A stretch of 64,000 bases of DNA from Parcubacteria group bacterium (GTDB taxonomy: Bacteria; Patescibacteriota; Patescibacteriia; UBA11705; JABHMO01). The position numbers and the translations under genes are program-made. Below the pieces are notes generated by a model. It was not told where the DNA came from. It saw nothing but the letters and a program-made list of their open reading frames with translations, and made no database searches. The stretch covers positions 22-64,021 of the forward strand of contig JAZDPK010000048.1 in assembly GCA_043797615.1 (NCBI GenBank), in the 5' to 3' direction. Within the stretch, counting starts at the first letter, position 1. The number at the start of each line of letters is the position of its first letter. This document shows positions 1-64,000 of the stretch, one piece after another.

Positions 1-1
1 A

Positions 2-454
2 GATCCGTTTGCCGGCTGGAATGTGATTTTAATCGAAAAGAATCCGAATATTCCGCGAGAAGGCAAGGGCAAGACAGTGGGAGGCAGAAAACAAATCGAA
101 GCCAACCAAACGCCGGAACAATATCTTAAGTTATTACAAACTGCTAAACAATACGCGAACGAACAAGGGTTGACATTGGAAGATTGGCTGACGCAATTTT
201 TGGTTTATTTGGAAAAGACAAATCAAGTGATTGATGATTACGCGGGCAAGGGCAGCGCGTGTTATTTGCTGGCGTCGTTTAACAAGATTGCGCGCGCCCT
301 GGGTTGCGGCTACTGGTGTCAGTACAAGAATCAGGCGGGCTTGCGCGGGAGCAATCCGGAGCATCAGTTTGACCCTATCGGCTGTCGCGCTGCGGTTGGG
401 GTGGGGAAAGTTGATAAAGTCCCAATGGGATCCCTTCGGGGTTTAATAAGTTGA
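2..454 (+). CDS. hypothetical protein (5' end lies outside the window)
   Basis: Frame is open from base 2 to the stop at 452-454 (ORF track 23..454). No motif recognised. The last ~15 codons (VDKVPMGSLRGLIS) are translated from an intergenic repeat that recurs at 43708 and 54608. Confidence 0.45.
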   Translation, partial: DPFAGWNVILIEKNPNIPREGKGKTVGGRKQIEANQTPEQYLKLLQTAKQYANEQGLTLEDWLTQFLVYLEKTNQVIDDYAGKGSACYLLASFNKIARALGCGYWCQYKNQAGLRGSNPEHQFDPIGCRAAVGVGKVDKVPMGSLRGLIS

Positions 455-468
455 TAGAGTTGATTGAT
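406..468. repeat. gttgata-word element with double mini-hairpin core, copy 1
   Basis: gaaagttgataaag-tcccaatggga-tcccttcgggg-tttaataagttgatagagttgatt. Confidence 0.75.
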
Positions 469-603
469 TTGGAAATTGAAAGAACTAACGGCGGTGCATA
501 ACTCGTTTGACCGGCTTTTTTCCGCATGGCATAATTTGCCTGTTCGCGATTATCGAATAGCACGAACTTTTCAGGCGGTTTCTTTAAAAAATGGAGGGAA
601 ACC

Positions 604-870
604 ATGGAAGCGAATTCGAAAAATGAAGCGGTCGGCGGAGAAACCTGGTCGAAAGAAAAGCAATGTTCAAAATGCGGGACACGCTTGATCGTAACCGCGC
701 AGAAGCTGCAATCCGACGCCCAAGGCAATTACGTTCATTGTCCGACTTGCTGCCGCGTGGTCAGAATGGCGCCGCATGAAGTTCCGTCAGAAGTGAAGCA
801 GCAAGTCCAAGTCCGCCGCCTGCTCGAGCAAACCAAAGCGCAATGTCCGCGGAAATTGCATTTCCATTGA
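604..870 (+). CDS. small Zn-ribbon-like protein (CxxC...CxxC), hypothetical
   Basis: 88-aa ORF with CSKCG...CPTCC. GGAGGG lies 6 nt upstream of the ATG, and a hairpin terminator follows. Confidence 0.55.
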   Translation: MEANSKNEAVGGETWSKEKQCSKCGTRLIVTAQKLQSDAQGNYVHCPTCCRVVRMAPHEVPSEVKQQVQVRRLLEQTKAQCPRKLHFH

Positions 871-878
871 ACAAGCTG

Positions 879-912
879 AAAGCGCGTACTTTATAAGGAA
901 CGCGCTTTTAAA
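879..912 (+). terminator. rho-independent terminator candidate
   Basis: aaagcgcg (879-886) pairs with cgcgcttt (901-908), followed by T/A-rich sequence. It lies 9 nt after the stop of 604..870. Confidence 0.5.
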
Positions 913-1056
913 ATCCAATCATTATCCCGCATTCGCTCGCCTCGCCGTAGTTGTGAACGAAGGCGGGCTGTGTGGGAGTATAATTTCCTCCCTGACAACG
1001 AGTCAGGGGTAATCATATTATAATCCGGCCGTTTTGATTCAAAATAAAATCAAGCA

Positions 1057-1085
1057 TTGACGGGAATAATTTTCCATGCTATTAT
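1057..1085 (+). promoter_or_regulatory. sigma70-like promoter candidate
   Basis: TTGACG (1057-1062), 17-nt spacer, TATTAT (1080-1085), about 70 nt upstream of the 1158 ATG. Confidence 0.45.
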
Positions 1086-1157
1086 GATTATCATTCGAAC
1101 TGAACATACGACGAATTCAAATATCCTTTAATCTTCAATAATGAAAGGAGAGAGAAG

Positions 1158-1394
1158 ATGTGCGACGCGACCCGCGAATGGTACAAGTTGATAAAGTGCC
1201 GGAATTGCGGCGAAGAATTTACTTTGACATTGCAAAATCTCACGTGCGAACCGAACGCGTGCGCTGTGGCGGGAATGGTTCAGGAATACATTTACACGTG
1301 TCCGGAATGCCACAAGGAATGCGACATCGACAGCGCGGAAATTCCGCATGAAATCCGGGCGCGGCTTCTGGATGCCGGCGCGCAATCGATTTGA
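1158..1394 (+). CDS. small Cys-rich Zn-ribbon-like protein, hypothetical
   Basis: 78-aa ORF with CRNCG...CPECHKEC. RBS gaaaggagag lies upstream of the ATG. Confidence 0.6.
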   Translation: MCDATREWYKLIKCRNCGEEFTLTLQNLTCEPNACAVAGMVQEYIYTCPECHKECDIDSAEIPHEIRARLLDAGAQSI

Positions 1395-1448
1395 AAAACG
1401 AAAAAGCGCAACCTCGACAGGCGGCGCTTTTTATTATTATCCGAAAGC

Positions 1449-2126
1449 TTATAGCGCGATTTTGACGCTCGGTCCCATGGTCGTGGAAAGGAAAATGTTT
1501 TTGATGTAATTTCCCTTGGCGGTTTCCGGCTTGGCTTTCTTGATGGCGGCGACGAGCGCTTCGTAATTGGCAACGAGCTTGGACGAATCCGTGCTGACTT
1601 TGCCGATGGTCTGGTGGATGTTGGCCGTGTCGTCGTTTTTGAAAGCCACTTTGCCTTGCTTCAATTCCTGAATCATCTTTTTCAAATTCGGCGAAATGGT
1701 TTCGTTCTTCGGCGAAGGCATGAGCCCTTTCGGTCCGAGAGTTTTCGCCAAGGGGCCGATGGCGCGCATCATCTCCGGCACCGCGACCAGGATGTCGAAT
1801 TCGATCTTGCCGGATTTCTGCAGCTCGGCCACGCTTGTTTCGGTGTACACGATGTCGGCGCCGGCGTCTTTGGCTTCGGTTGCTCTGGCTTCGGGAACGA
1901 AGGCTGCGACTTTCTTCGACTTGCCGAAGCAAAACGGCAAAACCACGGTGCCGCGGACTTGCTGTTCGCCCTTTTTTGGATCGACGCCCAGGCGGAAATG
2001 GATTTCGATCGTTTCGTCGAATTTCGCGCCCGGGTTTTTCTTCAGCAATTCCAATGCTTCGGCAACGGGATAGAGCTTGGCCTTGTCGATGAGCTTGGAG
2101 ATTTTCGCGTAGCGTTTTGAGCGCAT
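1449..2126 (-). CDS. rplA: 50S ribosomal protein L1
   Basis: 225-aa ORF. Typical L1 sequence: FDETIEIHFRLGVDPKK, QQVRGTVVLP, GPLAKTLGPKGLMPSPK. Confidence 0.95.
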   Translation of the reverse strand: MRSKRYAKISKLIDKAKLYPVAEALELLKKNPGAKFDETIEIHFRLGVDPKKGEQQVRGTVVLPFCFGKSKKVAAFVPEARATEAKDAGADIVYTETSVAELQKSGKIEFDILVAVPEMMRAIGPLAKTLGPKGLMPSPKNETISPNLKKMIQELKQGKVAFKNDDTANIHQTIGKVSTDSSKLVANYEALVAAIKKAKPETAKGNYIKNIFLSTTMGPSVKIAL

Positions 2127-2243
2127 AAAATTGGTAATGGGTAACGCGCAATGCGTAACGGTAAATTAGTTATGCAAAACGCGTTTTAATGATTATTGTT
2201 CAGACGAGCTTGGCCAAGCAATAGACGCGTTGTAATGATTATT

Positions 2244-2275
2244 GTTCAGACGAGCTTGGCCAAGCTCGTCTGAAC
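2244..2275. repeat. 32-nt perfect palindrome, copy A
   Basis: gttcagacgagcttgg|ccaagctcgtctgaac. Preceded by a 41-nt direct repeat (2179-2219 and 2225-2265, 40 of 41 identical). Confidence 0.85.
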
Positions 2276-2523
2276 AGCAGAATAAAAAAACAAGCCGACA
2301 CGACCTGTTTTGTCACGCAACATGTAGCATGCATCACGTATCAATAAATCTTCGTTAGATTTTTGTTACATGTTTCATGCTACATGATTCATGAGTATGA
2401 ACGGTCGTGGTAATGGCGCCAGGAACCCGAGCCCGGATTTGGGCGAGTGGTGCGTGGCTTCCACAACGATATAAATTGTAAAGAAAAAAATTGTCTGGAC
2501 TGTCGGCGCATAATCATGCACCG

Positions 2524-2949
2524 TTATTCAACGATTGTGACTCCCATTTGCCGCGCCGTGCCGGCGATTATTTTCATCGCCGCGTCAATGTCGTTCGCGT
2601 TCAGGTCCGGCATCTTGGTCTCGGCGATCTGCCGCAGCTGCTCCTTCGTGATCTTGCCGACTTTTTCGGTCAGCGGATTGGCCGCGCCTTTCTCGATGCC
2701 GGCCGCTTTCTTGATCAGCTCGGAAGTCGGAGGCGTTTTCATGATGAAGGAAAAGCTCCGGTCTTCATAAAGCGTGATGACCACCGGCACGATGTCGCCC
2801 ATCTTGCTCTTGGTCGCTTCGTTGAACTGGTTGCAGAATTTCTGGATTTCAATGCCGTGCTGTCCGAGCGCCGGTCCGACCGGAGGCGCCGGCGTGGCTT
2901 TGCCCGCCGGAATCTGCAATTTGATTTTCGTCACTACTTTTTTCGCCAT
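2524..2949 (-). CDS. rplK: 50S ribosomal protein L11
   Basis: ORF 2524..3006 trimmed to the internal start [32 protein letters not shown] (canonical L11 N-terminus), giving 141 aa. Confidence 0.95.
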
Positions 2950-3137
2950 AAAATTTTTAGCGCCGAGGCATTGCTTCCCGACCCCGCAAATGCGGGGGGG
3001 GAGCAAATCAAGGCAACTACATTATAATAAATTATTTCACGAATAACGCGAATGTTCACGAATTGCCCGAATATCTTAAGATAATTGTCTGAAATAATTC
3101 GTGTCGATTCGTGCGATTTTATTCGTGTAATTCGTGA

Positions 3138-3683
3138 TTATATTTTTTTCACCTGGAGATAATCAAGTTCCACCGGTGTTTCCCGGCCGAACATGGAGAC
3201 CAGCACTTTGACTTTGCCGCGCTCTTCGTCGATCGCCGCGATTTTGCCTTCGAAATTTTTGAACGGGCCGTCCACGATCTTGACCGGCGCGTCCAAGGAA
3301 ACGTCGATTGAATATTTCGGCTCTTCCACGCCCATGCGCCTCTGCAATGTTTTGATTTCTTCGTCCGATACCGGCGTCGGAATGGTGCTGGTGCCGATGA
3401 AGCCGGTAACGCTCGGCGTATTGCGCACGACGTACCAGCTGTTGTCGTCGACGATCATCTCCACGAACACGTAACCCGGGAAGATTTTCTCGGTGACGAT
3501 TTTGCGCTTGCCGTTTTTGATTTTTATTTTTTTCTCCGTGGGAATGAGGATGTTGAAGATCTTGCCTTCCATGTCCATCGACTCGATGCGCTGCTTTAGG
3601 TTGTCAGACACGTTTTCTTCGTAGCCGGAATAAGTGTGGATGACGTACCAGCGCTTCCCAGCGTCGCTTGCTTGTTTTGGCAT
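3138..3683 (-). CDS. nusG: transcription termination/antitermination factor NusG
   Basis: 181 aa. WYVIHTYSGYE NGN start and a KOW region (VKIVDGPFKNFEGKI). Sits in the conserved secE-nusG-rplK-rplA order. Confidence 0.95.
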   Translation of the reverse strand: MPKQASDAGKRWYVIHTYSGYEENVSDNLKQRIESMDMEGKIFNILIPTEKKIKIKNGKRKIVTEKIFPGYVFVEMIVDDNSWYVVRNTPSVTGFIGTSTIPTPVSDEEIKTLQRRMGVEEPKYSIDVSLDAPVKIVDGPFKNFEGKIAAIDEERGKVKVLVSMFGRETPVELDYLQVKKI

Positions 3684-3783
3684 ATTTAAATTTTATTTAA
3701 AGTAATGAATGGCGAGTGAATTTTTCCGTCCGCTTCAGCGGAGCGGATTGTTTCCCGCACAGCTAAAGCTGACGGAAAGATCC

Positions 3784-3975
3784 TTACAAAATTTTCGTCA
3801 ACGCCCCGGCGAAAATATAATCAAGCACGCCGATCAGAGCGGCCGTAAACAAGCTGATCAAAATCACGATCAGGGTGTGCTTCACTGTTTCGCTCTTCGT
3901 GGGCCAGGCGACTTTTTTCAATTCGTTTTTCGAGTCGATCAGATAGCGGCTAAGTTTGTTTTCTTTAAGTGACAT
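3784..3975 (-). CDS. secE: preprotein translocase subunit SecE
   Basis: 63 aa. ELKKVAWPTKSE motif followed by a single TM helix, immediately upstream of nusG. Confidence 0.85.
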   Translation of the reverse strand: MSLKENKLSRYLIDSKNELKKVAWPTKSETVKHTLIVILISLFTAALIGVLDYIFAGALTKIL

Positions 3976-4056
3976 AAATATAAAATTGGATAATAAATTA
4001 AATTTTAAACACTAAATTTTAAGCTCTAAATAAATCCAAAGCACAAAGTCCAAAAC

Positions 4057-4097
4057 CAGTGCAGCGCAGTCGTGCCGACAGGCTGCACTGCGCTGTC
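4057..4097. repeat. 41-nt conserved hairpin element, copy 1
   Basis: cagtgcagcgcagtcgtgccgacaggctgcactgcgctgtc, identical at three sites. cagcgcagt pairs with actgcgctg, and an inner gcc-gaca-ggc also pairs. Confidence 0.9.
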
Positions 4098-4256
4098 AAA
4101 ATAAATTTAAAGTATAAAATTCAAAATTTAAATAAAACAACGAATGAACTGGCATGGTAATCAACCAATAAACCAATCAACTTTATCAACTTCCTTGGTT
4201 TCTAAAAAGGCCCTCAGGCCCAATGCGCTTATTATAATGTAAATCTAAAAAAAATG

Positions 4257-4286
4257 CAAGCCGTGTACCGTATGGTGCACGGCAAG
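4257..4286. repeat. ccgtgtacc hairpin repeat, single copy
   Basis: caagccgtgtaccgtatggtgcacggcaag. The stem ccgtgtacc/ggtgcacgg pairs fully only as + strand RNA (one G-U pair). Confidence 0.7.
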
Positions 4287-4375
4287 GGGGTGTGCATAAG
4301 TGATAGCGGACAAAAATTTTTTGCTTGGCTAGCAGCGTTAAAATGTCTAATTTTAATTAAAATAAGCTAAAGCCG

Positions 4376-4404
4376 TTGACATCTTGCGATAAATATGATA
4401 TTAT
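4376..4404 (+). promoter_or_regulatory. sigma70-like promoter candidate
   Basis: TTGACA (4376-4381), 17 nt, TATTAT (4399-4404), 55 nt upstream of the 4459 ATG. Confidence 0.5.
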
Positions 4405-4458
4405 GTCTTATTCGCGCTCATTAAAAATTTTGTTAATTTAAAGAATAAGGAGAAGACT

Positions 4459-4716
4459 ATGAACGATGAAAATTACTTCGGACATTTGGCTGAACGCCGG
4501 ACGTCGCCCGAGAAAAAATCTTCGTCTTTGGATTGGCTCATGAGAAAAATGTTTTTCAGATTTTGCGCGTTAATGGTGGTGATGATCGTTTTTGCCTATT
4601 GCTGCGGAACCTATGGCGTTCGCAAAGAAATTTTTTATCCAGTTTTTGGTTTATATGTTATCTACATGTTAATTGCACTGGTGTCGTATTTCAAGAAAAT
4701 GGTGAAGGGTTCATAA
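4459..4716 (+). CDS. small membrane protein, hypothetical
   Basis: 85-aa ORF with RBS aaggag upstream and two predicted hydrophobic helices. Confidence 0.55.
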   Translation: MNDENYFGHLAERRTSPEKKSSSLDWLMRKMFFRFCALMVVMIVFAYCCGTYGVRKEIFYPVFGLYVIYMLIALVSYFKKMVKGS

Positions 4717-4736
4717 TAATTCATTAGAACGAAAGG

Positions 4737-4859
4737 ATGAAGAAAATGGCTGAAAGCTGGGGAAAAGTCAAGAAAACCGCATGCGTAGTGCTGTTGTCCG
4801 GAACGGTAATCGCAGCGATTTTGGTCGCGTGGGGCGTTCTCGCGTTGAAGTGCGGATGA
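4737..4859 (+). CDS. possible 40-aa membrane peptide
   Basis: Hand-translated: MKKMAESWGKVKKTACVVLLSGTVIAAILVAWGVLALKCG*. aaagga lies upstream. Too short for the ORF track and unsupported by homology. Confidence 0.25.
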   Translation: MKKMAESWGKVKKTACVVLLSGTVIAAILVAWGVLALKCG

Positions 4860-5075
4860 ACGTCAGCATGGCGTATCGTGATAGGCGGAAAAATATTTTA
4901 GCTGCGGCGGGTGATTCTTACATCACTCGCCGTTTTATTTTAAAATCTTATTGACATTTGTAAAAAATATATGATACTGTAATTCAAAGCGACCAATTCC
5001 AACCCGGCGATTTGTCCGGTTCGGCAAGCCATGTACCAGTCGCAAAGCTCCGGTACATGGCAGGGAGGTTTGAAA

Positions 5076-5408
5076 ATGAAAAAATTTGTTGTCGTCTTGT
5101 TCGTTGCGGCGTTCGCTTTCGTCTGCCTGGCAATGTCCGGCTGCGAGAACAAGAACGCGTCCAAGCGCAAAGCCGAATTTGTTTCCGGAGGCGCGGAAAA
5201 CATTCAGCCGAAAGCCCGTCCCGAGTTCCTGATGCAAAAGGCGAGCGCGGCGCAGGCGCAAAACCGGATGCCGCCGTTTTGCGGAGGAATACCGGCGACC
5301 GTGTCGAAGAGCGAGGCCGGAATGAAAGGCGCCAAGCCCGTTTTTCTGAAAAACGACAAACCCGGGCGCGGGAAAGTGGAAACGCGGAAAGTGAAAGGAT
5401 CAGTTTGA
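5076..5408 (+). CDS. putative lipoprotein, hypothetical
   Basis: ORF 5031..5408 trimmed to MKKFVVVLFVAAFAFVCLAMSGC (signal peptide with a lipobox-like Cys). GGGAGG lies upstream of this ATG. Confidence 0.55.
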   Translation: MKKFVVVLFVAAFAFVCLAMSGCENKNASKRKAEFVSGGAENIQPKARPEFLMQKASAAQAQNRMPPFCGGIPATVSKSEAGMKGAKPVFLKNDKPGRGKVETRKVKGSV

Positions 5409-5423
5409 TTTCCACCAACCGAA

Positions 5424-5456
5424 AAAGAAGCAGTCAAAGATTGCTTCTTTTAAATT
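5424..5456 (+). terminator. rho-independent terminator candidate
   Basis: aaagaagca (5424-5432) pairs with tgcttcttt (5442-5450), then T-rich sequence. Lies 16 nt after the stop at 5408. Confidence 0.5.
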
Positions 5457-5627
5457 TGCGTTACGAACGTCGTTACGAATTACAAATTTTTACGTATATA
5501 CGAATTTACGAATAATTTAAGAATGAAATTTTATTAAGTAAGTAGTAATTTGGATATTTATTTATTCTTTGGGGTAAAATAATTCCACCTGACTTTAGTC
5601 AGAAAATACATCTTGAGAAAATATTCT

Positions 5628-5672
5628 CCGACTTCCGCCTTCGTTAAAACTACGGCGGACAAGAAAGTCGGG
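5628..5672 (-). terminator. hairpin downstream of gyrB
   Basis: Nested stem ccgactt-ccgcc...ggcgg-...aagtcgg, 15 nt downstream of the gyrB stop on the minus strand. T-rich tail (attttctc) on that strand. Confidence 0.4.
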
Positions 5673-5686
5673 TAGAAATTAAGAAT

Positions 5687-7891
<2,205 letters not shown>

Positions 7892-8020
7892 TTAATGTGA
7901 ATAGGCAACGGGGATAAATCAGTGGCGGTTTTCAGCGGTTTGTTGTATAATAAAGACAGTCAAATGTACGATAAAATCGTACGGTTGAAATTATAATTTA
8001 AAATACATACACATACAAAC

Positions 8021-9482
8021 ATGAATGCGATTATAAAAAAACAAAACGGCGTAGTGTATACTCCGGAGTGGGTGGCGGATTTTATTATTGACGAGGCTTT
8101 TGCCGATAGAAAAATAAAAGGGAATGAAAAAATATTGGATGCGGGTTGCGGCGAAGGCGTTTTTACCGTTATTGCCGCGCAAAAATTCGCAAAATTATCG
8201 GGGAAGAAAATAAATAAAGTCATCGAGGAAAATATTTATTTTACGGATATATCGGAGGAATCAGTGGAAAAGACAAAACAAAACTTGCAAAATTTATCAA
8301 AAAATAAAATTAAAAAGTTCAATGCGATCTGCGATGATTTTTGCTTTCATGAATTCAATGAAAAATTCGATTTTATAATAGGCAATCCTCCTTATGTGCG
8401 CATTCAGCATTTAAATGGACGCAAGGATCTATTGCAAAAAAAATATATTACCGCATCCAGCGGCTCGATCGATTTATATTTTTGTTTTTTTGAAAAAGCT
8501 CTTAATTTACTCGGTCAAAACGGAAAAACCGCTTTTATAACGCCAAACTCGCATTTTTATTCGGCGGCCGGCAAAAATTTGCGCAATTTGTTGTTGCCGC
8601 ATTTATTAAAGATAATAAATTTCGATCATTGCCAAATATTCAAGGATGTAACCGCTTATACGGCGATTACGATATTGCAAAAAGAAAATACTTCGGGCTT
8701 TTTGTACGCGGAAAATTATAAAAGCGATTGCGATAATCTTCAATATAAAAAAATTTCAGCCAAACACATGAGACCTGAAAGGTGGGAGTTTTTCGATGAA
8801 AAATATTTAAATAAAATCGTTAAATTCAATAAGGAGTATTCTACACTTCAGGAAATTGCTGAAATTCACTACGGCATCGCCACTTTAAAGGATGAAGTCT
8901 ATATTTTTTGTCCCGATAAAACCGACAAGAACTATTATTACACGAATGGTTTTGAAATAGAAAAAGAGCTTTGCGTCCCAATTATCAAGGCGTCGACATA
9001 TAAAGGAGAAAATCAAAATCTTTTTATTATCTTCCCTTATAAACACGAAAGGGTGATCCCTAAAAGTATTTTTTCAGCGGAATTATCCGATGGCTTACAA
9101 ATATTTATTAAGCCAACGCGCAATTTTAGAAAATAGGGACAAGGGTGGCGGCAAAAATTATGAAGAATTTTACGCTTTTGGCAGAAATCAAGGCCTGAAA
9201 ACCAGTTTTGGCAAGAAAATCATAACTAGCACGATGAATCTCACTCCGCGATTTTACGTGATCGAAGACGATAAAACCAGCTTTTACGCCGGCTATTGCA
9301 TTAAACCGAAAAACAACATCGATCTTTACGAATTGTGCGACGCGTTGAATTCGGACTTGATGAAAGAACATATAAATTCCGTTTCAAAAAGTTATCGCGG
9401 TGGATACAAATCTTATGCTAAGAGCTTTTTAAAGGATTTTGTTCATCCGCAATTTTTCAAGATACAACCAGCATTATTATAA
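8021..9482 (+). pseudogene. gamma-class N6-adenine DNA methyltransferase (Eco57I/TaqI-like), split by a frameshift
   Basis: ORF 8021..9136 has VVYTPEWV, LDAGCGEGVF and IIGNPPYV. ORF 9090..9482 (frame open from 9057: FFQRNYPMAYKYLLSQRAILENR...FYAFGRNQGL) looks like the C-terminal target-recognition part. Removing one T from the T6 run at 9069-9074 fuses them into about 486 aa. Confidence 0.8.
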
Positions 9483-9606
9483 TGGAATAGATTTCCTCGC
9501 AGCTCTGCTGCGGGGTAAAGGAAAATTATCCTATTATACCTCGCCGATACGAAGCGAAGCGGAGTGAGGGAACAGCTTGCTGCGGGGTAGTTAATTTTTA
9601 AATTAT

Positions 9607-10320
9607 ATGAATAACAACGATTTTTTGAAAGTAGTCGAAAAATCATTTATCAAGTTTTTAGAAACGCATTCCAGAAGCAATAAAAAATTAATCGTATTGC
9701 ACGGAGCGATAGCGGAAGACATTAAAAACCGGTTGGGTGGAGATTTTGAAGTCAGATCTCTTGGCATGGGCGACGGCAAAGAAGGCAAGATGGAGGGCAG
9801 ATACATGGACAAAACCGTTGATATTTTAATTTCAAATAATAAATCGGACATTGCCGGCGTCGGAGTGAAATTCGTAATGAACAATTATTCTCAAAATTCC
9901 AATAATTATTTTGAAAACATGCTTGGTGAAACCGCAAATATTAGAGCCAATAATCAAGCATATTATCAAGTCTTAATTTTGCCGGAGGAAATGCCGTATT
10001 ATGATAATTCAGGAAAGATAACGAAATGGGAAAAGCTTACCGATCACAATATTGATAAATATATCGTGTTGTCCCAGGATAATGTTGATGCATATTTGCA
10101 TACTCCGATCAAAACGTTGTTATTTATCGTTGAATTTCCAAAATGTAACCATGATATTATAACCACAAAATTAGACTATAAACGTTATTATTTGAATAAA
10201 AAAAATGATGTTTCAATGCGAGCATCAGAAAGCATAGAGGAATTGTTCGGCAAGACAATAGTGTTTAATGATTATGAAACATTTATTGAAAAGATAGTCC
10301 ATCTTATTCAAGGCGCATAA
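9607..10320 (+). CDS. putative type II restriction endonuclease (context call)
   Basis: 237-aa ORF 125 nt downstream of the methyltransferase, same strand, same low G+C. Only a weak nuclease-like core is visible (VDILISNNKSDIAGVGVKF). Confidence 0.4.
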   Translation: MNNNDFLKVVEKSFIKFLETHSRSNKKLIVLHGAIAEDIKNRLGGDFEVRSLGMGDGKEGKMEGRYMDKTVDILISNNKSDIAGVGVKFVMNNYSQNSNNYFENMLGETANIRANNQAYYQVLILPEEMPYYDNSGKITKWEKLTDHNIDKYIVLSQDNVDAYLHTPIKTLLFIVEFPKCNHDIITTKLDYKRYYLNKKNDVSMRASESIEELFGKTIVFNDYETFIEKIVHLIQGA

Positions 10321-10488
10321 AAAATGAGATTGTGACAAATTGTCAAGGTTTGAAGTTAACGCGATTATTCTCCGATCATTATAAAAAGCTGGAAAATTTT
10401 TCAAAAGAATTTGTCGGTTTTGAAAAATTGGTCTTAAATGAATTTTCGAAATTCAAAATTAAAATAATAAATTAATAAATTTTCAATT

Positions 10489-11370
10489 ATGCCCATATAC
10501 AACGACGAAACGACCGAGAAAAATTTAAAGTACGGCTATTGGTTCGTCACGCACAAAGTGATGCTGCACAAGCTCGGCATTTTGGTATTGGCGGTCGTTG
10601 CCGGCGCTCTGCTTTTGTACGGCGCGTGGGGCGTTTTTGATTATTACGTCCTTGGCCGCGATAAAAATCTGGCCGTTGAAAAGGAAATCGCCTCTTCCAA
10701 GCTGAATTACGCGCTCTTGTCCGAAATTAACAAACCGAAAAATCTGCAGGTTTTGAGCGTCAGCAGCCTGAACGGCGGGGAGGGAAAAATTGATTTGGTC
10801 GCGGAAGTGGCGAATCCGAATATTCAATGGGCGGTGGAATCTTTTGATTATCATTTTTCCTCGGGCGAGCGGAAAACGGCCGTGAAATCCGATTTTATCC
10901 TGCCCGGCCACACGAAATTCGTCCTTGATCTTGGATTTGCGAGCTTGACCAGCTTTCCGAATCCGGAGCTGACCGTGGAAAACATTAAATGGAAAAAGAC
11001 GGCGAACTTCAAAGAGCTGGAGGACAAGGTGATTGATTTTGATTTCGCGAACAAGCAAGCGCTGCCGGCGAAGCGCAGCGGCGCGAGCGCCAAATCAGCG
11101 GTTTCCACCGTTGAATTCGACGTGATAAATCGGAGCGCTTATGGTTTTTCCGAGCCGAAATTCATCGTCTTGCTCTATAGCGGAGACAATCTGGTGGGCG
11201 CGGATCAGGCGGTTTTGGACATCCTCGTGACCGGCGAAACGAAAAATGTCAGCTTGAACATCTTCCAGGACATTCCGGCCGGCGCCGGAGTGCAGATTTA
11301 TCCGGACATCAACATCCTCGATCCGGCGGCGTTCAAGGGGTTTGGCAATGAAGGAGAAGTGCCGCAGTAA
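10489..11370 (+). CDS. membrane-anchored hypothetical protein
   Basis: 293-aa ORF with one N-terminal TM helix (LGILVLAVVAGALLLYGAWGVF). No motif recognised. Confidence 0.6.
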   Translation: MPIYNDETTEKNLKYGYWFVTHKVMLHKLGILVLAVVAGALLLYGAWGVFDYYVLGRDKNLAVEKEIASSKLNYALLSEINKPKNLQVLSVSSLNGGEGKIDLVAEVANPNIQWAVESFDYHFSSGERKTAVKSDFILPGHTKFVLDLGFASLTSFPNPELTVENIKWKKTANFKELEDKVIDFDFANKQALPAKRSGASAKSAVSTVEFDVINRSAYGFSEPKFIVLLYSGDNLVGADQAVLDILVTGETKNVSLNIFQDIPAGAGVQIYPDINILDPAAFKGFGNEGEVPQ

Positions 11371-11560
11371 AATAAAACAACAAAAAAACAAAAAATCAAT
11401 AAATTAATAAATCAAAAAAATAAAAAAGTGGATTGGGTACTGGCAAATGGTAACCGGCACTTAAGAACCAGTTAACCAGACAACTAGTTAACTAGACAAC
11501 CGTTCGTTTTACATTGACGCGATAATGCGTTAAAATGGAATTGCTTTCCATTTTTTTATT

Positions 11561-12655
11561 ATGATCGGAAATATTTCCGACAAGCTGCGCAAATTCGACT
11601 GGGCGCTCGCGGCCGCGGTCTTTTTGCTTTTCTGCCTGGGCTTGGCTGCGATTTACAGCGTCAGCTTGAGTAAAGCCGTGCCTGATTTCGGCAATTTCCG
11701 CAAGCAGATCGTCTTCGGCGCGGTCGGATTCGCCGCGCTCGTTTTTTTCGGCGTGAGCAATTATTCCGGCCTGCGCGTGTACAGCCGGCTGGTTCAAGTC
11801 ACCACCGTGATTCTGCTCGTCCTGGTGCTGTTCATCGGCTCCATCGTCCACGGCACGAAAGGCTGGTTCATGATCGCCGGCTTCGGTCTCCAGCCGGTGG
11901 AGTTCGCGAAAATCGCGCTCATAATCGTCCTGGCCAGGTTTTTCAGCAACCGGTTCCAGCATTTTCAAATCGCCAAGCATATTATCATTAGCTTGTTCAT
12001 AACGCTCAGCTTCGTTATTCTTGTCGCGCTCCAGCCAGATCTCGGATCGGCCATTGTTCTTATGGGAATCTGGCTTCTGCTCCTGGCGTTCACCGGCCTG
12101 CCGAAGAGGTATTTCCTGTTCATGCTTTTCATCGCGCTTGTTTTGGCGGCAATCGCGTGGACCGGCTTTCTGGCCGACTATCAGCAGAGCCGCATTTTGA
12201 CTTTTCTGCATCCGACGAGCGATCCTTTAGGCGGCGGCTATAACGTCACCCAGTCGATCATCGCCATCGGCTCCGGCCATTTTTTCGGCCGAGGGCTCGG
12301 GTCCGGCTCGCAGAGCCAACTGCGCTTCATTCCGGAGAGCCAGACGGATTTCATCTTCGCGGTGATTGCGGAGGAGCTCGGGCTTTTCGGCGTCTTCCTG
12401 GTGCTCGCGTTTTTCGCGGTGATTTTGTACCGGCTGTTCGCCATCGCGCGCCGCGCCCGGGACGACTTCGGCCTTTTCCTGTGCCTCGGCATCGCCTGCG
12501 TGTTTTTCATCCACCTTTTCGTCAACGTCGGAATGAACATGGGGCTGATGCCGGTGGCCGGCATTTCTCTGCCGTTTCTAAGCTACGGCGGCAGTTTTCT
12601 CGTTTCATGTCTGATTATGGTCGGCATTGCGGAGAGCGTGGCGGTGAGGAGATGA
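11561..12655 (+). CDS. SEDS-family peptidoglycan polymerase (FtsW/RodA)
   Basis: 364 aa, polytopic. Typical SEDS blocks: GFGLQPVEFAKIALII, DLGSAIVL, GGGYNVTQSIIAIGSGHFFGRGLG, PESQTDFIFAVIAEELG, GISLPFLSYGGS. Confidence 0.9.
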   Translation: MIGNISDKLRKFDWALAAAVFLLFCLGLAAIYSVSLSKAVPDFGNFRKQIVFGAVGFAALVFFGVSNYSGLRVYSRLVQVTTVILLVLVLFIGSIVHGTKGWFMIAGFGLQPVEFAKIALIIVLARFFSNRFQHFQIAKHIIISLFITLSFVILVALQPDLGSAIVLMGIWLLLLAFTGLPKRYFLFMLFIALVLAAIAWTGFLADYQQSRILTFLHPTSDPLGGGYNVTQSIIAIGSGHFFGRGLGSGSQSQLRFIPESQTDFIFAVIAEELGLFGVFLVLAFFAVILYRLFAIARRARDDFGLFLCLGIACVFFIHLFVNVGMNMGLMPVAGISLPFLSYGGSFLVSCLIMVGIAESVAVRR

Positions 12656-12660
12656 AAAAA

Positions 12661-12782
12661 TTATTCTAATTATTTTAATTAATCTAATTAACCTAAATAA
12701 TAATCAATGTCCAATTTAACAACCCAAATAATTTTAGGATTTATTTAGAATAATTAGTATAATTAGAACAATTAGTGTAATT
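12661..12782. repeat. taattag-word palindromic spacer element, copy 1
   Basis: The left arm (ttattctaattattttaattaatctaattaacctaaataa) is mirrored by the right arm (ttatttagaataattagtataattagaacaattag). Confidence 0.8.
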
Positions 12783-12793
12783 TAAGTTTCGGT

Positions 12794-12822
12794 TTGACAA
12801 TTTTTTATTCTTTTGATATACT
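12794..12822 (+). promoter_or_regulatory. sigma70-like promoter candidate
   Basis: TTGACA (12794-12799), 17 nt, TATACT (12817-12822), 28 nt upstream of the 12850 ATG. Confidence 0.5.
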
Positions 12823-12849
12823 CGTTTCACAAAAACCTCGCAAAAAATT

Positions 12850-13173
12850 ATGTTTCCTGATCAATACAAATCGCTGAAGCTCGTCTCCGATTGCCCGGTC
12901 TGCCGGCGCAAGAATTTTCCGTCCGACATCAAGATGGTGGAGGAGGGCGAAGACGCCCATCTCCTGCACGTCCGCTGCCGAAATTGCGGCGGCTGCATCA
13001 TGGTTCTGGTGTCGTTCGGGCTGGAAGGCATGAACGTGTTCGGCGTGCTGACCGATCTCGGGCCGGAGGAGGCGGGAAGCGTTATGAAGCGCGGTCCGCT
13101 GTCGGCCGACGACGTGCTGAAAGTGCACGAAGTTTTGCACGGCAAGAATTTTTTTTCTGAAATGATTAAATAA
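12850..13173 (+). CDS. Zn-ribbon-like hypothetical protein
   Basis: 107-aa ORF with CPVCRRK...CRNCGGC. Confidence 0.55.
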   Translation: MFPDQYKSLKLVSDCPVCRRKNFPSDIKMVEEGEDAHLLHVRCRNCGGCIMVLVSFGLEGMNVFGVLTDLGPEEAGSVMKRGPLSADDVLKVHEVLHGKNFFSEMIK

Positions 13174-13334
13174 TTTATATAAGTAACAAATAACAACATG
13201 ATCAACGTGATCTGCAACTGATCAACCCCTCGACTCCTCGATAAACTCGGAGCTCGGGGCAGGCAAAATTTGTCTTGAATGTTCAGTTATGGACAAATCA
13301 GTTGCGAAAAAATGTTTTATCATGTTGTAGCTAT

Positions 13335-14024
13335 ATGATTTACGATTTGCAAGCGACAAAACGCGACCGATTCGGCAAAATCCTTTTTAACATGCGCAAA
13401 GTCGGCATGCTGCCGGCGGTTATTTATGGACCGGAATTGAAACAAAGCGACCCGATATTTTTGAAATTCAACGATTTTGTCAAAGTTTTTCAGAAAGCCG
13501 GCGAAAGTTCGCTGATCAATCTGGCGATCGACGGCGAAAGCAAGCCGCGCGAAGTGCTGGTGAAGGACGTGGCGTACGACGCGGTGAAGGACGTGCCGAT
13601 CCACATTGATTTTTATCAAATCAAGCAAGGACAGAAATTGGAACTCGACATCGTCATTGAATTCATCGGCGAAGCGCCGGCGGTCAAGGAAGCGGGCGGC
13701 ATCCTCATCAAGAACTTGCACAATCTTTCCATCCGCTGTTTGCCGAAGGATATTCCGGAAAAAGTGCAGGTTGATCTATCCTCATTGAAAGCGATCGACG
13801 ATAAGATTCATGTCAAAGATATAATTATTTCGGAAACGATCGAAATTCTGCAAGACGCGAACGACGTGGTGGTCTTGGTTTCGGCGCCGGTCGAGGAAGA
13901 AGCCGAAGTGAAGCCGGAAGTGGCGGCGGCCGACATCCCGACGGTTGAAGGCGAGAAGAAGGACGAGGAAAAGGCGGAAAGCGAGGAAGAAGGCAAAGAC
14001 AAGAAAGCGGAAGCGAAGAAATAA
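13335..14024 (+). CDS. rplY: 50S ribosomal protein L25 (Ctc form)
   Basis: ORF 13275..14024 trimmed to MIYDLQATKRDRFGK. LPAVIYGP, VLVKDVAYDAVKDVPIHIDFYQI and a second beta-domain, followed by an acidic/lysine-rich tail. Confidence 0.88.
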   Translation: MIYDLQATKRDRFGKILFNMRKVGMLPAVIYGPELKQSDPIFLKFNDFVKVFQKAGESSLINLAIDGESKPREVLVKDVAYDAVKDVPIHIDFYQIKQGQKLELDIVIEFIGEAPAVKEAGGILIKNLHNLSIRCLPKDIPEKVQVDLSSLKAIDDKIHVKDIIISETIEILQDANDVVVLVSAPVEEEAEVKPEVAAADIPTVEGEKKDEEKAESEEEGKDKKAEAKK

Positions 14025-14050
14025 TCCAGTAAAAATTTGCTTAATAAAAA

Positions 14051-14086
14051 AAAGTGCTCTATTATTCATAGTAGAGTGCTTTTTAA
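14051..14086 (+). terminator. rho-independent terminator candidate
   Basis: aaagtgctcta pairs with tagagtgcttt (two G-U pairs when read as + strand RNA), followed by TTTT. Lies 27 nt after the rplY stop. Confidence 0.45.
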
Positions 14087-14087
14087 A

Positions 14088-14218
14088 ATTATTCTAATTA
14101 ACCTAATTGTTCTAATTATTCTAAACAATATCCAAATCGGAATCAAGCCCCAAATTATTTTGGAAGTTGGGATTTATTTAGAGCAATTAGCGCAATTAGA
14201 ATAATTAGGTCAATTCGT
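14088..14218. repeat. taattag-word palindromic spacer element, copy 2
   Basis: attattctaattaacctaattgttctaattattctaaa ... tttagagcaattagcgcaattagaataattaggtcaatt. Confidence 0.8.
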
Positions 14219-14219
14219 T

Positions 14220-15257
14220 ATGCTGAAGCGTAATATTCAATTTTATCTCATCGATCTCCTCCTGCTAGCCGCCATTTTCGGCGGCGGCGGATTTTATTAT
14301 TGGCGTTTGAATCATGAATCTTCTTCCGTTGCCGACGCCATCGTCGGGAAAATCAACGAGCAAAATTGCGAATCAAGGCGCAAGATCGACGGCGCGTGCA
14401 TTGACGGCAAAACGGAATCGTTCGTCTATGCCGCGATGATCGACAATATGAACGTCGCCCGGCCGGCATACGGATTAAGCCGGGCCAGCCTGGTTTACGA
14501 AGCGATCGCCGAAGCGCCGATCACCAGATTCATCGCGTTTTTTTCCGGCGACGAAAAGATCGATCGCATCGGGCCGGTTCGCTCGACCCGACCGTACTAT
14601 GTCGATTGGGTGAAAGAAATCAACGGCGTTTACAGCCATGTGGGCGGCAGTCCGGACGCGCTTATGACTTTATTGAATTATGATTTTGATTTGAACGAAT
14701 TCACGAGCAACGAATATTTCTGGCGCAGCGATAATCACTTGGCGCCGCATAATGTTTTCACTTCTTCCGATTTGGTTTTAAAAGCGATTGAAGAAAAAAA
14801 TTGGCAGTTGCCAGCGGATTTCGGCAGCTGGATTTTCAAGCCGGACGCGGCAATGGCCGATCGGCCGGAAGCGCAGACGGTGAGCGTTGATTTCGCCAAT
14901 CCGGTATACAACGTCAAATGGGAATACGGCAAGGAAACAAACGATTATCTGCGCTCGGAAGGCGGCGTTGCGCAAAAAGATGCGGACAATGGAGCGGAAA
15001 TCAGAGCGAAAAACGTGGCGGTGATGTACGTTTCCAGCCGCGTGATCGATGCCGTGGGCCGGCGTTCGACGAAAACGATCGGCGGCGGGGAAGCGGTCGT
15101 GTTTCAGGACGGCAAAGCAACGACCGGAACTTGGAAGCGCGACGGATTGAATTCGCGCACGCGTTTTTTCGACGATGCGGGCAAAGAAATTTCGTTTAAC
15201 GCCGGAACGACCTGGATCGAAGCGGTGCCCGGGCATTTTCCGAAGGTGAGCTGGTAA
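14220..15257 (+). CDS. DUF3048 (YerB-like) protein
   Basis: 345 aa with an N-terminal TM helix. AAMIDNMNVARPAYGLSRASLVYEAIAEAPITRFIAFF and GPVRSTRPYY match the YerB/DUF3048 pattern. Confidence 0.8.
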   Translation: MLKRNIQFYLIDLLLLAAIFGGGGFYYWRLNHESSSVADAIVGKINEQNCESRRKIDGACIDGKTESFVYAAMIDNMNVARPAYGLSRASLVYEAIAEAPITRFIAFFSGDEKIDRIGPVRSTRPYYVDWVKEINGVYSHVGGSPDALMTLLNYDFDLNEFTSNEYFWRSDNHLAPHNVFTSSDLVLKAIEEKNWQLPADFGSWIFKPDAAMADRPEAQTVSVDFANPVYNVKWEYGKETNDYLRSEGGVAQKDADNGAEIRAKNVAVMYVSSRVIDAVGRRSTKTIGGGEAVVFQDGKATTGTWKRDGLNSRTRFFDDAGKEISFNAGTTWIEAVPGHFPKVSW

Positions 15258-15512
15258 GGATAGGTATGATCAAGTGCAAAAAATGCACAAGTTCAATGTA
15301 AATTAATTTATACATTCAAACATATTTGATTCAGGATAGATTTAAAAAATCAGTTATCCGGAAATTCCGGATAACTGCCGCAAACGGAAAATATTGGAAC
15401 AAAAATGTATGGATTGGAGTTGTTTCCATCTTGGAAATAACTGCCAATAACGGTAAAATATCGCATAAAATTTTGTAAACTTTTCGCCGAATTTTTATTT
15501 AAAAAAAAACTC

Positions 15513-15911
15513 ATGAAAAAAATACCGGACAATCAAATCGCTTTTTATCAATCGCCGGACGGATCGGTAAATATCGAGGTTTTATTTGCCGAAGAAAATA
15601 TCTGGCTTTCTCAAAAAAAGATTGCGGAGCTTTTTGATACGACGCCTCAAAATATCACCCAGCATATTAAGAATATTTATGCGGAAGGAGAGGTTGAGCG
15701 AAATGCAACTTGTAAGGATTTCTTACAAGTTCAAAAAGAAGGAATAAGGGAAGTTGAGCGAAGTACGTCGCTGTATTCATTGTAAGCCGTGATCGCCGTC
15801 GGTTATCGTGTGAACTCCGAACGAGGCGCGCAATTCCGCCAATGGGCCACCGGAATCTTAAAAAATTACATTCACAAGTTTGGTGTGTTTAATTTGATAA
15901 ATTTTCTATGA
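15513..15911 (+). pseudogene. RhuM-like protein, N-terminal fragment with in-frame TAA
   Basis: ORF 15513..15785 (IAFYQSPDGSVNIEVLFAEENIWLSQKKIAELF...NITQHIKNIY) stops at TAA 15783-15785. The same frame continues AVIAVGYRVNSERGAQFRQWATGILKNYI, the conserved RhuM core, then ends at 15909-15911, far short of a full-length RhuM. Confidence 0.7.
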
Positions 15912-16786
15912 CTGTCTCCCTCGGCATCGGACTCGCTTTCCTCGCCATGCTCTTCTGGGGTTTCGGTGATTTTTTAATTCAGAAATCAGCCAGAAAAGTG
16001 GGGGATTGGGAAACGCTTTTCTTTATCACTTTTTTCGGCGCGATCGTTTTGGCGCCTTTTGTTTGGAAAGACTTGCCCGATTTGCTGAACGGCGATCATA
16101 AAGCGTTATTGGTGATATTGGTCGCCAGCGTTTCGCTGTTAATTGCCGCGATCATTGATTTCGAAGCGCTGAAAAAAGGCAAATTGTCAATCGTTGAGCC
16201 GATTTGGTCTTTGGAAGTGCCGCTAGCCGCGTTTCTCGCGTTTTTTCTGATCAGTGAAAAGATTTCTTTTTATCAAATAATTTTCATCGCAATCCTGTTA
16301 ATTTGCCTGATGATGGTGTCTTTCCGCGAAAGAAGCTTGAAAATATCTTTTTTTCTGGAAAAAGGCGCGATCCTTGCCGTGCTCGGCGCGATTCTCATGG
16401 GAAGCGCGAACTTTTTCATGGGCTGGGGCGGCCGGGCGTCCGATCCGCTTATGGTGAATTTTTGCGCTGATATTTTCATGATGGTCGCGTCGATTATATA
16501 TATTGCGGCGCAACGCAAAGTGAATTGCCTGTTTTGCGATTTGAAAGCGAATTACAAGTTTCTGCTGCCGATGGCCTTGTTGGACAACGGCGCGTGGATC
16601 GCTTTTGTTTTGGCCATGACTTTGGCGCCGATCGCCGTGGCCACGGCTTTGTCGGAAAGCTACATTATCATCGCGGTATTGCTTGGTTTGTTTATAAACA
16701 AGGAAAAACTGCAATTCCACCAGAAAATCGGATTGGTCGGGGCGGTGGTGGCGGCGATAATATTGTCTATGATAACGTCATTCTAA
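15908..16786 (+). CDS. EamA/DMT-superfamily transporter
   Basis: 292 aa, about 10 TM helices in two similar halves. The N-terminus LAMLFWGFGDFLIQK is typical of EamA repeats. ATGA overlap with the upstream remnant. Confidence 0.8.
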   Translation: MTVSLGIGLAFLAMLFWGFGDFLIQKSARKVGDWETLFFITFFGAIVLAPFVWKDLPDLLNGDHKALLVILVASVSLLIAAIIDFEALKKGKLSIVEPIWSLEVPLAAFLAFFLISEKISFYQIIFIAILLICLMMVSFRERSLKISFFLEKGAILAVLGAILMGSANFFMGWGGRASDPLMVNFCADIFMMVASIIYIAAQRKVNCLFCDLKANYKFLLPMALLDNGAWIAFVLAMTLAPIAVATALSESYIIIAVLLGLFINKEKLQFHQKIGLVGAVVAAIILSMITSF

Positions 16787-16932
16787 AATTATACTAATTA
16801 ACCTAATTGAATTAATTATTCTAAATAAAAAATCAAAGAATAAAATCCCAAAATATTTTAGTGATTGAAATTTGGTTATTATGCATTATTTAGGTTAATT
16901 AAAATAATTAGAACAATTAGAATAATTGATAA
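16783..16932. repeat. taattag-word palindromic spacer element, copy 3
   Basis: tctaaaattatactaattaacctaattgaattaattattctaaataa ... ttatttaggttaattaaaataattagaacaattagaataatt. Confidence 0.8.
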
Positions 16933-16933
16933 T

Positions 16934-17617
16934 ATGAATTTATTTAATAGAATATTACTCATCTTGATAATCGTCGTTTTCGCGTCCGGCCTTTTGATTT
17001 ACGGCTGGAACTATATGCACGGACGCGACTTGTCGAAGCCGCCGGAATTCAAGGCGTCGTCTTTTCCGGATTTAAACGATTATTTTAAAATGGAGGAAGT
17101 GGCGAAAAATCTTTTCGGCGACGAATTGAATGGGAATAATACTTTGGCGACGGGTAACGGCGCCGGGCAAGTTGCGCAACCGAAAAACAGCTATGTTTAC
17201 TTTAAAAATTCCTTTCGATTGCAGACCGCCGGACAAACCAACGAACTGATTAAGAGTTTTCTGAACGATTTTCCGGAATTGAAGAAATCGCCCGTTGAAA
17301 ACTTGCTTTCACGGAAAATCGTAAACATCGATTTGCCCGCGTTAAACAAATCTTTGTTAACTTCAAAAATAAAAAGAAATAAGGAAGCCGCTTTGTTCGA
17401 CGAAAAAACAGGTGATTTGCAATTTAAACAGGAAAAATATCAAAACGAAGTGTTAATTTTTTTGGAAACGATTTCTCCTGAAATAATTTTAAAAACGAAA
17501 TTTCCGGATGAATCCGATTACATCGCCAGAATCAGTTGCGATCCGAAAAACGCGGCGGTCGCGCCGGAATTGGAAAATTTGAAGAACAATTTCCGCGACG
17601 TGGCGGCGGTGCAATGA
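16934..17617 (+). CDS. membrane-anchored hypothetical protein
   Basis: ORF 16865..17617 trimmed to MNLFNRILLILIIVVFASGLLIYGW. The upstream extension is translated from the taattag palindrome. Confidence 0.55.
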   Translation: MNLFNRILLILIIVVFASGLLIYGWNYMHGRDLSKPPEFKASSFPDLNDYFKMEEVAKNLFGDELNGNNTLATGNGAGQVAQPKNSYVYFKNSFRLQTAGQTNELIKSFLNDFPELKKSPVENLLSRKIVNIDLPALNKSLLTSKIKRNKEAALFDEKTGDLQFKQEKYQNEVLIFLETISPEIILKTKFPDESDYIARISCDPKNAAVAPELENLKNNFRDVAAVQ

Positions 17618-17699
17618 AATTGACAGATTTTTCAATGCGGTATAATATGTGGTGGTTGCGACAGGCGAATAAACGCCCCAAAAACCAAGGAGAGGGAAA

Positions 17700-18317
17700 A
17701 TGAACCTTGAAAAGAAAGTCTGCTTGCTGGCTTTGTTGCTCGCGGCAATAATGATCTGCGGTTGCCACAAGCCAGGCGTTGCCGGCCCGGCCGTGCCGCC
17801 GCAGACGAAAATGGATTTGGCCGACAGGGTTGTAATGGCGATGGCGCAGCACAAGTACGCGTCGTTCCGCGCGGTTACCAACGCGGCCGGCGGGAAATTG
17901 GTCATGCTCATGAATATCGGCGAAAGAGAGCCGATTCGGGAAAAGTACATTTTGTTGGTTAAAGGCCAACAGTGGAGATTCGTCGTCGAGCCGGCGCCGT
18001 TCAAAAAGGTGCCGATCAAGCCGGCATTCGCCAAACGCGAGCTGACTTTCACGAAAAAGGATTTTGATCAAGTTTTTCTGACCAATCCGAGCCTGGGAGT
18101 CCTGATCAATGTGATGCGAGTCAGGCTGAACGACTATTGGCGCCGGGGACTGATCGTTGATCCTGACATCTGCCTGAATTTAAGCTTTGAATTCTTCCCG
18201 GCCGAGCTCTATGCCGGCAAGGGAGGAACCGTGTATTTTGAAAAACACCGGTTGGCGCTGATTAATGGCGACCATTGGAATTATCAATATTCCAGCGGGC
18301 ACGCGCCGATAAAGTAG
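17700..18317 (+). CDS. putative lipoprotein, hypothetical
   Basis: 205 aa. Signal peptide MNLEKKVCLLALLLAAIMICGC and RBS aaggagaggg. Confidence 0.6.
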   Translation: MNLEKKVCLLALLLAAIMICGCHKPGVAGPAVPPQTKMDLADRVVMAMAQHKYASFRAVTNAAGGKLVMLMNIGEREPIREKYILLVKGQQWRFVVEPAPFKKVPIKPAFAKRELTFTKKDFDQVFLTNPSLGVLINVMRVRLNDYWRRGLIVDPDICLNLSFEFFPAELYAGKGGTVYFEKHRLALINGDHWNYQYSSGHAPIK

Positions 18318-18338
18318 ACTGTTTTATATTGAAACAAG

Positions 18339-18368
18339 AACGGCTTGGCGTCTCAAGCCGTTTTTTTA
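18339..18368 (+). terminator. rho-independent terminator
   Basis: cggcttg (18341-18347) pairs with caagccg (18354-18360), followed by TTTTTTT. Confidence 0.7.
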
Positions 18369-18395
18369 ATCGGCAAAGCTAATAAAATGGCGTGG

Positions 18396-18423
18396 TTGAC
18401 AAATCCGCAAATTTTTATATAAT
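18396..18423 (+). promoter_or_regulatory. sigma70-like promoter candidate
   Basis: TTGACA (18396-18401), 16 nt, TATAAT (18418-18423), upstream of the 18490 gene. Confidence 0.55.
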
Positions 18424-18489
18424 GTTCATTAATGTCCGATTGTCCATTTTGTCTTCAATCATAAATCGAGAAAGGGAAGGAGAAAGCGC

Positions 18490-18948
18490 ATGGCGGAAAA
18501 AAAGAACTCCGGCTGGTTTGGCAGGAATTTGGGAATTTTCGTTTTTGCTTTTCTGGGATTGATCCTTTCCGCGTCAATCTGGCTTATTCTGAAAAACAGC
18601 ATCGCCAGCAGGCCGGCGGAAGATGATTCTTTGATTGATCGTTTGAGCGCCGGATCGGCCGCGCCAGTGGCCGTTGAAACGCAGACGGCCGGCGAAAAGT
18701 CCTACGGCCGCTTTCAAGCCAAGGTCGCCGAATTGATCGAGGCGTACATCCGCGCCAATCTTGAAAACGATCTATTGAAGCCGAATGAAGAGTGCGTTGA
18801 AATCAGGATGACGCTTCAGTTGGATACGCCGGGCGGCAAGCCTGATAAAGAAGAATATTATGTCCGTTATCAGTTGACAACGGGTAAAATATTCTTTTAC
18901 AACAGCGCCGATTTCCCGCATTGCGCGGACAAACGCGCGGTGAAGTAG
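18490..18948 (+). CDS. membrane-anchored hypothetical protein
   Basis: 152 aa, RBS gggaaggag, one N-terminal TM helix. Confidence 0.6.
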   Translation: MAEKKNSGWFGRNLGIFVFAFLGLILSASIWLILKNSIASRPAEDDSLIDRLSAGSAAPVAVETQTAGEKSYGRFQAKVAELIEAYIRANLENDLLKPNEECVEIRMTLQLDTPGGKPDKEEYYVRYQLTTGKIFFYNSADFPHCADKRAVK

Positions 18949-19098
18949 TTTTCTTGCGTCCTTGCTGACGATTCAGCTGGGACGTTTTATTTTAAAAGAC
19001 CGCCGGTTTGGGCAGTCTTTGAAAACAAATCGTTATTGATAATTTTTTTGCAAGAATTTGCGCAGTTCGCGGGCGCACTCGGAACCGCCTTGAACTTG

Positions 19099-19141
19099 TT
19101 TTTGAAAATAAAACAGTCCCATGGTACAGGGCATGGGACTG
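19099..19141 (-). terminator. rho-independent terminator of prmC
   Basis: A 28-nt hairpin, cagtcccatg-gtacaggg-catgggactg (19114-19141), abuts the prmC stop. On the minus strand it is followed by ttttattttcaaaaa. Confidence 0.65.
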
Positions 19142-19975
19142 TTAAGCAAGTTGAATTTTTACTGCTCTGTTTTTACCGCTTAAATCTTTCAGAATATTGA
19201 TTTTTGTTTTTAGTATGTATTTACCGATAACGTTTTTCATGGAAGTTGTTTGTCGTGGATCGATTTCAATGAGAATGAATTTGGGCAGGTGTTTTAGCGA
19301 GGCAATTTGCTGAAACAGTTTATCGTATATTGCCAAACCGTTTTTTTCCGCGTAAAGCGCGTTTTGCGGCTCGTGTTTTAACGCACGGATTTTTTTACCG
19401 GGCAAATAGGGAAGATTGGCAACGATTATGTCGATTTTTTTATTGCAAATCGGTTTTAATAAATCGCCTTGATAAAATTTTATTCTATTTAAAACGTTGT
19501 GTCGTCCGGCGTTGCGTTTGGCGATCTTAAGCGCGGACGCGGAAATGTCGGTGGCGATAACACGGACGTTTGGAATATTTTTTGTAATGGAAATCGCGAT
19601 ACAGCCGGATCCGGCGCCGATGTCGGCGATTGTTTTGCTGTTTTGTTGTTTTGCTGTTTTGATTATTTCCTCCGTTAATAATTCCGTTTCCGGCCGCGGG
19701 ATTAAAACATTTTTATCGACAAAAAAATCCAGTCTGTAAAATTCTTTATTGTTGGTGATGTACGCGACAGGGCAGTGCGTCGCGCGTTTATCAATCAATG
19801 ATTTGAAATGTTTAAGTTGTTTCGTTGTTAATTCGTGTTCAGGATGAGCGAAAATAAATTCGCGCGATTTTTTCACGACGAAACTCAAAATAACCTCCGC
19901 GTCCAGAAGGGCGGAAGTTATTTTTTTCTGTTTAAGTTTTTTTGTTGCGTTGAAAAGCGCCGTTTTGATATTCAT
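19142..19975 (-). CDS. prmC: release-factor glutamine N5-methyltransferase PrmC/HemK
   Basis: 277 aa. IADIGAGSGCIAI (SAM motif I), VANLPYLP (a variant of NPPY), PRPETE. Directly downstream of prfA. Confidence 0.85.
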   Translation of the reverse strand: MNIKTALFNATKKLKQKKITSALLDAEVILSFVVKKSREFIFAHPEHELTTKQLKHFKSLIDKRATHCPVAYITNNKEFYRLDFFVDKNVLIPRPETELLTEEIIKTAKQQNSKTIADIGAGSGCIAISITKNIPNVRVIATDISASALKIAKRNAGRHNVLNRIKFYQGDLLKPICNKKIDIIVANLPYLPGKKIRALKHEPQNALYAEKNGLAIYDKLFQQIASLKHLPKFILIEIDPRQTTSMKNVIGKYILKTKINILKDLSGKNRAVKIQLA

Positions 19976-19983
19976 TTTATTGG

Positions 19984-20011
19984 CACTCCCATGCTACATA
20001 GCATGGGAGTG
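19984..20011. repeat. 28-nt hairpin between prfA and prmC (paralog of the prmC terminator hairpin)
   Basis: cactcccatgc-tacata-gcatgggagtg, compared with cagtcccatg-gtacaggg-catgggactg at 19114-19141. Confidence 0.75.
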
Positions 20012-20024
20012 TTTATCTTAGAAT

Positions 20025-21080
20025 TTATTTCTGCAATTTCAACTCCGCCATTTTCAAAGCGTCGATGATGACGTCGATGCGGCCGTTCATGATGTTTTCC
20101 ATGTTGTGCCAGCTTTCCTTGATGCGGTGGTCGGTCACCCGGTCCTGCGGGTAATTGTAAGTCCTAATTTTTTCGCTGCGGTCGCCGGTGCCGATCTGCG
20201 CGTTGCGGTCGGCGCCAAGTTCTTTTTTGCGTTTGTCCTCGGCCATTTCGTAGAGCCGGGAGCGGAGAACGGCCATCGCTTTTTCGCGGTTTTGCGCCTG
20301 CGAGCGCTCGTCCTGGCAATTGATCACGAGTCCGCTCGGCAAATGGGTGATGCGGACGGCGGAATAGGTGGTGTTGACGCTTTGACCGCCGTGACCGCCG
20401 GCGCAGAAGGTGTCGATCTTAAGATCTTTCGGATTGACTTGAATATCCACTTCCTCGGCTTCCGGCAAGACGGCCACGGTCGCGGCGGACGTGTGGATGC
20501 GGCCGCTTTTTTCCGTGTCCGGAACGCGCTGCACCCGGTGCGTGCCGCTTTCGTATTTCAGCGTGCCGTAAACGTTCCTTCCGGTTATTTCAAAAATTAT
20601 TTCCTTGAATCCGCCGATGCCGATGCGGTTCGACGAGAGGATTCTCACTTTCCATTTCTGCGCTTCGGCGAAATGCGAATACATCCTGAATAAATTGGCC
20701 GCGAACAGCGCCGCTTCGTCGCCTCCCGTGCCGGCGCGAATTTCCAGGATCGCGTTTTTTCTGTCTTTCGGATCCTGCGGCCGGAGCGCCTGGCCCAAGT
20801 CTTTTTCAATCCGGCCGATTTGCGGTTCGAGTGCCGCGATTTCTTCTTTGGCGATGGCGATAAGCTCGGCGTCCGTTGCCGTTTTCAGCGTTTCTTCCGC
20901 TTGTTTCAAATTGGAAACGGCTTTTTCGTATTTTTCAATGATGCCCATTATTTCTCTTAAATCGTTGTGTTCGGAAGTGGCAGTCTTCAATTTGCTCGGA
21001 TTATTTAAAACCGAAAAATCTTGAAGCTGTTGTTCAAGTTCGGCGCAACGTTTTTTTATCTGGTTTATCTTTTCGATCAT
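20025..21080 (-). CDS. prfA: peptide chain release factor 1
   Basis: 351 aa. [11 protein letters not shown] (GGQ motif), [26 protein letters not shown] (a PxT-type tripeptide region). Confidence 0.95.
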
Positions 21081-21111
21081 ATTTATAAACTCTAAATACT
21101 AAATCCTAAAT

Positions 21112-21152
21112 CAGTGCAGCGCAGTCGTGCCGACAGGCTGCACTGCGCTGTC
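21112..21152. repeat. 41-nt conserved hairpin element, copy 2
   Basis: Exact copy of 4057-4097, between rpmE and prfA. Confidence 0.9.
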
Positions 21153-21346
21153 TAAACAAATTCAATCCCTCGACAAGCTCGGGATAAAATTCAAAGCACA
21201 AAATCCCGAAGTGATCCCGTTGGGATAAATCTAAAATTTAAAAAATAAATTTCAAAAATGAAAACTCACTTGGTAATTAACGATAACAAAGTAATCAACT
21301 ATTAAACCGATAAACAACGTTCTTTATCGTCAACTTTTCCCGTTTG

Positions 21347-21393
21347 CAATAAAAAGCCGCCCTTTCATTATACCACGAAAAAGAGGGCGGCTT
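21347..21393 (-). terminator. rho-independent terminator of rpmE
   Basis: aagccgccct (21354-21363) pairs with agggcggctt (21384-21393). On the minus strand the hairpin is followed by tttttatt. Confidence 0.6.
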
Positions 21394-21401
21394 AACAAAG
21401 G

Positions 21402-21644
21402 TTAATTTTTCGTCGCTTTGGCTTTTTTCTTCGGCGCGGTTGATTTTTTCGCCAGGCGCTCGGTGAATTTTTCCACGCGCCGGGCCGTGTCAACGAGCTT
21501 CTGCTTGCCGGTGTAGTACGGATGGCACAGGCTGCAGATTTCCGTCTTGATGTGCTCGGTCGTCGAGCCGGTGGCGAATTCGCTGCCGCACGCGCAGGTT
21601 ACTTTGGCGTTTTTGTAGTATTTCGGATGAATGTCTTTTTTCAT
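21402..21644 (-). CDS. rpmE: 50S ribosomal protein L31
   Basis: ORF 21402..21812 trimmed to [20 protein letters not shown]...[13 protein letters not shown], giving 80 aa. Confidence 0.9.
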
Positions 21645-21705
21645 ATGGATGCGGATTTGTTTAAATGTTAAGTAAAAGAATGATATCATATAAATAATTT
21701 TTGTG

Positions 21706-21762
21706 CAAGTCGTGTACCGTATGGCGCACGGCAAGCCGTGTACCGTATGGTGCACGGCAAGC
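21706..21762. repeat. ccgtgtacc hairpin repeat, two tandem copies
   Basis: caagtcgtgtaccgtatggcgcacggcaagccgtgtaccgtatggtgcacggcaag, about 60 nt upstream of the rpmE start. Confidence 0.7.
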
Positions 21763-21837
21763 GGTCGTTTCTTCGGCAAAAACAACCGGCGGATATGCCA
21801 TAATTTTCGCAAATTTGAGGGCTTATTCCGGCCTAAG

Positions 21838-22016
21838 AGGCTGTCTAAAAAGTTTCTTTTGAGCTATAAAATTTAGAATTTCGAACCTGCCTGCCGGCAG
21901 GCGGGCGAAAATTATGAAAAGCGAGGAGGTTTAATCAAGATTAAGCTGACGAGCTTTGAACAATTTGCAGCCGAAATTATAGATTTTTAGCCAAATACGA
22001 ACTTTTTAGACAGGCT
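21838..22016. repeat. 179-nt imperfect palindrome with GC-rich core (MITE-like element or structured RNA candidate)
   Basis: Ends aggctgtctaaaaagtt / aactttttagacaggct pair in 16 of 17 positions. Inner arms (gctataaaatttagaatttcg / cgaaattatagatttttagc) also pair imperfectly. The core contains the perfect palindrome gcctgccggcaggc (21889-21902), seen again at 63932-63945. Confidence 0.6.
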
Positions 22017-22110
22017 CTAAAGCGCATGTGGATAAATATTTGAAAAAATATGCTATAATTAAATCAACAGGAAGGCAAATAAAATTGACGGTTTGTCATT
22101 TTGTAATTTT

Positions 22111-22437
22111 ATGAAAAACAAATTTTTAAAAGGCGCGGCGCTGGGCGCGATCGTGGGAGCGGCTCTTGAAATATTTTTTAATCCGTCCACCGGCAGGAAG
22201 AATCGCGCGAAATTCGGCAAAGCGGCGAAAGAGGTGAGCACGAAATTGTCAAACGAAGCGGCGAAATTCGGCGCCATCGGCAAAAAGGAATACGAGGCGA
22301 TCGTGGACAACGTGATTAAAAAATACGATAAGGATGATCTGTTGAGCGCGGAAGCGTGGGAAGAAATCGCCAAGGAATTGAAAGCGCGCTGGGCGGACGT
22401 ACAGAAGGAAATAAAGAAGGCTAAAATCAAAAAGTGA
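22111..22437 (+). CDS. YtxH-like protein
   Basis: ORF 22093..22437 trimmed to MKNKFLKGAALGAIVGAALEIFFNPSTGRKNR (YtxH signature), then a helical Lys/Glu-rich tail. Confidence 0.7.
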   Translation: MKNKFLKGAALGAIVGAALEIFFNPSTGRKNRAKFGKAAKEVSTKLSNEAAKFGAIGKKEYEAIVDNVIKKYDKDDLLSAEAWEEIAKELKARWADVQKEIKKAKIKK

Positions 22438-22561
22438 TTACTTGAGAAAAGAGCGACTAAAGTCGCGGAGAACCCCGGCTAAAGCCGGGTCGAGGATCTG
22501 ATTTTTTTTGTGTATTACGAAACTTGAAAAAGTTTTGTCAATATAGAATCCTAAAGAGAGA

Positions 22562-22596
22562 AGAAAAAGAGCCAAGGGAAGGTTCTTTTTCTTTTT
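22562..22596 (+). terminator. rho-independent terminator candidate
   Basis: agaaaaagagcc pairs with ggttctttttct (one G-U pair), followed by TTTT. Confidence 0.5.
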
Positions 22597-22623
22597 GACA
22601 AGAGAATTATAACGAATTATAAT
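22595..22623 (+). promoter_or_regulatory. consensus sigma70-like promoter
   Basis: TTGACA (22595-22600), 17 nt, TATAAT (22618-22623), 47 nt upstream of the 22670 ATG. Confidence 0.6.
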
Positions 22624-22669
22624 ATTAGCACGGTGATTTTCTCAAATTTTTCCAAAAGGAGGAAACGTA

Positions 22670-22930
22670 ATGGGAAAAGCCAATGCAGAATGCTTCGCGC
22701 TCGAGCAGGCAATCCAGCGGGAACTGAAAAAAACAGTCGGCAAGGTCAAGGTGGAGGTCGAAAAGAACAATCGCGCCTTCCGAGTGGACGTGCCGCCGCA
22801 AAAAGTGAAGGGCAAGGAAGTGCGCAAGCTTCACCTGGTCCATTCCGACCAGAGGGTGCTGGTCGATCGGGTGGCGAAGCAGATTCAGATCGTCGAGCCG
22901 GATGAAAAACCGCATAGCCGCTTCAGTTGA
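22670..22930 (+). CDS. hypothetical protein
   Basis: 86-aa ORF with a strong RBS, aaaggagga. No motif recognised. Confidence 0.6.
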   Translation: MGKANAECFALEQAIQRELKKTVGKVKVEVEKNNRAFRVDVPPQKVKGKEVRKLHLVHSDQRVLVDRVAKQIQIVEPDEKPHSRFS

Positions 22931-23020
22931 TGATTATCAAAAGGCGCTGGAACATATCCAACGCCTTATTTATTTTCTAAAAATTTGATACAATAAAGAA
23001 AAGTTGATGATCGTTAATTT

Positions 23021-23833
23021 ATGATCAATTTCTTGCATACATTTCATCCGCAGCCGGTTATTTTTCAAATCGGCATTTTCCCGATCCATTGGTATGGCTT
23101 TTTAATGGTGATCGGCGGGTTGCTTGGCCTGTTCGTTGTTTTGAAATTGGCGCGGCGTTACGGCGTCGATAAAAATTCGATTTACGATCTACTTGTTTAT
23201 TTCGTGGTTGGCGGCGTGGTCGGCGCGCGCGTTTATTACGTTGTTTACGCTTGGCAATTGTATCAGAACAATTGGCTCGATGTTTTTAAAATTTGGCAGG
23301 GCGGCTTGGCCGTGCACGGCGTGATGATCGGCGGAATGGCCGGAGTGCTGATTTATTATTTCTTTAAAAAAATAAACTTCTGGCTGTTCGCCGACTTGGC
23401 GGCGACCGGGCTGGCGGCGGCGCAGATCGTCGGCCGCGTTGGCAATTATTTCAATCAGGAAATTTTCGGCAAGCCGACGAATTTGCCGTGGGGAATATTG
23501 ATTGACGCGGCCGCTCGTCCAACTGAATTCTCCGGCGCGAATTATTTCCATCCGACTTTTTTGTACGAATCGCTCGGCAATGTCATTATCTTATGCGTTT
23601 TAATCGGATTGCATTTTCTCAAAATAAGAAACAAAACGCTTAAAGACGGAAATATTTTTTTCCTTTACATCATTTTGTACTCGATATTAAGATTTTTTTT
23701 GGAGTTTTTGCGAACGGATTACAGCCCGCTTGTCTTCGGCGTCCGCTGGGCGCAACTATTCAGCGCACTGTTAATCATTGCCGCCGCGGCGTTGTTAATC
23801 GCGAGAAACAGAAAGCGTTTTTTATTAAATTAA
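23021..23833 (+). CDS. lgt: prolipoprotein diacylglyceryl transferase
   Basis: 270 aa. IHWYGFLMVIGGLLG, WQGGLAVHGVMIGG, GRVGNYFNQEIFGKPTNLPWG. Confidence 0.92.
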   Translation: MINFLHTFHPQPVIFQIGIFPIHWYGFLMVIGGLLGLFVVLKLARRYGVDKNSIYDLLVYFVVGGVVGARVYYVVYAWQLYQNNWLDVFKIWQGGLAVHGVMIGGMAGVLIYYFFKKINFWLFADLAATGLAAAQIVGRVGNYFNQEIFGKPTNLPWGILIDAAARPTEFSGANYFHPTFLYESLGNVIILCVLIGLHFLKIRNKTLKDGNIFFLYIILYSILRFFLEFLRTDYSPLVFGVRWAQLFSALLIIAAAALLIARNRKRFLLN

Positions 23834-23857
23834 TAAAATGTTATAATGAAATCAAAC

Positions 23858-23889
23858 GTTCAGCCGAGTTTGGCCAAACTCGGCTGAAC
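23858..23889. repeat. 32-nt perfect palindrome, copy B
   Basis: gttcagccgagtttgg|ccaaactcggctgaac. Differs from copy A at two symmetric position pairs. Confidence 0.85.
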
Positions 23890-23903
23890 GGAATGAAAAA
23901 AAT

Positions 23904-24149
23904 ATGCTCGATTTTTTCACTTACCCCAGACTTCTCGCCGTTGTCGTTGTTCTGCTCGCCGCGTGGATTGTTATAATTTTTTACCGCATAATCCGCGAGC
24001 AGGCGGTCAAGAAAGTTGATTTTTACAAAGCGAACTGGAAAATCGTTTTGTTCTGGCTTGTCCTGGCGGCGCTGGCGCTCGGCGTCATGTATTTGGCGCG
24101 CCATTTTGATTTTTCCGAGCTTGCCCGTTTCCTGCCGGCGAAAAAATAG
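23904..24149 (+). CDS. small membrane protein, hypothetical
   Basis: 81-aa ORF with two hydrophobic helices, preceded by a 32-nt perfect palindrome. Confidence 0.5.
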   Translation: MLDFFTYPRLLAVVVVLLAAWIVIIFYRIIREQAVKKVDFYKANWKIVLFWLVLAALALGVMYLARHFDFSELARFLPAKK

Positions 24150-24163
24150 CATTATGCAAAACA

Positions 24164-24192
24164 AAAAGACCAGCGGCCGCGGGTCTTTTTCG
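24164..24192 (+). terminator. rho-independent terminator candidate
   Basis: aaaagacc (24164-24171) pairs with ggtctttt (24182-24189) around a gcggccgc-containing loop. T-run follows. Confidence 0.45.
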
Positions 24193-24364
24193 GTTCCGCG
24201 GATTCGGATTACCAGGAGCGTCCGCCCCTGATCAGCCTTTTCAATCGCGGGCATTTTTTGCCGGTGCCGCGCTTTTGCTTCTGTTTGCGCATAATGATTT
24301 GATTGGTTATTATTGATGCGATGATTATATCGTTTTTTGGGCGGGCGCGCAAGCGCCTTGGCGG

Positions 24365-24393
24365 TTGACAAGCTGGAAAATATTTATTATACT
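24365..24393 (+). promoter_or_regulatory. sigma70-like promoter candidate for tRNA-Asp
   Basis: TTGACA (24365-24370), 17 nt, TATACT (24388-24393), 36 nt upstream of the tRNA. Confidence 0.55.
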
Positions 24394-24428
24394 TTTACCA
24401 GCGCCGACTGTTTGTCGGTTGAAATAAT

Positions 24429-24505
24429 GGATCGGTGGTGTAGTTGGTTAACACGTCGCCCTGTCACGGCGAAGACCACGGGTTCAAGTCCCGTCCGATC
24501 CGCCA
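24429..24505 (+). tRNA. tRNA-Asp (anticodon GUC), CCA encoded
   Basis: Hand-folded. Acceptor ggatcgg/ccgatcc, D stem gtgt/acac, anticodon stem tcgcc/ggcga with loop cTGTCAc, T stem acggg/cccgt with loop ttcaagt, discriminator G, then CCA. Confidence 0.93.
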
Positions 24506-24687
24506 TGAAGTATTTGCTCTCTTCGTTCGCAAAACTTCATGGCGCAGCCAGGTCCCGCAGAGCGGGAAAGGCAAAGCACAAAATTCAAAACTCAAAATTC
24601 CGAAGTAATCTTGTTGAGACAAAATTAAAAATTTAAAATAAAAACAGCCCTTTTATTTGGACTGTTTTTTGTTTTAAATAATGGTTG

Positions 24688-25032
24688 TTATTTGATTTTT
24701 TGGACGATCTTGGCAAAGACGGCCGGATCGTTGTTCGCCAGGTCGGACAGGACTTTGCGGTCGAGGATGATGCTGTTTTTTTTCAAGGCGGAGATGAACC
24801 GGCTGTAGTTCAATCCCAGCGGCCGGACCGCGGCGTTCAACTGGATATTCCAGAGAGCGCGCCGAGTCCGCTTTTTCTTTTTGCGGTCGCGGTAGGAATT
24901 CTGGCCCGCTTTGGTGATGGCGAATTTCGCCTGCTTGATCAATTTCCGGCGGCCTTGTCGGTAGCCTTTGACCGCTTTCAATATATTGCGCCGTCTTTTG
25001 CTGTGCATTACGCCGCGTTTTATTCTTGACAT
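24688..25032 (-). CDS. rplT: 50S ribosomal protein L20
   Basis: 114 aa. MSRIKRGVMHSKRRRNILKAVKGYRQGRRK is a typical L20 start. Confidence 0.95.
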   Translation of the reverse strand: MSRIKRGVMHSKRRRNILKAVKGYRQGRRKLIKQAKFAITKAGQNSYRDRKKKKRTRRALWNIQLNAAVRPLGLNYSRFISALKKNSIILDRKVLSDLANNDPAVFAKIVQKIK

Positions 25033-25163
25033 ATTATTTTATTGTTAATTCACGAATAAGAACGAATGCAAGCGAATTATCACAAATATTTCAAGATTAT
25101 TTCATGAAATATTCAGTTATTCGGTTAGATTCGAATGTTTCGCAAATCGGTTCAATTTATAAA

Positions 25164-25361
25164 TTAGTTGTGGGGAATGAAGCTCATGATGTTGCGTCTG
25201 TCAGCAGCGGTGAATTGCACCGGCCGGCGCTTCTTGCGCGTGACCTTGCCCGGCTCGCGGGAATTGAAATGATCTTGGCCGCATTTTTTCTTGATTACTT
25301 TCTTATTTTTCGTGATGCGGACCCTTTTGGCGACCGCTTTTATCGTTTTTTGCTTTGACAT
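25164..25361 (-). CDS. rpmI: 50S ribosomal protein L35
   Basis: 65 aa, highly basic (MSKQKTIKAVAKRVRITKNKKV). Position between infC and rplT. Confidence 0.9.
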   Translation of the reverse strand: MSKQKTIKAVAKRVRITKNKKVIKKKCGQDHFNSREPGKVTRKKRRPVQFTAADRRNIMSFIPHN

Positions 25362-25496
25362 AAATGGTTGATAAGGTTGATTATTACGAGATAAACGGGA
25401 TAAACGTGATTTGCTGGATTAAATTGTCTCGACAATCTCGTTTATCGCATTTATCCCATTGTTTTCCGTTCTTCTGTTTTTAGTTTTTCTCGTGTT

Positions 25497-26048
25497 TTAT
25501 GGTTTCGTAATCGGCATGATTATGAGAAAAAATTTGTTTCCCTGCCTGGTCATGTCCTGTTCGACGGCGAACGGCGTCTTGATTTGTCCTTTGAATTGCC
25601 TCATTGCTTCGGCCGCCAGATCGCTGTGCGCCATTTCGCGGCCGCGGAGAATCAGCTCCAATTTGACTTTATGGCCTTTGTTCAAAAATTTCTCCGCCTG
25701 GCGGAGTTTAGTTTCGAGATCGTGCTCGCTGATTTTCGTGGAAATTCGGACGCCCTTGACGTCCAGGCTTCTATTTTGTTTCCGTTGCTTTTTCATGAGT
25801 TTGTCCTGCTGGTATTGGAAGCTGTTGAAATTCAGGAATTTCACGACCGGCGGCTGGGCGTTCGGCGCCACTTCGACCAGGTCGTAGCCGGCTTCGTTCG
25901 CAAGCCCGATCGCCTTGCCCGTGGGCATGACGCCGAGTTGGGATCCGGTTTCATCAATGACCATGACTTCGGGAACGCGGATGTGGAGATTGGCCCGGAA
26001 TTTTTTTACCGGCTGGATTTTTCGTTGGAATTTGTAGGATTTGCGCAT
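25497..26048 (-). CDS. infC: translation initiation factor IF-3
   Basis: 183 aa. IRVPEVMVIDETGSQLGVM, DLVEVAPNAQPPVVKFLNF and the C-domain VKGVRISTKISEHDLETK. Confidence 0.93.
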   Translation of the reverse strand: MRKSYKFQRKIQPVKKFRANLHIRVPEVMVIDETGSQLGVMPTGKAIGLANEAGYDLVEVAPNAQPPVVKFLNFNSFQYQQDKLMKKQRKQNRSLDVKGVRISTKISEHDLETKLRQAEKFLNKGHKVKLELILRGREMAHSDLAAEAMRQFKGQIKTPFAVEQDMTRQGNKFFLIIMPITKP

Positions 26049-26062
26049 TGGTTGTTGAGAGT

Positions 26063-26338
26063 TTAGGAGTTAATATTATTTTTAATTTCAAATAAGGTTT
26101 CACGCAGCATTATCTTTAATGTTTTTCTCCCGGGAGTTGATTTGAAATATCTCTCTCTTCTTAAAGCATCATATTTATTCAGATAAGCTTCGTAAAAGAT
26201 TAGCTTCATGGGCAGCCTAGTGCTTGTGGATTTCACGCCGCCTTGATTATGCTTTTTTATCCTCTCGTCCAAATCGGTGGTATAGCCGATGTAAAACTTC
26301 CAGTCTTTCAGACTTAATAATATGTAGACAAAGTGCAT
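26063..26338 (-). CDS. GIY-YIG domain nuclease-family protein
   Basis: ORF 26063..26461 trimmed to MHFVYILLSLKDWKFYIGYTTDLDERIKKHN...RERYFKS (GIY...YIG...R...E pattern), giving 91 aa. Confidence 0.8.
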   Translation of the reverse strand: MHFVYILLSLKDWKFYIGYTTDLDERIKKHNQGGVKSTSTRLPMKLIFYEAYLNKYDALRRERYFKSTPGRKTLKIMLRETLFEIKNNINS

Positions 26339-26395
26339 ATGTATTAAAATGGGGTGGCGGCGCCACGAAGTTTTGTTGAGGGAAAGGATCTGCGT

Positions 26396-26479
26396 GCCCG
26401 GAAGTATTTTCGCTGTTCGCTCAAAACTTCCGGGCTCCACGAAGTATTCGTTTCGTTTCACTCAACAAATACTTCGTGG
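26396..26479 (-). terminator. two hairpins immediately 3' of tmRNA
   Basis: On the + strand, ccacgaagtatt (26441-26452) pairs with aatacttcgtgg (26468-26479), and gcccggaagt (26396-26405) pairs with acttccgggc (26426-26435). On the minus strand both follow the tmRNA 3' end. Confidence 0.5.
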
Positions 26480-26859
26480 AGATGGCGGGAGTCGAACCCG
26501 CGTCCAGAGAATCCGTCGAAGCGCTTCTACGGGAATAGTCCGCTCTGCATTTAAGACCTCCGGCTGAAGAACGGACAAAACGCCGGAAATCCGTAGCCTA
26601 TGTTGTTTCGAAATCGAACGTAAGGCGGCGGTTCGATCCTATCTCGCTGTATGACACCGGTGGCCGCTTAGCGAGTATCAGCGAACCGATGGCTGCAACC
26701 TTATTTAGGCGGCAACGGTAGCGAATGCCGGCATTGTGAAAAACGCCTTGACATTGCTTACAAGTTTTTTAGCACTTGTTGTTTTATGTTCGTTTATTGA
26801 GAAACAAAAGCTCATCCCGCGCGATTCAACTAGAATCACTGTCAAAGCCCGGCATCCCC
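26477..26859 (-). ncRNA. ssrA: tmRNA (SsrA)
   Basis: Minus-strand 5' end ggggatgccgggctttgac pairs with the 3' end catctcc+A, giving a G3-U70 pair. T arm gcggg-ttcgact-cccgc. An internal frame ends ...PAFATVAA-TAA. CCA is not encoded (cga follows). smpB lies directly upstream. Confidence 0.85.
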
Positions 26860-26942
26860 GGAAACAGTTGATAGAGTTGATAAAGTTTATAAAGTTGATT
26901 GCCGAGCAATTTAATGCAATCTGCTTGGTGCAAAATCTTATT

Positions 26943-27401
26943 TTACACGCGATTGTTTTTTAACGTACGCCTGATTTCCTTTTCAACATCTTGTTTTTTC
27001 TTTTTTTCCTTTTTTTCGTATCGCTTCTTGCCGCGGCACAGCCCCAATTCGATTTTGACGAGATTGCGTACAGTATATACCTTGAGGGGCGCGATTGTCA
27101 AGCCTTTTTGCTCTGATTTGCCAATGAGCGATTTTATTTCTTTTTTCGTCAAAAGGAGCTTTCGCGAGCGCGTCGGATCGTAAGAGGGCAGCGGCCCGGC
27201 GTTTTTGTAGGCGGAAATGTGGGCGTTGATGAGGTAAAGCTCGGTCAGCGGCACGTGCTTGAAAGCGACATACGCGCCTTTCAAATTCATCTGCCCGTTT
27301 TTCACCGATTTCACTTCCTGTCCGCCAAGCACAATGCCGGCCTGGTATTTTTCCAAGATTTCATAGTCAAAGCCGGCTTGTTTGTTATATATCGCCTGCA
27401 T
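26943..27401 (-). CDS. smpB: SsrA-binding protein SmpB
   Basis: 152 aa. NKQAGFDYEILEKYQAGIVLGGQEVKS, RSRKLLLTKKEI, KIELGLCRGKKRYEKK. Confidence 0.93.
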   Translation of the reverse strand: MQAIYNKQAGFDYEILEKYQAGIVLGGQEVKSVKNGQMNLKGAYVAFKHVPLTELYLINAHISAYKNAGPLPSYDPTRSRKLLLTKKEIKSLIGKSEQKGLTIAPLKVYTVRNLVKIELGLCRGKKRYEKKEKKKKQDVEKEIRRTLKNNRV

Positions 27402-27496
27402 GGTATAATAAAGATGTCGCGAATGCGCGGTTCGCGCAGTTGTCAGCGCCTTTATTTTATTTTATAATAAAATTGTCATAAAAACAAGGAGCGGAG

Positions 27497-27652
27497 AATA
27501 ATTATCCTAATTAAACTAATTATTCTAATTATTTTAAATAAATCCCAAAAACTAGCGCCTCAAATTATTTGGAATTTAAAAATTGATTATTGTTTGTTGT
27601 TTGGTTATTATTTAGAATAATTAGGTTAATTAGAATAATTAAAATAATTTTA
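27497..27652. repeat. taattag-word palindromic spacer element, copy 4
   Basis: aataattatcctaattaaactaattattctaattattttaaataa ... ttatttagaataattaggttaattagaataattaaaataatt. Confidence 0.8.
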
Positions 27653-27656
27653 TATT

Positions 27657-28715
27657 ATGTCCACCAACCGCAAGGTCATCGATCTCTCGATCCTGACCAT
27701 TATAAAATTTTTTCTCGTGGTGATCGCTTTGTTTTTCATTTATGTCATCAAGGACGTCGTCGCCATCATTTTTGTTTCCTTGATTTTCGCGTCGGCGTTC
27801 GAGCCCTTGGCGTCGAGGCTGGAGAAAAGAAGAGTGCCGCGCTGGGCGAGCATGGCGATGATTTACATTGTAATGATCGCGGTGATTTTTTTCGTCGTCT
27901 ATCTGCTGCTGCCGCCGCTCATCAGCCAGATCGGGCAATTGGCCGAGACTTTTCCGGAATATTCCGGCAAATTGAACTCCGCGCTTAAAAGCATGCAGTC
28001 GTTTTCCGCCGAACACGGCATGCTGGCCGACTTCAACCAGGGACTGGCGGATTTCAAAGACGATTTGACCGGCTTGGCGCAATCGGTTTTCGGCACGATT
28101 TTCGCGGTTTTCGGCGGCATTGTTTCGTTTTTCCTGATTTTGGTACTGACTTTCTACCTGACCGTGGAGGAAGGCGCCCTGAAGCGCGCGCTGACTTTCA
28201 TCCTGCCGTCGCATTTCCAGCGCTTCACGCTTTTGCTGATCGGCAAGGTGCAAAGCAAAATCGGTTCCTGGTTCGTGGGCCAGCTCATTTTGTGCCTGAT
28301 CGTCGGCGCGATATCGTATGTCGGACTGCTGATTCTCGGAGTTGATTACGCCTTGGCGCTCGGCTTGTTCGCGGCGCTCGGCGAATTCGTTCCGTATGTC
28401 GGACCGGTGTTTTCCGCGGTGCCGGCGATCTTCATCGCTTTCACCCAGTCGCCGCTCAAGGCTTTGCTTGTTTTGATCTTGTATATTATCATACAGCAGT
28501 CGGAAAACCACATCATCGTGCCGAAGGTCATGCAGAAAGCCGTCGGGTTGAATCCGATCGTCAGCATCATCGCTCTGATGGTCGGCGCGCAGATCGCCGG
28601 CCTGGTCGGCGTCCTGCTCTCGATTCCGGTGGCGACGGCGCTCAGCGTCATAATCAAGGAAGTCTGGGGCGGGCCTGAGGGCGCCGCGCCGGAAGAAGGC
28701 GAATCCCAATCTTAA
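27657..28715 (+). CDS. AI-2E family (PerM/UPF0118) transporter
   Basis: 352 aa, polytopic. The layout and the block LGEFVPYVGPVFSAVPAIFIAF...NHIIVPKVM are typical of this family. Confidence 0.82.
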   Translation: MSTNRKVIDLSILTIIKFFLVVIALFFIYVIKDVVAIIFVSLIFASAFEPLASRLEKRRVPRWASMAMIYIVMIAVIFFVVYLLLPPLISQIGQLAETFPEYSGKLNSALKSMQSFSAEHGMLADFNQGLADFKDDLTGLAQSVFGTIFAVFGGIVSFFLILVLTFYLTVEEGALKRALTFILPSHFQRFTLLLIGKVQSKIGSWFVGQLILCLIVGAISYVGLLILGVDYALALGLFAALGEFVPYVGPVFSAVPAIFIAFTQSPLKALLVLILYIIIQQSENHIIVPKVMQKAVGLNPIVSIIALMVGAQIAGLVGVLLSIPVATALSVIIKEVWGGPEGAAPEEGESQS

Positions 28716-28730
28716 AATTAATTCCATCGC

Positions 28731-29492
28731 ATGCTCATACTTCAGCGCCTATTATTGTTCGCCGCGCCCGTTGCCTGGATCGCCGGACTGGAAATCATGA
28801 AGGAATATCCGTCCTGGTGGTGGGCGGCGGCGTTGCTCATCGCCGCGTCCGTTTTTTTTGCCGTCTGGTACGCCTGCCGGCAAGAGCTTAACAAAGTGTT
28901 TTTCAATTTTTTGATATTGCCGCTGGCGTTCGTTTTTTCGGCGTTCGTTTTGGCGCTGTTCGTCGTGGACGGCGTTTTCTTCCAGGCGCTTGTCCTTGCG
29001 GCCGCGTTTCTGCTGTACGTCCTGCTGCGCCAATATTATTTTTATTTCAATCTCCCTTTCCGATTTCAGCCCTATTCGCTCGAAGGGCTGTCCTGGCTCG
29101 TTGGAATCGTCGGCGCGTATTTCCTCTTTGCCGGCTGTTTCGGCGGGCTCATGCTGTTGCAATTGAGCATTTGGATCGTCCTGCCGGCGATCATCGCGCC
29201 GGCGGCGTTTTCCGCTTACCATTTTTTTTGGATCAACAAGATCAGCTTTGAGAAGAGCCGTCTGGCGGTCTTGGTTGTTGTTTTGGCTTTGGCCGAGCTG
29301 TTCTACGCCGTTTCCTGCCTGCCGACAAGCTATTTTGTCAACGCTTTCATTCTGACCGCGTCTTATTATCTGATGCTCGGGACAGGCCGGCTGTATTTCA
29401 TGAACGCTTTGACGCGGAAGAAGCTGGCGGCTTATTTCCTGGTCGCGGGCATTGCGTTCGTCGCGGTTTTGCTCACGGCGCAGTGGACGTAA
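28731..29492 (+). CDS. polytopic membrane protein, hypothetical
   Basis: 253-aa ORF with about 7 hydrophobic helices. No motif recognised. Confidence 0.6.
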   Translation: MLILQRLLLFAAPVAWIAGLEIMKEYPSWWWAAALLIAASVFFAVWYACRQELNKVFFNFLILPLAFVFSAFVLALFVVDGVFFQALVLAAAFLLYVLLRQYYFYFNLPFRFQPYSLEGLSWLVGIVGAYFLFAGCFGGLMLLQLSIWIVLPAIIAPAAFSAYHFFWINKISFEKSRLAVLVVVLALAELFYAVSCLPTSYFVNAFILTASYYLMLGTGRLYFMNALTRKKLAAYFLVAGIAFVAVLLTAQWT

Positions 29493-29498
29493 TAGTAA

Positions 29499-29632
29499 AA
29501 TGTCTAATTATTCTAATTGCTCTAATTAACCTAAATAAAATTCAAATTCCAAATTGCTAATATTAGTTTAGAAATTGGTTATTGGGATTTATTTAGAGTA
29601 ATTAAAATAATTAGTACAATTAGAATAATTTT
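29499..29632. repeat. taattag-word palindromic spacer element, copy 5
   Basis: aatgtctaattattctaattgctctaattaacctaaataa ... ttatttagagtaattaaaataattagtacaattagaataatt. Confidence 0.8.
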
Positions 29633-29635
29633 TTT

Positions 29636-30736
29636 ATGAAAGTCGATAAAAAATATTTGATCATCCTCGCTTCGATATTGGTCGTCGGATTCTTGTCCGG
29701 CGTGGTGGGCGAGCTCTGGGTCAACAGCTTTCTGCTGCCTGATCCTTATCTCAGTTTTAAAACTTATTCCGATTTGACGAAAAAGATCGATGATTTGGTT
29801 TCCGGGCAGAATAGTCGGAAGAATTTGACCGATCAAGACTTTGTCGCCAGCGCCGCCGTTCAGAAAGCAAAACCGGCGACGGTTGGAATTTATCGGGTGA
29901 AGAATTTCGCGCCGAATGCGTCCTACGGCTTGACGCAGAACGATCTGCTGGGCCAAGGGTCGATCATTACGAGCGACGGTTGGATTTTGACCGCCGACAC
30001 GGTGGCGAAAAGCGAAAAAACCGCGCTCTTTGTCGTGACCGCTGATCACCGGATATTTAAAACGGAAAAAACAATCATCGATCAGCCGTCCGGATCGGCA
30101 TTTTTAAAAATCAGCGCCGTTGATCTGCCGGTGTTCGAATTCAGTTTGAAAAGAGACTTGGCCGACAGCCAGAGCGTTTATCTGTTCGCCGGCAAAGGGA
30201 GCGTGGTTAACGCGAATATCGCCAATTTGAATTTTTCAAAAACGGAATCGGTCAATGAATTCATCAGAAGCAGTGAAGTTTATTATAAATATATCTTTGT
30301 TTCAGGCGCGTCAAATCCGGAATTTTTCGGCGGTCCGATCGTCACTTCGGCCGGCCGAATGATCGGATTCAGCCAGGACGCAAGCGGAATGATTTTGCCG
30401 GTGGATTGCTACGTGTCGCTCATGAAAAAAGTGGTGAAAGGCGAACCGTGGAAACAGCCGTATCTCGGCGTGAAGTTTTACGATTATTCGGAAATATTGA
30501 ATTCAACGATTTCAAACGCCAAAGGCGCTTTGATTCTTAAGACGCGCGGCATCAACGCGGACAGTCCGGCCAAAGGAATTTTATTGCCCGACGACGTCAT
30601 ATTGAAGGTGGAAAGCGAAGAGATTGATTCGAATAAAAATCTGCCGGAGCTTTTAAGCGCGTATAAATCCGGCGAAACCGTCAAATTCCTGATCAAGCGG
30701 GCAGGCAAGGAGCAGGAGGTGAATATTAAATTGTAA
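29636..30736 (+). CDS. HtrA/DegP-like trypsin-fold + PDZ protein lacking the catalytic triad
   Basis: 366 aa with an N-terminal TM helix. GSIITSDGWILTADTV aligns to G.GFII..DGYILTN.HV (no His), SAFLKI to DLA.LK. (no Asp), and PEFFGGPIV to GNSGGPL. (no Ser). C-terminal PDZ (GALILKT...SPAKGILLPDDVILKV...). Confidence 0.7.
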   Translation: MKVDKKYLIILASILVVGFLSGVVGELWVNSFLLPDPYLSFKTYSDLTKKIDDLVSGQNSRKNLTDQDFVASAAVQKAKPATVGIYRVKNFAPNASYGLTQNDLLGQGSIITSDGWILTADTVAKSEKTALFVVTADHRIFKTEKTIIDQPSGSAFLKISAVDLPVFEFSLKRDLADSQSVYLFAGKGSVVNANIANLNFSKTESVNEFIRSSEVYYKYIFVSGASNPEFFGGPIVTSAGRMIGFSQDASGMILPVDCYVSLMKKVVKGEPWKQPYLGVKFYDYSEILNSTISNAKGALILKTRGINADSPAKGILLPDDVILKVESEEIDSNKNLPELLSAYKSGETVKFLIKRAGKEQEVNIKL

Positions 30737-30878
30737 AGAAGAACGAGCTGATGCGAATTAATATAGTTGCAAATGATGCGAATCTATTAAGAATCATATC
30801 TTGAGAACGAGTAATTTGCGTATTGTTTTTATTCGCGGCATTAGCATTTTCGTTTATTCGCATCAACTTGTTTGTCTA

Positions 30879-30907
30879 TTGACAAAAGATTATTTCCGTG
30901 ATACAAT
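30879..30907 (+). promoter_or_regulatory. sigma70-like promoter candidate
   Basis: TTGACA (30879-30884), 17 nt, TACAAT (30902-30907). It places the transcription start after the TTG at 30913 and so supports the ATG at 30937. Confidence 0.55.
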
Positions 30908-30936
30908 AGTAATTGTCAAAATTTATAAAAAATACT

Positions 30937-31851
30937 ATGTCAAACATTCATACGCCCGATTATCCGAAAGCGATCAAGCGCGAATGGCGCAAGCTTTTGG
31001 CCGTTACTCTGATCGTTCTCTTGCTCGCGCTCGTGGCGACTATTGTCCAGCCATTCAAATACAAGGCGGCGGAAAGCATTTTGATTTTGCAGAAATCCGG
31101 CTTCAGCATCGACGCTTACAGCGCGTCGAAGTCGGAGGATCGCATCGCCACGAAATTGTCCCAGGTGGTTTATTCCAGCTCGTTTCTTGATCAGGTTTTG
31201 AGCTCGGATTCGGCGATCGATGAAAATTATTTCTCCAGCGATGAAAAAAGCCGGCGCAAAGAATGGGCCAAAACCATTGCTGCCGACGTGCCGTCCGGAC
31301 TGGGCAAGCTGGTAATCGCGGTTTACCATACCGATCCGAATCAGGCCTTGCTCATATCGCGGGCCGTGGCTTATGAATTGACCAGCCGCAAGAGCGATTA
31401 CATCGGCATATCCGACGTTGATCTGCGGGTGATCGACGCGCCGCTCGTTTCCAAATTCCCGGTGCGCCCGAATATTTTTCTCAACATAATTTTGGGATTG
31501 GCCGCCGGCTTCATTATCGGAATAATTTACATCATCATCGGCTACAAGCCGGAGGATGAGAAGTATTTCCATTCGCCGAAGCTGTCCGACATCCATCCGC
31601 ACGTTGTCGATTACAACAAAATTCCGGAAACGGAAAGCGTTGAAAAAGACATTGCCAAAGCGCCGGAGATTGCGGAAATAGACGATTTGGATGAAATTGA
31701 AGAATTAGAAGAGTCCGTATCTGATGAAATTCCCGTGCCGAGCGTTTCGGACAGTTTTGAAAACAAGAGCGAAGAGCGGATTGAAATGAAAAAAGAATTG
31801 CCGAAATTCGATGATGAGGATCGGGTTATTGGGATGCCGGAAAGAATGTAA
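30937..31851 (+). CDS. Wzz/chain-length-determinant-like membrane protein
   Basis: ORF 30913..31851 trimmed to MSNIHTPDY. TM1 LLAVTLIVLLLALVATIV, then a periplasmic-type domain, then TM2 IFLNIILGLAAGFIIGIIYIIIGY, as in Wzz/CapA N-terminal domains. Acidic tail. Confidence 0.6.
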   Translation: MSNIHTPDYPKAIKREWRKLLAVTLIVLLLALVATIVQPFKYKAAESILILQKSGFSIDAYSASKSEDRIATKLSQVVYSSSFLDQVLSSDSAIDENYFSSDEKSRRKEWAKTIAADVPSGLGKLVIAVYHTDPNQALLISRAVAYELTSRKSDYIGISDVDLRVIDAPLVSKFPVRPNIFLNIILGLAAGFIIGIIYIIIGYKPEDEKYFHSPKLSDIHPHVVDYNKIPETESVEKDIAKAPEIAEIDDLDEIEELEESVSDEIPVPSVSDSFENKSEERIEMKKELPKFDDEDRVIGMPERM

Positions 31852-31885
31852 TGAGCAATGAGGAATCAATTTGAAATATAAAAAA

Positions 31886-31914
31886 ACATCGGCCTGACAA
31901 GACCGGTGTTTTTG
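31886..31914 (+). terminator. rho-independent terminator candidate
   Basis: acatcgg pairs with ccggtgt (one G-U pair), followed by TTTTTG. Confidence 0.45.
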
Positions 31915-31931
31915 TTCCGGTGTTTTTGTTC

Positions 31932-31960
31932 TTGACAAAACTAATTCGATGGTATATTAT
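31932..31960 (+). promoter_or_regulatory. sigma70-like promoter candidate
   Basis: TTGACA (31932-31937), 17 nt, TATTAT (31955-31960), upstream of the 32013 gene. Confidence 0.5.
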
Positions 31961-32012
31961 TTAGAGTCTCGATTAAATCGGTCCATTGTTAATTTATAAA
32001 TAAAAGGAGGGA

Positions 32013-32981
32013 ATGATGAGCGAAAAGGATAAAAATGATCATGCGGGAACAGACGATTTTAATTTGCGCGTGGAAGACGAATCGAAAAATGGAGCGGGCG
32101 TTGATTCCGCTGCCGCATCGCCATTGCCGAAAGTGGTGATCGACGAAGCGAAGCTGAATCCGCCGGCGTTGCCCGCATCGCCGGCTTTGTTGCCTTTGGC
32201 GGAAAACAAGCTCGAAGAGCAGTTTTTCAGCGGCGGGGTGAAGAGCAAAGAACTTCATCAGATTCAGTGCGGTCAGAGCGAAGAAGCGGCGCGGCTCGAA
32301 GCCGAGGAAAAGCGTTTGGCGGAAATTCGTCTCGAACTTGTTGAAAAAGAGAATGAACTGGAGTATCTTCAGAATTCGCTGATGCATCGGCATTGGGATT
32401 TTCAGCAGTTCTTCGCCGTGAAACTGCGCCTAAGCCGCGACGAGAACAAGGAACTGCGGCGGAAAGCGCAACTGGCGGAAGAGCGCTTGGCGCGAAGTGG
32501 CGTTCATGTCGTTCAAGTGATTGAAGCGTTGAACGCGCAGGCCGAAGCCAAGCTCGAAAAAACGCTGGCGCGGAAAAGGGAAGAGCTGGAAAGCGAATTT
32601 GCGGAAAAAGGGCAGAAGCTGGACGAGCAAGTGGAAATTTTCGCCCGCGCATTCCACGAGCTTTATGCGGAAAAAGAATTGTCCAAAGCGTTCAGAGCCA
32701 AGCAGAAAAAGTGGTACAAGGAAAAGCTGGCGGCCGAACTTGCCAAATTGCAGGTTCCGGCAGCCGCGTCCTTGCCGTATCCTTTGGCCGATGCGCTGTT
32801 GAACGCGAAAACAGCAGCGGAAATTCCTCTGCCTGCCGAGCGCATATCCCAGCCGCCGCCTCTGCCGACTTCCGAGCCGGTCAAAACCGACGATGAAAAG
32901 GTTCCGGCGTGGATGATTGGCGCGATTATTTCCGGAGTTGCATTGATTGCCGGATTAATTGCGGCCGCAGTCGCGATTTAA
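32013..32981 (+). CDS. coiled-coil protein with C-terminal membrane anchor, hypothetical
   Basis: 322 aa, RBS aaaggaggg. Long Glu/Lys/Ala/Leu heptad-like region and a terminal TM helix WMIGAIISGVALIAGLIAAAVAI. Confidence 0.65.
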   Translation: MMSEKDKNDHAGTDDFNLRVEDESKNGAGVDSAAASPLPKVVIDEAKLNPPALPASPALLPLAENKLEEQFFSGGVKSKELHQIQCGQSEEAARLEAEEKRLAEIRLELVEKENELEYLQNSLMHRHWDFQQFFAVKLRLSRDENKELRRKAQLAEERLARSGVHVVQVIEALNAQAEAKLEKTLARKREELESEFAEKGQKLDEQVEIFARAFHELYAEKELSKAFRAKQKKWYKEKLAAELAKLQVPAAASLPYPLADALLNAKTAAEIPLPAERISQPPPLPTSEPVKTDDEKVPAWMIGAIISGVALIAGLIAAAVAI

Positions 32982-33115
32982 TTTATTTTTTTATACCATC
33001 AACTGAATCAAGTTGGTGGTATTTATTTTAAGGAAATTATTATTGATTATTTGGCTAAATTATAAGTAAATAATATCATAATTACATCATGTGTTAATCA
33101 GTTGTTCTTCCACTA

Positions 33116-33144
33116 TTGACAATTTTCAAAAAGTATGCTATAAT
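33116..33144 (+). promoter_or_regulatory. consensus sigma70-like promoter
   Basis: TTGACA (33116-33121), 17 nt, TATAAT (33139-33144). A second candidate (TTGACA-17-TAATCT) lies about 70 nt downstream. Confidence 0.6.
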
Positions 33145-33314
33145 GTTCTGTCATCACAAAATCAAGAATCGTGTCCAAAATATCCATTGACAATCAATCG
33201 CTAACCGGATAATCTATGTTTGTTTGTCAGTTTTGCTGGCAAATAAGCATGGGTTGTTCTGTTCATTTATTTTAACTAGCTTTAAAAGCTACAAACCGTA
33301 AAAGGAGGACTAAG

Positions 33315-34013
33315 ATGACTAAGACGCAGAAATTTGGAATCGGAGTAGGGATCGTGGCAGTTCTGGTAGTCGGCGCGGGCGCATTCTTTTCGGCCAAGCT
33401 GATGTCTGCCAAGTACACCGACGGCAAGGTGGCCGCGGTGACGAGTCGCGTCGCCAACAATGAGAGGAGCGCTCTCGAGTTCGCGCAAAAAATGAAGATG
33501 ACGGTCGATGATATCGCCGCGTCGGCCAAGTCAGCGCGCGAGTTGGTCACCAGTGCGGACACCAACAGCAAGAAAGCGGTCGCGGATGTGGCGGAACTCA
33601 AGGCAGTTATCGAATTTCTGAAGGCGACCGACACCAGCCTCGACGAGCGGATGAACAAGACGGAAGAGAAAGTTTACGACTTCGACAAGCGCCTCACCGA
33701 CGTGACTGAAGTGGTGAAGAAGCTGTCGACCACCCCACCCGCAGTCGTGGCTAAGCCCGAGCCGACAAAGAATGCTCCCGCGGCACTTGCCAAGGCCAAG
33801 CCGGTCGTGAAGAAAGCGCCGACCAAGGTGGCCAAGAAGCCCGCGGCCGTCGCGAAGAAGCCGGTGAAAAAGATCACCAAGAAGGTGATCAAGAAATCGG
33901 CCAAGGTGGTGAAGGCGAAAACCGTGAAGCTCGATGCCGGCGCCAAGACGGTCATCACGGTCGGTCCTAACAAGGACGGCCAAATGGAAGTGACTCTGGA
34001 TATCTTCAAGTAG
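33315..34013 (+). CDS. N-terminally anchored protein with Lys/Ala/Pro-rich basic tail, hypothetical
   Basis: 232 aa, RBS aaaggagga. TM FGIGVGIVAVLVVGAGAFF, a helical region, then AKPVVKKAPTKVAKKPAAVAKKPVKKITKKVIKK. Confidence 0.7.
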   Translation: MTKTQKFGIGVGIVAVLVVGAGAFFSAKLMSAKYTDGKVAAVTSRVANNERSALEFAQKMKMTVDDIAASAKSARELVTSADTNSKKAVADVAELKAVIEFLKATDTSLDERMNKTEEKVYDFDKRLTDVTEVVKKLSTTPPAVVAKPEPTKNAPAALAKAKPVVKKAPTKVAKKPAAVAKKPVKKITKKVIKKSAKVVKAKTVKLDAGAKTVITVGPNKDGQMEVTLDIFK

Positions 34014-34141
34014 TTACAACCATCAACCAGGTGGGACAGATTCAAAACCTGTCCCCCTAAATCCGATCAATCAAGTTGAAAGATTTGATTTATCAGATGT
34101 AGGATGGCTTTTTCAAAAACAATTTTAAGGAGGATACGGAA

Positions 34142-34705
34142 ATGAAAAAGTTAGCATGTTCTTTGATTTGTTTGAGTGTGTTCGTGGCGATTTCCGCCGA
34201 GGCCAAGAAGGAAGTCCAGACCATTCTGCTTCGCGTGCGCGTCAACGGCAAGGAGCAGAGCAAGGTTCTGGTTCCGCTGAAGGCCAACAAGCTTCAGCTC
34301 ACCATCAATCAGGCCGACGTCGGCAAGGCACTGAAAGCTAAGCCGGCCGAGCCCTGCAAGGACGCGGTCAAGAAGCCCGAACCGAAGGTCAAGGCTCCCG
34401 CCGCCCCCGCGCCCAGCGTGAAGGAAGAAGCAGCGCCGAGCGTGGAAGAGGATGGCGGGCTTGAAGGAATTCCGGACGATTCGTCGGAATCGGAATCAAG
34501 GAAAGAAAAGCGCTCCGATCTGGCGCCCGCTCCGGTAGCGCCGATTCCGACCGAGCCGCCGGCCAAGTGCGAATCTCACTTCTACGAGAAGTGGTGGTTC
34601 TGGACGATTGTCGGAGTCGTCGCCGGGAGCACCATCTGGAAAGTGGGCGACCACAACGGATGGTGGGACATACCGATCTATGACGGAAATCGCCGTCATC
34701 GGTAA
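34142..34705 (+). CDS. secreted/anchored hypothetical protein
   Basis: 187 aa, RBS taaggagga. Signal peptide MKKLACSLICLSVFVAISAEA, a Pro/Ala/Lys/Glu-rich linker, and a C-terminal Trp-rich TM segment WWFWTIVGVVAGSTIW. Confidence 0.7.
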   Translation: MKKLACSLICLSVFVAISAEAKKEVQTILLRVRVNGKEQSKVLVPLKANKLQLTINQADVGKALKAKPAEPCKDAVKKPEPKVKAPAAPAPSVKEEAAPSVEEDGGLEGIPDDSSESESRKEKRSDLAPAPVAPIPTEPPAKCESHFYEKWWFWTIVGVVAGSTIWKVGDHNGWWDIPIYDGNRRHR

Positions 34706-34723
34706 TCTCTCAACGAGAAACAC

Positions 34724-34749
34724 GGGGAGCAAGAGCATTCTTGTTCCCC
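34724..34749 (+). terminator. hairpin after 34142..34705 (no T-run)
   Basis: ggggagcaag pairs with cttgttcccc (one G-U pair). Lies 19 nt after the stop. Confidence 0.35.
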
Positions 34750-34859
34750 CTCAACCGAACGGTTAATTGAAAAATTGACCTTTCAGTTGAGGGAAAGAAA
34801 ACCCTTGTGTATATTAACAATTTTTTACAAATTTTTTTCAAAGAAAGAGAGGAAGAGTC

Positions 34860-35963
34860 ATGAAGAAGGTAATGGAAAAACTGATCGTGAGTATGGTTCT
34901 GGTTCTGAGTTTGGTGGCTGGTTGCCGGTACGTGGACTTTCGGTCCAAGGACGCAACCGGGTATGGCCCGTGCGCCACCGATGCCAACTGCGATGCCGGG
35001 CTGATCTGCGCGTTGAACGTGCAGCAGACCGAACTCGTGTGCATGTCCGGCTGCCGCAATGACGCCATGTGCGGCGATCCCAGCAAGATCTGCGCGTATG
35101 ATTCCGACCTGGGTCGGGACATCTGCCAGACGGGATGTCGCGCTGATGCGACCTGTAACTATGATGAGCTGTGCATGAATGACAGCGACATCGGCTACAG
35201 CATTTGCGTGAAAGGGTGTTATCGCAACTCGCACTTCACCACACTGGACGAGACCACCACCAACCCCGACGGCACGACTGTTCATTCGGTGATCGTCACC
35301 GAACATCTGGACGTTGATTCGTGTCAGCGGAATGGGGACACCACCAAGGAATGCGACGAAACGAAGGATCCGTATGAGTGCGTGTCCAAAAATTCGCAGC
35401 AGGACGGCGGCGTGGCTCCGGTGGACGGCGGGTACACCCCTCCTCCTCCGGCGGTCGACGGCGGTTCTGCTCCGGTAGACGGCGGATACACTCCTCCGGC
35501 TGACGGTGGACAGGCTGCTGACGGCGGCGTGACTCCTGACGGCGGCGTGACCCAGGACGGTGGAGTGACGCAGGATGCCGGTGTTTTCACACCGACGACC
35601 TCTATCACCGCGCACATCTGTTGCCCCACAGGCAAGGAAGTAATACTATGGTGGGGTAATGCCGATGTCAATCACAGCCCGAACTCAAATGGGCAACCGT
35701 GCGGGGATTTCACCATGACGCTGGCCGGGGACAACAACTTTTGTTCCCGGGGAGCTCACCCCAACACGTCGGCAACGACAATGGAAGGCGGCTGGTTCAG
35801 CTACAACTGCCGTTCAGGATCTGACTACGGCGGCTGGGAGCAGTCAACAGTGACCACGGTGGTCGACCAAGCCGGTTCGCCGATGTCGTATTCGACACCT
35901 TTCAGAGCAACGACTTCGGCGAGCAATATCGCTGAAGTGGTAGTGGGAAACACCTGCTACTGA
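34860..35963 (+). CDS. Cys-rich lipoprotein, paralog 1 (shared C-terminal module)
   Basis: 367 aa. Signal plus lipobox LSLVAGC, three C..(N/A)D..C modules, a DGG-repeat linker (aa 182-241), and a C-terminal module ICCPTG...LWWG...FCSRGAHPN...GWFSYNC...AEVVVGNTCY. Confidence 0.8.
   Translation: MKKVMEKLIVSMVLVLSLVAGCRYVDFRSKDATGYGPCATDANCDAGLICALNVQQTELVCMSGCRNDAMCGDPSKICAYDSDLGRDICQTGCRADATCNYDELCMNDSDIGYSICVKGCYRNSHFTTLDETTTNPDGTTVHSVIVTEHLDVDSCQRNGDTTKECDETKDPYECVSKNSQQDGGVAPVDGGYTPPPPAVDGGSAPVDGGYTPPADGGQAADGGVTPDGGVTQDGGVTQDAGVFTPTTSITAHICCPTGKEVILWWGNADVNHSPNSNGQPCGDFTMTLAGDNNFCSRGAHPNTSATTMEGGWFSYNCRSGSDYGGWEQSTVTTVVDQAGSPMSYSTPFRATTSASNIAEVVVGNTCY
35403..35582 (+). repeat. in-frame DGG-unit tandem repeats (low-complexity linker)
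   Basis: Encodes DGGVAPVDGGYTPPPPAVDGGSAPVDGGYTPPADGGQAADGGVTPDGGVTQDGGVTQDAG. A similar linker occurs at about 37566-37665 in the 37311 gene. Confidence 0.8.
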
Positions 35964-35971
35964 TTTTCCGG

Positions 35972-36008
35972 GTCCCTTGTGTGAATCAACACAAGGGACT
36001 CTTTTATT
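35972..36008 (+). terminator. rho-independent terminator
   Basis: gtcccttgtgt (35972-35982) pairs with acacaagggac (35989-35999), followed by tcttttatttg. Confidence 0.7.
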
Positions 36009-36146
36009 TGCGAGGGAGGAACGACCGGAGCAATCTACTGCTTATGTTTTGAAGCAACCGAAGTAATCTTGACGGTTAAATCTTCCAAGATTGCGTCGCT
36101 CATATTTTCTATTATTTTTTATCGGGAAATTATCGCTCGCAAATAA
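36004..36146. repeat. TIR-bounded palindromic element, copy F1
   Basis: ttatttgcgag (36004-36014) and ctcgcaaataa (36136-36146) are exact reverse complements. Contains ccaagattgcgtcgct. Confidence 0.7.
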
Positions 36147-36163
36147 ATAAGCTTCGCATGGTG

Positions 36164-36192
36164 TTGACAAAAAAATTGTAAACGGCTAATAT
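36164..36192 (+). promoter_or_regulatory. sigma70-like promoter candidate
   Basis: TTGACA (36164-36169), 17 nt, TAATAT (36187-36192), 47 nt upstream of the 36239 ATG. Confidence 0.55.
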
Positions 36193-36238
36193 TTTATTGG
36201 TGAGTTAACGGTTTAGTTTTTTCAAAAGGAGAAAGACA

Positions 36239-36847
36239 ATGAAGAATCGGATTTTCGCGTTTGTCGGTTTGCTGATGTTTGTTTGTCTAGTATTGATCGG
36301 ATGCGGCTATCATCATCACTGCGATCGGAATCAAGTCTATGCTAATGGCCAGTGCCAGGTGAGTTGCGCGAATGATTACACCTGCATTCACGATGTTGAA
36401 GCCGGTCCGTCGTTCAAGTGCGACACGAATCTCGGTTATTGCGTTGAGAAAGAAACAAGGCCAGCAGTTCGCGACGGCGGCGTTCCGACTGTTGATGGCG
36501 GTTTTGAATCGGCAGTGCAAACGCGCATTTGCTGCCCGACCGGAACCGGCCAAGTGGAATTGTGGTACGGCAGTACGGCTCATGCGACTTCGTCCGGCGC
36601 ATCCTGTGAAAATTTCTGGATGCCCATGGCCGCATTCTGCCAACGCGGCGCCCATCCCAATTCGCTCGGTGGATGGTATACGTTTACATGTCATAATGGA
36701 GGCGGTTATTGGGGCGGATGGACAAGTGCGTCGGTTGTGTCCGTTACCAATCAAAATGGAAGTCCGTATTCTTATTCGGTGATCCGCGGCACGGTCAATA
36801 CCAGCGGGGTGGCAGAAGTGGTTGTTTACGGCACTTGCCAGCAGTGA
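36239..36847 (+). CDS. Cys-rich lipoprotein, paralog 2 (shared N- and C-terminal modules)
   Basis: 202 aa. Signal plus lipobox VLIGC, N-module CDRNQVYANGQCQVSCANDYTCIHDVEAGPSFKCDTNLGYCV, a short DGG linker, and C-module ICCPTG...LWYG...FCQRGAHPN...GWYTFTC...NTSGVAEVVVYGTCQQ. Confidence 0.8.
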   Translation: MKNRIFAFVGLLMFVCLVLIGCGYHHHCDRNQVYANGQCQVSCANDYTCIHDVEAGPSFKCDTNLGYCVEKETRPAVRDGGVPTVDGGFESAVQTRICCPTGTGQVELWYGSTAHATSSGASCENFWMPMAAFCQRGAHPNSLGGWYTFTCHNGGGYWGGWTSASVVSVTNQNGSPYSYSVIRGTVNTSGVAEVVVYGTCQQ

Positions 36848-36853
36848 TTTTCC

Positions 36854-36892
36854 AAGTTCCTTGGTGTCAACGACGCCGAGGAACTTTTTTAT
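36854..36892 (+). terminator. rho-independent terminator
   Basis: aagttcct (36854-36861) pairs with aggaactt (36879-36886), followed by TTTTTTATT. Confidence 0.6.
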
Positions 36893-36994
36893 TCGCAAGA
36901 AAAGCCGTAAAAGACAAATATGGCGATTAAATTTCAAGATTGCTTCGCTCTCATTACGCATTAAATTTCCTCTAAGATAATCGCTCGCAAATAA
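36889..36994. repeat. TIR-bounded palindromic element, copy F2
   Basis: ttattcgcaag (36889-36899) against ctcgcaaataa (36984-36994). Contains caagattgcttcgct. Confidence 0.6.
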
Positions 36995-37053
36995 ACGAGC
37001 TTCGCAGGAAAAACATGGCGGAAAAAGCAAATAAGGGAAAATTTGTTGAAAAC

Positions 37054-37082
37054 TTGACAATTTCTTTAATTTTGTATACAAT
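37054..37082 (+). promoter_or_regulatory. sigma70-like promoter candidate
   Basis: TTGACA (37054-37059), 17 nt, TACAAT (37077-37082). Implies a leader of about 220 nt before the 37311 ATG. Confidence 0.5.
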
Positions 37083-37310
37083 AGCATGTTAAATTGAAAA
37101 GGGCGGAAAAAGGCAGTATAAGGCGGAAAAGGGAAATGAATTTTTTTATCTTAATTTATACAATTTTTTATCAGTTTCAGCGGCACGGATATTTTTTTTC
37201 GCGCTTCTTAAATTGACGGAAAATTCTTTTCGTCGGTTCGTTGAAAATTCAAGAGAAAACGTTTTATTTTTTAACAGACCATAAAAAGGTCCAAAACAAG
37301 GAGGAAAGAG

Positions 37311-40300
37311 ATGAAGAAGTCAGTACTGGGTTTCGTGTTTCTGTGTTCGTGTCTGCTGTTCGCGGCGTGCGACGGCGGCAAAACCGGCTGCGGCAACCTT
37401 TGCGGACGCAACGAAGTCTGCGACAACGGTAGGTGCTATGTTCGTTGCACGAACGATTACACCTGCATCCATGACCTGGAAGCGGGCCCGTCGTTCGAGT
37501 GCGATTTGAACGCCGGCTACTGCGTGAAGCGCTCGTCTGTGCCGAATAACTATCCGACGGTTTCGTCCGATGGCGGTTTGGCGGTGGACGGCGGCGTTTC
37601 CCCGGATGGCGGATCGACAGTGGCTGACGGTGGAACGATTGATGCCGGGATTCCGGATGCCGGCTGGTCGCCTTGCGGTTTGACTGTTGAACAGATGCGG
37701 ACCGACGCGAATCATTGCGGCAATTGCGAAACCAAGTGCAATCTGCCGAACGCGACTTCAAAGTGCGTTGCCGGCGCCTGCGTCATTGACAAGTGCGAAG
37801 TCGGCAAGAAGGATTGCGACAACAATCCGGCGACCGGATGCGAATCTGATTCAGCCACCGACGTGAACAATTGTCGGACTTGCGGACGCGTTTGCGATTT
37901 TGAATTTTCCGGCGAGTTTTGCGATGACGGCATGTGCGTTCCCACGACCTGCAACCAAGACCGCGGCGAATGCAATCCGCATGACAGCGTTCCTTGCGAA
38001 ACCGAATTACCAAGCGACGTGGAAAACTGCGGACGGTGCGGACGGAGCTGTAACGATGTTTATCCGCATTCCATGACTTTTTGCCTCGACCGCACGTGCG
38101 AATGGGCGAATTGCCGGACTGGCTGGGGCGCTTGCAACGCGAATGTTCGCGGTTGCAACACCAACCTTTTCATTGACAACGCCAATTGCGGCGAGTGCGG
38201 GGCGAAGTGCGACATTCCGAACACATACGCCAACTGCGAAAGCGGCGCGTGCGTTCCGAGTCGCTGTAAAGAAGGTTTCGCGGATAGCGATAACAACCTG
38301 TTGAACGGTTGTGAAATCGATTTGCGGAACGACGTTCACAATTGCGGCTTTATCGATAACAGCTGCGAGGCGGCGAACGTGTCGGCGATGTGCATTAACG
38401 GCATGTGCGTGCGCACCGGCTGTGAAGGCGATTATGTCACTTGTCCGATGGACGCGGCGCAATGCGGCACGAATATTCGCATTGATTCCGACAACTGCGG
38501 CGGCTGCGGCATCCGTTGTTCCGCTTTGTATCCGAACATGGATACGACCTGCAACAACGCGGTGTGCATTCCGATCGCCTGTCTCGCGCCGTACATGGAT
38601 TGCCGATGGCAGCCCGGATGCGAGACCAACACCGATACGAATATGAATCATTGCGGCAACTGCGACGTGAAGTGCGAAAAGCTGAACGCCTACGCCACGT
38701 GCGAAGGCGGCGAGTGCATCGCTCTTCGTTGCAAGGAAGGTTTCGCGGACGCGGACAACAACTTGAATAACGGCTGCGAGATTGATCTTACGAAGGATTC
38801 TTTGAACTGCGGCCGACTCGATAATGATTGCGCGCGAACGAACGTCGCGACCATGTGCGTGAACGGATTCTGCACGCCGACCGGCTGCGACGCCAATTAC
38901 GCCACGTGTCCGACGAGCGCTTTGCTCTGCGATATTCATTTGTCGGTTGATACGGCGAATTGCGGCAGCTGCGGCTATAATTGCGAATCGGTTTATCCCG
39001 GTTCGAATGTGGCTTGCAACAATTCTCGCTGCGATTTCGTCAGCTGTAAAACCGGCAAGGGCGCGTGCGATCCGAATGCCCGCGGCTGCACCATTGATTT
39101 GCTTACGAACAACAGTCATTGCGGACAGTGCAACGCGAAGTGCGACATCCCGAATGTTTACGCCAACTGCGAAAGCGGAGCGTGCGTTCCGAGTCGTTGC
39201 AAAGAAGGTTTCGCGGACGCGGACAACAACCTGTTGAACGGCTGCGAGATCAATTTGCGCGAAGACTCGAACAACTGCGGCGAAGTCGGACACAACTGCG
39301 CGTTCACCAATGCTTCGAGCATGTGCGTGAACGGCATGTGCGTTCCGACCGGCTGCGACGCGGGCTACGCGACTTGTCCGTTGTCGTCGAACGTTACTTA
39401 TTGCGGCATCAATTTGACGACCGACGCGGCCAACTGCGGCAGCTGCGGTTATAACTGCGAATCGGTTTATCCGGGCATGGTTGTGACCTGCACTGACAGC
39501 GTTTGCGTTCCGACCGGCTGCAAGGACGGCAAGGCGGATTGCAAAGCGGCCCAGGCCGGTTGCGAAACGGACATCACGAACGACGATAACAACTGCAACG
39601 GTTGCGGCAATAAGTGCGTATTCACGAACGGCATTGGAGTTTGCCTGCTGGGGAGCTGCGCATTTGTCGGTTGCGAGCCCGGTTATTACGACCTCGACGG
39701 CTTGGCAAGCAACGGCTGCGAGATCGATTTGACCAAGGACTCGAACAACTGCGGCGAAGCCGGACACAATTGCGCGTTCACCAACGCTTCGAGCATGTGC
39801 GTGAACAGCGTTTGCGTTCCGACCGGCTGCGACGCGGGCTATGCCACTTGCGCGTCTTCGTCGAATCCGGCGTATTGCGCGACTTACTTGCCGACGGATA
39901 CAGCGAACTGCGGGAGTTGCGGTTACAACTGTGAAACGGTTTATCCGGGCATGGTGGTGACTTGCGCTGACAGCGTTTGCGTTCCGGTCGCCTGCAAGGA
40001 CGGCAAGGCGGATTGCAAAGCGGCCCATGCCGGTTGCGAAACCGATACCACCAGCGACGTGAATAACTGCGGCGGTTGCGGCATCAAGTGCGATCTGCCG
40101 AACGGCAATTCAGCGTGTGAAAACAGTCTGTGCGTGTTTAAGGGTTGTAATCCCGGTTTCGCCGATTGCGATCTAAATTTAATAAACGGATGTGAAGTCG
40201 ATTTGACGAGCAATGTGGCTTTTTGCGGACGCTGCACCAAATCGTGTTCTTTCGCCAACAGCGGCGCGGTTTGCACGGACGGGGTTTGCACTCCGACAAC

Positions 40301-40988
40301 GTGCGATCTGTGGACGGCGGATTGCGATGCCAACATGGCGACCAACGGCTGTGAAACCAACCTGCTCACCGACGCGAAGCATTGCGGCTCGTGCGCCACG
40401 GCGTGCGGGTTTGACAATGCCGGATCGGTTTGCACCAACGCCGTTTGCCAGATGGGTACGTGCAATGCCGGTTATCTGGATTGCAACGGCCGCCAGAATG
40501 ACGGTTGTGAAATCAATAAGATGACCGACCCGAACAATTGCGGGGTATGCGGCACGGTGTGCGGAAGCGGCAGTTCCTGCGTCAACGGCGTTTGCCAAGC
40601 AAGCGGAACGCCGGGAACGCCTTTGCCGGCAGTGACTTCCATCACTTGCAGCATCTGCTGTCCGACCGGACTCGGTTCGCCCGTGGTTTGGTATGGAGCC
40701 GGACCGCCCGACACCATGACTTGGACACCGGCAAGCGGCGGTTCATGCGGCATTCTAGTGATGCAAGCGGGAACGTTCTGCAAGCGCGGTCTGCATCCGA
40801 CTTACAGCGCGGCGTTCAGCGGTTGGTTTACATACAACTGCAACGCCACCTGGAGCGGAGCGACGGCGAACGATGTTTCCACTTGCGTTGATCAAAATGG
40901 CAACGCGCTCACGTTCCACGACATTGCCGGAGTGGTCAATACCAGCGGCGTGCGTGAAGTGGCGATCGAGCAAACTTGCCATGAATAA
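37311..40988 (+). CDS. giant Cys-rich repeat lipoprotein, paralog 3
   Basis: 1225 aa, RBS aaggagga. Signal with Cys (LLFAAC), the same N-module as paralog 2 (CGRNEVCDNGRCYVRCTNDYTCIHDLEAGPSFECDLNAGYCV), a DGG linker, about 19 units of D..NCG.CG..C...C..G.C....C..G..DC....NGCE, and the shared C-module ICCPTG...VWYG...FCKRGLHP...GWFTYNC...NTSGVREVAIEQTCHE. Confidence 0.85.
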   Translation: MKKSVLGFVFLCSCLLFAACDGGKTGCGNLCGRNEVCDNGRCYVRCTNDYTCIHDLEAGPSFECDLNAGYCVKRSSVPNNYPTVSSDGGLAVDGGVSPDGGSTVADGGTIDAGIPDAGWSPCGLTVEQMRTDANHCGNCETKCNLPNATSKCVAGACVIDKCEVGKKDCDNNPATGCESDSATDVNNCRTCGRVCDFEFSGEFCDDGMCVPTTCNQDRGECNPHDSVPCETELPSDVENCGRCGRSCNDVYPHSMTFCLDRTCEWANCRTGWGACNANVRGCNTNLFIDNANCGECGAKCDIPNTYANCESGACVPSRCKEGFADSDNNLLNGCEIDLRNDVHNCGFIDNSCEAANVSAMCINGMCVRTGCEGDYVTCPMDAAQCGTNIRIDSDNCGGCGIRCSALYPNMDTTCNNAVCIPIACLAPYMDCRWQPGCETNTDTNMNHCGNCDVKCEKLNAYATCEGGECIALRCKEGFADADNNLNNGCEIDLTKDSLNCGRLDNDCARTNVATMCVNGFCTPTGCDANYATCPTSALLCDIHLSVDTANCGSCGYNCESVYPGSNVACNNSRCDFVSCKTGKGACDPNARGCTIDLLTNNSHCGQCNAKCDIPNVYANCESGACVPSRCKEGFADADNNLLNGCEINLREDSNNCGEVGHNCAFTNASSMCVNGMCVPTGCDAGYATCPLSSNVTYCGINLTTDAANCGSCGYNCESVYPGMVVTCTDSVCVPTGCKDGKADCKAAQAGCETDITNDDNNCNGCGNKCVFTNGIGVCLLGSCAFVGCEPGYYDLDGLASNGCEIDLTKDSNNCGEAGHNCAFTNASSMCVNSVCVPTGCDAGYATCASSSNPAYCATYLPTDTANCGSCGYNCETVYPGMVVTCADSVCVPVACKDGKADCKAAHAGCETDTTSDVNNCGGCGIKCDLPNGNSACENSLCVFKGCNPGFADCDLNLINGCEVDLTSNVAFCGRCTKSCSFANSGAVCTDGVCTPTTCDLWTADCDANMATNGCETNLLTDAKHCGSCATACGFDNAGSVCTNAVCQMGTCNAGYLDCNGRQNDGCEINKMTDPNNCGVCGTVCGSGSSCVNGVCQASGTPGTPLPAVTSITCSICCPTGLGSPVVWYGAGPPDTMTWTPASGGSCGILVMQAGTFCKRGLHPTYSAAFSGWFTYNCNATWSGATANDVSTCVDQNGNALTFHDIAGVVNTSGVREVAIEQTCHE
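38304..40184 (+). repeat. four tandem in-frame super-repeats (465, 468, 474, 474 nt)
   Basis: Each unit starts at NGCE(I)(D/N)L: 38304, 38769, 39237, 39711. The next NGCEVDL starts at 40185. Each holds three Cys-rich sub-units. The last two copies are closely similar over 158 aa. Confidence 0.85.
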
Positions 40989-41001
40989 GTAGTTGTTTTC
41001 T

Positions 41002-41038
41002 AAGATGGATATTGCCGAGCAGTATCCATCTTTTATTT
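41002..41038 (+). terminator. rho-independent terminator
   Basis: aagatggata (41002-41011) pairs with tatccatctt (41023-41032), followed by ttatttt. Confidence 0.7.
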
Positions 41039-41204
41039 TAGAAGTGAGAAGTGAGATGTTGGAAGTCAGAATAATTTCACAAGAAGTCTTTCCAACCTCC
41101 CACATCCCACCTCCAAAATAGTGGATAAAGAAGATGCCAAATTGTTTTTCGCGTTAATTCATGATATATTAAAATCAAACGAATTCAGCCAAATTCAAAA
41201 TTTT

Positions 41205-42206
41205 ATGATTAAAAAAAATAAGATCAAAATGCCGAAAGACGCGGTGGTGGCGGTGACTTACCGCTGCAATTCGCGTTGCATCATGTGCAATATTTGGCAA
41301 ATCAAAGATTTTCCGGAAATGCCGGCCGAAGCTTATCGAAAATTGCCGAAAAGCTTGAAGTATATCAATATCAGCGGCGGCGAGCCGTTCTTGCGCAACG
41401 ACTTGGTTGAAATTGTTAAAGTTATTAAAGAAACTTGTCCGAAAGCGAATATAAACATTTCTACCAACGGTTTTTTAGTCGACACGATCAAGCGCGTTTT
41501 GCCGGAGATAAAAAAAGTTTATCCGAAAATAGAAATTTCAATCTCCGTGGACGGCATCGGGCAGATGCACGAGCAAGTGCGGCGAGTTGAAAATGCTTGG
41601 CCGAAAGTCGTGGAAACGATCAGATTCTGCCGCGACATTTTGAAAATAAAAGAAACCAGATTGGCGTTCACGATCAACAAGGAAAATTATCGCCAGCTGG
41701 GTTTGGCGCACGAATGGAGCAAAAAGCTGGGCGTGCAATTCACCGCGGCGATGATTCATTCGTCCGACATTTATTTCAGCAAGGAAAATTCGCTGGAAGG
41801 GGTGGATATGGAACATTTGAATAAGGAATTTGATTACGTGATAGGCGAGCTGATAAAGTCGAATCGGCCGACGGACTTGGCCAAGGCGTATTTTGTTCAC
41901 GGTTTGTATTTGGTGGCGAAGGGCGAGCGCCGGCCGCTGGAATCGTTCGCCGGCGAAGATTTTTTCTATTTGGATCCGAAAGGAGATATTTATCCTTCGG
42001 TCGTTGATAACATTATCATGGGCAATATTACCGAACCGGAAACGTTTGAACAAATTTGGTGTTCAAAACAGGCGGATGAGGCGAGAGAAGCGGTCAAAGG
42101 ATTAAACGGAAATTACTGGATGGTGTGTACGGCCAGGACGGCATATTTGCGCAATCCGCTGAAGGTGGCAAAGTGGATATTTACACGCAAATTGGGGATA
42201 AAATAA
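41205..42206 (+). CDS. radical SAM protein
   Basis: ORF 41121 (GTG)..42206, with the first in-frame ATG at 41205. CxxxCxxC cluster VTYRCNSRCIMCNIW, then ISGGEPFLR. The start codon is uncertain. Confidence 0.8.
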   Translation: MIKKNKIKMPKDAVVAVTYRCNSRCIMCNIWQIKDFPEMPAEAYRKLPKSLKYINISGGEPFLRNDLVEIVKVIKETCPKANINISTNGFLVDTIKRVLPEIKKVYPKIEISISVDGIGQMHEQVRRVENAWPKVVETIRFCRDILKIKETRLAFTINKENYRQLGLAHEWSKKLGVQFTAAMIHSSDIYFSKENSLEGVDMEHLNKEFDYVIGELIKSNRPTDLAKAYFVHGLYLVAKGERRPLESFAGEDFFYLDPKGDIYPSVVDNIIMGNITEPETFEQIWCSKQADEAREAVKGLNGNYWMVCTARTAYLRNPLKVAKWIFTRKLGIK

Positions 42207-42229
42207 GCTCAAAGCGCAAAGTTCAAAAT

Positions 42230-42270
42230 CAGTGCAGCGCAGTCGTGCCGACAGGCTGCACTGCGCTGTC
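42230..42270. repeat. 41-nt conserved hairpin element, copy 3
   Basis: Exact copy of 4057-4097, between the radical SAM and O-antigen-ligase-like genes. Confidence 0.9.
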
Positions 42271-42311
42271 AAAATAAACTTAAAATTCAAAGCTTAAAAT
42301 TTAAAGTAATT

Positions 42312-43709
42312 ATGCTTCATAAAATAAAAGAACTGTTTACCTCGAACGAACCGCACCAGCTGATTAAATTGTTGGCGATTGTGTTGGCGACAATGGCGGT
42401 TTTCAGTTTGATCGGCGTTAACTTGATGAATGTCGAATACGTGCTGGCGGTTGATTTGATTATTTTCATTTTGACGCTGTTTGTCAGATTCATAAACTTT
42501 GGATTTTACGCCCTGGTTTTCTTTTACCCTTTCGTGGGCTGGCAGCTTTTCTACGCCAAATTCGACGCGCCGTACGTTGATCTCGTCGCCATGCTGCTTT
42601 TGGCCGCGTATTTGATCAGATTGATCGTCGGGTTGGAAAAGAAGGAAAAAATTTTCAGCTGGAAGAATTTTCCCGGCGTTGTTTTCGCCGCGCTGTTTTT
42701 CATCGCCAGCGCGTTGTCCTTGTTTAATACCGATTACACTTTGACAATGTCGTCGCTGAAATATCTAGTCCGGCCGATTATATTTTTTTACGTGATGTTC
42801 GTGCTTTTGCCGTTCAACCTGATTAAAGATAAAAAAACGTTGCAAAACGCTTTGAAGATAATCTTGTTCGACGGCGCGATCGTTTCGCTCATCGGCATTC
42901 TGGCGGTGTCCGCGAGCAACGTCGCCTGGTATTTGCGCCGGGCCATTCCGTTTTCTTTCGGCAATTTCGATCCGCTCGGCGGCAATCAGAACGCCATTGC
43001 CGAAGCCTTGGCCGTGGCCATACCGTGCGCATTGATCTTGTTTATCCTGGCAAAAACGATCCGCGCCAAAAATTGGTATTTGGTTTCAACGATGATAATG
43101 ACTTTGGTTTTGATTTTGACTTTCTCCCTCGCCGGCTGGCTGGCTTTATTTCTGGAAATTTTAATATTATTCTTTGTTAAATTCTGGCATAAGTTCGAAA
43201 AGACAACGCTGATTCTCATTGTCCTGGCGTTGATCGTGATTCCGGCCGCGTTTTATTTCACGGTGTGGCACAATCTGGATTTTCTGCAGGCGTCGAACGC
43301 CAACCGCATCATGATGACGAAAATCGCGGCATACAGCTTTGCCCAGCATCCGATCATCGGCAACGGCTTGAACAGTTTTCAGCGGATACTCGGTTCGACG
43401 TTCACTTACACCGTCGAGTTCGCCGATCCGCTGGATTCGCACGGCTTTGTGCAAAAAATTCTGACTGAGTCCGGCATTTTGGGCTTTGTCAGCTTTATGG
43501 TACTTCTGGGTTATTTGTGGAAACGATATTTGAAAGCGTATATCGCGGCCAAGCGCTTGCCGATTAACAGCGATGTGATTTTGCTCTTCATCGCCATGTT
43601 CAGCGGCATCATCGCGTTCGAGCTTTTTTCCACGTCGTATTTCATCGCGAAAACCTGGCTGCCGATCGGGATCGGGCTGATCGGGGTTAAATTATATTCG
43701 GAATATTGA
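42312..43709 (+). CDS. O-antigen ligase/polymerase-like (Wzy_C family) membrane protein
   Basis: 465 aa, about 11-12 TM helices. HPIIGNGLNSFQ and DSHGFVQKILTESGILGF resemble the conserved Wzy_C loop. Confidence 0.75.
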   Translation: MLHKIKELFTSNEPHQLIKLLAIVLATMAVFSLIGVNLMNVEYVLAVDLIIFILTLFVRFINFGFYALVFFYPFVGWQLFYAKFDAPYVDLVAMLLLAAYLIRLIVGLEKKEKIFSWKNFPGVVFAALFFIASALSLFNTDYTLTMSSLKYLVRPIIFFYVMFVLLPFNLIKDKKTLQNALKIILFDGAIVSLIGILAVSASNVAWYLRRAIPFSFGNFDPLGGNQNAIAEALAVAIPCALILFILAKTIRAKNWYLVSTMIMTLVLILTFSLAGWLALFLEILILFFVKFWHKFEKTTLILIVLALIVIPAAFYFTVWHNLDFLQASNANRIMMTKIAAYSFAQHPIIGNGLNSFQRILGSTFTYTVEFADPLDSHGFVQKILTESGILGFVSFMVLLGYLWKRYLKAYIAAKRLPINSDVILLFIAMFSGIIAFELFSTSYFIAKTWLPIGIGLIGVKLYSEY

Positions 43710-43768
43710 AAAAGTTGATAGAGTCCCAATGGGATCCCTTCGGGATTTATAAAGTTGATTAAGTTTAT
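43708..43768. repeat. gttgata-word element with double mini-hairpin core, copy 2
   Basis: gaaaaagttgatagag-tcccaatggga-tcccttcggga-tttataaagttgattaag. Confidence 0.75.
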
Positions 43769-43808
43769 TCTTGAGTAATTCGCAAGCTGAATAGTTGATT
43801 TATAAACT

Positions 43809-44333
43809 ATGCAAATCAAGAAAAATAATTTCGCATATATCGACGGCGCGAACTTACACAAGGGCGTTAAGGAGCTTGGATGGAGTTTGGATTACAAGCA
43901 TTTCAGAATATGGTTGAAAGAAAAGTATTCCGTTGAAAGGGCGTACATTTTCATCGGGCTTATCCCCGAAAATAAAAACTTGTATACTTTTTTGCAGGAA
44001 GCAGGATTCACTCTCGTTTTCAAGGAAACCACTTATGACGGCGGCGGCAAAGTGAAGGGCAATTGCGACGCGGATTTGGTGCTGAAAGCGATTGTCGATT
44101 ATTACGAGAAGCAATTCGACAACGTCGTTATTGTCGCCAGCGACGGCGATTATGCGGGATTGGTGAATTTTTTCAAATGCAAAGCGGTTTTGCGGTCGCT
44201 GATTTCGCCCAATAACAGGTGTTCTTTTCTTTTGAGAAAGCTTAATGTGTCTTTGATTTATCTGGACACGCAACGGAATAAGTTGATTTACGCCCAAAAA
44301 GAAAAAGCCCCCGATAGAGACGGAACTCTATAA
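43809..44333 (+). CDS. NYN (LabA-like) domain protein
   Basis: 174 aa. FAYIDGANLHKG...GNCDADLVLKAIVDYY...VVIVASDGDYAGLV, the Asp pattern typical of NYN/PIN-like domains. Confidence 0.75.
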   Translation: MQIKKNNFAYIDGANLHKGVKELGWSLDYKHFRIWLKEKYSVERAYIFIGLIPENKNLYTFLQEAGFTLVFKETTYDGGGKVKGNCDADLVLKAIVDYYEKQFDNVVIVASDGDYAGLVNFFKCKAVLRSLISPNNRCSFLLRKLNVSLIYLDTQRNKLIYAQKEKAPDRDGTL

Positions 44334-44430
44334 GGGTCTTCTTCATAGTGATTGATTGTATTATAGCAGGTTAAAGCGATTTGTCAATAGCGCCAGTTAT
44401 CCACAGTTATAGTGTTAAAAATAACTTTTT

Positions 44431-45252
44431 ATGGAAAAAAATAAAGCAATCGCCATTTTCGAAGGCAAGCAAATCCGCCGGCATTGGGACGGGGAAAATG
44501 AACTTTGGTATTTTTCGGTTATCGATGTTGTCAGAGGTTTGACGGACAGCGTTGACGCCGGCGCTTATTGGCGAAAATTGAAACAAAGATTGAAAGAGGA
44601 AGGAAGCGAGGTCGTGACAAAATGTCACGAGCTGAAATTTATGGCTAATGACGGCAAATATTACGTTTCTGACGCGGCGGACACCGAAGTTATGTTGCGC
44701 CTGATCCAATCGGTTCCATCTCCCAAAGCCGAACCCTTCAAATTATGGCTGGCGCAAGTAGGCTACGAGCGCTTGGAAGAAACAGCTGATCCGGAATTGG
44801 CGATCGATCGCGCGCTTAAAACTTATTTGCAAAAAGGGTACAGCCGGGAATGGATCAATCAGCGGTTGAAAAGCATTGAAATCCGCAAAGAGCTGACCGA
44901 CGAATGGGAAAAGCGGGGAGTGAAGCAAGGCGCGGAATTCGCGATCTTGACCGATGAAATAACCAAGGCGTGGACCGGCATGACGACGAGAGAATACAAG
45001 GGCTTGAAAGATTTGAAAAAAGAAAACCTGCGCGACAACATGACCAATCTGGAATTGGTTTTGAATATGCTGGCGGAAACGGCGACGACGGAAATTTCGC
45101 ACAAGCGCGAGCCGAAAAATCTGGATGAAAATAAAATCGTGGCGCATGAAGGCGGAACGATCGCGGGCAACGCGCGCAAGCAAATCGAAGTTAAAACCGG
45201 CAGAAGCGTGATCGTCGGAAAGAACGCGAAGCGGTTGAAAAAGAGAAATTAA
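44431..45252 (+). CDS. Bro-N domain protein (antirepressor/DinD-like)
   Basis: 273 aa. IAIFEGKQIRRHWDGENELWYFSVIDVVRGL...KAEPFKLWLAQVGYERL. Confidence 0.7.
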   Translation: MEKNKAIAIFEGKQIRRHWDGENELWYFSVIDVVRGLTDSVDAGAYWRKLKQRLKEEGSEVVTKCHELKFMANDGKYYVSDAADTEVMLRLIQSVPSPKAEPFKLWLAQVGYERLEETADPELAIDRALKTYLQKGYSREWINQRLKSIEIRKELTDEWEKRGVKQGAEFAILTDEITKAWTGMTTREYKGLKDLKKENLRDNMTNLELVLNMLAETATTEISHKREPKNLDENKIVAHEGGTIAGNARKQIEVKTGRSVIVGKNAKRLKKRN

Positions 45253-45400
45253 GTTTTAAATTATGTTCAAACTATTCAGTCGAGCGGAAGCGCCGGCGCT
45301 GGCAAACGAGGAAAAATCCTCCGCGCCGGAAAAGCCGAAAAAAATCAATCTCGAGCGCTTGCTCGACAAGAAAATGAAAATATAATAAAATAAATCGCAT

Positions 45401-47449
45401 ATGAAACAAATTTTAAGCATCATAAAAGATTCGAATTACAGTTTTTCGTTGTTTGATCAGTCGCTGGTGGATGAATTGGAAAATAAAATAACGGTTAAAG
45501 ACGGAAAACCGTATGTTATTTGCGTTATCCGAGACAAGGAAATTGTGTTAAAACCGGAGGAAGTCGTCCGTCAGCTGTATGCAATGAAGTTGATTAAGGA
45601 ATATGGCTACCCGAAAAAGCGGATTCAGTTCGAGCATTCGATAAATTTCGGCCGAGAAATCAAATCCGCTGATATTGTTATTTTTGACAAAGATCGGCCG
45701 ACTGTCGAATATATTATTGTTGAGATAAAAAAACCGAAAATGCAAGACGGCAAGAATCAGCTGCGTTCATACACGAATGCGACCGGCGCTCCGATCGCGG
45801 TTTGGACGAATGGCGGTCAAATCTCGCATTACAATCGCAAAGATCCGAATTATTTCGAGGATATTACCGATATTCCAAAAGCCGATCAAACCCTTGAAGA
45901 CGTTTTGAAAGAAAAATTCACGCTGAAAGATTTGATAATCAAAGATAAGATTCCGAATGAGGGCAAATCGCTCAAAACGATCATTCAGGATTTAGAGGAT
46001 GAAGTTTTGGCAAATGCAGGCGTTGATGTTTTTGAAGAAGTATTTAAATTAATTTTTACCAAGCTTTACGATGAAATGCAAAGTAAAAATGATAAAATGA
46101 AGATTGATTTTTATTTAGAAAATGACTTGAGCGGAGAAAATAGGGGAAATTATGACGCGATAAAAGAATCTTTGAAAAAAATGGAGTACAGCCATTTTCG
46201 AGTTTTGGAATTCAGAAATACCGGACAATCCGAGGGAGAATTAAAAAAGAAAATTCAAAAGTTGTTCGATGAAGCCAAGGTGAAATGGCCGGGGGTCTTT
46301 GAAGAAGCCAGCCAAATTCAACTAACACCTTCGCATTTATCGATTTGCGTTTCCGGTTTACAAGATATCAAGCTTTTCAATTCCAACCTGCAAATTGTTG
46401 ACGAGGCTTTCGAATATTTAATCAATAAATCGTCCAAAGGTGAAAAGGGCCAGTATTTTACGCCGCGCCATGTGATCGACATGTGCGTGAAGATGCTCAA
46501 TCCGAAAGCAGGAGAATACATGATCGACACTGCCGCCGGTTCGTGCGGTTTCCCAGTTCATACAATATTCCAAATCACCGGCCATTTGTTTCAAAATACG
46601 GCGATATCCGATGAAGAAAAAGAAAATGTCTTGAAAATTTTTGGCATTGATTTCGATGAAAAAGCCGTGCGCGTCGCCCGCACTTTGAATTTGATCGCCG
46701 GCGACGGCAATACGAATGTTCTGCATTTGAATAATCTTGATTTCGAACGGTGGAATGAAACAATCAGCAATCGCAATTGGTTGGAAGTTTACGGTGCGGG
46801 TTTGAAAAGACTGGAAGCGTTGCGCAAAAATCCTGATTCATACAAAGAATTTAATTTTGATATCTTGATGGCCAATCCGCCATTTGCTGGGCCCATAAAG
46901 GAGCCGCGAATTATATATAAATATGATTTAGGGGTTAACGAAAAAGGAAAACGCAAGCCCAAAGTCGGCCGAGATATTTTATTTATCGAAAGAAATTTGA
47001 ATTTCTTGAAGCCGGGCGGCCGCATGGCGATAGTGTTGCCGCAGGGAAGATTTAATAACACATCCGATAAATACATTCGCGACTATATTTCCGAGAAGGC
47101 GAGAATTTTGGCGGTGGTGGGGTTGAATGTTAATACTTTCAAGCCGCATACCGGCACGAAAACAAGCGTTTTATTCGTGCAAAAATGGAATGACGACAAA
47201 TCAAAAGGTCCGCTCTGTCCGAAAGAAAAAGATTATCCGATTTTCTTTGCGGTTTCGGAAAAATCCGGCAAAGACAATTCCGGTGATTATGTATTTGTGA
47301 AAAATGAAAACGGCCAGAAAAAATTGGACAGGAATAGCCACTTGATAATCGATCACGACTTGCATAACCATGGCGGAGAATTGCCCGACGGCGTGGCGGA
47401 GAAGTTTATCGAGTGGGCGAAAAAAGAAAAATTAAGTTTTTGGAGATAA
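45401..47449 (+). CDS. hsdM: type I-like N6-adenine DNA methyltransferase with N-terminal HsdR_N-like (PD-(D/E)xK) domain
   Basis: 682 aa. N-terminus: SADIVIFDKDRPTVEYIIVEIKKPK...QLRSYTNATGAPIAVWTNGGQISHY. MTase: GQYFTPRHVI, IDTAAGSCGF, ILMANPPFAG. Confidence 0.85.
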   Translation: MKQILSIIKDSNYSFSLFDQSLVDELENKITVKDGKPYVICVIRDKEIVLKPEEVVRQLYAMKLIKEYGYPKKRIQFEHSINFGREIKSADIVIFDKDRPTVEYIIVEIKKPKMQDGKNQLRSYTNATGAPIAVWTNGGQISHYNRKDPNYFEDITDIPKADQTLEDVLKEKFTLKDLIIKDKIPNEGKSLKTIIQDLEDEVLANAGVDVFEEVFKLIFTKLYDEMQSKNDKMKIDFYLENDLSGENRGNYDAIKESLKKMEYSHFRVLEFRNTGQSEGELKKKIQKLFDEAKVKWPGVFEEASQIQLTPSHLSICVSGLQDIKLFNSNLQIVDEAFEYLINKSSKGEKGQYFTPRHVIDMCVKMLNPKAGEYMIDTAAGSCGFPVHTIFQITGHLFQNTAISDEEKENVLKIFGIDFDEKAVRVARTLNLIAGDGNTNVLHLNNLDFERWNETISNRNWLEVYGAGLKRLEALRKNPDSYKEFNFDILMANPPFAGPIKEPRIIYKYDLGVNEKGKRKPKVGRDILFIERNLNFLKPGGRMAIVLPQGRFNNTSDKYIRDYISEKARILAVVGLNVNTFKPHTGTKTSVLFVQKWNDDKSKGPLCPKEKDYPIFFAVSEKSGKDNSGDYVFVKNENGQKKLDRNSHLIIDHDLHNHGGELPDGVAEKFIEWAKKEKLSFWR

Positions 47450-47453
47450 AAAT

Positions 47454-48944
47454 ATGAATGACAGAGAAATAATAAAAATATTTTTAGACACACAAGAATG
47501 GCAAACATTCGAATGTAAAAGAGCCGCCATTAAACCATCCGATTTATTGGAAACTGTTGTCGGGTTTGCAAATTCGGATGGCGGATTTATTGTTATTGGT
47601 TTGGAAGATCCATTGAAGGTTCAAGGAGAGAAACGATTACTTGGTATCAGTGAAAATGCTGATAATGTCTCCGATTTCTTGAAATTAATTGACAAGGAAA
47701 TTGAACCGCCACTTATACTGTGGAGAAAATTTGAACTCGATATCAATAATACCCAAGGTTTGGCAGACAAACTTCTAGTGTTGGAAATAACAAAGAGCAA
47801 TGATGTTCACTCATTGAAAAAGGGGGATACTTTTGTAAGAAAAGGAAGACAGAATGTGAAAATCGGCTCAACAGAAATAATGCGCCTTAAATATGAAAAA
47901 GGAGCGATTAAGTTCGAGAGTGAAAAATCAGGGATTAATTCTCTCGAAAATATAGATGATTCTCTTTTGGCTCAATATAAAATAGACACATCAAGTACCG
48001 GCTTGGATGATTGGCAATTTTTAAAGGATAATGGGTTGGCGGTCGGAACTGTCAGCAAATACGAATTAACAAAAGCAGGCGTTTTGCTTTTTGGAATAAA
48101 TCCCTCCGTTGCATTAACGAGCAAGTGCGGAATAAAAATTTCTCATTATTACGGGACAAAGCCAACATATAGCGGAAAACCCAATTTCGTAAATCGTCCA
48201 TTTACCATAGAAGGTCCTTTAATGAAACAAATAGAACAAGCTATTGAATATTTCAGAAGCATTGTTAAGAATTCACCTCCGAAACTAAGCGGCGCTTCAT
48301 TTGCTCCAACTTTTTTGATTCCAGAATGGGCATTTCAAGAAGCGATAACAAATGCAGTGATTCATCGTAATTATTTCGTGCAGGACGATATTCAAGTTAG
48401 ATTTTTTGACGATCGAATGGAGGTTGAGAGCCCCGGCACATATCCCGGTCATATTACAGTTGAAAATATTAGAGCCGAACGATTTGCTCGTAATCCTCTG
48501 ATTTTACGCACCCTGAATCGTTTTCAAAAGGCTCCTAATCTTGATATTGGCGAGGGTGTTGACCGTATGTTTAAGGTAATGAAAGACAAAAATTTATACG
48601 AGCCATTATATTTCCCGCCGACCATAAGACCGAATACGGTTTTGTTATTGCTCTTAAATCTTCATAAAATTGAAGTTTGGGATACAGTAAGCAAATATTT
48701 AGATGAAAATTATAGAATAACTAACAAAAAAACGAGGGAAATAACCGGCGTTAATGATGTTCTTAAAATGTCTCGCTTATTGCGCAGTTGGGTTGAAAAA
48801 GGCCTTTTGGAAAAGATCGGAAAGGCAAAAAAAGACTGCTACTATCGCAAGCCAGGGCAAGAGGTTCCGAGAGGTTTATTTTCAAAGGGGGGTGATAATA
48901 AAGTTGAAAAGGGCAATAAGATCAATGATTTAGCCAAATTCTAA
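47454..48944 (+). CDS. AlbA_2 (Schlafen-like) + HATPase_c_4-like putative DNA-binding ATPase
   Basis: 496 aa. TFECKRAAIKPSDLLETVVGFANSDGGFIVIGLED (AlbA_2/divergent AAA-4 pattern). ITNAVIHRNYFVQDDIQVRFFDDRMEVESPGTYPG (HATPase_c_4 pattern). Confidence 0.7.
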   Translation: MNDREIIKIFLDTQEWQTFECKRAAIKPSDLLETVVGFANSDGGFIVIGLEDPLKVQGEKRLLGISENADNVSDFLKLIDKEIEPPLILWRKFELDINNTQGLADKLLVLEITKSNDVHSLKKGDTFVRKGRQNVKIGSTEIMRLKYEKGAIKFESEKSGINSLENIDDSLLAQYKIDTSSTGLDDWQFLKDNGLAVGTVSKYELTKAGVLLFGINPSVALTSKCGIKISHYYGTKPTYSGKPNFVNRPFTIEGPLMKQIEQAIEYFRSIVKNSPPKLSGASFAPTFLIPEWAFQEAITNAVIHRNYFVQDDIQVRFFDDRMEVESPGTYPGHITVENIRAERFARNPLILRTLNRFQKAPNLDIGEGVDRMFKVMKDKNLYEPLYFPPTIRPNTVLLLLLNLHKIEVWDTVSKYLDENYRITNKKTREITGVNDVLKMSRLLRSWVEKGLLEKIGKAKKDCYYRKPGQEVPRGLFSKGGDNKVEKGNKINDLAKF

Positions 48945-48971
48945 AGCCGTTATTTTCACGAGCCTGTTTTA

Positions 48972-49022
48972 CGTGTTGTTGAATGTGAAACGAAGAAAGA
49001 GAAATTAAGTTTTTGGAGATAA
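48972..49022 (+). repeat. diverged duplicate of the hsdM 3' end
   Basis: Translates RVVECETKKEKLSFWR*, against the hsdM end EWAKKEKLSFWR*. aaattaagtttttggagataaaa is identical to 47429-47451. Confidence 0.8.
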
Positions 49023-49025
49023 AAT

Positions 49026-49727
49026 ATGAAGCCAAAAGAGAATAGCATTATCCAAGGTATAATTAAAAAAGTAGAGGAAATAAAGATTGATTTTATAGGT
49101 ACTGATACGTATGTAGTAGGCGGTGCGCTTGAAAATAGATTTTTATTCAATAGATTAGTAGAGATTATAAAAAACAATCCCAGTATTGATAAACCAAACA
49201 TTTTTTTAGATTACATCAAAATAAATTATGTTACTACGATTATTGTCGCTATCTGCAGACAAATCGACGGAGATAAAGATTCCATAAGTTTAATAAATTT
49301 GCTCTATGAAATTTATAATAACGCAGAAAAAATAACAAAAAAATGGTTTGTAGCGTCATATAAAACAATAGGAATAGTTTATGGCAATCGTGCTTTTGAA
49401 GAAAATTTTGGCAACTTAAAGCATGTTGATCCCGCTATTATATATGCTGACATAGGCAATTTAATATTTTATACAAAGAAAATAAAAAAGTTTAGGAATA
49501 AAAGAGTGGCTCACTTAGACAAAAATAAAGAAATTAAATTTGATATTAATTTTGAGACATTGAACGACGCGATTGATTTAATGGAAAAAATTGTTAAAAA
49601 ATACTATCTATTATTAACTCAATGTGAAATGGATAAGTTATTGCCAGGAAATGTTTTATGTTTTAGAGATGATAGAAGTGACGAGGAAGACATCTTCTGT
49701 GTTCCATGGAAAAATTGTAAAAAATAA
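49026..49727 (+). CDS. hypothetical protein with HEPN-like RNxxxAH motif
   Basis: 233 aa, very AT-rich. FRNKRVAHLD at codons 156-165 (nt 49494-49514) fits Rx4-6H. Otherwise unrecognised. Confidence 0.6.
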   Translation: MKPKENSIIQGIIKKVEEIKIDFIGTDTYVVGGALENRFLFNRLVEIIKNNPSIDKPNIFLDYIKINYVTTIIVAICRQIDGDKDSISLINLLYEIYNNAEKITKKWFVASYKTIGIVYGNRAFEENFGNLKHVDPAIIYADIGNLIFYTKKIKKFRNKRVAHLDKNKEIKFDINFETLNDAIDLMEKIVKKYYLLLTQCEMDKLLPGNVLCFRDDRSDEEDIFCVPWKNCKK

Positions 49728-49758
49728 CTATGCAATATTCAGTCGTAAATTATAAAAT
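49724..49758 (+). repeat. duplicate of the hsdS 5' end (35-nt exact repeat with 50492-50526)
   Basis: aataactatgcaatattcagtcgtaaattataaaa occurs at both sites. The upstream copy opens a 17-codon stub, MQYSVVNYKMVKFKRAI*. Confidence 0.85.
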
Positions 49759-49779
49759 GGTAAAATTTAAAAGAGCAAT

Positions 49780-50496
49780 ATGAATGGAAATGAATTAGAA
49801 GAAAATGTAGAAAAAATGCTAAAAAATGATGGGTGGGAAATGACCTCAGAAGTTTTTTATACTGATCCGAATACGAAAAAGCCACGAGAGAAAGATATTA
49901 TTGCGCGGAAAAGTCAAAATACTAATAACTACGACGCTGTACTATTTGTTGAATGTAAATCGATACCAAAGGCCACGAGAATATACCCAAAAGGAAAGAT
50001 GGATGATGTCGCCAATACACTTTTTGCTTATCATATCCCTTTCGCAGATATTTCAGAGATTGAGAGACATAAGCAAACGCATTTTTATCAGAAATATTGT
50101 GAATTTTTTAAAACCAAGGATGATAAAGATTTTTTGCATGTCGCGATAAATCAGAATTTACAATCTTTCAGTGCTTTTAGGAAGGATAACAAAAAAGCAG
50201 CGGTTTATTATCTATTGGTGGTTTATGATGGTAACGTCTTTTACATTGATGATAATAGCCAACAACAAGATTGTCACGGCGCGCTTGTCAGAGTAGATAC
50301 ACTAGATAATACATTCAATTTAGTTAATAAAGGATGTTTTATTGAAATAGTTTCAATTTTAGATTTTGAAAACCTTTTGAAAAAGATAGAAGAGGACATA
50401 ACGCAAATTAATCAATCAGCTTTTTTTTATCGTGATATGCACCAAAAACACATTGCAAGCAATAGAAAAATAAATAAAACTAATAGATATGAATAA
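49780..50496 (+). CDS. PD-(D/E)xK nuclease-like hypothetical protein
   Basis: 238 aa. REKDIIARKSQNTNNYDAVLFVECKS gives D39...E58-x-K60 in the usual strand context. No other motif recognised. Confidence 0.55.
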   Translation: MNGNELEENVEKMLKNDGWEMTSEVFYTDPNTKKPREKDIIARKSQNTNNYDAVLFVECKSIPKATRIYPKGKMDDVANTLFAYHIPFADISEIERHKQTHFYQKYCEFFKTKDDKDFLHVAINQNLQSFSAFRKDNKKAAVYYLLVVYDGNVFYIDDNSQQQDCHGALVRVDTLDNTFNLVNKGCFIEIVSILDFENLLKKIEEDITQINQSAFFYRDMHQKHIASNRKINKTNRYE

Positions 50497-50498
50497 CT

Positions 50499-51920
50499 AT
50501 GCAATATTCAGTCGTAAATTATAAAACGGTTATAAAAGCAGATGATTTCCGTTGGGATGGAGAATTTTTATGTTTTGAACCGCATAAAAATAAAAATTAC
50601 CGATATTTTTCAATTGGAGAAATTTTAAAGTTCGCTCAATATGGAATTTCTATTGATATGAATGAATCAGGACAAGGATATAAAATATACAGAATGAATG
50701 AAATTTCAAATATGTTTTGCGATTTTGATGTGGATAAATATGCTGACATAAATGAGCAAGAAATGAAAAAATTTGAATTGAAAAACAACGACGTGGTATT
50801 TAATCGAACTAATTCGCAAGCATTTGTTGGAAGAACGGGAATATTCAGAAAGTTTTCTGACGAACCATTTGTTTTTGCTTCATATTTGGTTAGATTTAGA
50901 CCGGATCAAAAAAAAGTATTGCCAGAATATTTAACAACCTTTTTAAATACGAAATATGGAGTTCAAGATGTTCAAAGACGCGCAAGAATTTCAATAAATC
51001 AATCAAATGTGAGTGCTTCGGAATTGGAAAAAGTTGAAATGCCATTGCTATCAATCAATTTTCAAAACAAATTAATACCATTATTTGATAAATCTTTTCA
51101 TTCCATAGTTGAGTCAAAAAAATATTATTTTCAGGCAGAACAGTTGTTATTATCTGAAATAGGTTTGTCAAATTGGGTGCCGAAACAAGACCTTGTATTT
51201 ATAAAGAAATTTTCCGAAACAGAAAAGGCTGAGCGCATTGATGCGGAATATTTTCAACCGAAATATGAGGAGATTATCGATGCTGTAAAGAAATGTAAAA
51301 ATGGATTTGTGAAATTAGGTGAAGTTGCTAAAACAAAAAGAGGTTCGTTAATCTCTGATAATCTGTACCGCGAAGGCAAGGGGATTGGATATATTCGTGG
51401 AGCAGATTTTTCAAGTGGTTTTTTAAGCAATGATAAAATGATTTACATCGATGATTCATTTAAAAAAACAAATGAAACGAAAGTTAATCAAGGAGACATT
51501 GTTTTTGCGTTAATCGGAACGGTAGGATCGTCGGCTTTGGTTGAAAAAGATTTTGATGGAGCATTCATTTCTAACAATTTAGGAAAAATTTCAGTTAAAA
51601 ACTATAATTCAACAATTTTACAGGTTTTATTTCATTCTGTTGTTGGAAAAATGTACTTTGCGAAAGAACAAACCCAAACAGCTCAACCTAAAATCTCAGA
51701 TAAGGACATTTATGATTTTATCCTTCCTAAATTTGATAGCAAAACAGAAAAGGAAATAGAAAAATTATATTTTGATTCACAAAAAGCAAAACATTTGTTT
51801 AAATCTCTGCTTGAAATCGCCAAGCGGGTAGTGGAAATGGCGATTGAGAAAGACGAGAAAGAAGCGGAAAAATGGATTGATAAAGAATTGAAACAGCTGG
51901 ATGTTAAAATAACCAGTTAA
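50499..51920 (+). CDS. hsdS: type I restriction-modification specificity subunit
   Basis: 473 aa with a two-TRD layout and a helical C-terminal spacer. Blocks such as DVVFNRTNSQAFVGRTGIF and GDIVFALIGTVGSSALV are typical of HsdS. Confidence 0.85.
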   Translation: MQYSVVNYKTVIKADDFRWDGEFLCFEPHKNKNYRYFSIGEILKFAQYGISIDMNESGQGYKIYRMNEISNMFCDFDVDKYADINEQEMKKFELKNNDVVFNRTNSQAFVGRTGIFRKFSDEPFVFASYLVRFRPDQKKVLPEYLTTFLNTKYGVQDVQRRARISINQSNVSASELEKVEMPLLSINFQNKLIPLFDKSFHSIVESKKYYFQAEQLLLSEIGLSNWVPKQDLVFIKKFSETEKAERIDAEYFQPKYEEIIDAVKKCKNGFVKLGEVAKTKRGSLISDNLYREGKGIGYIRGADFSSGFLSNDKMIYIDDSFKKTNETKVNQGDIVFALIGTVGSSALVEKDFDGAFISNNLGKISVKNYNSTILQVLFHSVVGKMYFAKEQTQTAQPKISDKDIYDFILPKFDSKTEKEIEKLYFDSQKAKHLFKSLLEIAKRVVEMAIEKDEKEAEKWIDKELKQLDVKITS

Positions 51921-51949
51921 CAAGGAAACTTTATTATTACTTTTCCCTT

Positions 51950-53038
51950 ATGATAAAAATCATTTACATCATCGGCCGCCTGTCCGTCGGCGGCGCGGAA
52001 AAGCTGCTGCTGGATTTTTGCCGGAAAATAAACAAAGACGAATTCGACGTTTCCGTCGTAGTCCTGCAAAACGACAATCCGCTGGCGTCGCAATTCGAAG
52101 AAGCCGGAGTTAAACTGAAATTTTTTCACAAAAGAAGCAAGCGCGATTTCAAAGTCGTCAATCAATTGGCGGAATATTTGCAAACGGAAAAGCCGGACAT
52201 CGTGCACACCCATCTTTTTACCGCGGATTTTTTCGGCGGCAAGGCGGCGCTCAAGGCGAAAGTGCCGGTCATCATTTCAACGCGCCATCAGATCTTGAGC
52301 GAAGGCTTTCCGCGCAAGCAATTAAGCCGGCGCATGCGGCGCAAGTTTACGAAGGTGGTCGCGATTTCCGAAGCCGTGCGCTCCGCTTTAATCAAGGAAG
52401 AAAAACTACCGTTTGAAAAAGTCGAGCTGATATACAACGGCATCGACGTCAACCGATTTTATATCGAATCGCCGAAGCTTTTCAAAACCGACGGCTTGAA
52501 AATCTGTTCAGTCGGAAGATTGTCCAAGGAAAAAGGGCACAAACATCTGATCCGCGCCTGCTGTTTTCTTAAGAATAAAGATTGGCATCTGACGATCGTC
52601 GGAGACGGGCCGCTGCGCGCTGAATTGGCAAGCATGGCGCGCCTGCTCGGGGTCGAGGACAAGGTTAAATTCGCCGGCCTGGTCGAAGACGTGCGGCCTT
52701 ATTACGAAGATTGCGACATATTTGTTCTGCCTTCGACGAGCGAAGGGCTTAGCCTCGTGATTTTGGAAGCGGCCGCGGCCGGCAGAGTAGTGGTCGCAAC
52801 AAACGTCGGAGGAGTGGGCGAAATCATTAAAGACAATGAAAACGGCTTCTTATTCAAGCCGAAGAACATCGAGCAGCTGGTGCGCCAGATCAATTGGATC
52901 GACGAAAACCGCGAAGAAGCGAAGAAAATGGCCGAGCGCTTGCAAAAGGAAGCGGCGGAGAGATTCGACGTGAATGCGATTATTAAGAAATATGAAGAAC
53001 TTTATAAAAAATTGAAGAAAGAGGTGGTAAAGGTGTAA
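51950..53038 (+). CDS. glycosyltransferase, GT4 family
   Basis: 362 aa. GRLSVGGAEKLL at the N-terminus. FVLPSTSEGLSLVILEAAAAGRVVVATNVGGVGEII (the E-x7-E region). Confidence 0.85.
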   Translation: MIKIIYIIGRLSVGGAEKLLLDFCRKINKDEFDVSVVVLQNDNPLASQFEEAGVKLKFFHKRSKRDFKVVNQLAEYLQTEKPDIVHTHLFTADFFGGKAALKAKVPVIISTRHQILSEGFPRKQLSRRMRRKFTKVVAISEAVRSALIKEEKLPFEKVELIYNGIDVNRFYIESPKLFKTDGLKICSVGRLSKEKGHKHLIRACCFLKNKDWHLTIVGDGPLRAELASMARLLGVEDKVKFAGLVEDVRPYYEDCDIFVLPSTSEGLSLVILEAAAAGRVVVATNVGGVGEIIKDNENGFLFKPKNIEQLVRQINWIDENREEAKKMAERLQKEAAERFDVNAIIKKYEELYKKLKKEVVKV

Positions 53039-53164
53039 GAAGTGAAAACAAGGAGGGAGAAGGGGGCTAAAGGAGATTATGCAGAAGTGGGCAGAGTGGG
53101 AGAGGTGAGAAGGGTGGGAAAGGTGGAAAATAACTAATGAATATTATTCTGAAGCTAGTTAAGT

Positions 53165-53320
53165 TTATTTGCGAGCCCATGCCTGTAAGTTAATTCACGT
53201 TTAGAAGCATAGCGACGCAATCTTGGATTATTGTCTCAAGCGTTCATGATGGTCGCAAAGAAGATTGCTTCGCTGTCGTGAGAAAATATTCAATTTCGCT
53301 TGATATGGGTTCGCAAATAA
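53165..53320. repeat. TIR-bounded palindromic element, copy F3
   Basis: ttatttgcgag (53165-53175) against ttcgcaaataa (53310-53320). Nested pair agcgacgcaatcttgg / aagattgcttcgct. Confidence 0.65.
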
Positions 53321-53382
53321 AGACTTGGCTATTTCGCTTGAATACCGTGTTAATTAGTCATAGGTAATTTGTCATAAACTTT

Positions 53383-54606
53383 ATGAAGGTTCTATTGATC
53401 AACAAGTTCCATTATCTTAAGGGCGGCAGCGAACGCGTCTATCTGGAAACGAAAAAGCTGCTGGAGCAGAACGGCCACGAGGTGATTTGTTTCTCCATGA
53501 AAGACAAGCGCAATTTGCCGTGCGAACAGGAGAGATATTTTATTGAAAATTTCGATTTGACTACGCGAAAGCATTGGTTTAAAGCGTTCCACTATCTTTA
53601 TTACCGCAAGGCGGCGCGCCAATTGGAACAATTGATTGTCGCGGAAAAGCCGGACATCGCGCATCTGCACAATATAACGCATCATTTGACCCCGTCCATT
53701 TTAAAGCCGCTGAAAAAGCACGGCATTCCGATCGTCCACACTCTGCACGATTACAGCCTGATCTGCCCGAATTACCGCTTGTTCACGCAGGGAAAAGTCT
53801 GCGAACGCTGTTATAAACATAAATATTATCAAGCCATGTTCCATAAATGTGTGCGAAACGAGTTTTTACCGAGTGTTTTGGCGGCGATGGAATTAAAGTT
53901 GCAATGGCTGTTCAAATATTACAAAGAAAAAGTGGATTTATTCATCTCGCCGAGCGAGTTTCTTAAATCAAAATTGGCTGAGTGGGGAGTGAAGCAGCCG
54001 ATCGAAGTGATAAATAATTTTTTGGAAATAGAAAAATTCGAGCCGGATTACACTCCGGGCGATTATGTCGTGTGCGCCAGCCGATTGAGCAATGAAAAAG
54101 GCGTGATGACGCTGGTTAAAGCAATGGAAAAACTTCCGGAGATTAAGTTGAAATTGATCGGCGAAGGCCCGCAAAAAAATGAAATTGAAAATTACATCGC
54201 TAAGCATAAAATCAAAAACATCGAGATGCTCGGCGCCAAATACGGCAGCGAATTGTTCGATCTGATAAAAAAATCGCGCTTCTTCGTCATTCCGTCCGAT
54301 TGGTACGAGAATTATCCGCTGTTTCCGATCGAAGCCCTGGCCCTCGGCAAGCCGGTTTTGGCCGCGAAAATCGGCGGACTGGCGGAAATAGTCGCGGAAA
54401 ACCGCAACGGCTGGTTTTACAAACCTGGAGACGCCAAGGATTTGCGCGAGAAAATAAACGCGCATTATTCCGACTTGCAGGAAATCGTCTGTCTCGGACA
54501 GAACGCGAGGAAAACGGTTGAACAAATAAATTGTTCAAAAGTTTATTATGACAAGCTGATGAAGTGTTATGAAAGGCTTTTGGATCAGAAGATGAAGATG
54601 GGGTAG
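53383..54606 (+). CDS. glycosyltransferase, GT4 family
   Basis: 407 aa. LINKFHYLKGGSERVY at the N-terminus. FVIPSDWYENYPLFPIEALALGKPVLAAKIGGLAEIV. Confidence 0.85.
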   Translation: MKVLLINKFHYLKGGSERVYLETKKLLEQNGHEVICFSMKDKRNLPCEQERYFIENFDLTTRKHWFKAFHYLYYRKAARQLEQLIVAEKPDIAHLHNITHHLTPSILKPLKKHGIPIVHTLHDYSLICPNYRLFTQGKVCERCYKHKYYQAMFHKCVRNEFLPSVLAAMELKLQWLFKYYKEKVDLFISPSEFLKSKLAEWGVKQPIEVINNFLEIEKFEPDYTPGDYVVCASRLSNEKGVMTLVKAMEKLPEIKLKLIGEGPQKNEIENYIAKHKIKNIEMLGAKYGSELFDLIKKSRFFVIPSDWYENYPLFPIEALALGKPVLAAKIGGLAEIVAENRNGWFYKPGDAKDLREKINAHYSDLQEIVCLGQNARKTVEQINCSKVYYDKLMKCYERLLDQKMKMG

Positions 54607-54607
54607 G

Positions 54608-54660
54608 GAAAGTTGATAGGTTTATTGGTTTATCCCGAAGGGATCCCTTTGGGATTTGCT
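54608..54660. repeat. gttgata-word element, copy 3, core in inverted orientation
   Basis: gaaagttgataggtttattggtttatcccgaagggatccctttgggatttgct. The core approximates the reverse complement of the core in copies 1 and 2, while the gaaagttgata flank keeps its orientation. Confidence 0.65.
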
Positions 54661-54737
54661 GATCATTGTGTTATTTGGATTTTGGGCTTTGAGTTTGTTT
54701 AGTATTTAGTTATTAGAATTTAGAGTTTAAATTTTTT

Positions 54738-56789
54738 GTGCATTTAATTAAAAATACAATTAAGAGAAGAAAGCCGATTATTTTCATTTTAGCTTTTTTT
54801 TTAATGTTATTCGTTTTAATGCCGGCTGTTTGCGCCATTACGATGACGAGCGGTTATCCGAAGCTGGCGAACTTGTATTTCAACTGGTCGATCGGCGCGG
54901 ACGACGCCAATGCCCTTGCCCGCTATGACATTCTCATAATCGACATGGAGGCGCAGGTTTACTCGCCGCAGAATTTGCAATTGCTGAAAAAGCTGAATCC
55001 GGATATAAAATTAGTCGCCTATCTTGCGGCCGAAGAAATCCGCGGCGATTCCGGATCGCTTAGCGGCACCATGCGCCAGCGCCTGTTTAATAAAATCCAG
55101 GGCGGCTGGTGGCTGCGCGATTTCGCCGGCAAGAAAATCGAATGGTGGCCCGGCAATCCGATGATCAACATCACCGACCAAACCGTTTTGAACAACGGCC
55201 AGAATTGGGGCGATGTGCTGTCGCAATTCGTGAAAAACGATCTGCTGGCGACCGGATATTGGGACGGCGTGTTTTTCGACAACAGCTGGGAGAATCTTGA
55301 TTTCATGAAAAGCGATAATATCGATTTGAACAATGACGGCCGATCAGAATCAATGGATTTCATAAACGCCAAATGGCAGCTCGGCATGGAGGATTTGCTC
55401 TGGAAAACCAGAAATCTGCTGGGAAGCGAATATTTGATTCTCGGCAACGGCGGCGATTCATATCATGATTATTTGAACGGCGTTCTTTACGAGCATTTCA
55501 CCGGCCGCGATTGGGCGAGCCTGATGCAGAAATACAAGCAGATCGCGCTTAGCGGTTTTTATCCGGCGATCGGAATATTAAACAGCACGACGGCCGCATT
55601 GAACCGGAGCGACGACTACAAAACAATGCGCTACGGCCTGGCCAGCGCGCTGCTCGGCGACGGCTACAGCAGCTTTGACAACGGAGCGGCCAGCCATTCG
55701 GAAATATGGTGGTACGACGAATACGAGACATCGCTCGGCAAGCCGGCCGGAGAAGCGTTCAACGTTTTCGACAGCGGCAAAGCGTTCAAGCCCGGCGTGT
55801 GGCGCCGCGATTTCACGAACGGATTGGTGCTTGTCAATTCGTCAAACGAAAGCCGAGACGTTGACCTTGGCGCTGACTATGAAAAAATCCAAGGCACGCA
55901 GGACGCGGGAATAAACGACGGCTCGATCGCGTCGGAAGTGAGCCTGGCGTCGAAAGACGGCATTATCCTGCTCCGCACGCTTGATAAGATCGCGGGCGCG
56001 GTCTACATGAACGGCTCGTTCGCCCGCGTGTTCAACCGCTTCGGACACGTGGCCAGATCCGGATTTTTTTCCTACAACGACAAATTCCGCGGCGGCAGCC
56101 AAGTGATCGAGCGCGACATCAATAATGACGATGCGATAGAATTCATCTCGGCCGAAGGCAATCGCGTGGATGTCTACGATTCCATTGGAAATAAAATACA
56201 AACTTTTTTTCCGTACACTGAAAAATTTAAAAATAAAATAAATATCGCCGTCGGTGACCTTGATAACGACGGCCAACTGGAAATAGTGACCGGCGCGGCG
56301 GACGGCGGGCCGCAAATTATGATTTTCAACAATCAGGGCAGGCAGATCGGGAAAAGCTTTTTCGCGTTCGATAAGAATTCGCGCGGCGGCGCGAGCGTGG
56401 CGCTCGGCGACGTTGACGGCGACGGCTTATTGGAAATTATTGCCGGAGCCGGAGTCCGCAACGCGCCTGAAACGCGCGTATTCAATCGCGACAAAAAGTT
56501 GATTTCAAAATTTTTAGCGTATGACAAGAATTTCCGCGGCGGCGTGAACCTGGCGGCCGGCGACATTAATGCGGACGGCATTGACGAAATTATCACCGGC
56601 GCGGGCAAGGGAGGCGGGCCGCACGTGCGCGTTTTCGATAAAAACGGAAAATCGGCCGGGCCGTCGTTTTTCGCGTTTGACAAATCGCTGCGGTCCGGAG
56701 TCAAAGTAACGGCGGCGGACCTGGATAATGATGGCTTATTCGAGATTATTGCGACAACATCTGACGTGTTTACTCTTGCAGGGCTATAG
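54738..56789 (+). CDS. glycoside-hydrolase-like TIM-barrel domain + FG-GAP/VCBS repeat protein
   Basis: 683 aa, GTG start, signal/TM at the N-terminus. YDILIIDMEAQ...LVAYLAAEEI resembles GHL-type domains. The C-terminal half has repeats DLDNDGQLEIVTGA, DVDGDGLLEIIAGA, DINADGIDEIITGA, DLDNDGLFEIIAT. Confidence 0.65.
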   Translation: MHLIKNTIKRRKPIIFILAFFLMLFVLMPAVCAITMTSGYPKLANLYFNWSIGADDANALARYDILIIDMEAQVYSPQNLQLLKKLNPDIKLVAYLAAEEIRGDSGSLSGTMRQRLFNKIQGGWWLRDFAGKKIEWWPGNPMINITDQTVLNNGQNWGDVLSQFVKNDLLATGYWDGVFFDNSWENLDFMKSDNIDLNNDGRSESMDFINAKWQLGMEDLLWKTRNLLGSEYLILGNGGDSYHDYLNGVLYEHFTGRDWASLMQKYKQIALSGFYPAIGILNSTTAALNRSDDYKTMRYGLASALLGDGYSSFDNGAASHSEIWWYDEYETSLGKPAGEAFNVFDSGKAFKPGVWRRDFTNGLVLVNSSNESRDVDLGADYEKIQGTQDAGINDGSIASEVSLASKDGIILLRTLDKIAGAVYMNGSFARVFNRFGHVARSGFFSYNDKFRGGSQVIERDINNDDAIEFISAEGNRVDVYDSIGNKIQTFFPYTEKFKNKINIAVGDLDNDGQLEIVTGAADGGPQIMIFNNQGRQIGKSFFAFDKNSRGGASVALGDVDGDGLLEIIAGAGVRNAPETRVFNRDKKLISKFLAYDKNFRGGVNLAAGDINADGIDEIITGAGKGGGPHVRVFDKNGKSAGPSFFAFDKSLRSGVKVTAADLDNDGLFEIIATTSDVFTLAGL

Positions 56790-56850
56790 TCGACGCAAAA
56801 ATACGCGAAAGGGAAACGCAAAACCTCGCTAAACCATTCAGATTATAAAT

Positions 56851-57246
56851 ATGAGCGACAAATTGCTTTATAAAGAAGAGTCATTCATTATACAGGGCGC
56901 GTTTTTTCGAGTCTATGAAACTTTCCGAAATTCGCAGAAAGAAAATGTTTGCCATAATGCATTGATTGAAGATTTGAAGCAGGCGGGACTCAAAGTTGAA
57001 AAGAACAAGCGGATAGAAATTTATTACAACGGTAAAAAAGTCGGTACATACGTTCCGGATTTAATAGTTAATGAAATAATACTCATTGAATTGAAATGCA
57101 AACCGTTCATCCATAAGGACGATCAAAAGCAGTTCTGGTATTATTTAAAAAATTCTAAATATAAAGTTGGATATCTTGTTAACTTCGGCAAACCAAACGG
57201 CGTGGAATTTATTAGGCGCGTATATGATACAGCCCGAATAGTTTAG
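56851..57246 (+). CDS. GxxExxY-family (PD-(D/E)xK-like) protein
   Basis: 131 aa. ESFIIQGAFFRVYETF...HNALIEDLKQAGLKVEKNKRIEIYYNGKKVGTYVPDLIVNEIILIELKCK matches the family layout. Confidence 0.75.
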   Translation: MSDKLLYKEESFIIQGAFFRVYETFRNSQKENVCHNALIEDLKQAGLKVEKNKRIEIYYNGKKVGTYVPDLIVNEIILIELKCKPFIHKDDQKQFWYYLKNSKYKVGYLVNFGKPNGVEFIRRVYDTARIV

Positions 57247-57290
57247 CGTTTTTTTGCGTTTGTATTTTGCGTTGTTTAGCGTTTAAACAT

Positions 57291-59135
57291 ATGAATCAAA
57301 ATAATTTCACCATCAGACCGACCGACGACGTCGAGAAAATCGAGGAGGAGATCATCGAGGCCGCGGACAAGGCCGGCAGGAAAAACGTGATCGTCAACAT
57401 TTTTTCGTTTCCGGCAAAAAGGCTGAAGCGGCGCTGGCACGTCAGATACAAATTCAATAAAAAACATCTGGTGATGGATATTCTTATCGCCGTCGGGATT
57501 TTGGTTTTGATCGGTTTGAACATTTTCTGGGCGTACGGCGGGTTCCATTATTTCATCAATAATTTGAACGTCGTTGTTTCTTCGGCGAAAACAGAATGCC
57601 AGAGCGGCGAATCGGCCGCGTTCACGGTCAATTACGCCAACAACAACAGCTATAAAATCGAAGAAGCGGTTTTAAGCGTGCGCTGGCCGAAGAATTTCCA
57701 AGTGGAAAAAGTTTCCGCCCTGAATTTCAATTTGAGCGACAATACCGTTGATCTCGGCAGTCTGAAAGCCGGCGCCAACGGCGGATTTACGGCGAGCGGC
57801 CGGGTGATCGGCGATTTGAACGAGGAGCAGATTTTAATGGTAAACATCAATTATTACAAAACCGGCAAGACCGGCGTGCGCCTGATCGGCCAATTCGAGA
57901 ACAATAGCAGTTTCAAATACAAAATTACCGGCAGTTATTTGTCCGTTCAAAACGATTTGCCGGAACGCTTGGCGAATCAGGAAAAATGGCCGTGGACGAT
58001 TAAAATAAAAAACACCAGCGCGGACATTACTTATGAAAAAATCGTTGTTGTTCCGAACGTTGACAATGAACTTGTCGCCGATAAAAATGAGTACACGATT
58101 GAGAATTTGGCGCCGGGGAAAGAGGCGAGCGTCATTATCAATGGAAAATTAATCACGGAGAAAACAAGTAAATCGCTCGGCTTTAAAGTCTATTGGCAAA
58201 AAGGGGACTGGAAATTATTGCAAGCCGATTTTCAAAAAGAAACGCCGGTTTTGCAGCCGAATTTTCAGCTTAGCCACAGTTTTGGCAAAACCGGATCAAT
58301 TAACCCTGGCGAGTGGGTTGATTTAACCATGGATTATAATAACGCCGGCGATTACACTTTGGAAAACGCGGAATTGAGTTTAAATTTAACCGGAGAGTAC
58401 TGGGATTTGAGCCAAGTGAAAAAAGAAACCGGCCGCGTTGTCGGCAACAAAATCGTTTGGAATTTCAGCGATCTGCCGCGCTTGGCTTTGATCCAGCCGC
58501 GCGAAAAAGGCCAGATAAAATTGAGCGTCAAAACCAAAGAATTCGTGGCCAACAGCCAGGCGCTGAATCTGGCCAGTTCGACTTCGGCGAAATACAAGAT
58601 CGGCGGCCAAGCCGTTGAAATGATCGGCGATGAAATAAATTCGCGCTTGAACAGCAATTTGTCGGCCAGCGTTTATCCGATGTATTTCGCGCTGACCGGC
58701 GATCAGCTGGGGCGCGGACCATTGCCGCCCCGCGTTGGCAAAGAAACGAAGTATTGGATTTTCGTTAAATTGATTAACGACATAAGCGCCGTGAAAAACG
58801 TTTCCGTTAAAATCGGACTGCCGGCGAACGTCGTGGCCACCGGCCTGACCAGCGTGCCGGTCGGCGATCCGATCCAATTTGACAATAATAAAAGAGAATT
58901 TGTCTGGCAGATCAGCGAAGTTCCGGTCAAGCCGGCGAACATCGGCTTTGCATTCGAAGCGGGCATCATTCCGACGCTTTTGCAAGCCGGAACTTATCCG
59001 GCCTTGATCGACAGCATAATCGTTTCCGGTTACGACAGCGCTACCGGCGACAAAATCGAGAAATCATTCGGCGGCGTGACGACGAACCTGAACCATGATC
59101 CGAAAGGAAAATTGAAAGACGGAGCGGCTCGTTAA
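57291..59135 (+). CDS. large membrane-anchored extracellular protein, hypothetical
   Basis: ORF 57267 (TTG)..59135 trimmed to the ATG at 57291. One TM helix (LVMDILIAVGILVLIGLNIFWAY), then about 520 aa rich in beta-type sequence. Confidence 0.65.
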   Translation: MNQNNFTIRPTDDVEKIEEEIIEAADKAGRKNVIVNIFSFPAKRLKRRWHVRYKFNKKHLVMDILIAVGILVLIGLNIFWAYGGFHYFINNLNVVVSSAKTECQSGESAAFTVNYANNNSYKIEEAVLSVRWPKNFQVEKVSALNFNLSDNTVDLGSLKAGANGGFTASGRVIGDLNEEQILMVNINYYKTGKTGVRLIGQFENNSSFKYKITGSYLSVQNDLPERLANQEKWPWTIKIKNTSADITYEKIVVVPNVDNELVADKNEYTIENLAPGKEASVIINGKLITEKTSKSLGFKVYWQKGDWKLLQADFQKETPVLQPNFQLSHSFGKTGSINPGEWVDLTMDYNNAGDYTLENAELSLNLTGEYWDLSQVKKETGRVVGNKIVWNFSDLPRLALIQPREKGQIKLSVKTKEFVANSQALNLASSTSAKYKIGGQAVEMIGDEINSRLNSNLSASVYPMYFALTGDQLGRGPLPPRVGKETKYWIFVKLINDISAVKNVSVKIGLPANVVATGLTSVPVGDPIQFDNNKREFVWQISEVPVKPANIGFAFEAGIIPTLLQAGTYPALIDSIIVSGYDSATGDKIEKSFGGVTTNLNHDPKGKLKDGAAR

Positions 59136-59216
59136 TCCTAAAAGCAACAAATCCTACGGCAAAAATACAGATAAAATCCGGATCAATATCCTTTGATTCG
59201 GATTTTTCATTCCATC

Positions 59217-59244
59217 TTGACATTCGTTTTCATATTGCTATAAT
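59217..59244 (+). promoter_or_regulatory. sigma70-like promoter candidate
   Basis: TTGACA (59217-59222), 16 nt, TATAAT (59239-59244), upstream of the 59305 gene. Confidence 0.55.
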
Positions 59245-59304
59245 TGCATATCATCATTGTTCATTGATCAAATAAACCCATAAAACACAGAAGGAGGTGC
59301 GGAA

Positions 59305-60054
59305 ATGGCGTTTTCAAAGTTGAAAAAGGAGTTGAAGGAGCTGGTGTCGGCGGAAGACGTTCCACTCGGCGATTTGTCTTTCGCGATTCTGGGCGTCATC
59401 GGCAAGGCCGGTTCGGAAGCCGAAGAGCGGGAGCTTGTGCAGTTTGTCATTGAAAATTTCTGGCTGCTGACATCGAGCCGCAAGATTGAACTCGAAACAG
59501 CGCTCAGCCGGCAAGAATTCAATCGAATCGTTGAATCGCTGAGCCAATACAATTTGCTTGAGGACTTGTTCGTTATTTTTCAAAAAAACAACAATACGCC
59601 TCAAGACACGGCCAAGGCTTTCGTTGAATATTTGAGAAAGTTCAACAAAAAAGAATGCTCGGTGATTTTGACCGTCGCGGCTTCATCTTTTCTTCCTTAT
59701 GTTTACTTTCCCAATTTGCCCGAGCAAGTTGATCATCAACAGCTCTCTGCGATATTGAACAGGTATCATCGGCAATTCGTGATGATAGAGAGAATGTTGA
59801 AGCAGGAAAGTTGGTGCTCGCAGAGAAAAGTCGCGAAAATATTGAGAGTGATTGAAAGCCTGACGGATCCGCAGGCAAAGGTCCTGGCTTTTACGTATGC
59901 GATGAGCGCAACGCAGAAAATGAGCGCGCCGGTGCAGATCATCCCGATTATCGATCCGCGCGCGCTGCAGAACGCGATGTTTTCCAATCCGGCCGGCGCC
60001 GCCGATGTCGACGACGAGCCGCCGCCTCCCTTGGACAAAAACAAATTGATCTGA
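59305..60054 (+). CDS. hypothetical protein
   Basis: 249-aa ORF with RBS gaaggaggt. No motif recognised. Confidence 0.65.
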   Translation: MAFSKLKKELKELVSAEDVPLGDLSFAILGVIGKAGSEAEERELVQFVIENFWLLTSSRKIELETALSRQEFNRIVESLSQYNLLEDLFVIFQKNNNTPQDTAKAFVEYLRKFNKKECSVILTVAASSFLPYVYFPNLPEQVDHQQLSAILNRYHRQFVMIERMLKQESWCSQRKVAKILRVIESLTDPQAKVLAFTYAMSATQKMSAPVQIIPIIDPRALQNAMFSNPAGAADVDDEPPPPLDKNKLI

Positions 60055-60183
60055 TCAACCGATTCATCGGGCGCCAACGCTTTGGCGCCTTTTATTTTGG
60101 ACGTGGGAGGTGGGAAGTTGGAGGTTAGAAAAAATCGCAAATTAATCTTTCTCATTACCCACATCTCACATCCAATTTCCATT

Positions 60184-60210
60184 TTAGCAGTCTGCTTGAC
60201 AGAGTGCTAA
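60184..60210 (+). promoter_or_regulatory. CIRCE operator (HrcA binding site)
   Basis: TTAGCAGTC-N9-GAGTGCTAA, against the consensus TTAGCACTC-N9-GAGTGCTAA. Overlaps the -35 box of the hrcA promoter. Confidence 0.85.
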
Positions 60211-60225
60211 TTCGCTTGGTATAAT
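60196..60225 (+). promoter_or_regulatory. sigma70-like promoter of hrcA-grpE-dnaK
   Basis: TTGACA (60196-60201), 18 nt, TATAAT (60220-60225). Confidence 0.6.
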
Positions 60226-60260
60226 GCATTTGCCCAATTTTTTTCTCGTTACTTTTCCTT

Positions 60261-60953
60261 ATGAATCCCCGCCAGCAAAAGCTGATCAAATCAATCATCG
60301 AGAATTACATCAAGACCTGCCAGCCCATCGCGTCGGGTTTTTTGGTCGGCAAAGTGGCGGAGCATTTGAGCCCGGCAACCGTTAGAAACGAAATGGCGAC
60401 GCTGGAAAAGGAAGGCTACATTTTCCAGCCGCACACTTCGGCCGGCCGCATTCCCACGGAAAAAGCGTATCGATTCTATGTTGACAATTATTTGAACAAC
60501 GAGCGCGAATTGACGGACAAGGAAAAGCAGATTTTGAACGAATTGCAAAAGCAGAATATCGAAGACCGGGAAAAAATCAAGAATTTCGCCAAGACGATCG
60601 CGCATCTGTCGAAGCAGGGCGTGATGGTGACTTTTTCCGAGTGCGACAATTATTATACCGGCGTGTCCAACATTTTCAGCCAGCCGGAATTCCAGGATTC
60701 GAATCTGGTGGTTAATCTTTCTTCGATTATCGATCATCTGGACAATAAGGTGATTGATCTGATCAATAAAAAAAGAACCGCGCCGGAAATCCTGATCGGC
60801 AAGCAGAATCCGATCGGCGGCGATTGCAGTTTGATCGTGTTCAATTATCAGATCGGCCAATATAAAGGAATCATCGGTTTGCTCGGGCCGATGCGGATGG
60901 AGTATCAGAAAAATTATACGTTGCTGAAGGAGAGCGTTAAGTTGCTTAAATAG
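60261..60953 (+). CDS. hrcA: heat-inducible transcription repressor HrcA (short form)
   Basis: 230 aa. N-terminal wHTH QPIASGFLVGK...SPATVRNEMATLEKEGYIFQPHTSAGRIPTEKAYRFYV and C-terminal GLLGPMRMEYQKN. Confidence 0.85.
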   Translation: MNPRQQKLIKSIIENYIKTCQPIASGFLVGKVAEHLSPATVRNEMATLEKEGYIFQPHTSAGRIPTEKAYRFYVDNYLNNERELTDKEKQILNELQKQNIEDREKIKNFAKTIAHLSKQGVMVTFSECDNYYTGVSNIFSQPEFQDSNLVVNLSSIIDHLDNKVIDLINKKRTAPEILIGKQNPIGGDCSLIVFNYQIGQYKGIIGLLGPMRMEYQKNYTLLKESVKLLK

Positions 60954-61075
60954 CAAGACTAGCCAGACAAGCGAGACCAGCAAGACAAGTCTCATGTGAA
61001 TAAATCCAAAATGTAACTCGTTTAGCTCGTCTTGCCTGTCTTGCTCGTTTTACTCAATAAATCTAAATTTATATT

Positions 61076-61645
61076 ATGCTAAAAAAAGACGATAAAACAA
61101 AACATGACAAGGAGTTCGAAGATCTGCGCGTCAAATGCGCCGAATACTTGGACGGCTGGAAGCGGGCGAGCGCGGACTATCAGAATTTGGTCAAGGAAAC
61201 CGCGAAAAGCAGGCGCGAATACGTGAATTACGCGAATGAAAATCTGATTTTGGAAATGCTGCCGATTCTTGACAATTTCAAACTCGCGTTTAACCAAATC
61301 CCTGAATCGGAAAAAAACAGCGCTTGGGTGGCCGGATTCCAGCATATCAAGAAGCAATTGGAGGAGTTGTTGAAAGGCAACGGCTGCGAAGAAATTAAGA
61401 CCGTGGGACATCTGTTCAATCCGCTTGAACACGAGGCGATTGAGCAAGTTAATACTGAAGCGCACGCGGACAATGCCGTTGTCCTTGAAAAGAGGCCGGG
61501 CTACAAGTTGAACAATAAAGTTGTTCAGGCGGCGAAGGTGGTTGTTAACATGAGAGACAAGGGGGACACGTGCGACGAGAGTGACAGGGGTGATATTGAG
61601 AATAAATTGCCAAAAGAAGAAAACGAGGATAAAAGCAAAACGTAG
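61076..61645 (+). CDS. grpE: nucleotide exchange factor GrpE
   Basis: 189 aa. ADYQNLVKETAKSRREYVNYANENLILEMLPILDNFKLAF, FNPLEHEAI, GYKLNNKVVQAAKVVV. Confidence 0.9.
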   Translation: MLKKDDKTKHDKEFEDLRVKCAEYLDGWKRASADYQNLVKETAKSRREYVNYANENLILEMLPILDNFKLAFNQIPESEKNSAWVAGFQHIKKQLEELLKGNGCEEIKTVGHLFNPLEHEAIEQVNTEAHADNAVVLEKRPGYKLNNKVVQAAKVVVNMRDKGDTCDESDRGDIENKLPKEENEDKSKT

Positions 61646-61930
61646 AAAGAGGATCGCTTGGTAAATAGAGCATTGAAGATTGCTTCGCTTCGCCTGCCTG
61701 CTCGCCTCCGCGAAGCGCTTCTCGCCGTCGCGTAGCCGCTATGGCGGAGCACGGCGGCGGAGCGGGGCCGGCCGGCAAGCTCGCAATGACATTCATTAGG
61801 TAAAGCCCGCGATTAAATCATTAAGGTAATAATAATCATAATAAATAATTGCTAGGTTATTAAGTCTATTGGTTAACTTGTCATTTGAACCAGTTAACCA
61901 GTGAACTAGTTAACCAGTAAACCAGATAAT

Positions 61931-63898
61931 ATGTCCAAGATACTTGGCATCGATCTCGGCACCACGAACAGCTGCGTCGCCATCATGGAAGGCGGGCAGC
62001 CGAAAATTTTAGAAAACAAGGAAGGCAATCGCACCACGCCTTCGATCGTCGCGATTTCAAAGACCGGCGAACGCCTGGTCGGTTTGACCGCGAAAAGGCA
62101 GTCGGTGACCAATCCGAAAGACACGATTTTTTCCGTGAAACGGCTGATCGGCCGGCGGTTCGACAGCGACGAAGTGAAGCGCGACAAGGAAGTTTTGCCT
62201 TACGAAATCGTCAAATCCGGCAACGGCGTGAAAATAAAAATGTCGGGCAAGGAATATACGCCGGAAGAAATTTCCGCGATGATTCTGCAAAAATTGAAAG
62301 CGGACGCGGAAGACCGGCTCGGCGAAAAGATCGAAGAAGCGATCATCACCGTTCCCGCCTATTTCGACGATTCCCAGCGCCAAGCCACGAAGGTCGCCGG
62401 CGAAATCGCCGGCCTTAAAGTCCGCCGCATCATCAACGAGCCGACGGCTGCGGCTTTGGCGTACGGCTTCGGCCAAAAGAACGGCGGCGCGAAAGGCAAG
62501 CAAATCGCGGTTTACGATCTGGGCGGCGGCACTTTTGACATTTCCATTCTCGATGTCAGTTCCGACACCGTTGAAGTGAAATCAACCAACGGCGACACGC
62601 ACCTTGGCGGCGACGATTTCGACCGAAAAATAATCGATTGGATAATCAACGAATTCAAAAAGCAAAGCGGCCTGGATTTGAGCCGCGACGTGATGGCGCT
62701 CCAGCGCGTGAAGGAAGCGGCGGAAAAAGCCAAAATCGAATTGTCCACTTCGCAGGAAACGGAAATCAACCAGCCGTTCATCGGCCAGGACAAGGACGGC
62801 AGTCCGGTTCATTTGGTCATAAAATTATCAAGATCGAAAATGGAAGAGCTTGTTTATCAATTGGTGGAAAATACGATCGCGCCGTGCCAGGCGGCATTGA
62901 AAGACGCCGGTTTGGGCGTGGGCGATTTGGATGAAGTGATCCTGGTCGGCGGCATGACCCGCATGCCGTTGGTTTTGAAAAAAGTGGAAGAATTTTTCAA
63001 GAAAAAACCGAATATCAGCGTCAATCCCGACGAAGTGGTGGCGGCCGGAGCGGCGGTGCAAGCCGGAGTTTTGCAAGGCGACATAAAAGACGTTTTATTG
63101 TTAGACGTTACGCCGTTGTCGCTGGGAATTGAAACGCTGGGCGGCGTGATGACAAAATTAATCGAAAGAAATACGACCGTGCCGACTCAGAAAACCCAAG
63201 TTTTCTCAACGGCCAGCGACAGCCAAACGACCGTGGAAATTCACGTTCTGCAAGGCGAGCGCGAAATGGCCGATGGAAATAAAACGCTCGGCAGATTCAT
63301 TCTCGACGGCATACCGAACGCGCCGCGCGGCATTCCGCAGATCGAAGTGACTTTCGACATCGACGCGAACGGCATTTTGAACGTGAAAGCGAAGGACAAA
63401 GCCACGAGCAAAGAACAGAAAATCACGATCACCGCATCTTCGGGTTTGAGCAAGGATGAAGTCGAAAAAATGAAAAAGGACGCGGAAGCGCACGCCGAGG
63501 AAGACAAAAAGAAAAAAGAGCAGATTGAAATAAAGAATCAGGCCGATTCAGTTGTTTACGCCACGGAAAAAATGATTAAAGACGCTGGCGACCCCTCGAC
63601 AAGCTCGGGGCAGGCGAAGATTCCGGAGGATGTTAAAAAAGATTTGACCGATAAAATTGAAGATCTGAAAAAGATTAAAGACGGCGAAGACACGGACGCG
63701 ATAAAAAAGAAATTGGAAGAGATAAATCAGATCGCGATGAAGTTGGGAGAAGCGATGTATAAGCAGCAGGGCGAACAAGGCAAACAGGGCGGACAAGGCG
63801 AAAATGGCAAAACAGAAGAACCCTCCTCCGCCAAGGCTTCGGAGGGCGAGCCGAAAAACGAAAAGACCGAAGAAGGAAATTTCACCGAGAAAAAGTAA
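61931..63898 (+). CDS. dnaK: molecular chaperone DnaK (Hsp70)
   Basis: 655 aa. [35 protein letters not shown] and a Gly/Gln/Glu-rich tail. Confidence 0.97.
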
Positions 63899-64000
63899 TT
63901 ATAAATTATCTATTGAGCTTAAAAGGGTTGAGCCTGCCGGCAGGCAGGCGAACCGCGGAATTTTCCAGCGGTTCGCGAAACCGGCCGTGCAGTGAATAAG

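Follow-up and report, generated by a model that had tools for sequence, protein, structure and literature searches.

Three predicted lipoproteins of a CPR bacterium share a conserved C-terminal domain beside an envelope-glycan gene cluster

Bacteria of the CPR (Patescibacteria) make up a large and almost wholly uncultured share of bacterial diversity; it is through their surfaces that they lead an obligate cell-to-cell lifestyle, and their envelope proteins are almost all without assigned domains. In a stretch of 64,000 nucleotides from one such bacterium (the window), three consecutive genes for Cys-rich proteins, designated p1, p2, and p3, lie upstream of glycan genes. An initial annotation had read them as paralogous lipoproteins displaying one end-domain on stalks of different length, possibly as adhesins. 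The question raised by this locus is whether the three proteins indeed share a domain, and what such a domain may do beside glycan genes. The features are listed in Table 1.

Table 1. Positions of the lipoprotein genes, their parts, and neighbouring features in the window.
Feature	Position	Strand	Description
Lgt	23021..23833	+	Prolipoprotein diacylglyceryl transferase, lipobox-modification machinery (PF01790, E 2.6e-69)
HtrA-like protease	29636-30736		
Wzz-like protein	30913..31851	+	Chain-length determinant, upstream edge of the locus
Small envelope protein	33315-34013	+	N-terminal TM segment, Lys-rich tail
Small envelope protein	34142-34705	+	Signal peptide, acidic Pro-rich region, C-terminal TM segment
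p1	34860..35963	+	Predicted lipoprotein, 367 aa: signal peptide, lipobox VAGC, A-type-like Cys-rich head, DGG/TP linker, C-type end-module
p1 linker	35427..35597	+	Asp/Gly/Pro/Thr, 21-bp and 18-bp tandem repeats (DGGVTQ units)
p1 C-terminal module	35598..35960	+	Without the optional fourth Cys pair
Hairpin directly 3' of p1	35970..36001	+	Terminator-like, 13-bp stem, then T-run
p2	36239..36847	+	Predicted lipoprotein, 202 aa: lipobox LIGC, N-module, DGG linker, C-module, without stalk
p2 N-module	36305..36454	+	Six Cys, kept in all canonical family members
p2 C-terminal module	36512..36844	+	
Hairpin directly 3' of p2	36854..36886	+	Terminator-like, 15-bp stem
p3	37311..40988	+	Predicted lipoprotein, 1,225 aa: lipobox FAAC, N-module, DGG linker, ~980-aa Cys-rich repeat stalk, C-module
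p3 N-module	37371..37535	+	
p3 stalk	37686..40628	+	~20 units of ~52 aa (NCGxCGxxC...GCE), MXAN_6577-like
p3 C-terminal module	40629..40985	+	Fourth Cys pair present, like most relatives
Hairpin between p3 and radical SAM gene	41002..41032	+	Terminator-like, 14-bp stem
Radical SAM enzyme	41121..42206	+	SPASM/twitch-like C-terminal domain; probable true start 41205 (Pfam)
Wzy_C membrane protein	42312..43709	+	O-antigen ligase/polymerase-like
Rest of glycan cluster	51950..56789	+	GT4 51950-53038, GT4 53383-54606, GHL15 + FG-GAP protein 54738-56789

Open reading frames for all three proteins were present at exactly the positions claimed, and the claimed limits of the C-terminal modules were likewise correct, corresponding in the HMM alignment to residues 247-366 of p1, 91-201 of p2, and 1108-1224 of p3. 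The module, common to all three C-termini, comprises about 115 residues, and the alignment of its copies contained 29 invariant columns, with identities of 38-47%. Paralogy at the C-terminus was borne out by pairwise BLASTP, performed with SEG masking and composition-based statistics (E = 1.9e-27, 2.5e-17, and 5.4e-21), and by Smith-Waterman scores 24-34 s.d. above those of 500 residue shuffles, so that the similarity is not low-complexity noise. The initial annotation had staked the family beforehand on significance surviving the masking of low complexity, and it did survive. The six cysteines described as conserved were invariant across the three modules (C8, C9, C35, C49, C71, and C120 in p1-module numbering). 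A fourth Cys pair was all-or-none: it was present in 13 of 16 modules, while both cysteines were missing in p1, p2, and the relative P0002. In all cases, the module ended 0-3 residues before the C-terminus. Long antisense ORFs within p1 and p3 (e.g., 38007-40028, 673 aa) were rejected as composition artefacts.

Outside the module, the three proteins differ. The N-module common to p2 and p3 was confirmed (46% identity over 99 aa, E 2e-22) and was found directly after the lipobox Cys in all canonical relatives. The Cys-rich head of p1 is unrelated to this N-module and resembles an A-type lipoprotein from related loci, residues 87-166 matching that of locus L009 with 38% identity over 84 aa (E 3e-7). 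p3 thus has the canonical form of the family, p2 has this form minus the stalk, and p1 is chimeric, its head being of another kind. The layout ascribed to all three, with a DGG linker ahead of the C-module, held for p1 and p2; in p3, the linker was located at residues ~85-118, after the N-module. Stalks had been put at 90-1100 residues, whereas the measured spacers between lipobox Cys and module amounted to 224 residues in p1, 68 in p2, and 1,087 in p3.

The stalk of p3 contains a 474-bp tandem duplication at 39237-40207 (TRF) and shares its disulfide-rich NCGxCG...GCE repeat with MXAN_6577-like proteins (NF041328). That model matched p3 in nine stretches, in the stalk only (145.2 bits against a cut-off of 100, E 1.2e-42). 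The match ended at residue 1096, before the end-module, p1 and p2 gave no match, and to our knowledge, the NF041328 family has no established function; the model thus explains the p3 stalk and not the end-module. Values of dN/dS for the end-domain ranged from 0.06 to 0.31 and were below one everywhere; the end-domain is under purifying selection. Within the protein, conservation resides in this domain and variability in the stalk.

An exhaustive HMMER search of 1.84 billion cluster representatives yielded at least about 10 true members, all of them Cys-rich CPR proteins with the module at the C-terminus, the full-length ones also carrying a lipobox and N-module. This size is a lower bound because the default bias filter of HMMER discarded long Cys-rich proteins that are true members and that a run with --max brought back. 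A k-mer-indexed protein search was poorly suited to the census (two matches, then one). Peptide patterns for the module derived from the window returned nothing in genome, metagenome, or viral collections because they were too lineage-specific, and the broad alignment of 16 sequences was too divergent for a metagenome pattern scan; loci were recovered by anchoring on the radical SAM gene and by sub-family alignment. Modules in these loci were 23-50% identical to those of the window, and the radical SAM enzymes of the same loci 56-70% identical. The three modules of the window grouped as one clade, which indicates a lineage-specific expansion.

Across the family, stalks ranged from 0 to ~1,700 residues of Cys-rich repeats. 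The C-termini of B-type lipoproteins were found to be distant homologues of the module (HHalign 95.6%, E 1.3e-8), while those of A-type lipoproteins were rejected as such (HHalign probability < 1%, homology not detectable). With GyrB 75-78% identical to that of Falkowbacteria/Kuenenbacteria, and with a syntenic locus, the window is assigned to the CPR, near these groups. The earlier supposition of a host that may live attached is thereby upheld, as the window belongs to the CPR, for which life in attachment to other cells is generally assumed.

The prediction of export and of a lipobox also stood for all three proteins, with the modified residue at Cys22 (p1, VAGC), Cys22 (p2, LIGC), and Cys20 (p3, FAAC). 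Lipoproteins were predicted by a PROSITE PS51257-type rule, i.e., K/R within the first 7 residues, an h-region without charged residues, Cys at position 15-35, and the lipobox pattern [LIVMFWSTAG]2-[LIVMFYSTAGCQ]-[AGS]-C; the strict rule was matched by 17 of 20 family proteins, p3 being included in this count. Lgt is encoded in the window (Table 1), and LspA was not seen within it. The number of cysteines following the lipid-modified one was even in each case (22, 12, and 158 in p1, p2, and p3, respectively), which, together with the extracytoplasmic location, points to structural disulfides rather than free thiols.

The statement that the module fits no named family was confirmed. With 16 members, Pfam gave nothing at E ≤ 10 apart from noise; whole p1, p2, and p3 matched no Pfam family at E ≤ 1; no NCBIfam or PHROG match covered the module; and a profile search of the PDB with the module gave nothing at E ≤ 10. 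No literature specific to the module, the locus, or MXAN_6577 was found. Structure prediction with AlphaFold was run with 12 sequences and modelled the module as an eight-stranded beta-sandwich (pLDDT 84.7, pTM 0.80, all five models ≥ 80). Foldseek returned no significant neighbour for this model, the best matches having E 0.12 with TM ≤ 0.36 in the PDB and E 0.017 with TM ≤ 0.45 in BFVD. Weak matches of the first model to galectins, a CBM, and the BclA lectin (E 0.1-0.9, TM < 0.4) did not recur with the better model; no Foldseek match to a lectin or CBM that would back glycan binding was obtained, only weak matches to generic sandwiches (E ≥ 0.1, TM < 0.4).

The gene order radical SAM, Wzy_C, GT4, GT4, GHL15/FG-GAP is conserved as an envelope-glycan cluster; in the window, a defence island sits between Wzy_C and the GT4-GT4-GHL15/FG-GAP part. 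A module gene was located immediately upstream of the radical SAM gene in all nine informative loci found via the module (L002-L004, L051-L056). Among the 11 close-clade loci found via the radical SAM gene, a C-type module gene stood directly upstream of it in eight; L013 has a B-type lipoprotein in this place, the upstream lipoproteins of A- and B-type in L012 are separated from it by one further gene, and L006 is without upstream sequence. Genes similar in architecture to the two small envelope proteins are found at corresponding positions in L003, L009, and L033, as judged by eye and with no significant BLAST match. Where these glycan genes occur in more distant loci, the slot holds unrelated secreted proteins or none, which indicates that the glycan pathway can do without these lipoproteins. 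A separate promoter-like site and a strong terminator hairpin accompany each paralog, one of the hairpins lying between p3 and the radical SAM gene, so co-transcription with the glycan genes is not indicated. The conserved adjacency could simply be gene order inherited within one clade.

The reading that we tentatively prefer is that the three genes encode envelope lipoproteins that present, at three heights, a conserved domain which probably binds glycan. The proteins would be Sec-exported, diacylglycerol-anchored, and fully disulfide-bonded. They follow a fixed family plan, in which a lipobox is followed by a six-Cys N-module, a variable Cys-rich rod, and, at the extreme C-terminus, the predicted beta-sandwich of ~115 aa with three to four disulfides, and they fill a 'surface-protein slot' between Wzz and the radical SAM-Wzy_C-GT4-GT4-GHL15/FG-GAP cluster. 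The end-domain, copied in the lineage of the window, would now be displayed at three distances from the membrane anchor (68, 224, and 1,087 residues), the short spacer of p2 keeping it near the membrane. It may act as a binding module for a conserved ligand, most likely the surface glycan from the adjacent cluster. In this way the proteins might tether or organise the glycan polymer at defined envelope heights, by the logic of SLH domains and secondary cell-wall polymers; the long p3 could additionally contact a partner cell.

SLH-domain S-layer proteins likewise carry a constant binding module, and their genes lie beside those making the secondary cell-wall polymer that serves as ligand. This parallel would be a functional analogy only, with no similarity in sequence or fold. 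Unlike in SLH proteins, the anchor is a predicted N-terminal lipid, the constant module is C-terminal and disulfide-rich, and its binding is putative.

That the three are host-cell adhesins, in which the constant end-domain, carried outward by a lipid-anchored stalk, binds a receptor of the host surface, is possible but rather doubtful. Membership in the CPR, relatives with very long stalks of rigid Cys-rich repeats, and the evolution of stalk length through tandem duplication would all suit such a function, as would the finding that p2 gains amino-acid changes ~6x faster than the p1 tail (dN 0.29-0.34 vs. 0.05). However, it is the distal domain that is conserved, across lineages with presumably different hosts, and the stalk that varies instead, with dN/dS nowhere reaching one. 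The spacers of p2 and p1 are unlikely to extend past the cell's own wall, that of p2, with 68 residues, being too short for contact with another cell, and an adhesin model does not predict that the genes stay strictly linked to the glycan locus of their own cell. For p3, a role as host adhesin is plausible.

Attachment has also been proposed in print as a possible use of large exported Cys-rich CPR proteins, described in Peregrinibacteria/Peribacteria (Anantharaman et al. 2016, PMC4736985), and the novelty is narrower by this much than the initial annotation assumed. As far as that account describes them, those proteins agree with the present ones in that they belong to CPR bacteria, have signal peptides and many Cys, are large and encoded in clusters, weakly resemble Myxococcus Cys-rich repeats, and have a proposed role at the surface or in attachment. 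They belong to another CPR lineage, whereas the present ones come from relatives of Falkowbacteria/Kuenenbacteria. Compared by description, the parts of that account considered here contain neither a defined plan with an unnamed C-terminal domain nor the fixed radical SAM-Wzy_C-GT linkage.

It is improbable that the lipoproteins are substrates of their neighbours, the radical SAM/SPASM enzyme modifying the Cys-rich proteins ahead of their export (e.g., by a thioether cross-link), or the Wzy_C protein attaching glycan as an O-oligosaccharyltransferase or ligase, with the C-module or the DGG/TP linkers as recognition element, like a C-terminal sorting or attachment tag. The module gene invariably adjoins the radical SAM and Wzy_C genes, the module keeps its place at the C-terminus, the linkers are Thr/Pro-rich, and some Wzy_C-family members, among them PglL and PilO, are protein O-OTases. 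The radical SAM enzyme matched the Pfam SPASM model marginally (24 bits against a cut-off of 21.5) and resembled TIGR04133 'rSAM_w_lipo' (radical SAM/SPASM) weakly over its full length (E 9e-11, far under the cut-off of that model). Against this, no evidence of glycosylation sequons was obtained, a terminator hairpin separates p3 from the radical SAM gene, and the enzyme stayed below the cut-off of every NCBIfam model (best 68 bits, cut-offs 170-650). The two auxiliary clusters of a full SPASM domain call for about 7 additional Cys; the 6-8 Cys in total are too few for these plus the radical SAM cluster, and the enzyme looks twitch-like, as sugar-modifying enzymes do.

In addition, the radical SAM family occurs without Cys-rich lipoproteins in more distant CPR, Euryarchaeota, and Krumholzibacteria, where it adjoins or is fused with glycosyltransferases (GT2-radical SAM fusion ORFs of 611-627 aa in L014, L020, L021, and L030). 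The enzyme is therefore probably no maturase of these lipoproteins, and its candidacy as a dedicated maturase of Cys-rich proteins was down-weighted. The exclusive maturase-substrate pairing of RiPP-like precursors (SCIFF, ranthipeptide, QhpC-type) was not found, nor were the full SPASM domain and a score above a curated family cut-off that mark RiPP-like maturases.

We also regard it as improbable that the C-module is an attachment or recognition tag, to which the neighbouring Wzy_C protein joins the glycan of the cluster covalently or which docks on that glycan non-covalently. The known counterpart would be the T9SS C-terminal domain of Bacteroidota, a beta-sandwich of ~100 aa found at the C-terminus of cargo of very different length and linked to glycan (A-LPS) attachment. 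The likeness would again be a functional analogy only: the module matched no CTD model in Pfam or NCBIfam, the window proteins, unlike T9SS cargo, also have a predicted N-terminal lipid anchor, and we know of no outer membrane or T9SS in CPR bacteria. If the tag reading were true, the proteins would form a scaffold of lipid-anchored glycoproteins whose heights are defined (68, 224, and 1,087 residues), a CPR-specific envelope assembly functionally parallel to T9SS-CTD/A-LPS or SLH/SCWP and unrelated to them in sequence and fold.

A metal-binding or redox-buffering role in the envelope, after the NCBI name 'putative metal-binding motif-containing protein', is very improbable, since this name, given to relatives with MopE-like PF11617 CDGxDNDCDG repeats in their stalks (P0004, P0008, P0010, and P0011), stems only from a stalk element unrelated to the C-module and absent from p1, p2, and p3 (no PF11617 match at E ≤ 1), and since the very high Cys content (13% in p3) is attributed above to structural disulfides.

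The significance of the preferred reading, a probably glycan-binding domain shown at three heights, is limited in that the family is very small, the function is inferential, and Cys-rich exported CPR proteins had, as a general phenomenon, already been published. What is added is a compact domain (~115 aa, 3-4 disulfides) whose fold is predicted with confidence, a clear three-part protein architecture, and a tie to one glycan locus. Attention is also drawn to an uncharacterised radical SAM enzyme which, across the CPR and in some archaea, is linked to glycosyltransferases or fused with them. The module may serve as a domain for binding tests and as a marker for an envelope gene cluster in Falkowbacteria/Kuenenbacteria-like genomes.

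The three Cys-rich lipoproteins of the initial annotation (p1, p2 and p3) were all recovered as open reading frames at the positions listed in the table. The shared C-terminal module (end-domain) proposed for them was also borne out: their last ~115 residues aligned at 38–47% identity with 29 invariant columns, six of them Cys, and every reported motif was found (ICCPTG, W.G, FC.RG.HP, GW, Q.G and EV...TC). Low-complexity masking, under which the similarity might have vanished, left it significant. Pairwise E-values with SEG masking and composition-based statistics were 1.9e-27, 2.5e-17 and 5.4e-21, and Smith-Waterman scores lay 24–34 s.d. above residue shuffles; a composition rich in Cys and Gly therefore does not account for it.

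Coordinates and assignments of the features considered (for each defence-island gene, the position given is that of the whole island)
Feature	Position	Strand	Remark
p1, 367 aa	34860-35963	+	ORF present
p2, 202 aa	36239-36847	+	ORF present
p3, 1,225 aa	37311-40988	+	ORF present
Strong hairpin + T-run	35970-36001		Directly after p1 stop codon
Strong hairpin + T-run	36854-36886		Directly after p2 stop codon
Strong hairpin + T-run	41002-41032		Directly after p3 stop codon
Antisense ORF, 301 aa	34710-35615	-	Within p1
Antisense ORF, 673 aa	38007-40028	-	Within p3
Small envelope protein	33315-34013		N-terminal TM segment, coiled coil, Lys-rich tail; before lipoproteins
Signal-peptide protein	34142-34705		Acidic Pro/Ala-rich region, C-terminal Gly-rich TM segment, W..D..G motif
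Radical SAM enzyme (rSAM)	41121-42206	+	
Wzy_C	42312-43709		
NYN nuclease	43809-51920		Defence island
Bro-N/PDC-S13	43809-51920		Defence island; E 1e-132
Type I methyltransferase	43809-51920		Defence island; E 7e-293
Schlafen/AlbA_2 ATPase-like protein	43809-51920		Defence island
AbiU2	43809-51920		Defence island
Unknown ORF	43809-51920		Defence island
Type I specificity (S) subunit	43809-51920		Defence island
ORF, 622 aa	57267-59135		3' of glycan cluster
Lgt	23021-23833		Encoded in window itself
tmRNA	26474-26859	-	
gyrB, prfA, tmRNA, tRNA-Asp, dnaK, FtsW/RodA, L25	Window		Bacterial chromosome segment

The predicted lipoboxes were upheld by the PROSITE lipoprotein rule in all three N-termini (Cys22 in p1 and p2, Cys20 in p3). 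The 6-Cys N-terminal module (N-module) common to p2 and p3 was likewise confirmed, the two copies being 46% identical across 99 aa (E 2e-22). The number of Cys left after the lipid-modified one was even in each case (22 in p1, 12 in p2 and 158 in p3), as expected if every remaining Cys were disulfide-bonded. By these predictions, p1, p2 and p3 are exported, disulfide-rich proteins of the lipid-anchor type.

Some details had to be corrected. The Asp/Gly/Pro (DGG) linker of p3, placed earlier before the C-terminal module, lies after the N-module; the spacers between anchor and module, given as 90 to 1100 residues, measured 224 (p1), 68 (p2) and 1,087 (p3); and the Cys-rich head of p1 differs from the N-module of p2 and p3. 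Protein p3 is a canonical C-type protein, the module-bearing class of related loci, and p2 is a p3-type protein without a stalk, consisting of N-module, DGG linker and module. In p1, a head resembling A-type lipoproteins is joined to a p2-like module, residues 87-166 sharing 38% identity with the A-type lipoprotein encoded at related locus L009 (E 3e-7). In sequence comparison, conservation is confined to the end-domain and the N-module, whereas the stalk varies. Stalk and linker are changing in length through tandem duplication: the p3 stalk contains two copies of a 474-bp unit, and 18-bp and 21-bp units occur in the linker of p1.

A promoter-like site precedes each gene and a terminator-like hairpin follows each; p1, p2 and p3 are probably separate transcription units. 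Long antisense ORFs in p1 and p3 were rejected as genes, being artefacts of GC-rich Cys/Gly/Asp codon usage; the same artefact was present at related locus L012.

The initial annotation had found no named family for the module, and the database searches gave the same outcome. Pfam gave no match to p1, p2 or p3 at E ≤ 1 and noise alone for 16 family modules at E ≤ 10, and PHROGs and PDB profile searches of the module gave no match. The sole NCBIfam match, MXAN_6577-like NF041328 in the p3 stalk (145 bits vs a cut-off of 100), stops short of the module. AlphaFold2 modelling from a 12-sequence alignment yielded an eight-stranded all-beta domain (pLDDT 84.7, pTM 0.80), with five of five models mutually consistent at pLDDT 80 or above; an earlier model from four sequences had reached pLDDT 80. 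Foldseek returned no significant neighbour in the PDB (best E 0.12, TM ≤ 0.36, mostly immunoglobulin domains) or BFVD (best E 0.017, TM ≤ 0.45), and the first module model gave weak matches alone, to galectin, CBM and lectin sandwiches. The modelled, conserved beta-sandwich lies at the opposite end of the protein from the anchor. An extra Cys pair, one member before 'ICC' and the other in 'VLsCVD', occurs in 13 of the 16 family modules, both members being missing in p1, p2 and P0002 (the p2 orthologue of a relative), the all-or-none pattern that a disulfide pair would give. Among the invariant residues of the module are W18, those of the stretch R51-G-x-H/Y-P55, W66 and E113. On sequence evidence, the module constitutes a domain family that is genuinely unassigned.

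An exhaustive HMMER census of 1.84 billion cluster representatives gave 17 matches, of which ~10 were genuine, a lower bound because some long members rich in Cys are lost to the HMMER bias filter. The other matches, unrelated repeat proteins aligned over short stretches, were discarded. A sub-family-alignment pattern scan of 241 million metagenome records added six further loci only. All genuine census members are Cys-rich proteins that end in the module. Those of full length (P0004, P0008 and P0011) start with a lipobox, next to which stands the 6-Cys N-module known from p2 and p3; their stalks of 200-1,700 residues consist of MopE-like CDGxDNDCDG and NCGxCG units. The sole NCBI name of one full-length member is 'putative metal-binding motif-containing protein [Patescibacteria group bacterium]'.

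The window's three modules and P0002 grouped as one clade when 16 modules were placed in a neighbour-joining tree, and represent a lineage-specific expansion. On L001, a Logan contig of 1 kb whose source organism is related, a p1 tail (93% identical) precedes the p2 orthologue (62%), and the tandem arrangement is therefore older than the split of the two lineages. Between window and L001, dS was ~0.7-1.1. The p1 tail had a dN of 0.05 (dN/dS 0.06), and p2 a dN of 0.29-0.34 (dN/dS 0.26-0.31). These ratios indicate purifying selection on both, more relaxed on p2. P0002 (L001 383-988), from this closest relative, shows a lipobox too degenerate (GFFDCGC) to pass rule PS51257; secretion of the protein without a lipid anchor, or an error in the low-coverage contig, may account for this.

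The first three foreign contigs each have an rSAM gene (63-68% identical to the window's) directly after the module gene, and where the sequence extends, Wzy_C comes next (46%). An rSAM-anchored search of representative genomes gave 46 loci; the 11 with 56-70% rSAM identity were all CPR. The close-clade order was Wzz, a small N-terminal-TM protein, a signal plus C-terminal-TM protein, an A-type lipoprotein (~270 aa), a B-type Cys-rich lipoprotein (370-1,080 aa), the C-type lipoprotein with module, rSAM, Wzy_C, sometimes a methyltransferase, two GT4 genes, and a GHL15 + FG-GAP protein.

The lipoprotein slot was surveyed with HMMER filters off, the grouping covering loci with upstream sequence. 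The C-type gene lay directly 5' of rSAM in 8/11 close-clade loci; L013 has a B-type lipoprotein alone there, and L012 has A- and B-type lipoproteins with one further gene intervening. All six loci found through the module alone had the same downstream cluster. The C-termini of B-type lipoproteins are distantly homologous to the module (HHalign 95.6%, E 1.3e-8), and no homology was found for A-type C-termini by HHalign. Across lineages, the lipoprotein genes are, by sequence comparison, locked to one glycan locus, with proteins diverged to 23-50% identity.

The C-type gene is split into overlapping or adjacent ORFs in two MAGs (L008 4144-7125/6876-9710; L009 5063-7069/7092-9371), which could be a frameshift, a repetitive-stalk assembly error or a pseudogene. 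Eight TPA assemblies (L008, L010, L011, L021, L025, L027, L032, L033) are titled 'uncultured Gammaproteobacteria bacterium'; they carry a CPR-type locus with genes 38-70% identical, and the label, which several of the 11 close-clade loci bear, is probably wrong. Genes of like architecture to the two envelope-type genes 5' of p1 occupy the same position in L003, L009 and L033, with sequence similarity below BLAST detection. The 622-aa ORF, with a sub-threshold DUF11 match alone (E 8e-4), may be another surface protein.

The window's cluster is interrupted between Wzy_C and the first GT4 by an ~8-kb defence island of low GC (31-39%). HsdR was not seen in it, and the corresponding position in relatives is either empty or taken by a 234-aa methyltransferase. 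Two separate DNA methyltransferase-like genes occur in the 64-kb window (8021-9136 and 45401-47449), one resembling Alw26I/Eco31I-type or PglX-type enzymes and the other type I, a density that suggests heavy restriction-modification/defence investment for a small genome.

GyrB of the window reached at most 78% identity to any database protein, the best named relatives being Candidatus Falkowbacteria and Kuenenbacteria, then other Patescibacteria. Locus-level relatives agree, and the host is therefore a CPR bacterium; judged by these genes, the 185,579-species representative set does not include it. The tmRNA tag peptide, AKKLVSNVKAFFTMPAFATVAA, exceeds the common ANDENYALAA type in length and does not resemble it.

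As to function, the end-domain would bind a conserved ligand, tentatively the surface glycan made by the neighbouring cluster. SLH domains, which bind their cell-wall polymer, offer an analogy. The glycan is favoured because of the strict locus linkage, the conservation of the domain and its display at 68, 224 and 1,087 residues from the membrane. A host adhesin is a less likely alternative overall, though a reasonable one for p3 and other long forms. It matches a suggestion published for other Cys-rich CPR proteins (PMC4736985), but contact with another cell is not plausible for the two shorter forms.

Modification of the lipoproteins by the neighbouring rSAM or Wzy_C enzymes is improbable. 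No NCBIfam model scored the rSAM anywhere near its cut-off (best 68 bits vs 170-650). Its family at ~40% identity spans other CPR, Euryarchaeota and one Krumholzibacteria MAG; nearly all these loci have a glycosyltransferase directly after or flanking rSAM, and L014, L020, L021 and L030 encode an rSAM-GT2 fusion in a single 611-627-aa ORF. No Cys-rich lipoproteins were found in them, the interval after Wzz holding 0-4 unrelated secreted proteins or lipoproteins. The 6-8 Cys of rSAM would suffice for the radical SAM cluster and at most one auxiliary cluster. The enzyme, which is twitch/SPASM-like, is probably sugar- or glycan-modifying. A role as maturase of the lipoproteins was disfavoured by the glycosyltransferase linkage and fusion, the lipoprotein-less loci and the few Cys; the lipoproteins are probably not its substrates. 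A metal-binding role is very improbable, its sole basis being a stalk motif lacking in the window proteins.

CPR proteins that are large, exported and Cys-rich, contain Myxococcus-like repeats and are proposed to act in attachment have already been published (PMC4736985). No earlier description of the defined architecture and locus linkage was found in the literature, and both appear undescribed. The significance is limited, as the family is tiny, its function inferential and unassigned domains abundant in CPR genomes; the descriptive findings are far more secure than the glycan-binding mechanism. Because rSAM-glycosyltransferase loci elsewhere lack them, the Cys-rich lipoproteins would be occupants of a variable 'surface-protein slot' in a conserved envelope-glycan locus.

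Follow-up and report, generated by a model that had tools for sequence, protein, structure and literature searches.

The type IIB enzyme BsaXI consists of a 916-aa restriction–modification (RM) protein and a 476-aa specificity (S) protein that together form an (RM)2S complex (PMC11997821). Its catalytic residues D90, E105, and K107 reside in an N-terminal PD-(D/E)xK domain, and ATP is not required for catalysis (PMC11997821). BcgI-type RM+S systems, as well as single-chain fusions of ~1250 aa, are on record, and characterized type IIB enzymes are called uncommon (PMC3874165). Two protein families that bear on the present locus have also been described. AbiU2 is already listed with RM operons, for which an analogy to PrrC was proposed (PMC3710099), and the Schlafen–GHKL family termed "Schlatpase" is set out in bioRxiv 10.64898/2026.05.29.728809.

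The locus described here lies in a 64-kb stretch of DNA, the whole of which was analyzed and is referred to as the window. It encodes an RM subunit (M) and an S subunit, between which three further genes, P2, P3, and P4, are inserted. We consider it reasonably probable that this is a self-sufficient, motor-less RM system of BcgI/BsaXI-like (type IIB-like) architecture, the M–S junction of which holds independent defense cassettes stacked by recombination. Defense genes embedded in RM operons are already known as a kind; what is new are the junction duplications that bracket P2 and P4.

Architecture of the locus

All five genes lie on the forward strand and were recovered where the initial annotation had placed them: M at 45401–47449 (682 aa), P2 (cassette 1) at 47454–48944 (496 aa), P3 (cassette 2) at 49026–49727 (233 aa), P4 (cassette 3) at 49780–50496 (238 aa), and S at 50499–51920 (473 aa). 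The spacings M–P2, P2–P3, P3–P4, and P4–S amount to 4, 81, 52, and 2 nt; the range of 4 to 81 nt given previously covers the first three and misses the last. The only reasonable σ70-like match positioned to drive the five-gene unit is TCGACA-17-TAAAAT (45363–45391, forward strand, 10 nt 5′ of M), which is a consensus match only; such matches in the region (32 in total vs a shuffle expectation of 27 ± 5) are not above chance. P2, P3, and P4 share the orientation of M and S and are probably transcribed together with them. The GC3 of the locus is a mosaic (M 0.46, P2 0.32, P3 0.25, P4 0.26, S 0.24), with the flanking genes at 0.55–0.66.

Two neighboring genes of the same island and strand precede M. 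The gene at 43809–44333 encodes an NYN-domain (PIN-like RNase) protein (Pfam NYN 4.8e-12; PADLOC NYN 1.2e-7 and HEC-09 3.8e-4), and that at 44431–45252 a Bro-N/DinD-like protein (PADLOC PDC-S13 1.2e-132; Pfam Bro-N). Homologues of the latter occur inside or beside the M–S loci L009 and L039 and also immediately 5′ of P2 fragments in L172/L173.

The RM and S subunits

M begins with an HSDR_N_2 PD-(D/E)xK nuclease domain (aa 52–159, nt ~45554–45877; Pfam E = 3e-27), followed by a helical linker and a γ-type N6-adenine methyltransferase (aa 332–607, nt ~46394–47221; Pfam N6_Mtase 2e-33, Eco57I 4.5e-12) with motif I DTAAGS at aa 376 and motif IV NPPF at aa 492. It matches the PADLOC MTase_I model PDLC03034 at 7e-293. 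The protein is not a plain HsdM, the nuclease domain having been missed in the earlier assignment as hsdM. Among 83 aligned relatives from many phyla (65–88% overall identity), residues E53, E78, D91, E108, and K110 are invariant (83/83), with D91, E108, and K110 constituting the catalytic set. Four of the six positions of DTAAGS (D, A, G, and S) are likewise invariant, and NPPF is kept at its first position in 82 of the 83 and at the other positions in all. With a mean column identity of 0.84 vs 0.85, the nuclease and methyltransferase domains are equally conserved.

The best solved-structure match of M is RM.BsaXI (8w0p), which is restricted to the methyltransferase region. For the N-terminal domain, no solved nuclease reached E ≤ 1 in a profile search, a single-sequence search gave as its best match the type I HsdR 3h1t at a nonsignificant E of 1.1, and alignment with the nuclease domain of BsaXI detected no sequence similarity. 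Hence, the resemblance to type IIB enzymes is one of architecture and not of demonstrated R-domain homology. The AlphaFold model of M has a pLDDT of 36, and a literature search found no paper characterizing the M family. Nuclease activity and cleavage geometry of M+S are predictions from sequence; by analogy, the two subunits probably form an (RM)2S complex that would methylate a bipartite site and cut unmethylated DNA nearby without ATP-driven translocation.

The S subunit contains two Methylase_S stretches (Pfam), corresponding to two target-recognition domains, and matches many PADLOC Specificity_I models (best 7e-41). Its N terminus, MQYSVVNYK, is kept across the family.

In agreement with the initial annotation, no helicase-type HsdR is encoded in the window: none of its ORFs of at least 600 aa contains a ResIII/helicase Pfam domain, and phmmer with a bona fide 1032-aa HsdR query gave no match among the window ORFs. 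Nor did this query find a match at 86 related loci, each searched over ±10 kb around M. This absence had been read as an anomaly. However, the methylase subunit carries its own HsdR-type nuclease domain with an invariant active site, so that HsdR would not be needed, which would account for its absence from the locus. Throughout the M family, which comprises more than 8000 proteins, the organization is that of two genes, M(RM)+S, with no HsdR. The family includes minimal HTH–M–S modules with a C-protein-like HTH gene 5′ of M, a Klebsiella IncF plasmid with M and S only, and, on plasmid pAQ6 of the cyanobacterium Picosynechococcus PCC 7002, a 1179-aa single-chain fusion of HSDR_N_2, methyltransferase, and Methylase_S that is 60% identical over the M part.

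The embedded genes

P2 combines the SLFN_AlbA_2 (2e-17) and HATPase_c_4 (7e-15) domains (Pfam), as recognized initially, with a putative C-terminal HTH. Its motifs are E15-x4-E20-x-K22, a GFAN box, and the GHKL signatures EAITNAVIH (aa 296) and DIGEG (aa 364). Schlatpases and SLFN-pAgo share this SLFN(AlbA_2)+GHKL supradomain with its E-x4-(D/E)-x-K and GHKL motifs; among standalone proteins, the form ending in an HTH is the most frequent, and exchange of the module with RM operons is on record. Unlike SLFN-pAgo, P2 lacks an Argonaute sensor, and it is for the pAgo fusion only that cleavage of tRNA has been demonstrated. P2 is predicted to be an ATP-controlled RNase (tRNase) acting as an abortive-infection effector. 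A DNA homology block reaching from 47443/47454 to ~48902 is common to ~55 loci. Relatives with 86–90% identity occur equally in the M family, in canonical hsdM-hsdS-hsdR operons, or alone, which argues against a specific coupling to this M2S complex.

P3 is a HEPN_AbiU2 protein (Pfam 4e-10; 39.8 bits vs a cutoff of 26.8). The RNxxxAH motif noted initially corresponds to R157-x5-H163, in which H163 is invariant and R157 is kept in at least 90% across 15 family members. P3 is predicted to be an RNase abortive-infection effector, and among its homologues, that of L092 sits within a canonical type I operon and that of L094 in the M–S gap of the M family.

P4 matches no model in Pfam, NCBIfam, PADLOC, or PHROG. 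The PADLOC comparison that had been proposed for the three proteins thus yields no model for P4, whereas P2 matches the N-terminal SLFN–GHKL half of the pAgo model (3.5e-28). The D...ExK motif seen initially is well founded: D39...E58-x-K60 is invariant in 31 family members, as are the stretches E37-K38-D39 and E58-C59-K60. The AF2 model has a pLDDT of 92.3 and shows local fold matches only, all of them to restriction-endonuclease-like cores (R2 RLE, AF1548, XisH, and MspJI). P4 is therefore predicted to represent an uncharacterized PD-(D/E)xK nuclease family, with 35 close members and 703 cluster representatives reached by profile search. P4 relatives are found alone: seven other contexts contain no M or S gene and no P2 or P3 homologue (Pfam-annotated gene tables, with phmmer on the first three only).

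Across the family, M and S abut (≤15 nt) in 34 of 76 M...S loci, and in 35 of the 76 a gap of more than 150 nt holds changing cargo. Cargo is found in 7/8 of the closest relatives of the locus. It comprises AAA_15/OLD ATPases, Fic, RhuM-Fic, YhcG, DUF4145, PIN, and Pycsar proteins, bearing out the initial notion of RM operons as a hiding place for defense genes. The M–S gap of the present locus, at 3,049 nt, is the largest among 77 loci examined. The trio itself does not recur. The initial annotation had regarded it, together with M2S, as a possible composite system and had suggested a survey of M–S gaps for the same cassettes; 86 M-family loci contain no P2, P3, or P4 homologue, 79 P2 loci contain no P3 or P4 homologue, and the three genes together were not seen elsewhere among the loci compared. 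The cargo is variable and the three cassettes are independent of one another, each with a predicted role in defense.

Duplicated gene ends at the cassette boundaries

Two direct repeats, D6 and D4, lie exactly at the cassette boundaries. D6 (anchor M3) is first present as the genuine 3′ end of M (47418–47451, forward strand; ...KEKLSFWR*), which includes GGAG, the ribosome-binding site of the next gene. The second copy (48991–49024, forward strand) is a noncoding pseudo-copy of the M 3′ end just 5′ of the P3 start codon, 34 nt long and 94% identical to the first. These are the only two M3 copies in the window, and, lying on both sides, they bracket P2. A 20-nt partial M3-like sequence (repeats D1/D3) is located at the 3′ end of the Bro-N/DinD-like gene (45238–45257). 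D4 (anchor S5) combines, at 49723–49761 on the forward strand, the P3 stop codon with a pseudo-copy of the initial 32 nt of S, a stretch of 39 nt that is 97% identical to the real junction at 50492–50530 (forward strand), consisting of the P4 stop codon and the genuine S start. P4 is hence bracketed by direct repeats as well. Homology to L094/L095, in which AbiU2 runs straight into the real S, spans the S5 remnant (49054–49749).

The same scar pattern occurs in L013, L018, L027, L044, and the M/S-less array L087/L088. Additional M 3′ ends were counted in 6/77 loci and in 3/308 control segments; for the S 5′ end, the corresponding counts are 3/77 and 0/306. Clear scars are seen in only a minority of the cargo-bearing loci. 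Homology breakpoints are modular across loci. Remnant length ranges between 26 and 75 nt, a variation more in line with homologous or illegitimate recombination than with a site-specific process. Simple homologous recombination does not account for the direct S5–M3 joints of L087. The duplicated junctions suggest that the cassettes arrived separately, and the similar scars in other loci point to stacking by recombination at conserved gene ends. The M–S junction is a recurrent landing site for foreign genes, at which three independent single-gene cassettes with predicted defense roles—the Schlafen–GHKL predicted tRNase P2, the AbiU2 HEPN predicted RNase P3, and the unnamed PD-(D/E)xK nuclease P4—have accumulated. 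We propose that they were added successively by recombination at short conserved gene ends, ~30 nt at the 3′ end of M and ~30 nt at the 5′ end of S, which would act as portable homology anchors and persist as the duplicated scars around P2 and P4.

Alternative explanations

The five co-oriented genes with spacings of 2–81 nt, the lack of hsdR in the window, and the nuclease-type active sites in all three cassettes would suit an obligate composite as envisaged initially, in which an R-less M2S complex senses the target or its methylation state and the cassettes are dedicated effectors. This is difficult to reconcile with the conserved nuclease domain of M itself, with the abutting loci and the fused single chain that do without any cassette, with a cargo that changes from locus to locus, and with junctions that speak for separate arrivals. 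The comparative data have largely refuted this model, and we give it hardly any credence. M+S might also serve modification only, as an orphan or epigenetic methyltransferase whose N-terminal PD-(D/E)xK-fold domain is noncatalytic or regulatory, the embedded genes being addiction or toxin modules on a conserved, often transferred operon. Consistent with such a role, the domain matches no solved nuclease significantly, and the cargo or neighborhood includes toxin genes of the PIN, Fic, and RelE types. Nonetheless, the full E...D...ExK set, unchanged across the 83 relatives, would hardly be expected in a noncatalytic domain, a C-protein-like HTH gene 5′ of M, as seen in the minimal modules, is typical of restriction-proficient systems, and the architecture is that of characterized type IIB enzymes; a pure modification function is thus very unlikely.

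A PrrC-like guard arrangement concerns the relation between the RM genes and their cargo. Herein, RM+S would hold at least one cassette inactive, with the AbiU2 HEPN protein, the Schlatpase, or both as the most plausible candidates, and a phage anti-restriction protein that disables the complex would release it as a suicidal second defense; the coupling would be generic and not specific to the trio. All AbiU2 homologues with enough context lie within RM operons (L092 of canonical type I, L094/L095 of the M family), in keeping with the published association and PrrC analogy (PMC3710099), 19 of the 35 P2-relative loci with determinable context adjoin RM genes, and the tight co-oriented spacing suggests co-expression. 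On the other hand, the close P2 relatives are distributed over two different RM families, with 16/35 loci having no RM gene within 3 kb, no M or S gene accompanies the P4 relatives in seven other contexts, and P2 and P3 have no counterpart to the ABC-ATPase regulatory module of PrrC (Pfam). We consider such guarding unlikely and prefer the self-sufficient RM system with independently stacked cassettes.

Comparison with known systems

Like BcgI and BsaXI (type IIB, "multimeric type IIG"), the RM system is encoded by two genes: one with an N-terminal PD-(D/E)xK domain followed by a γ N6A methyltransferase, and a separate S of ~470 aa with two target-recognition domains, without any ATPase or translocase. 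The catalytic positions are nearly alike (D91/E108/K110 in M vs D90/E105/K107 in BsaXI), and the single-chain R–M–S fusion in the M family parallels AloI and CjeI relative to BcgI. However, the RM subunit has 682 aa compared with 916 aa in BsaXI and, being shorter, has no counterpart to the C-terminal region that holds the "paddle" (residues ~811–823). Its nuclease domain is Pfam HSDR_N_2 of the type I HsdR family, unlike that of BsaXI, and any two-sided cleavage by M+S is putative. Moreover, the M family is very large and highly conserved, in contrast to the uncommon characterized type IIB enzymes, and here cargo separates the RM gene from the S gene.

A second resemblance is to the methylation-associated defense system (MADS), which methylates a bipartite site. 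M and the MAD2 profile align from end to end (aa 38–645, 306 bits), and S aligns with MAD5 at 103 bits; these are the nearest named equivalogs, with scores far below the NCBIfam cutoffs of 720 and 400. MADS is an 8-gene operon that requires mad2–4 and mad6–8, including a kinase, and the present locus has none of these additional genes. Because MAD2 needs further genes for defense, RM+S alone might not restrict.

Co-oriented defense or toxin genes between RM subunit genes are shared with PrrC in EcoprrI, the Campylobacter rlo genes, TgvAB of V. cholerae VPI-2, and the "guilt-by-embedding" PDCs of Payne et al. 2024; the upstream Bro-N/DinD-like neighbor is itself one of the latter candidates (PDC-S13). 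As in those operons, cargo differs between related loci, with HEPN RNases, ABC/OLD ATPases, Fic/RhuM, NYN, and GmrSD-like proteins represented. The host operon here is not a canonical type I operon but an HsdR-less RM+S unit; it carries a stack of three unrelated single-gene cassettes within a single gap, and the cassette edges bear duplicated host-gene ends. Term searches within Payne et al. 2024 returned no boundary repeats at embedded genes.

In this stacking, the locus is reminiscent of integron arrays, where promoterless, co-oriented single-gene cassettes line up 3′ of a fixed platform with short conserved boundaries. Unlike in integrons, Pfam matches of the seven island genes include no integrase, and the boundaries are not attC sites but remnants of the flanking coding genes, namely the 3′ end of M and the 5′ start of S. 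As with integrons, the arrays may persist as strings of cassettes, as exemplified by L087.

Architecture of the locus and of its M subunit

The locus consists of five genes on the + strand, found at exactly the coordinates of the initial annotation: M, its putative hsdM (45401–47449, 682 aa); the three cassettes P2 (47454–48944, 496 aa), P3 (49026–49727, 233 aa), and P4 (49780–50496, 238 aa); and the specificity subunit gene S (50499–51920, 473 aa). The spacings along M–P2–P3–P4–S are 4, 81, 52, and 2 nt, and a promoter/terminator scan detected no internal terminators or promoters above shuffle expectation. The block is foreign by composition: the O-antigen ligase and glycosyltransferase genes that flank it have a GC3 of 0.55–0.66, and GC3 drops to 0.46 in M, 0.32 in P2, and 0.24–0.26 in P3, P4, and S. 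Pfam assigns SLFN_AlbA_2 and HATPase_c_4 to P2, HEPN_AbiU2 to P3, and two stretches of Methylase_S, for two target-recognition domains (TRDs), to S, which upholds the initial domain calls; P4 has no Pfam match.

M had been taken for a plain HsdM. According to Pfam, its N terminus is formed by HSDR_N_2 (aa 52–159, E = 3e-27), which in type I systems is the PD-(D/E)xK nuclease domain of the R subunit; HsdM_N, usual in HsdM, is absent. The N6_Mtase domain spans aa 332–607 and contains the motifs DTAAGS and NPPF. M was aligned with 83 full-length relatives (65–88% identity) from Patescibacteria, Poribacteria, Nitrospirota, Proteobacteria, Bacteroidota, and other phyla. None of the 83 departs from E53, E78, D91, E108, or K110, and the nuclease domain is conserved to the same degree as the methyltransferase (MTase) domain (mean column identity 0.84 versus 0.85). 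In the MTase domain, NPPF is nearly invariant and DTAAGS is invariant at four of six positions. The best PDB match to M is RM.BsaXI (1.8e-17), limited to the MTase region. For the N-terminal 180–200 aa, a profile search against the PDB returned nothing at E ≤ 1 and a single-sequence search only chance-level matches. The AlphaFold2 model of M has a pLDDT of 36, its input alignment of 82–88% identical sequences being too shallow.

A family of M and S without HsdR

The initial annotation had noted that a helicase-type HsdR is missing from the window, and this holds by Pfam and phmmer. With a genuine 1032-aa HsdR as query, phmmer gave no match among the window ORFs, and no large ORF carries a ResIII/helicase domain. 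In 86 related loci, searched over ±10 kb around M, the same query found no HsdR-like ORF, and it readily detected HsdR in five control loci (L092, L098, L099, L101, and L153; such handles denote loci of relatives taken for comparison).

The M family comprises at least 8000 matches at E ≤ 1e-30. Its simplest loci (L001–L004) are arranged as HTH(XRE)–M–S beside a serine recombinase, and a Klebsiella IncF plasmid carries M and S with no further restriction–modification (R-M) gene. On plasmid pAQ6 of Picosynechococcus PCC 7002, an M homologue of 60% identity is a single chain of 1179 aa that unites HSDR_N_2, N6_Mtase, and two Methylase_S stretches. Judged from these sequences, the RM chain and S together would suffice for restriction without any ATPase. 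The pAQ6 fusion (L175, 6998–10537) is annotated only as 'N-6 DNA methylase'; Picosynechococcus sp. PCC 7002, a culturable model cyanobacterium, would be a convenient host for testing restriction by the M family. A literature search found no paper characterizing this family and no biochemistry on it.

The module also occurs near phage genes. In L005 (3792–12058, on a 3.28-Mb contig), an M homologue of 85% identity lies directly 3' of phage portal and major-capsid genes; therefore, the M–S module can also travel on prophages. The unannotated human-gut phage contig MT837643 encodes an M homologue of 58% identity.

The gap between M and S as a site for cargo

Among 76 nonredundant loci with S downstream, M and S abut (≤15 nt) in 34, are 16–150 nt apart in seven, and are separated by more than 150 nt in 35. 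Seven of the eight closest M relatives (≥81% identity) carry 0.76–2.85 kb of cargo, and the gap of 3,049 nt in the window is the largest among the loci examined. The cargo varies from locus to locus and includes AAA_15/AAA_21 ATPases (OLD-type TOPRIM in L006), Fic, RhuM-Fic, YhcG/DUF1016 nucleases, DUF4145, PIN toxins, a Pycsar pair, DUF6119, and unknowns. The Pycsar system, found in a Fusobacteriales MAG (L010, 2511–3830), is complete, with nucleotide cyclase and PycTM effector both placed between M and S. Two loci from different genomes, L006 and L177, share the chromosomal neighborhood DUF8128–DUF87/TrwB-like ATPase ... EF-P with differing defence cargo (M–OLD–S with PDDEXK_1, DUF2726, and a zeta toxin in L006; a P4 homologue with NYN in L177), which suggests a common integration hotspot.

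Cargo in the M–S gap is an instance of "embedding", of which PrrC, the Campylobacter rlo genes, and TgvAB are earlier examples. Payne et al. 2024 compiled embedded defence genes of type I, BREX, DISARM, and Hma systems.

The three cassettes

P2 carries E15-x4-E20-x-K22, GFAN, and GHKL motifs, as read directly from the sequence. Schlatpases are defined by SLFN AlbA_2 and a GHKL ATPase on one chain, with an E-x4-(D/E)-x-K nuclease motif and GHKL ATP-binding motifs, and their supradomain occurs in about 60,000 prokaryotic proteins; the SLFN domain acts as the tRNase effector in SLFN-pAgo, and the supradomain is described as exchanging with R-M operons (bioRxiv 10.64898/2026.05.29.728809). By its domain content, with SLFN/AlbA_2, GHKL, and a putative HTH on one chain, P2 is a Schlatpase and a predicted RNase. 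PHROGs labels its family 'DNA helicase' (phrog_12156, 7e-91). Pfam finds only SLFN/AlbA_2 and the GHKL ATPase in P2, and no helicase domain; the label seems to stem from the way Pfam describes HATPase_c_4 ('Putative ATP-dependent DNA helicase recG C-terminal'), and annotation pipelines may spread it.

P3 scores 39.8 bits against PF18734 (cut-off 26.8) and belongs to a small family of 22 proteins. It is a standalone HEPN domain and is, therefore, a predicted RNase. Its motif R157-x5-H163, with H163 invariant, and the P4 motif D39...E58-x-K60 had both been pointed out initially; both are real and conserved within their families. P4 has a confidently predicted structure (pLDDT 92), whose N-terminal core gives only local matches, to restriction-endonuclease-like folds. 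Pfam and PADLOC contain no match for P4 or its distant relatives, and NCBIfam and PHROGs none for P4. P4 has 35 close homologues, and a profile search yielded 703 cluster representatives. This family of about 700 representatives, modelless in the libraries searched, is a defence candidate.

The three genes had been proposed as effectors of a possible composite system; no joint occurrence of them was seen in the other loci examined. No homologue of P2, P3, or P4 was found in the 86 M-family loci. The P2 survey covered 79 loci with relatives of 60–90% identity, 35 of them with readable context, and no P3 or P4 homologue was present in the loci fetched. P2 relatives follow M of this family in eight of the 35 contexts and a canonical HsdM in six, four of which have HsdS and HsdR downstream; three further relatives follow S, two have S downstream, and for 16 the 3 kb to either side are free of R-M genes. 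Both R-M types contain relatives 86–90% identical to the P2 of the window; P2 has therefore passed between the two types recently. In L092, a canonical type I operon, a P3 homologue has hsdS on one side and hsdR on the other, and another (69% identical) sits in the M–S gap of the M family, beside DUF6119 and directly 5' of S (L094/L095). Linkage of AbiU2 to R-M operons has been reported earlier (PMC3710099). P4 homologues neighbor housekeeping genes, NYN, DUF3800, DUF3644, an MmeI-like enzyme, or a CBASS island, and M, S, P2, and P3 are all lacking in seven other P4-homologue contexts. Hence, the trio is not a unit.

Two further roles for P4 were considered. That it supplies the missing R subunit of M and S was rejected, as its homologues occur with neither gene in the seven other contexts examined. 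A pairing with a HEPN partner was suggested by AbiU2, DUF3644, and a weak HEPN match beside three P4 homologues; it was rejected because hhalign of the P3 family against the neighbor in L087 gave a probability of 0.1% and because other P4 contexts hold NYN, DUF3800, or housekeeping neighbors.

Scars of gene ends at the cassette junctions

The cassettes are bracketed by duplicated ends of M and S. The M 3' anchor (M3; 47418–47451, +) comprises the last 34 nt of M, encoding ...KEKLSFWR and the stop, and a second copy of 94% identity (48991–49024, +) lies directly before the P3 start codon; therefore, P2 is flanked by M 3' end duplicates. Likewise, the S 5' anchor (S5) is present at 50492–50530 (+, 39 nt running from the P4 stop through nt 32 of S) and, with 97% identity, at 49723–49761 (+), right after the P3 stop, so that P4 is flanked by S 5' start duplicates. 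Both repeats have sharp boundaries and no further copies in the 64 kb. Family members end in ...WAKKEKLSFWK and the stop for M and start with MQYSVVNYK... for S, about 3 nt apart in empty loci; the anchors are thus the conserved gene ends of M and S.

The homology of P3 to L094/L095 passes the P3 stop into the pseudo-S start (49054–49749), and the genuine AbiU2-to-S junction of those loci matches this P3/pseudo-S stretch. Therefore, an M–P3–S ancestor is likely; later insertions, of P2 at the end of M and of P4 at the start of S, would have followed.

Comparable scars occur in relatives. A pseudo-M C terminus of 75 nt precedes the second cassette in L013, a YhcG cassette lies between M-3' copies in L018 and L027, and degenerate M-3' remnants stand ahead of the cassettes in L044. 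In L087 (7604–10046, identical to L088), the M and S genes are gone and a cassette array is left, in the order M remnant (63 nt)–truncated Bro–M3–P4 homologue–S5–M3–226-aa gene–S5–M3–154-aa gene–S5. This array sits between the housekeeping genes adh_short and RNase HII; its 226-aa and 154-aa genes are unassigned.

The frequency of scars was determined by an ungapped self-match test, in which each locus was scanned for repeats of the 30 nt at its own M end or S start, with eight internal segments as controls. M-3' copies beyond the first (≥23/30 matches) were found in six of 77 loci versus three of 308 controls, and extra S-5' copies in three of 77 loci versus none of 306 controls. All six loci with an M-3' duplicate bear cargo. 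Searches by nhmmer with anchor profiles of 43–45 nt gave no match.

The simplest reading of these scars is recombination at the conserved ends. Cassettes would loop out with one anchor by recombination at the approximately 30-nt ends and re-insert in Campbell fashion; alternatively, stacking may arise by unequal exchange between M–X–S loci. The variable remnant length (26–75 nt) and the direct S5–M3 joints in L087 both only partly fit the recombination reading.

The surrounding island and a second island

Directly 5' of M, an NYN-domain gene and a Bro-N/DinD-like gene occupy 43809–45252; therefore, the locus is part of a defence island of about 43.8–51.9 kb, bordered by a Wzy_C O-antigen ligase gene on one side and GT4 glycosyltransferase genes on the other. 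The Bro-N/DinD-like gene (44431–45252) matches PADLOC PDC-S13 (1e-132), one of the candidates of Payne et al. 2024. Its 3' end bears a 20-nt M-3'-like remnant (45238–45257), shortly followed by 'TATTCAGTCG', which is common to the S start; together, they may be the trace of an older M/S junction.

Elsewhere in the window, a second low-GC island (8021–11370; GC 0.34–0.39 versus about 0.46 for the window) begins with an Eco57I/N6_Mtase-type methyltransferase of 371 aa (8021–9136), followed by ORFs of 237 and 293 aa that lack a Pfam match; this island may represent a type II R-M system of its own. An ORF of 1225 aa (37311–40988, GC 0.56–0.58) also has no Pfam match; the antisense ORF of 673 aa that overlaps it is probably spurious.

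Proposed mechanism and alternatives

The explanation judged probable is a joint one. M and S would assemble to (RM)2S, which would methylate its bipartite site and cut unmethylated DNA by its own nuclease domain, with no need for HsdR. P2, P3, and P4 would be autonomous abortive-infection or nuclease effectors, co-expressed and gaining from operon linkage, that arrived one by one through anchor-mediated recombination. Were M and S a methylase only, the enzyme would modify DNA without cutting it; this is very unlikely, with E53, E78, D91, E108, and K110 invariant throughout the aligned relatives.

A guard relationship of the PrrC kind, mainly for the AbiU2 protein P3, is unlikely, though less so than the methylase-only reading. 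P3 homologues do lie within R-M operons, both canonical type I and of the M family; PrrC itself combines an ABC-ATPase N-domain with a C-terminal HEPN, whereas P3 is HEPN alone and P2 is SLFN plus GHKL. The least probable alternative is the obligate sensor–effector composite of the initial annotation, in which M and S sense for all three effectors. Its genes, its motifs, and the lack of HsdR are confirmed and the genes are closely spaced on one strand; the obligate composite is unsupported, the cassettes recurring apart from each other. The interpretation, thus, stands in part.

More tentatively, and with a smaller chance of being right than the joint explanation, the M/S junction may serve as a capture platform that needs no integrase, from which units of M 3' end, gene, and S 5' start loop out and re-insert. 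If so, R-M operons of different genomes would share and stack one pool of defence cassettes, arrays would outlive the loss of M and S, as in L087, and a concrete mechanism would exist for the embedding of defence genes and the growth of defence islands. Payne et al. 2024 leave the origin of embedding open and offer only the "genomic sink" idea; neither recombination nor boundary repeats came up in term searches of that paper.

Comparison with known systems

Canonical type I systems (HsdR2M2S) contain HsdR as helicase/translocase and nuclease subunit, which is missing from the window and the M-family loci searched. Canonical HsdM, as in L092, shows HsdM_N, whereas M has HSDR_N_2 with N6_Mtase. 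Only the two-TRD HsdS is matched, by the two Methylase_S stretches of S and by many PADLOC Specificity_I models.

In type IIB enzymes such as BcgI and BsaXI, RM joins an N-terminal PD-(D/E)xK nuclease to a gamma-MTase, S has two TRDs, and (RM)2S acts ATP-free (PMC3874165, PMC11997821); AloI and CjeI are one-chain fusions of such parts of about 1250 aa (PMC3874165). Like these, M carries a nuclease and a gamma N6A methyltransferase, with a separate two-TRD S. D90/E105/K107 of BsaXI parallel D91/E108/K110 of M, and BsaXI S has 476 aa versus 473 aa here, yet the nuclease domains of BsaXI and M do not align in sequence. By its predicted domains, M+S is, hence, of BcgI/BsaXI-like (type IIB) architecture, the likeness being architectural. 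Read as a BcgI-like RM+S, the locus is no longer an anomalous "R-less type I", and embedding extends to another R-M class. JGI annotations name the M family "type I restriction enzyme M protein" despite its nuclease domain, and in PADLOC it falls under a type I methyltransferase model; embedding in RM+S loci may have been overlooked if surveys that start from complete type I systems pass over loci lacking HsdR.

The nearest named equivalogs in NCBIfam are MAD2 for M (306 versus a cut-off of 720 bits) and MAD5 for S (103 versus 400 bits). MADS is an eight-gene operon, mad1–8, including a kinase, whereas M and S are here joined by three unrelated cassettes, and no locus protein matches a MADS model other than mad2/mad5; the sub-cut-off scores and missing genes rule MADS out. 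MANTIS/Gao_RL, by its abstract, has a different architecture and was likewise set aside. Integrons possess the tyrosine recombinase IntI and attI, whereas Pfam shows no recombinase domain in the genes of the 43.8–51.9 kb island; a serine recombinase adjoins the minimal module in L001/L002. The embedding of defence genes in R-M operons is of a known kind, represented here by a BcgI-like RM+S operon with three stacked cassettes; new are the junction scars, which offer a testable clue to how embedding arises.

Follow-up and report, generated by a model that had tools for sequence, protein, structure and literature searches.

Copies of host-gene ends border defence-type genes nested in a two-gene restriction-modification operon

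Capsule and O-antigen loci, for example, are known to swap variable cargo that lies between conserved flanking genes, and homology-facilitated illegitimate recombination is known as well. Among defence systems, genes are found embedded in type I restriction-modification (R-M), BREX, DISARM and Hma operons (Payne, Hughes, Fineran, Jackson 2024, bioRxiv 10.1101/2024.01.29.577857), with PrrC in EcoprrI and TgvAB in the type I operon of Vibrio cholerae VPI-2 (PMC11411939) as classic cases. Such nesting is common, and the papers on it use the arrangement for gene discovery; the survey left its origin open as a 'genomic sink', with recombination, remnants and hotspots unmentioned (10.1101/2024.01.29.577857). 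Here we describe a 64-kb stretch of DNA (hereafter the window) in which three extra defence-type genes (c1, c2 and c3) lie inside a two-gene R-M operon, between the genes RM and S, and in which relics of the ends of both host genes stand at the boundaries. While defence-gene embedding in R-M operons is already known, we found no published account of such RM-S junction scars. In our reading, to which we give a probability of roughly 60%, the relics are scars of recombinational gain and exchange of cassettes at the RM/S junction and have been kept for translation.

The three nested genes all lie on the + strand, at 2-81 nt from their neighbours, and the predicted order of RM, c1, RM-end relic, c2, S-start relic, c3 and S is correct (Table 1). 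By family only, the nested genes are candidate defence genes, c1 belonging to SLFN AlbA_2 with HATPase_c_4 and c2 to HEPN AbiU2, with c3 lacking a family. The NYN-domain gene marks the left edge of an AT-shifted accessory island, in which all seven ORFs were assigned and no transposase, recombinase, integrase or inverted repeats were found. GC3 steps down from 0.46 in RM to 0.32 in c1 and 0.24-0.26 in c2, c3 and S, giving an RM-S gap of 0.217 compared to a family mean of 0.10 (sd 0.057). A promoter-like site was seen at 45363-45391 in a promoter and terminator scan whose promoter hits overall did not exceed the shuffled background.

Table 1. Positions of genes, ORFs and junction blocks in the window
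Feature	Position	Strand	Evidence or detail
NYN-domain gene	43809..44333	+	Pfam NYN 4.8e-12; PADLOC NYN
Bro-N / PDC-S13 candidate defence gene	44431..45252	+	PADLOC PDC-S13 1.2e-132
Third relic, degenerate empty junction	45237..45282	+	RM-end 20-mer, ATG and S-start 10-mer TATTCAGTCG
40-codon ORF	45263..45385	+	Begins at the ATG of the third relic; stops 15 nt before RM
RM, fused nuclease-methyltransferase ('hsdM' of the original prediction)	45401..47449	+	Pfam, PADLOC, PDB match
Resident RM end (block L)	47418..47453	+	Last codons ...KKEKLSFWR; TAA 47447-47449; spacer AAAT
Cassette 1 (c1), Schlafen AlbA_2 + HATPase_c_4 protein	47454..48944	+	Pfam
Conserved 3' flank of c1 (TTATTTTCAC.AGCCTG)	48945..48966	+	Common to c1 homologues elsewhere
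RM-end relic L', ~53 nt	48970..49025	+	TAA 49020-49022; spacer AAT; repeat alignment, nhmmer
Cassette 2 (c2), HEPN AbiU2-family protein	49026..49727	+	Pfam HEPN_AbiU2 4.3e-10
S-start relic R'	49723..49765	+	Leader AATAACT, ATG and first ~12 S codons
17-codon stub ORF (MQYSVVNYKMVKFKRAI, then stop)	49730..49783	+	ORF list
Cassette 3 (c3), 238-aa protein	49780..50496	+	No Pfam family
Resident S start (block R), leader AATAACT	50492..50530	+	c3 TAA 50494-50496; S ATG 50499
Specificity subunit S (HsdS-like), two target-recognition domains	50499..51920	+	Pfam Methylase_S, 2 stretches; PADLOC Specificity_I 6.9e-41

The original prediction took the host for a type I locus, but it is not a canonical one: the supposed hsdM carries a nuclease domain of its own at the N-terminus, and there is no hsdR here or in the relatives. 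RM (682 aa) joins HSDR_N_2 (residues 52-159; Pfam 3e-27), an N-terminal PD-(D/E)xK domain, to N6_Mtase (residues 332-607; 2.1e-33), a gamma-class N6-adenine methyltransferase, in one ORF, with S as a separate gene; it also matches Pfam Eco57I (4.5e-12) and PADLOC MTase_I PDLC03034 (7e-293), and its translation contains the motifs NPPF and IDTAAGSCGF. HsdR was absent among the island ORFs, and, RM and S aside, 80 related loci and their +/-8 kb flanks share no recurrent large gene. Together with the fusion of nuclease and methyltransferase, this makes the locus, as assigned from gene architecture, a two-gene, type IIB-like RM+S unit. It resembles the type IIB systems BcgI and BsaXI in its N-terminal PD-(D/E)xK domain fused to a gamma N6-adenine methyltransferase, in its separate S with two target-recognition domains and in lacking a helicase subunit; the similarity to RM.BsaXI (type IIB), the best PDB sequence match of RM, is limited to residues 413-598 of the methyltransferase region (E 1.8e-17). 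With canonical type I R-M it shares the gamma N6-adenine methyltransferase and the two-domain S but not a separate HsdR helicase-nuclease. PADLOC and JGI label the RM family, which numbers at least 7995 homologues at E<=1e-100, as type I M. The unit falls outside MADS, with NCBIfam scores of 305.8 bits for MAD2 (cut-off 720) and 103.4 bits for MAD5 (cut-off 400) and no other mad genes in the island, and an exact-protein look-up of the window's RM and S returned no record.

Within the window, the RM end recurs as had been noted, positions 47418-47451 aligning without gaps to 48991-49024 (32/34 matches), and with up to three mismatches a 24-mer core occurs at only these two sites in 64 kb, compared to 0.00 expected from shuffles. 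The relic L' still translates as ...ETKKEKLSFWR before its stop, against ...AKKEKLSFWR in the RM gene, and its divergence, also noted before, amounts to two synonymous differences in 34 nt (AAA>AAG and GAA>GAG). Over these final 34 nt, identity to the resident end is 94%, while the 18 nt upstream are decayed and nearly unrecognisable; nhmmer detected the relic at 48976-49021 (E 2.5e-4), and the joint between the c1 flank and L' lies at about 48967-48972. A stretch of 28 nt past the c1 stop was considered as a further RM-end relic ('HEPV' versus 'ELPDGV') and rejected, being the conserved 3' flank of c1. Block L places a GGAG 8 nt upstream of the c1 ATG, and L' places one 7 nt upstream of the c2 ATG.

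The S start is repeated as an exact 35-mer at 49723-49757 and 50492-50526, as predicted except that the upstream copy had been placed 1 nt too far downstream (49724-49758). The match extends to 38/39 positions (49723-49761 versus 50492-50530), and no further copies at this match level were found in the window, where shuffles expect 0. R' matches the S start of the type found in locus L003 at 44/46 positions, and its own S only over 39 nt. The c2 stop codon (49725-49727) falls inside the leader AATAACT, and the predicted 17-codon stub is real, beginning 2 nt after this stop and ending in a TGA that overlaps the c3 start codon (ATGA). In addition, a third relic overlaps the stop of the PDC-S13 gene. 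Its 18-mer AAAGAGAAATTAAGTTTT is identical to 48996-49013 and has 3 matches in the window compared to 0.03 expected, and against a synthetic RM-end plus S-start junction the relic reached a local alignment score of 48, the maximum of the null being 28 (2949 samples).

Nor are the blocks a generic repeat. When 1.3 Mb of related loci were scanned with degenerate core patterns, allowing 3 mismatches, the 21-nt RM-end and 23-nt S-start cores hit the operon strand 50 and 42 times and the opposite strand once and never, respectively. Extra RM-end and S-start relics in these loci lie on the coding strand only and at cassette boundaries only. They were found in 11 other loci from 10 genomes, as extra copies of L or R (L001, L002, L003, L005, L007, L012, L021, L048, L055, L057 and L081/L082), as well as at a cassette boundary in L087, whose RM belongs to a different family, and L and R bound a Patescibacteria array that has lost both RM and S (L081). 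The leader (G/A)AATAACT precedes S at seven junctions between a cassette and the S start, with different cassettes, in the window, L001, L003, L006 and L081. Since the same scars appear in many related operons, they document the way in which such genes are inserted.

The recurrence of these architectures also bears on whether mis-joined contigs of different strains made the repeats, which we regard as very improbable even though the window is probably a metagenome-assembled genome. L081 and L082 show the same architecture in independent assemblies from two samples, and that of L007 was reproduced in per-run assemblies of three runs. In the window, reading frames, stop-start spacings and the bridging ORF are all intact, and the 34-39 nt repeats are probably shorter than the assembler word size, some related contigs being labelled k141. 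A search for sequencing runs with the locus returned no run containing it, and a search with the backbone returned one run (8% of words) whose contigs were without the island.

Among the 80 related genome loci, 34 are empty, with S directly after RM, and 34 are occupied by cassettes, whose families are unrelated and include OLD-type ATPase, Fic, RhuM, DUF3800, HEPN, and MazF- and PIN-like proteins. The empty site that was to be expected in relatives exists: in the close relatives L095-L102, with RM 87% identical, the junction reads ...TTTTGGAAATAA ATT ATGCAATATTCAG..., and the ancestral junction would have read ...AAATTAAGTTTTTGGA(A/G)ATAA, 2-4 nt and ATGCAATATTCAG.... In our reading, single-gene defence cassettes have landed repeatedly at the tight junction of RM stop and S start in this family. 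An attachment site for integron- or transposon-like, site-specific insertion would account for same-strand, promoterless cassettes packed tightly at one position, and a serine recombinase does adjoin the empty-site relative L095/L096. In L095, however, it flanks the whole RM-S unit rather than the junction; there is no integrase or transposase in the window island or around L081, and what stands at the boundaries are direct copies of coding ends, differing in length and breakpoint, rather than att sites with inverted repeats. Lacking any recombinase, att or inverted-repeat structure, this reading was rejected and retains hardly any credence.

None of c1, c2 and c3 is present in any of the 80 related genome loci. 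Homologues of c1 (89% identical) occur in non-RM defence islands and carry no relics, so at least c1 was captured from elsewhere and not shuffled from another RM/S junction, and the L copies flanking it arose at or after capture. Its left boundary lies exactly at the ATG, and its right boundary beyond its own conserved 3' flank; in PADLOC it matches a pAgo model (3.5e-28). In L086/L087 the c2 family occupies the junction between S and an RM of another family, and there it still bears an RM-end relic of the window's RM family. In L086, c2 adjoins S through an identical AAAAAATAACTATGCA junction, and this is the state before c3 arrived. Homologues of c3 also stand alone outside R-M loci. The c3 protein carries an invariant D39...E58-x-K60 motif, and in its predicted structure (pLDDT 92.7) the N-terminal core weakly resembles PD-(D/E)xK nucleases; a fold search gave no PDB match below E 1e-3 and no significant whole-chain match, with local matches to R2 endonuclease, AF1548, MspJI and EcoRV.

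The PDC-S13 gene upstream of RM has homologues in L003, L033 and L081/L082 as a cassette of the window's RM family, directly after RM in L033. An RM-end relic always stands next downstream of it in these relatives (flanking relic seen in L003 and L081), followed by c3 in L081, by an AbiU2-like gene in L003 and, in the window, by R. Likewise, c3 is preceded by L in L081 and by R' in the window, with R after it in both, and the cassette c154 has L directly upstream in both L081 and L003. A given cassette can have different neighbours, but a relic stands at the boundary every time.

These distributions uphold part of the proposal that different type I loci recombined: cassettes with their relics recur in different combinations, the c2 relic reached another RM family, and GC3 changes in steps. 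The accompanying preference for recombination over simple target-site duplication fares less well. KKEKLSFWR is found in 1/120 of the best RM homologues, namely the window's own gene, and CAGTCG, which each of the window's three S-start copies contains, is missing from all of the related S starts listed. Since relics and resident copies have such lineage-specific variants in common, local duplication, or gene conversion between copies, fits as well as import, and c1 was captured outside R-M. We weighed duplicative insertion in situ, in which free-standing c1 and c3 would have joined illegitimately or by microhomology at an A-rich start context (ATATGAA), duplicating 35-55 nt as in a long target-site duplication or replication slippage, with no other RM/S locus involved and the relics later decayed or homogenised. 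The shared variants, the stand-alone homologues of c1 and c3 and the boundaries of c1 favour it. It does not explain why c2 and PDC-S13 take relics into other loci and another RM family, or why R' matches a foreign S start over a longer stretch than its own. Further, the 72-nt relic of L007 differs from its resident end at 8 nt, 5 of them at third codon positions, with frame and stop intact, the composite R.L joints of L081 have differing breakpoints, and duplications of 35-70 nt fit no known insertion mechanism. Overall, we consider an in-situ origin a possible but doubtful alternative.

Under recombinational gain and exchange, an RM-c2-S arrangement would have come first, followed by insertion of c1 after the RM stop and then of c3 before the S start. 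Each insertion may have involved recombination at one conserved junction block, either L (some 35-70 nt at the very end of RM) or R (the leader of 7-8 nt together with the first ~30-45 nt of S), leaving a second copy of that block. The likely route would be recombination anchored by homology on one side and closed by an illegitimate or microhomology joint, or else integration via a single short homology. Variants without c1 or c3 were not seen at population level, which counts against this history. The idea that long relics start at about -72 owing to a conserved nucleotide block was rejected; nucleotide conservation in the RM 3' block (0.82-0.86) is only slightly above the gene average (0.78), so this block is not a uniquely favoured homology arm.

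A more active version would treat L and R as portable homology arms, at which RecA excises circles and reintegrates them at any such block, so that arrays actively grow, shrink, re-assort and outlast the loss of RM and S. The direct repeats of 34 and 39 nt flanking c1 and c3, respectively, would serve such a process, R.L composites are its expected integration product, and the same cassettes do occur in different orders, with L081 as an array bounded by L and R after RM and S are gone. On the other hand, no excision variant or circular joint was seen, the L007 contigs of three runs showing one form only. The repeats are barely long enough for RecA-dependent exchange, joints differ in their breakpoints within R and L, and rare historical events with selection explain the pattern equally. 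We judge this version unlikely, and more so than the broader notion, itself tentative and improbable on balance, of a recombinase-free cassette system in which the blocks are functional components and not only scars, both as homology arms and as portable ribosome-site and stop-start modules.

The relics probably also keep the inserted genes translated, as their sequence suggests. Extra copies of L and R would persist because the RM end provides the following gene with a ribosome site and the S start allows stop-start coupling: L may supply a Shine-Dalgarno-like GGAG or GGAA 7-8 nt upstream of the next ATG, R may supply TAA-CT-ATG coupling, and small bridge ORFs, such as the window's stub and MQYSVVNYKTVKGEKLNFWK followed by a stop in L081, may hand ribosomes from cassette to cassette. 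Jointly, these elements would make the whole array one translationally coupled operon, and relic portions beyond the functional ~25-35 nt would decay.

Junction relics of this kind are footprints that can be scanned in thousands of operons to locate insertion points, recognise donor alleles and states before insertion, and put the events in order, and they suggest a design rule in which the last codons of an upstream gene and the first codons of a downstream gene serve as reusable expression adaptors. If the relics also acted as recombination arms, they would provide an integrase-independent route for immune-gene shuffling. Were the cassette system real, general recombination could cut out single defence genes, insert them and re-assort them among all operons of this very widespread RM family, the ribosome-site and stop-start modules would make each new arrival instantly expressed, and arrays could persist after the R-M genes from which they grew are gone, as in L081.

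The window resembles known cases of embedding in that non-R-M defence-type genes are nested between R-M genes on the same strand and presumably co-expressed with them, and its upstream PDC-S13 gene is, judged by PADLOC name, a candidate family of Payne et al. It differs in that its boundaries bear readable copies of the ends of the host genes, and in that the host is a two-gene fused RM+S unit instead of HsdRMS. Like integron arrays, it stacks same-orientation, promoterless, single-ORF cassettes at one site with short repeats between them, but it has no integrase or attC hairpins, and its repeats are direct coding copies of the flanking genes. Transposon insertion with target-site duplication is also a poor match: there is no transposase, no terminal inverted repeats were found at the cassette ends, and the duplications span 34-53 nt, one being diverged and another agreeing with a foreign S allele across more nucleotides than with its own S. 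A homologous anchor with an illegitimate joint, as in homology-facilitated illegitimate recombination, would yield the R.L, L...L and R...R patterns. The placement of variable cargo between conserved genes recalls capsule and O-antigen exchange, except that in this case the two genes of a single operon provide the anchors with their ends, the cargo is made up of individual ORFs whose joints lie at start and stop codons, and the scars appear to have been retained for translation.

The genes RM, c1, c2, c3 and S, together with a 17-codon stub, read as a single operon in which all genes are co-directional. RM (682 aa), named hsdM in the original prediction, combines an N-terminal HSDR_N_2 PD-(D/E)xK domain and a gamma N6-adenine methyltransferase in one polypeptide. 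PADLOC assigned RM to its type I methyltransferase model (7e-293), and the type IIB enzyme RM.BsaXI is its closest relative of solved structure by sequence. Since no HsdR was found among the genes of the island, and no large recurrent gene other than RM and the specificity subunit gene S was present in 80 related loci (flanks up to 8 kb), we read the locus as a probable two-gene fused RM+S unit with a type IIB-like architecture. Matches of the window to MADS models were far under the cut-offs. Between RM and S, c1 encodes a Schlafen AlbA_2 protein with an HATPase_c_4 domain and c2 a protein of the HEPN AbiU2 family. Domain searches assigned c3 to no family, and its confident predicted model (pLDDT 92.7; gene at 49780-50496) gave no significant PDB match over the whole chain. 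A D...ExK motif is invariant in c3, and the model weakly resembles a PD-(D/E)xK nuclease, or restriction-endonuclease-like, fold in the N-terminal D...ExK core only. There are ~34 homologues of c3, and those named or located belong to Patescibacteria. Upstream of RM lie an NYN gene and a Bro-N gene, the latter matching the PADLOC candidate defence family PDC-S13 at 1e-132. GC3 declines stepwise from ~0.6 in the flanking glycan genes to 0.46 in RM, 0.32 in c1 and 0.24-0.26 in c2, c3 and S.

Features of the operon in the window and of the cassette array in L081, a Patescibacteria contig without RM and S (array elements in order; L, RM-end block; R, S-start block; R.L, composite of the two)
Locus	Feature	Coordinates	Remarks
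Window	RM	45401-47449	stop TAA 47447-47449
Window	spacer RM/c1	47450-47453	AAAT
Window	c1	47454-48944	
Window	intergenic stretch c1/c2	48945-49025	81 nt
Window	c2	49026-49727	
Window	stub ORF	49730-49783	17 codons
Window	c3	49780-50496	
Window	S	50499-51920	
L081	1, L		62 nt
L081	2, PDC-S13 fragment		
L081	3, L		
L081	4, c3		
L081	5, R.L composite		
L081	6, HEPN-like gene		
L081	7, second R.L composite		
L081	8, HEPN gene		
L081	9, R		26 nt
L081	10, RNase HII		

As predicted, the end of RM recurs after c1 (47418-47451 and 48991-49024; 32/34 positions, ungapped), and this relic, L', translates in the RM frame as ...ETKKEKLSFWR*, with both differences within the 34 nt being synonymous. At <=3 mismatches the RM-end core matched twice in 64 kb, where no match was expected. 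Identity is graded along L', the last 34 nt being 94% identical and the 18 nt upstream differing at 16/18 positions in an ungapped comparison. The S start is likewise duplicated as an exact 35-mer, with a match that extends to 38/39 positions. Its second copy was correctly placed at 50492-50526, whereas the upstream copy, R', begins one base earlier than proposed (49723-49757) and leads into the 17-codon stub that had also been foreseen. Because the repeat opens with AATAACT in both copies, the stop codons of c2 and c3 are the TAA inside it, 2 nt before ATG. TAA-CT-ATG is thus present at c2/stub and c3/S, the stub TGA overlaps the c3 ATG (ATGA), and GGAG lies 7-8 nt ahead of the ATG of both c1 and c2.

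RM is very widespread and conserved, with at least 7995 homologues at E<=1e-100 and 65-85% identity across many phyla, and both the RM C-terminus (...AEAFIEWAKKEKLSFWK*) and the S N-terminus (MQYSIVNYK...) are conserved in the family. S follows the RM stop by no more than a few bases in 34/80 genome loci (empty sites), and 200-2850 nt separate the two genes in another 34 (occupied sites); four loci are intermediate and eight end before S. The ancestral hsdM/hsdS junction that had been predicted was essentially found as the empty junction of an RM 87% identical to that of the window (24 contigs), which reads ...TTTTGGAAATAA ATT ATGCAATATTCAG.... Cargo at occupied sites is diverse and defence-like, comprising OLD-type ATPase-TOPRIM, Fic, RhuM, DUF3800 and HEPN proteins and MazF- and PIN-like genes. 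The RM-S GC3 gap in the window (0.217) exceeds the family mean of 0.10 by ~2 standard deviations.

A large serine recombinase adjoins the HTH-RM-S unit of the closest empty-site relatives (L095, 3825-5330; L096, 3744-5330), and the L095 unit is embedded in a polysaccharide (Wzy_C) gene cluster, a kind of neighbourhood also found in the window; together these observations suggest that the whole HTH-RM-S unit is itself mobile. In three other related loci (L038, L040 and L078) the RM frame does not stop after the usual ...LSFW but reads on for ~50 codons, giving RM a different tail, and a PIN-like gene comes next; this arrangement resembles the fusion of a toxin-antitoxin pair to the end of RM.

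A scan of 1.3 Mb of fetched loci with degenerate L and R cores gave 50 L and 42 R matches on the operon strand, against one L match and no R match on the opposite strand, and the extra copies are therefore not due to chance. Cassette boundaries carry such copies in the window and also in L001, L002, L003, L005, L007, L012, L021, L048, L055 and L057. That of L001 is found between S and a downstream DUF3800 gene, and in L003 S is followed by an array that runs c195, PDC-S13, L, AbiU2-like gene, L, HEPN c154, RhuM. L007 has a 72-nt relic flanked by Fic and ATPase cassettes; it departs from the resident end at 8 nt, five of them at third codon positions, and keeps its frame and stop intact, as would be expected of a diverged functional allele. 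The arrangement was reproduced in per-run assemblies of three runs, in which no alternative joints were found. Between the Fic cassette and this relic (11131-11325) we also observed an AT-rich stretch with repeated ATATGATAATTAAAATAAT, followed by a GC-rich hairpin (CTGTCTGCGTGC...ACGCACAGGCAG); in L003 a GC-rich hairpin is inserted within its long relic.

A c3 homologue also occurs in the Patescibacteria contig without RM and S, in an array seen in two independent samples. Here (L081, 5587-8050; same in L082) RM-end and S-start relics lie between four cassettes. An intact mini-ORF, MQYSVVNYKTVKGEKLNFWK*, makes up the second R.L composite and is a 20-codon S-start/RM-end fusion (7490-7552), and the breakpoints differ between the two R.L joints. 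One joint reads TTTTTTGGA-CT-ATGCAAT which, judged by sequence, shows the AATAACT leader before S to come from the RM stop region.

The window contains a third relic (45237-45282) where the PDC-S13 gene ends, 115 nt ahead of the present start of RM; it consists of a degenerate empty junction (RM-end 20-mer, ATG, S-start 10-mer). Its 18-mer core occurs three times in the window versus 0.03 expected, and its alignment score is 48 versus a null maximum of 28. PDC-S13 itself terminates within this relic, ~15 positions before the end of the PADLOC model. Since an L relic also follows PDC-S13 in L003 and L081, and PDC-S13 directly follows RM in L033, the island retains what is left of an older RM/S junction ahead of the present operon, which implies an earlier RM/S unit at the same site. 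A 40-codon ORF (45263-45385; MFKLFSRAEAPALANEEKSSAPEKPKKINLERLLDKKMKI) begins at the ATG of the third relic and stops 15 nt before RM; in the close relatives L095-L102 the place immediately before RM is taken instead by an HTH controller-like gene of 69-74 aa. The start of the NYN gene (43798-43822) reads TAAACTATGCAAAT and has the 10-mer AACTATGCAA in common with the S-start leader (AATAACTATGCAATAT), which may be a further relic at the left island edge or chance.

The cassettes differ in their wider distribution. Homologues of c1 (up to 89% identity) occur in non-RM defence islands, and no relics were found beside those outside RM loci. The left boundary of c1 is its ATG; since its own 3' flank (TTATTTTCAC.AGCCTG) is common to c1 homologues, we placed the c1/L' joint at ~48967-48972. 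Homologues of c2 (66-68% identity) were found in two metagenome contigs, flanked there by a gene of a different HSDR_N+MTase family and an S gene. One of these (L087) retains AAAAATTAAATTCTTGGAAATAA upstream of c2 and the other (L086) has a c2-stop/S-start junction, AAAAAATAACTATGCA, identical to that of the window, so the relic moves together with c2, and c2 directly abutting S probably represents the state before c3. Stand-alone c3 homologues of ~240 aa also exist, and R lies on the right side of c3 both in L081 and in the window.

Our results confirm the duplications themselves and partly support the interpretation originally placed on them, cassette shuffling by recombination between different type I loci. 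R' matches an L003-type S start at 44/46 positions over 46 nt versus the window's own S over 39 nt only, which hints at a foreign S allele. Conversely, KKEKLSFWR is present in 1/120 best RM homologues, the window's own gene, and CAGTCG is present in all three R copies of the window but absent from every related S start listed. These rare variants common to the window's copies count against import from afar, and would be compatible with exchange within the lineage, local duplication or gene conversion.

The RM/S junction is a hotspot at which cassettes bear copies of the junction blocks, and the same cassettes occur with different neighbours and a block at every boundary. We infer that cassettes are gained via recombination that uses one conserved block and leaves an extra copy. 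This could proceed by homology-anchored recombination in which one joint is illegitimate or formed by microhomology, for instance where the ATATGAA start context is shared, or by integration via a single short homology; no transposase or integrase is present among the ORFs of the island. The extra copies would be retained for their translation signals (GGAG, TAA-CT-ATG and ATGA), and the L' identity gradient fits selection acting just on the part that bears these signals.

That defence genes are embedded in type I R-M and other systems is well known (Payne et al. 2024, bioRxiv 10.1101/2024.01.29.577857; TgvAB, PMC11411939; PrrC, reviewed in PMC12707154). Payne et al. left the origin of embedding open, in a text without the words recombination, remnant or hotspot, and a full-text literature search found no description of duplicated gene-end scars. 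Compared with this known arrangement of embedded defence genes, the feature described here adds legible footprints, the repeats and relics being confirmed as observed, and what may plausibly be a role for these scars in expression.
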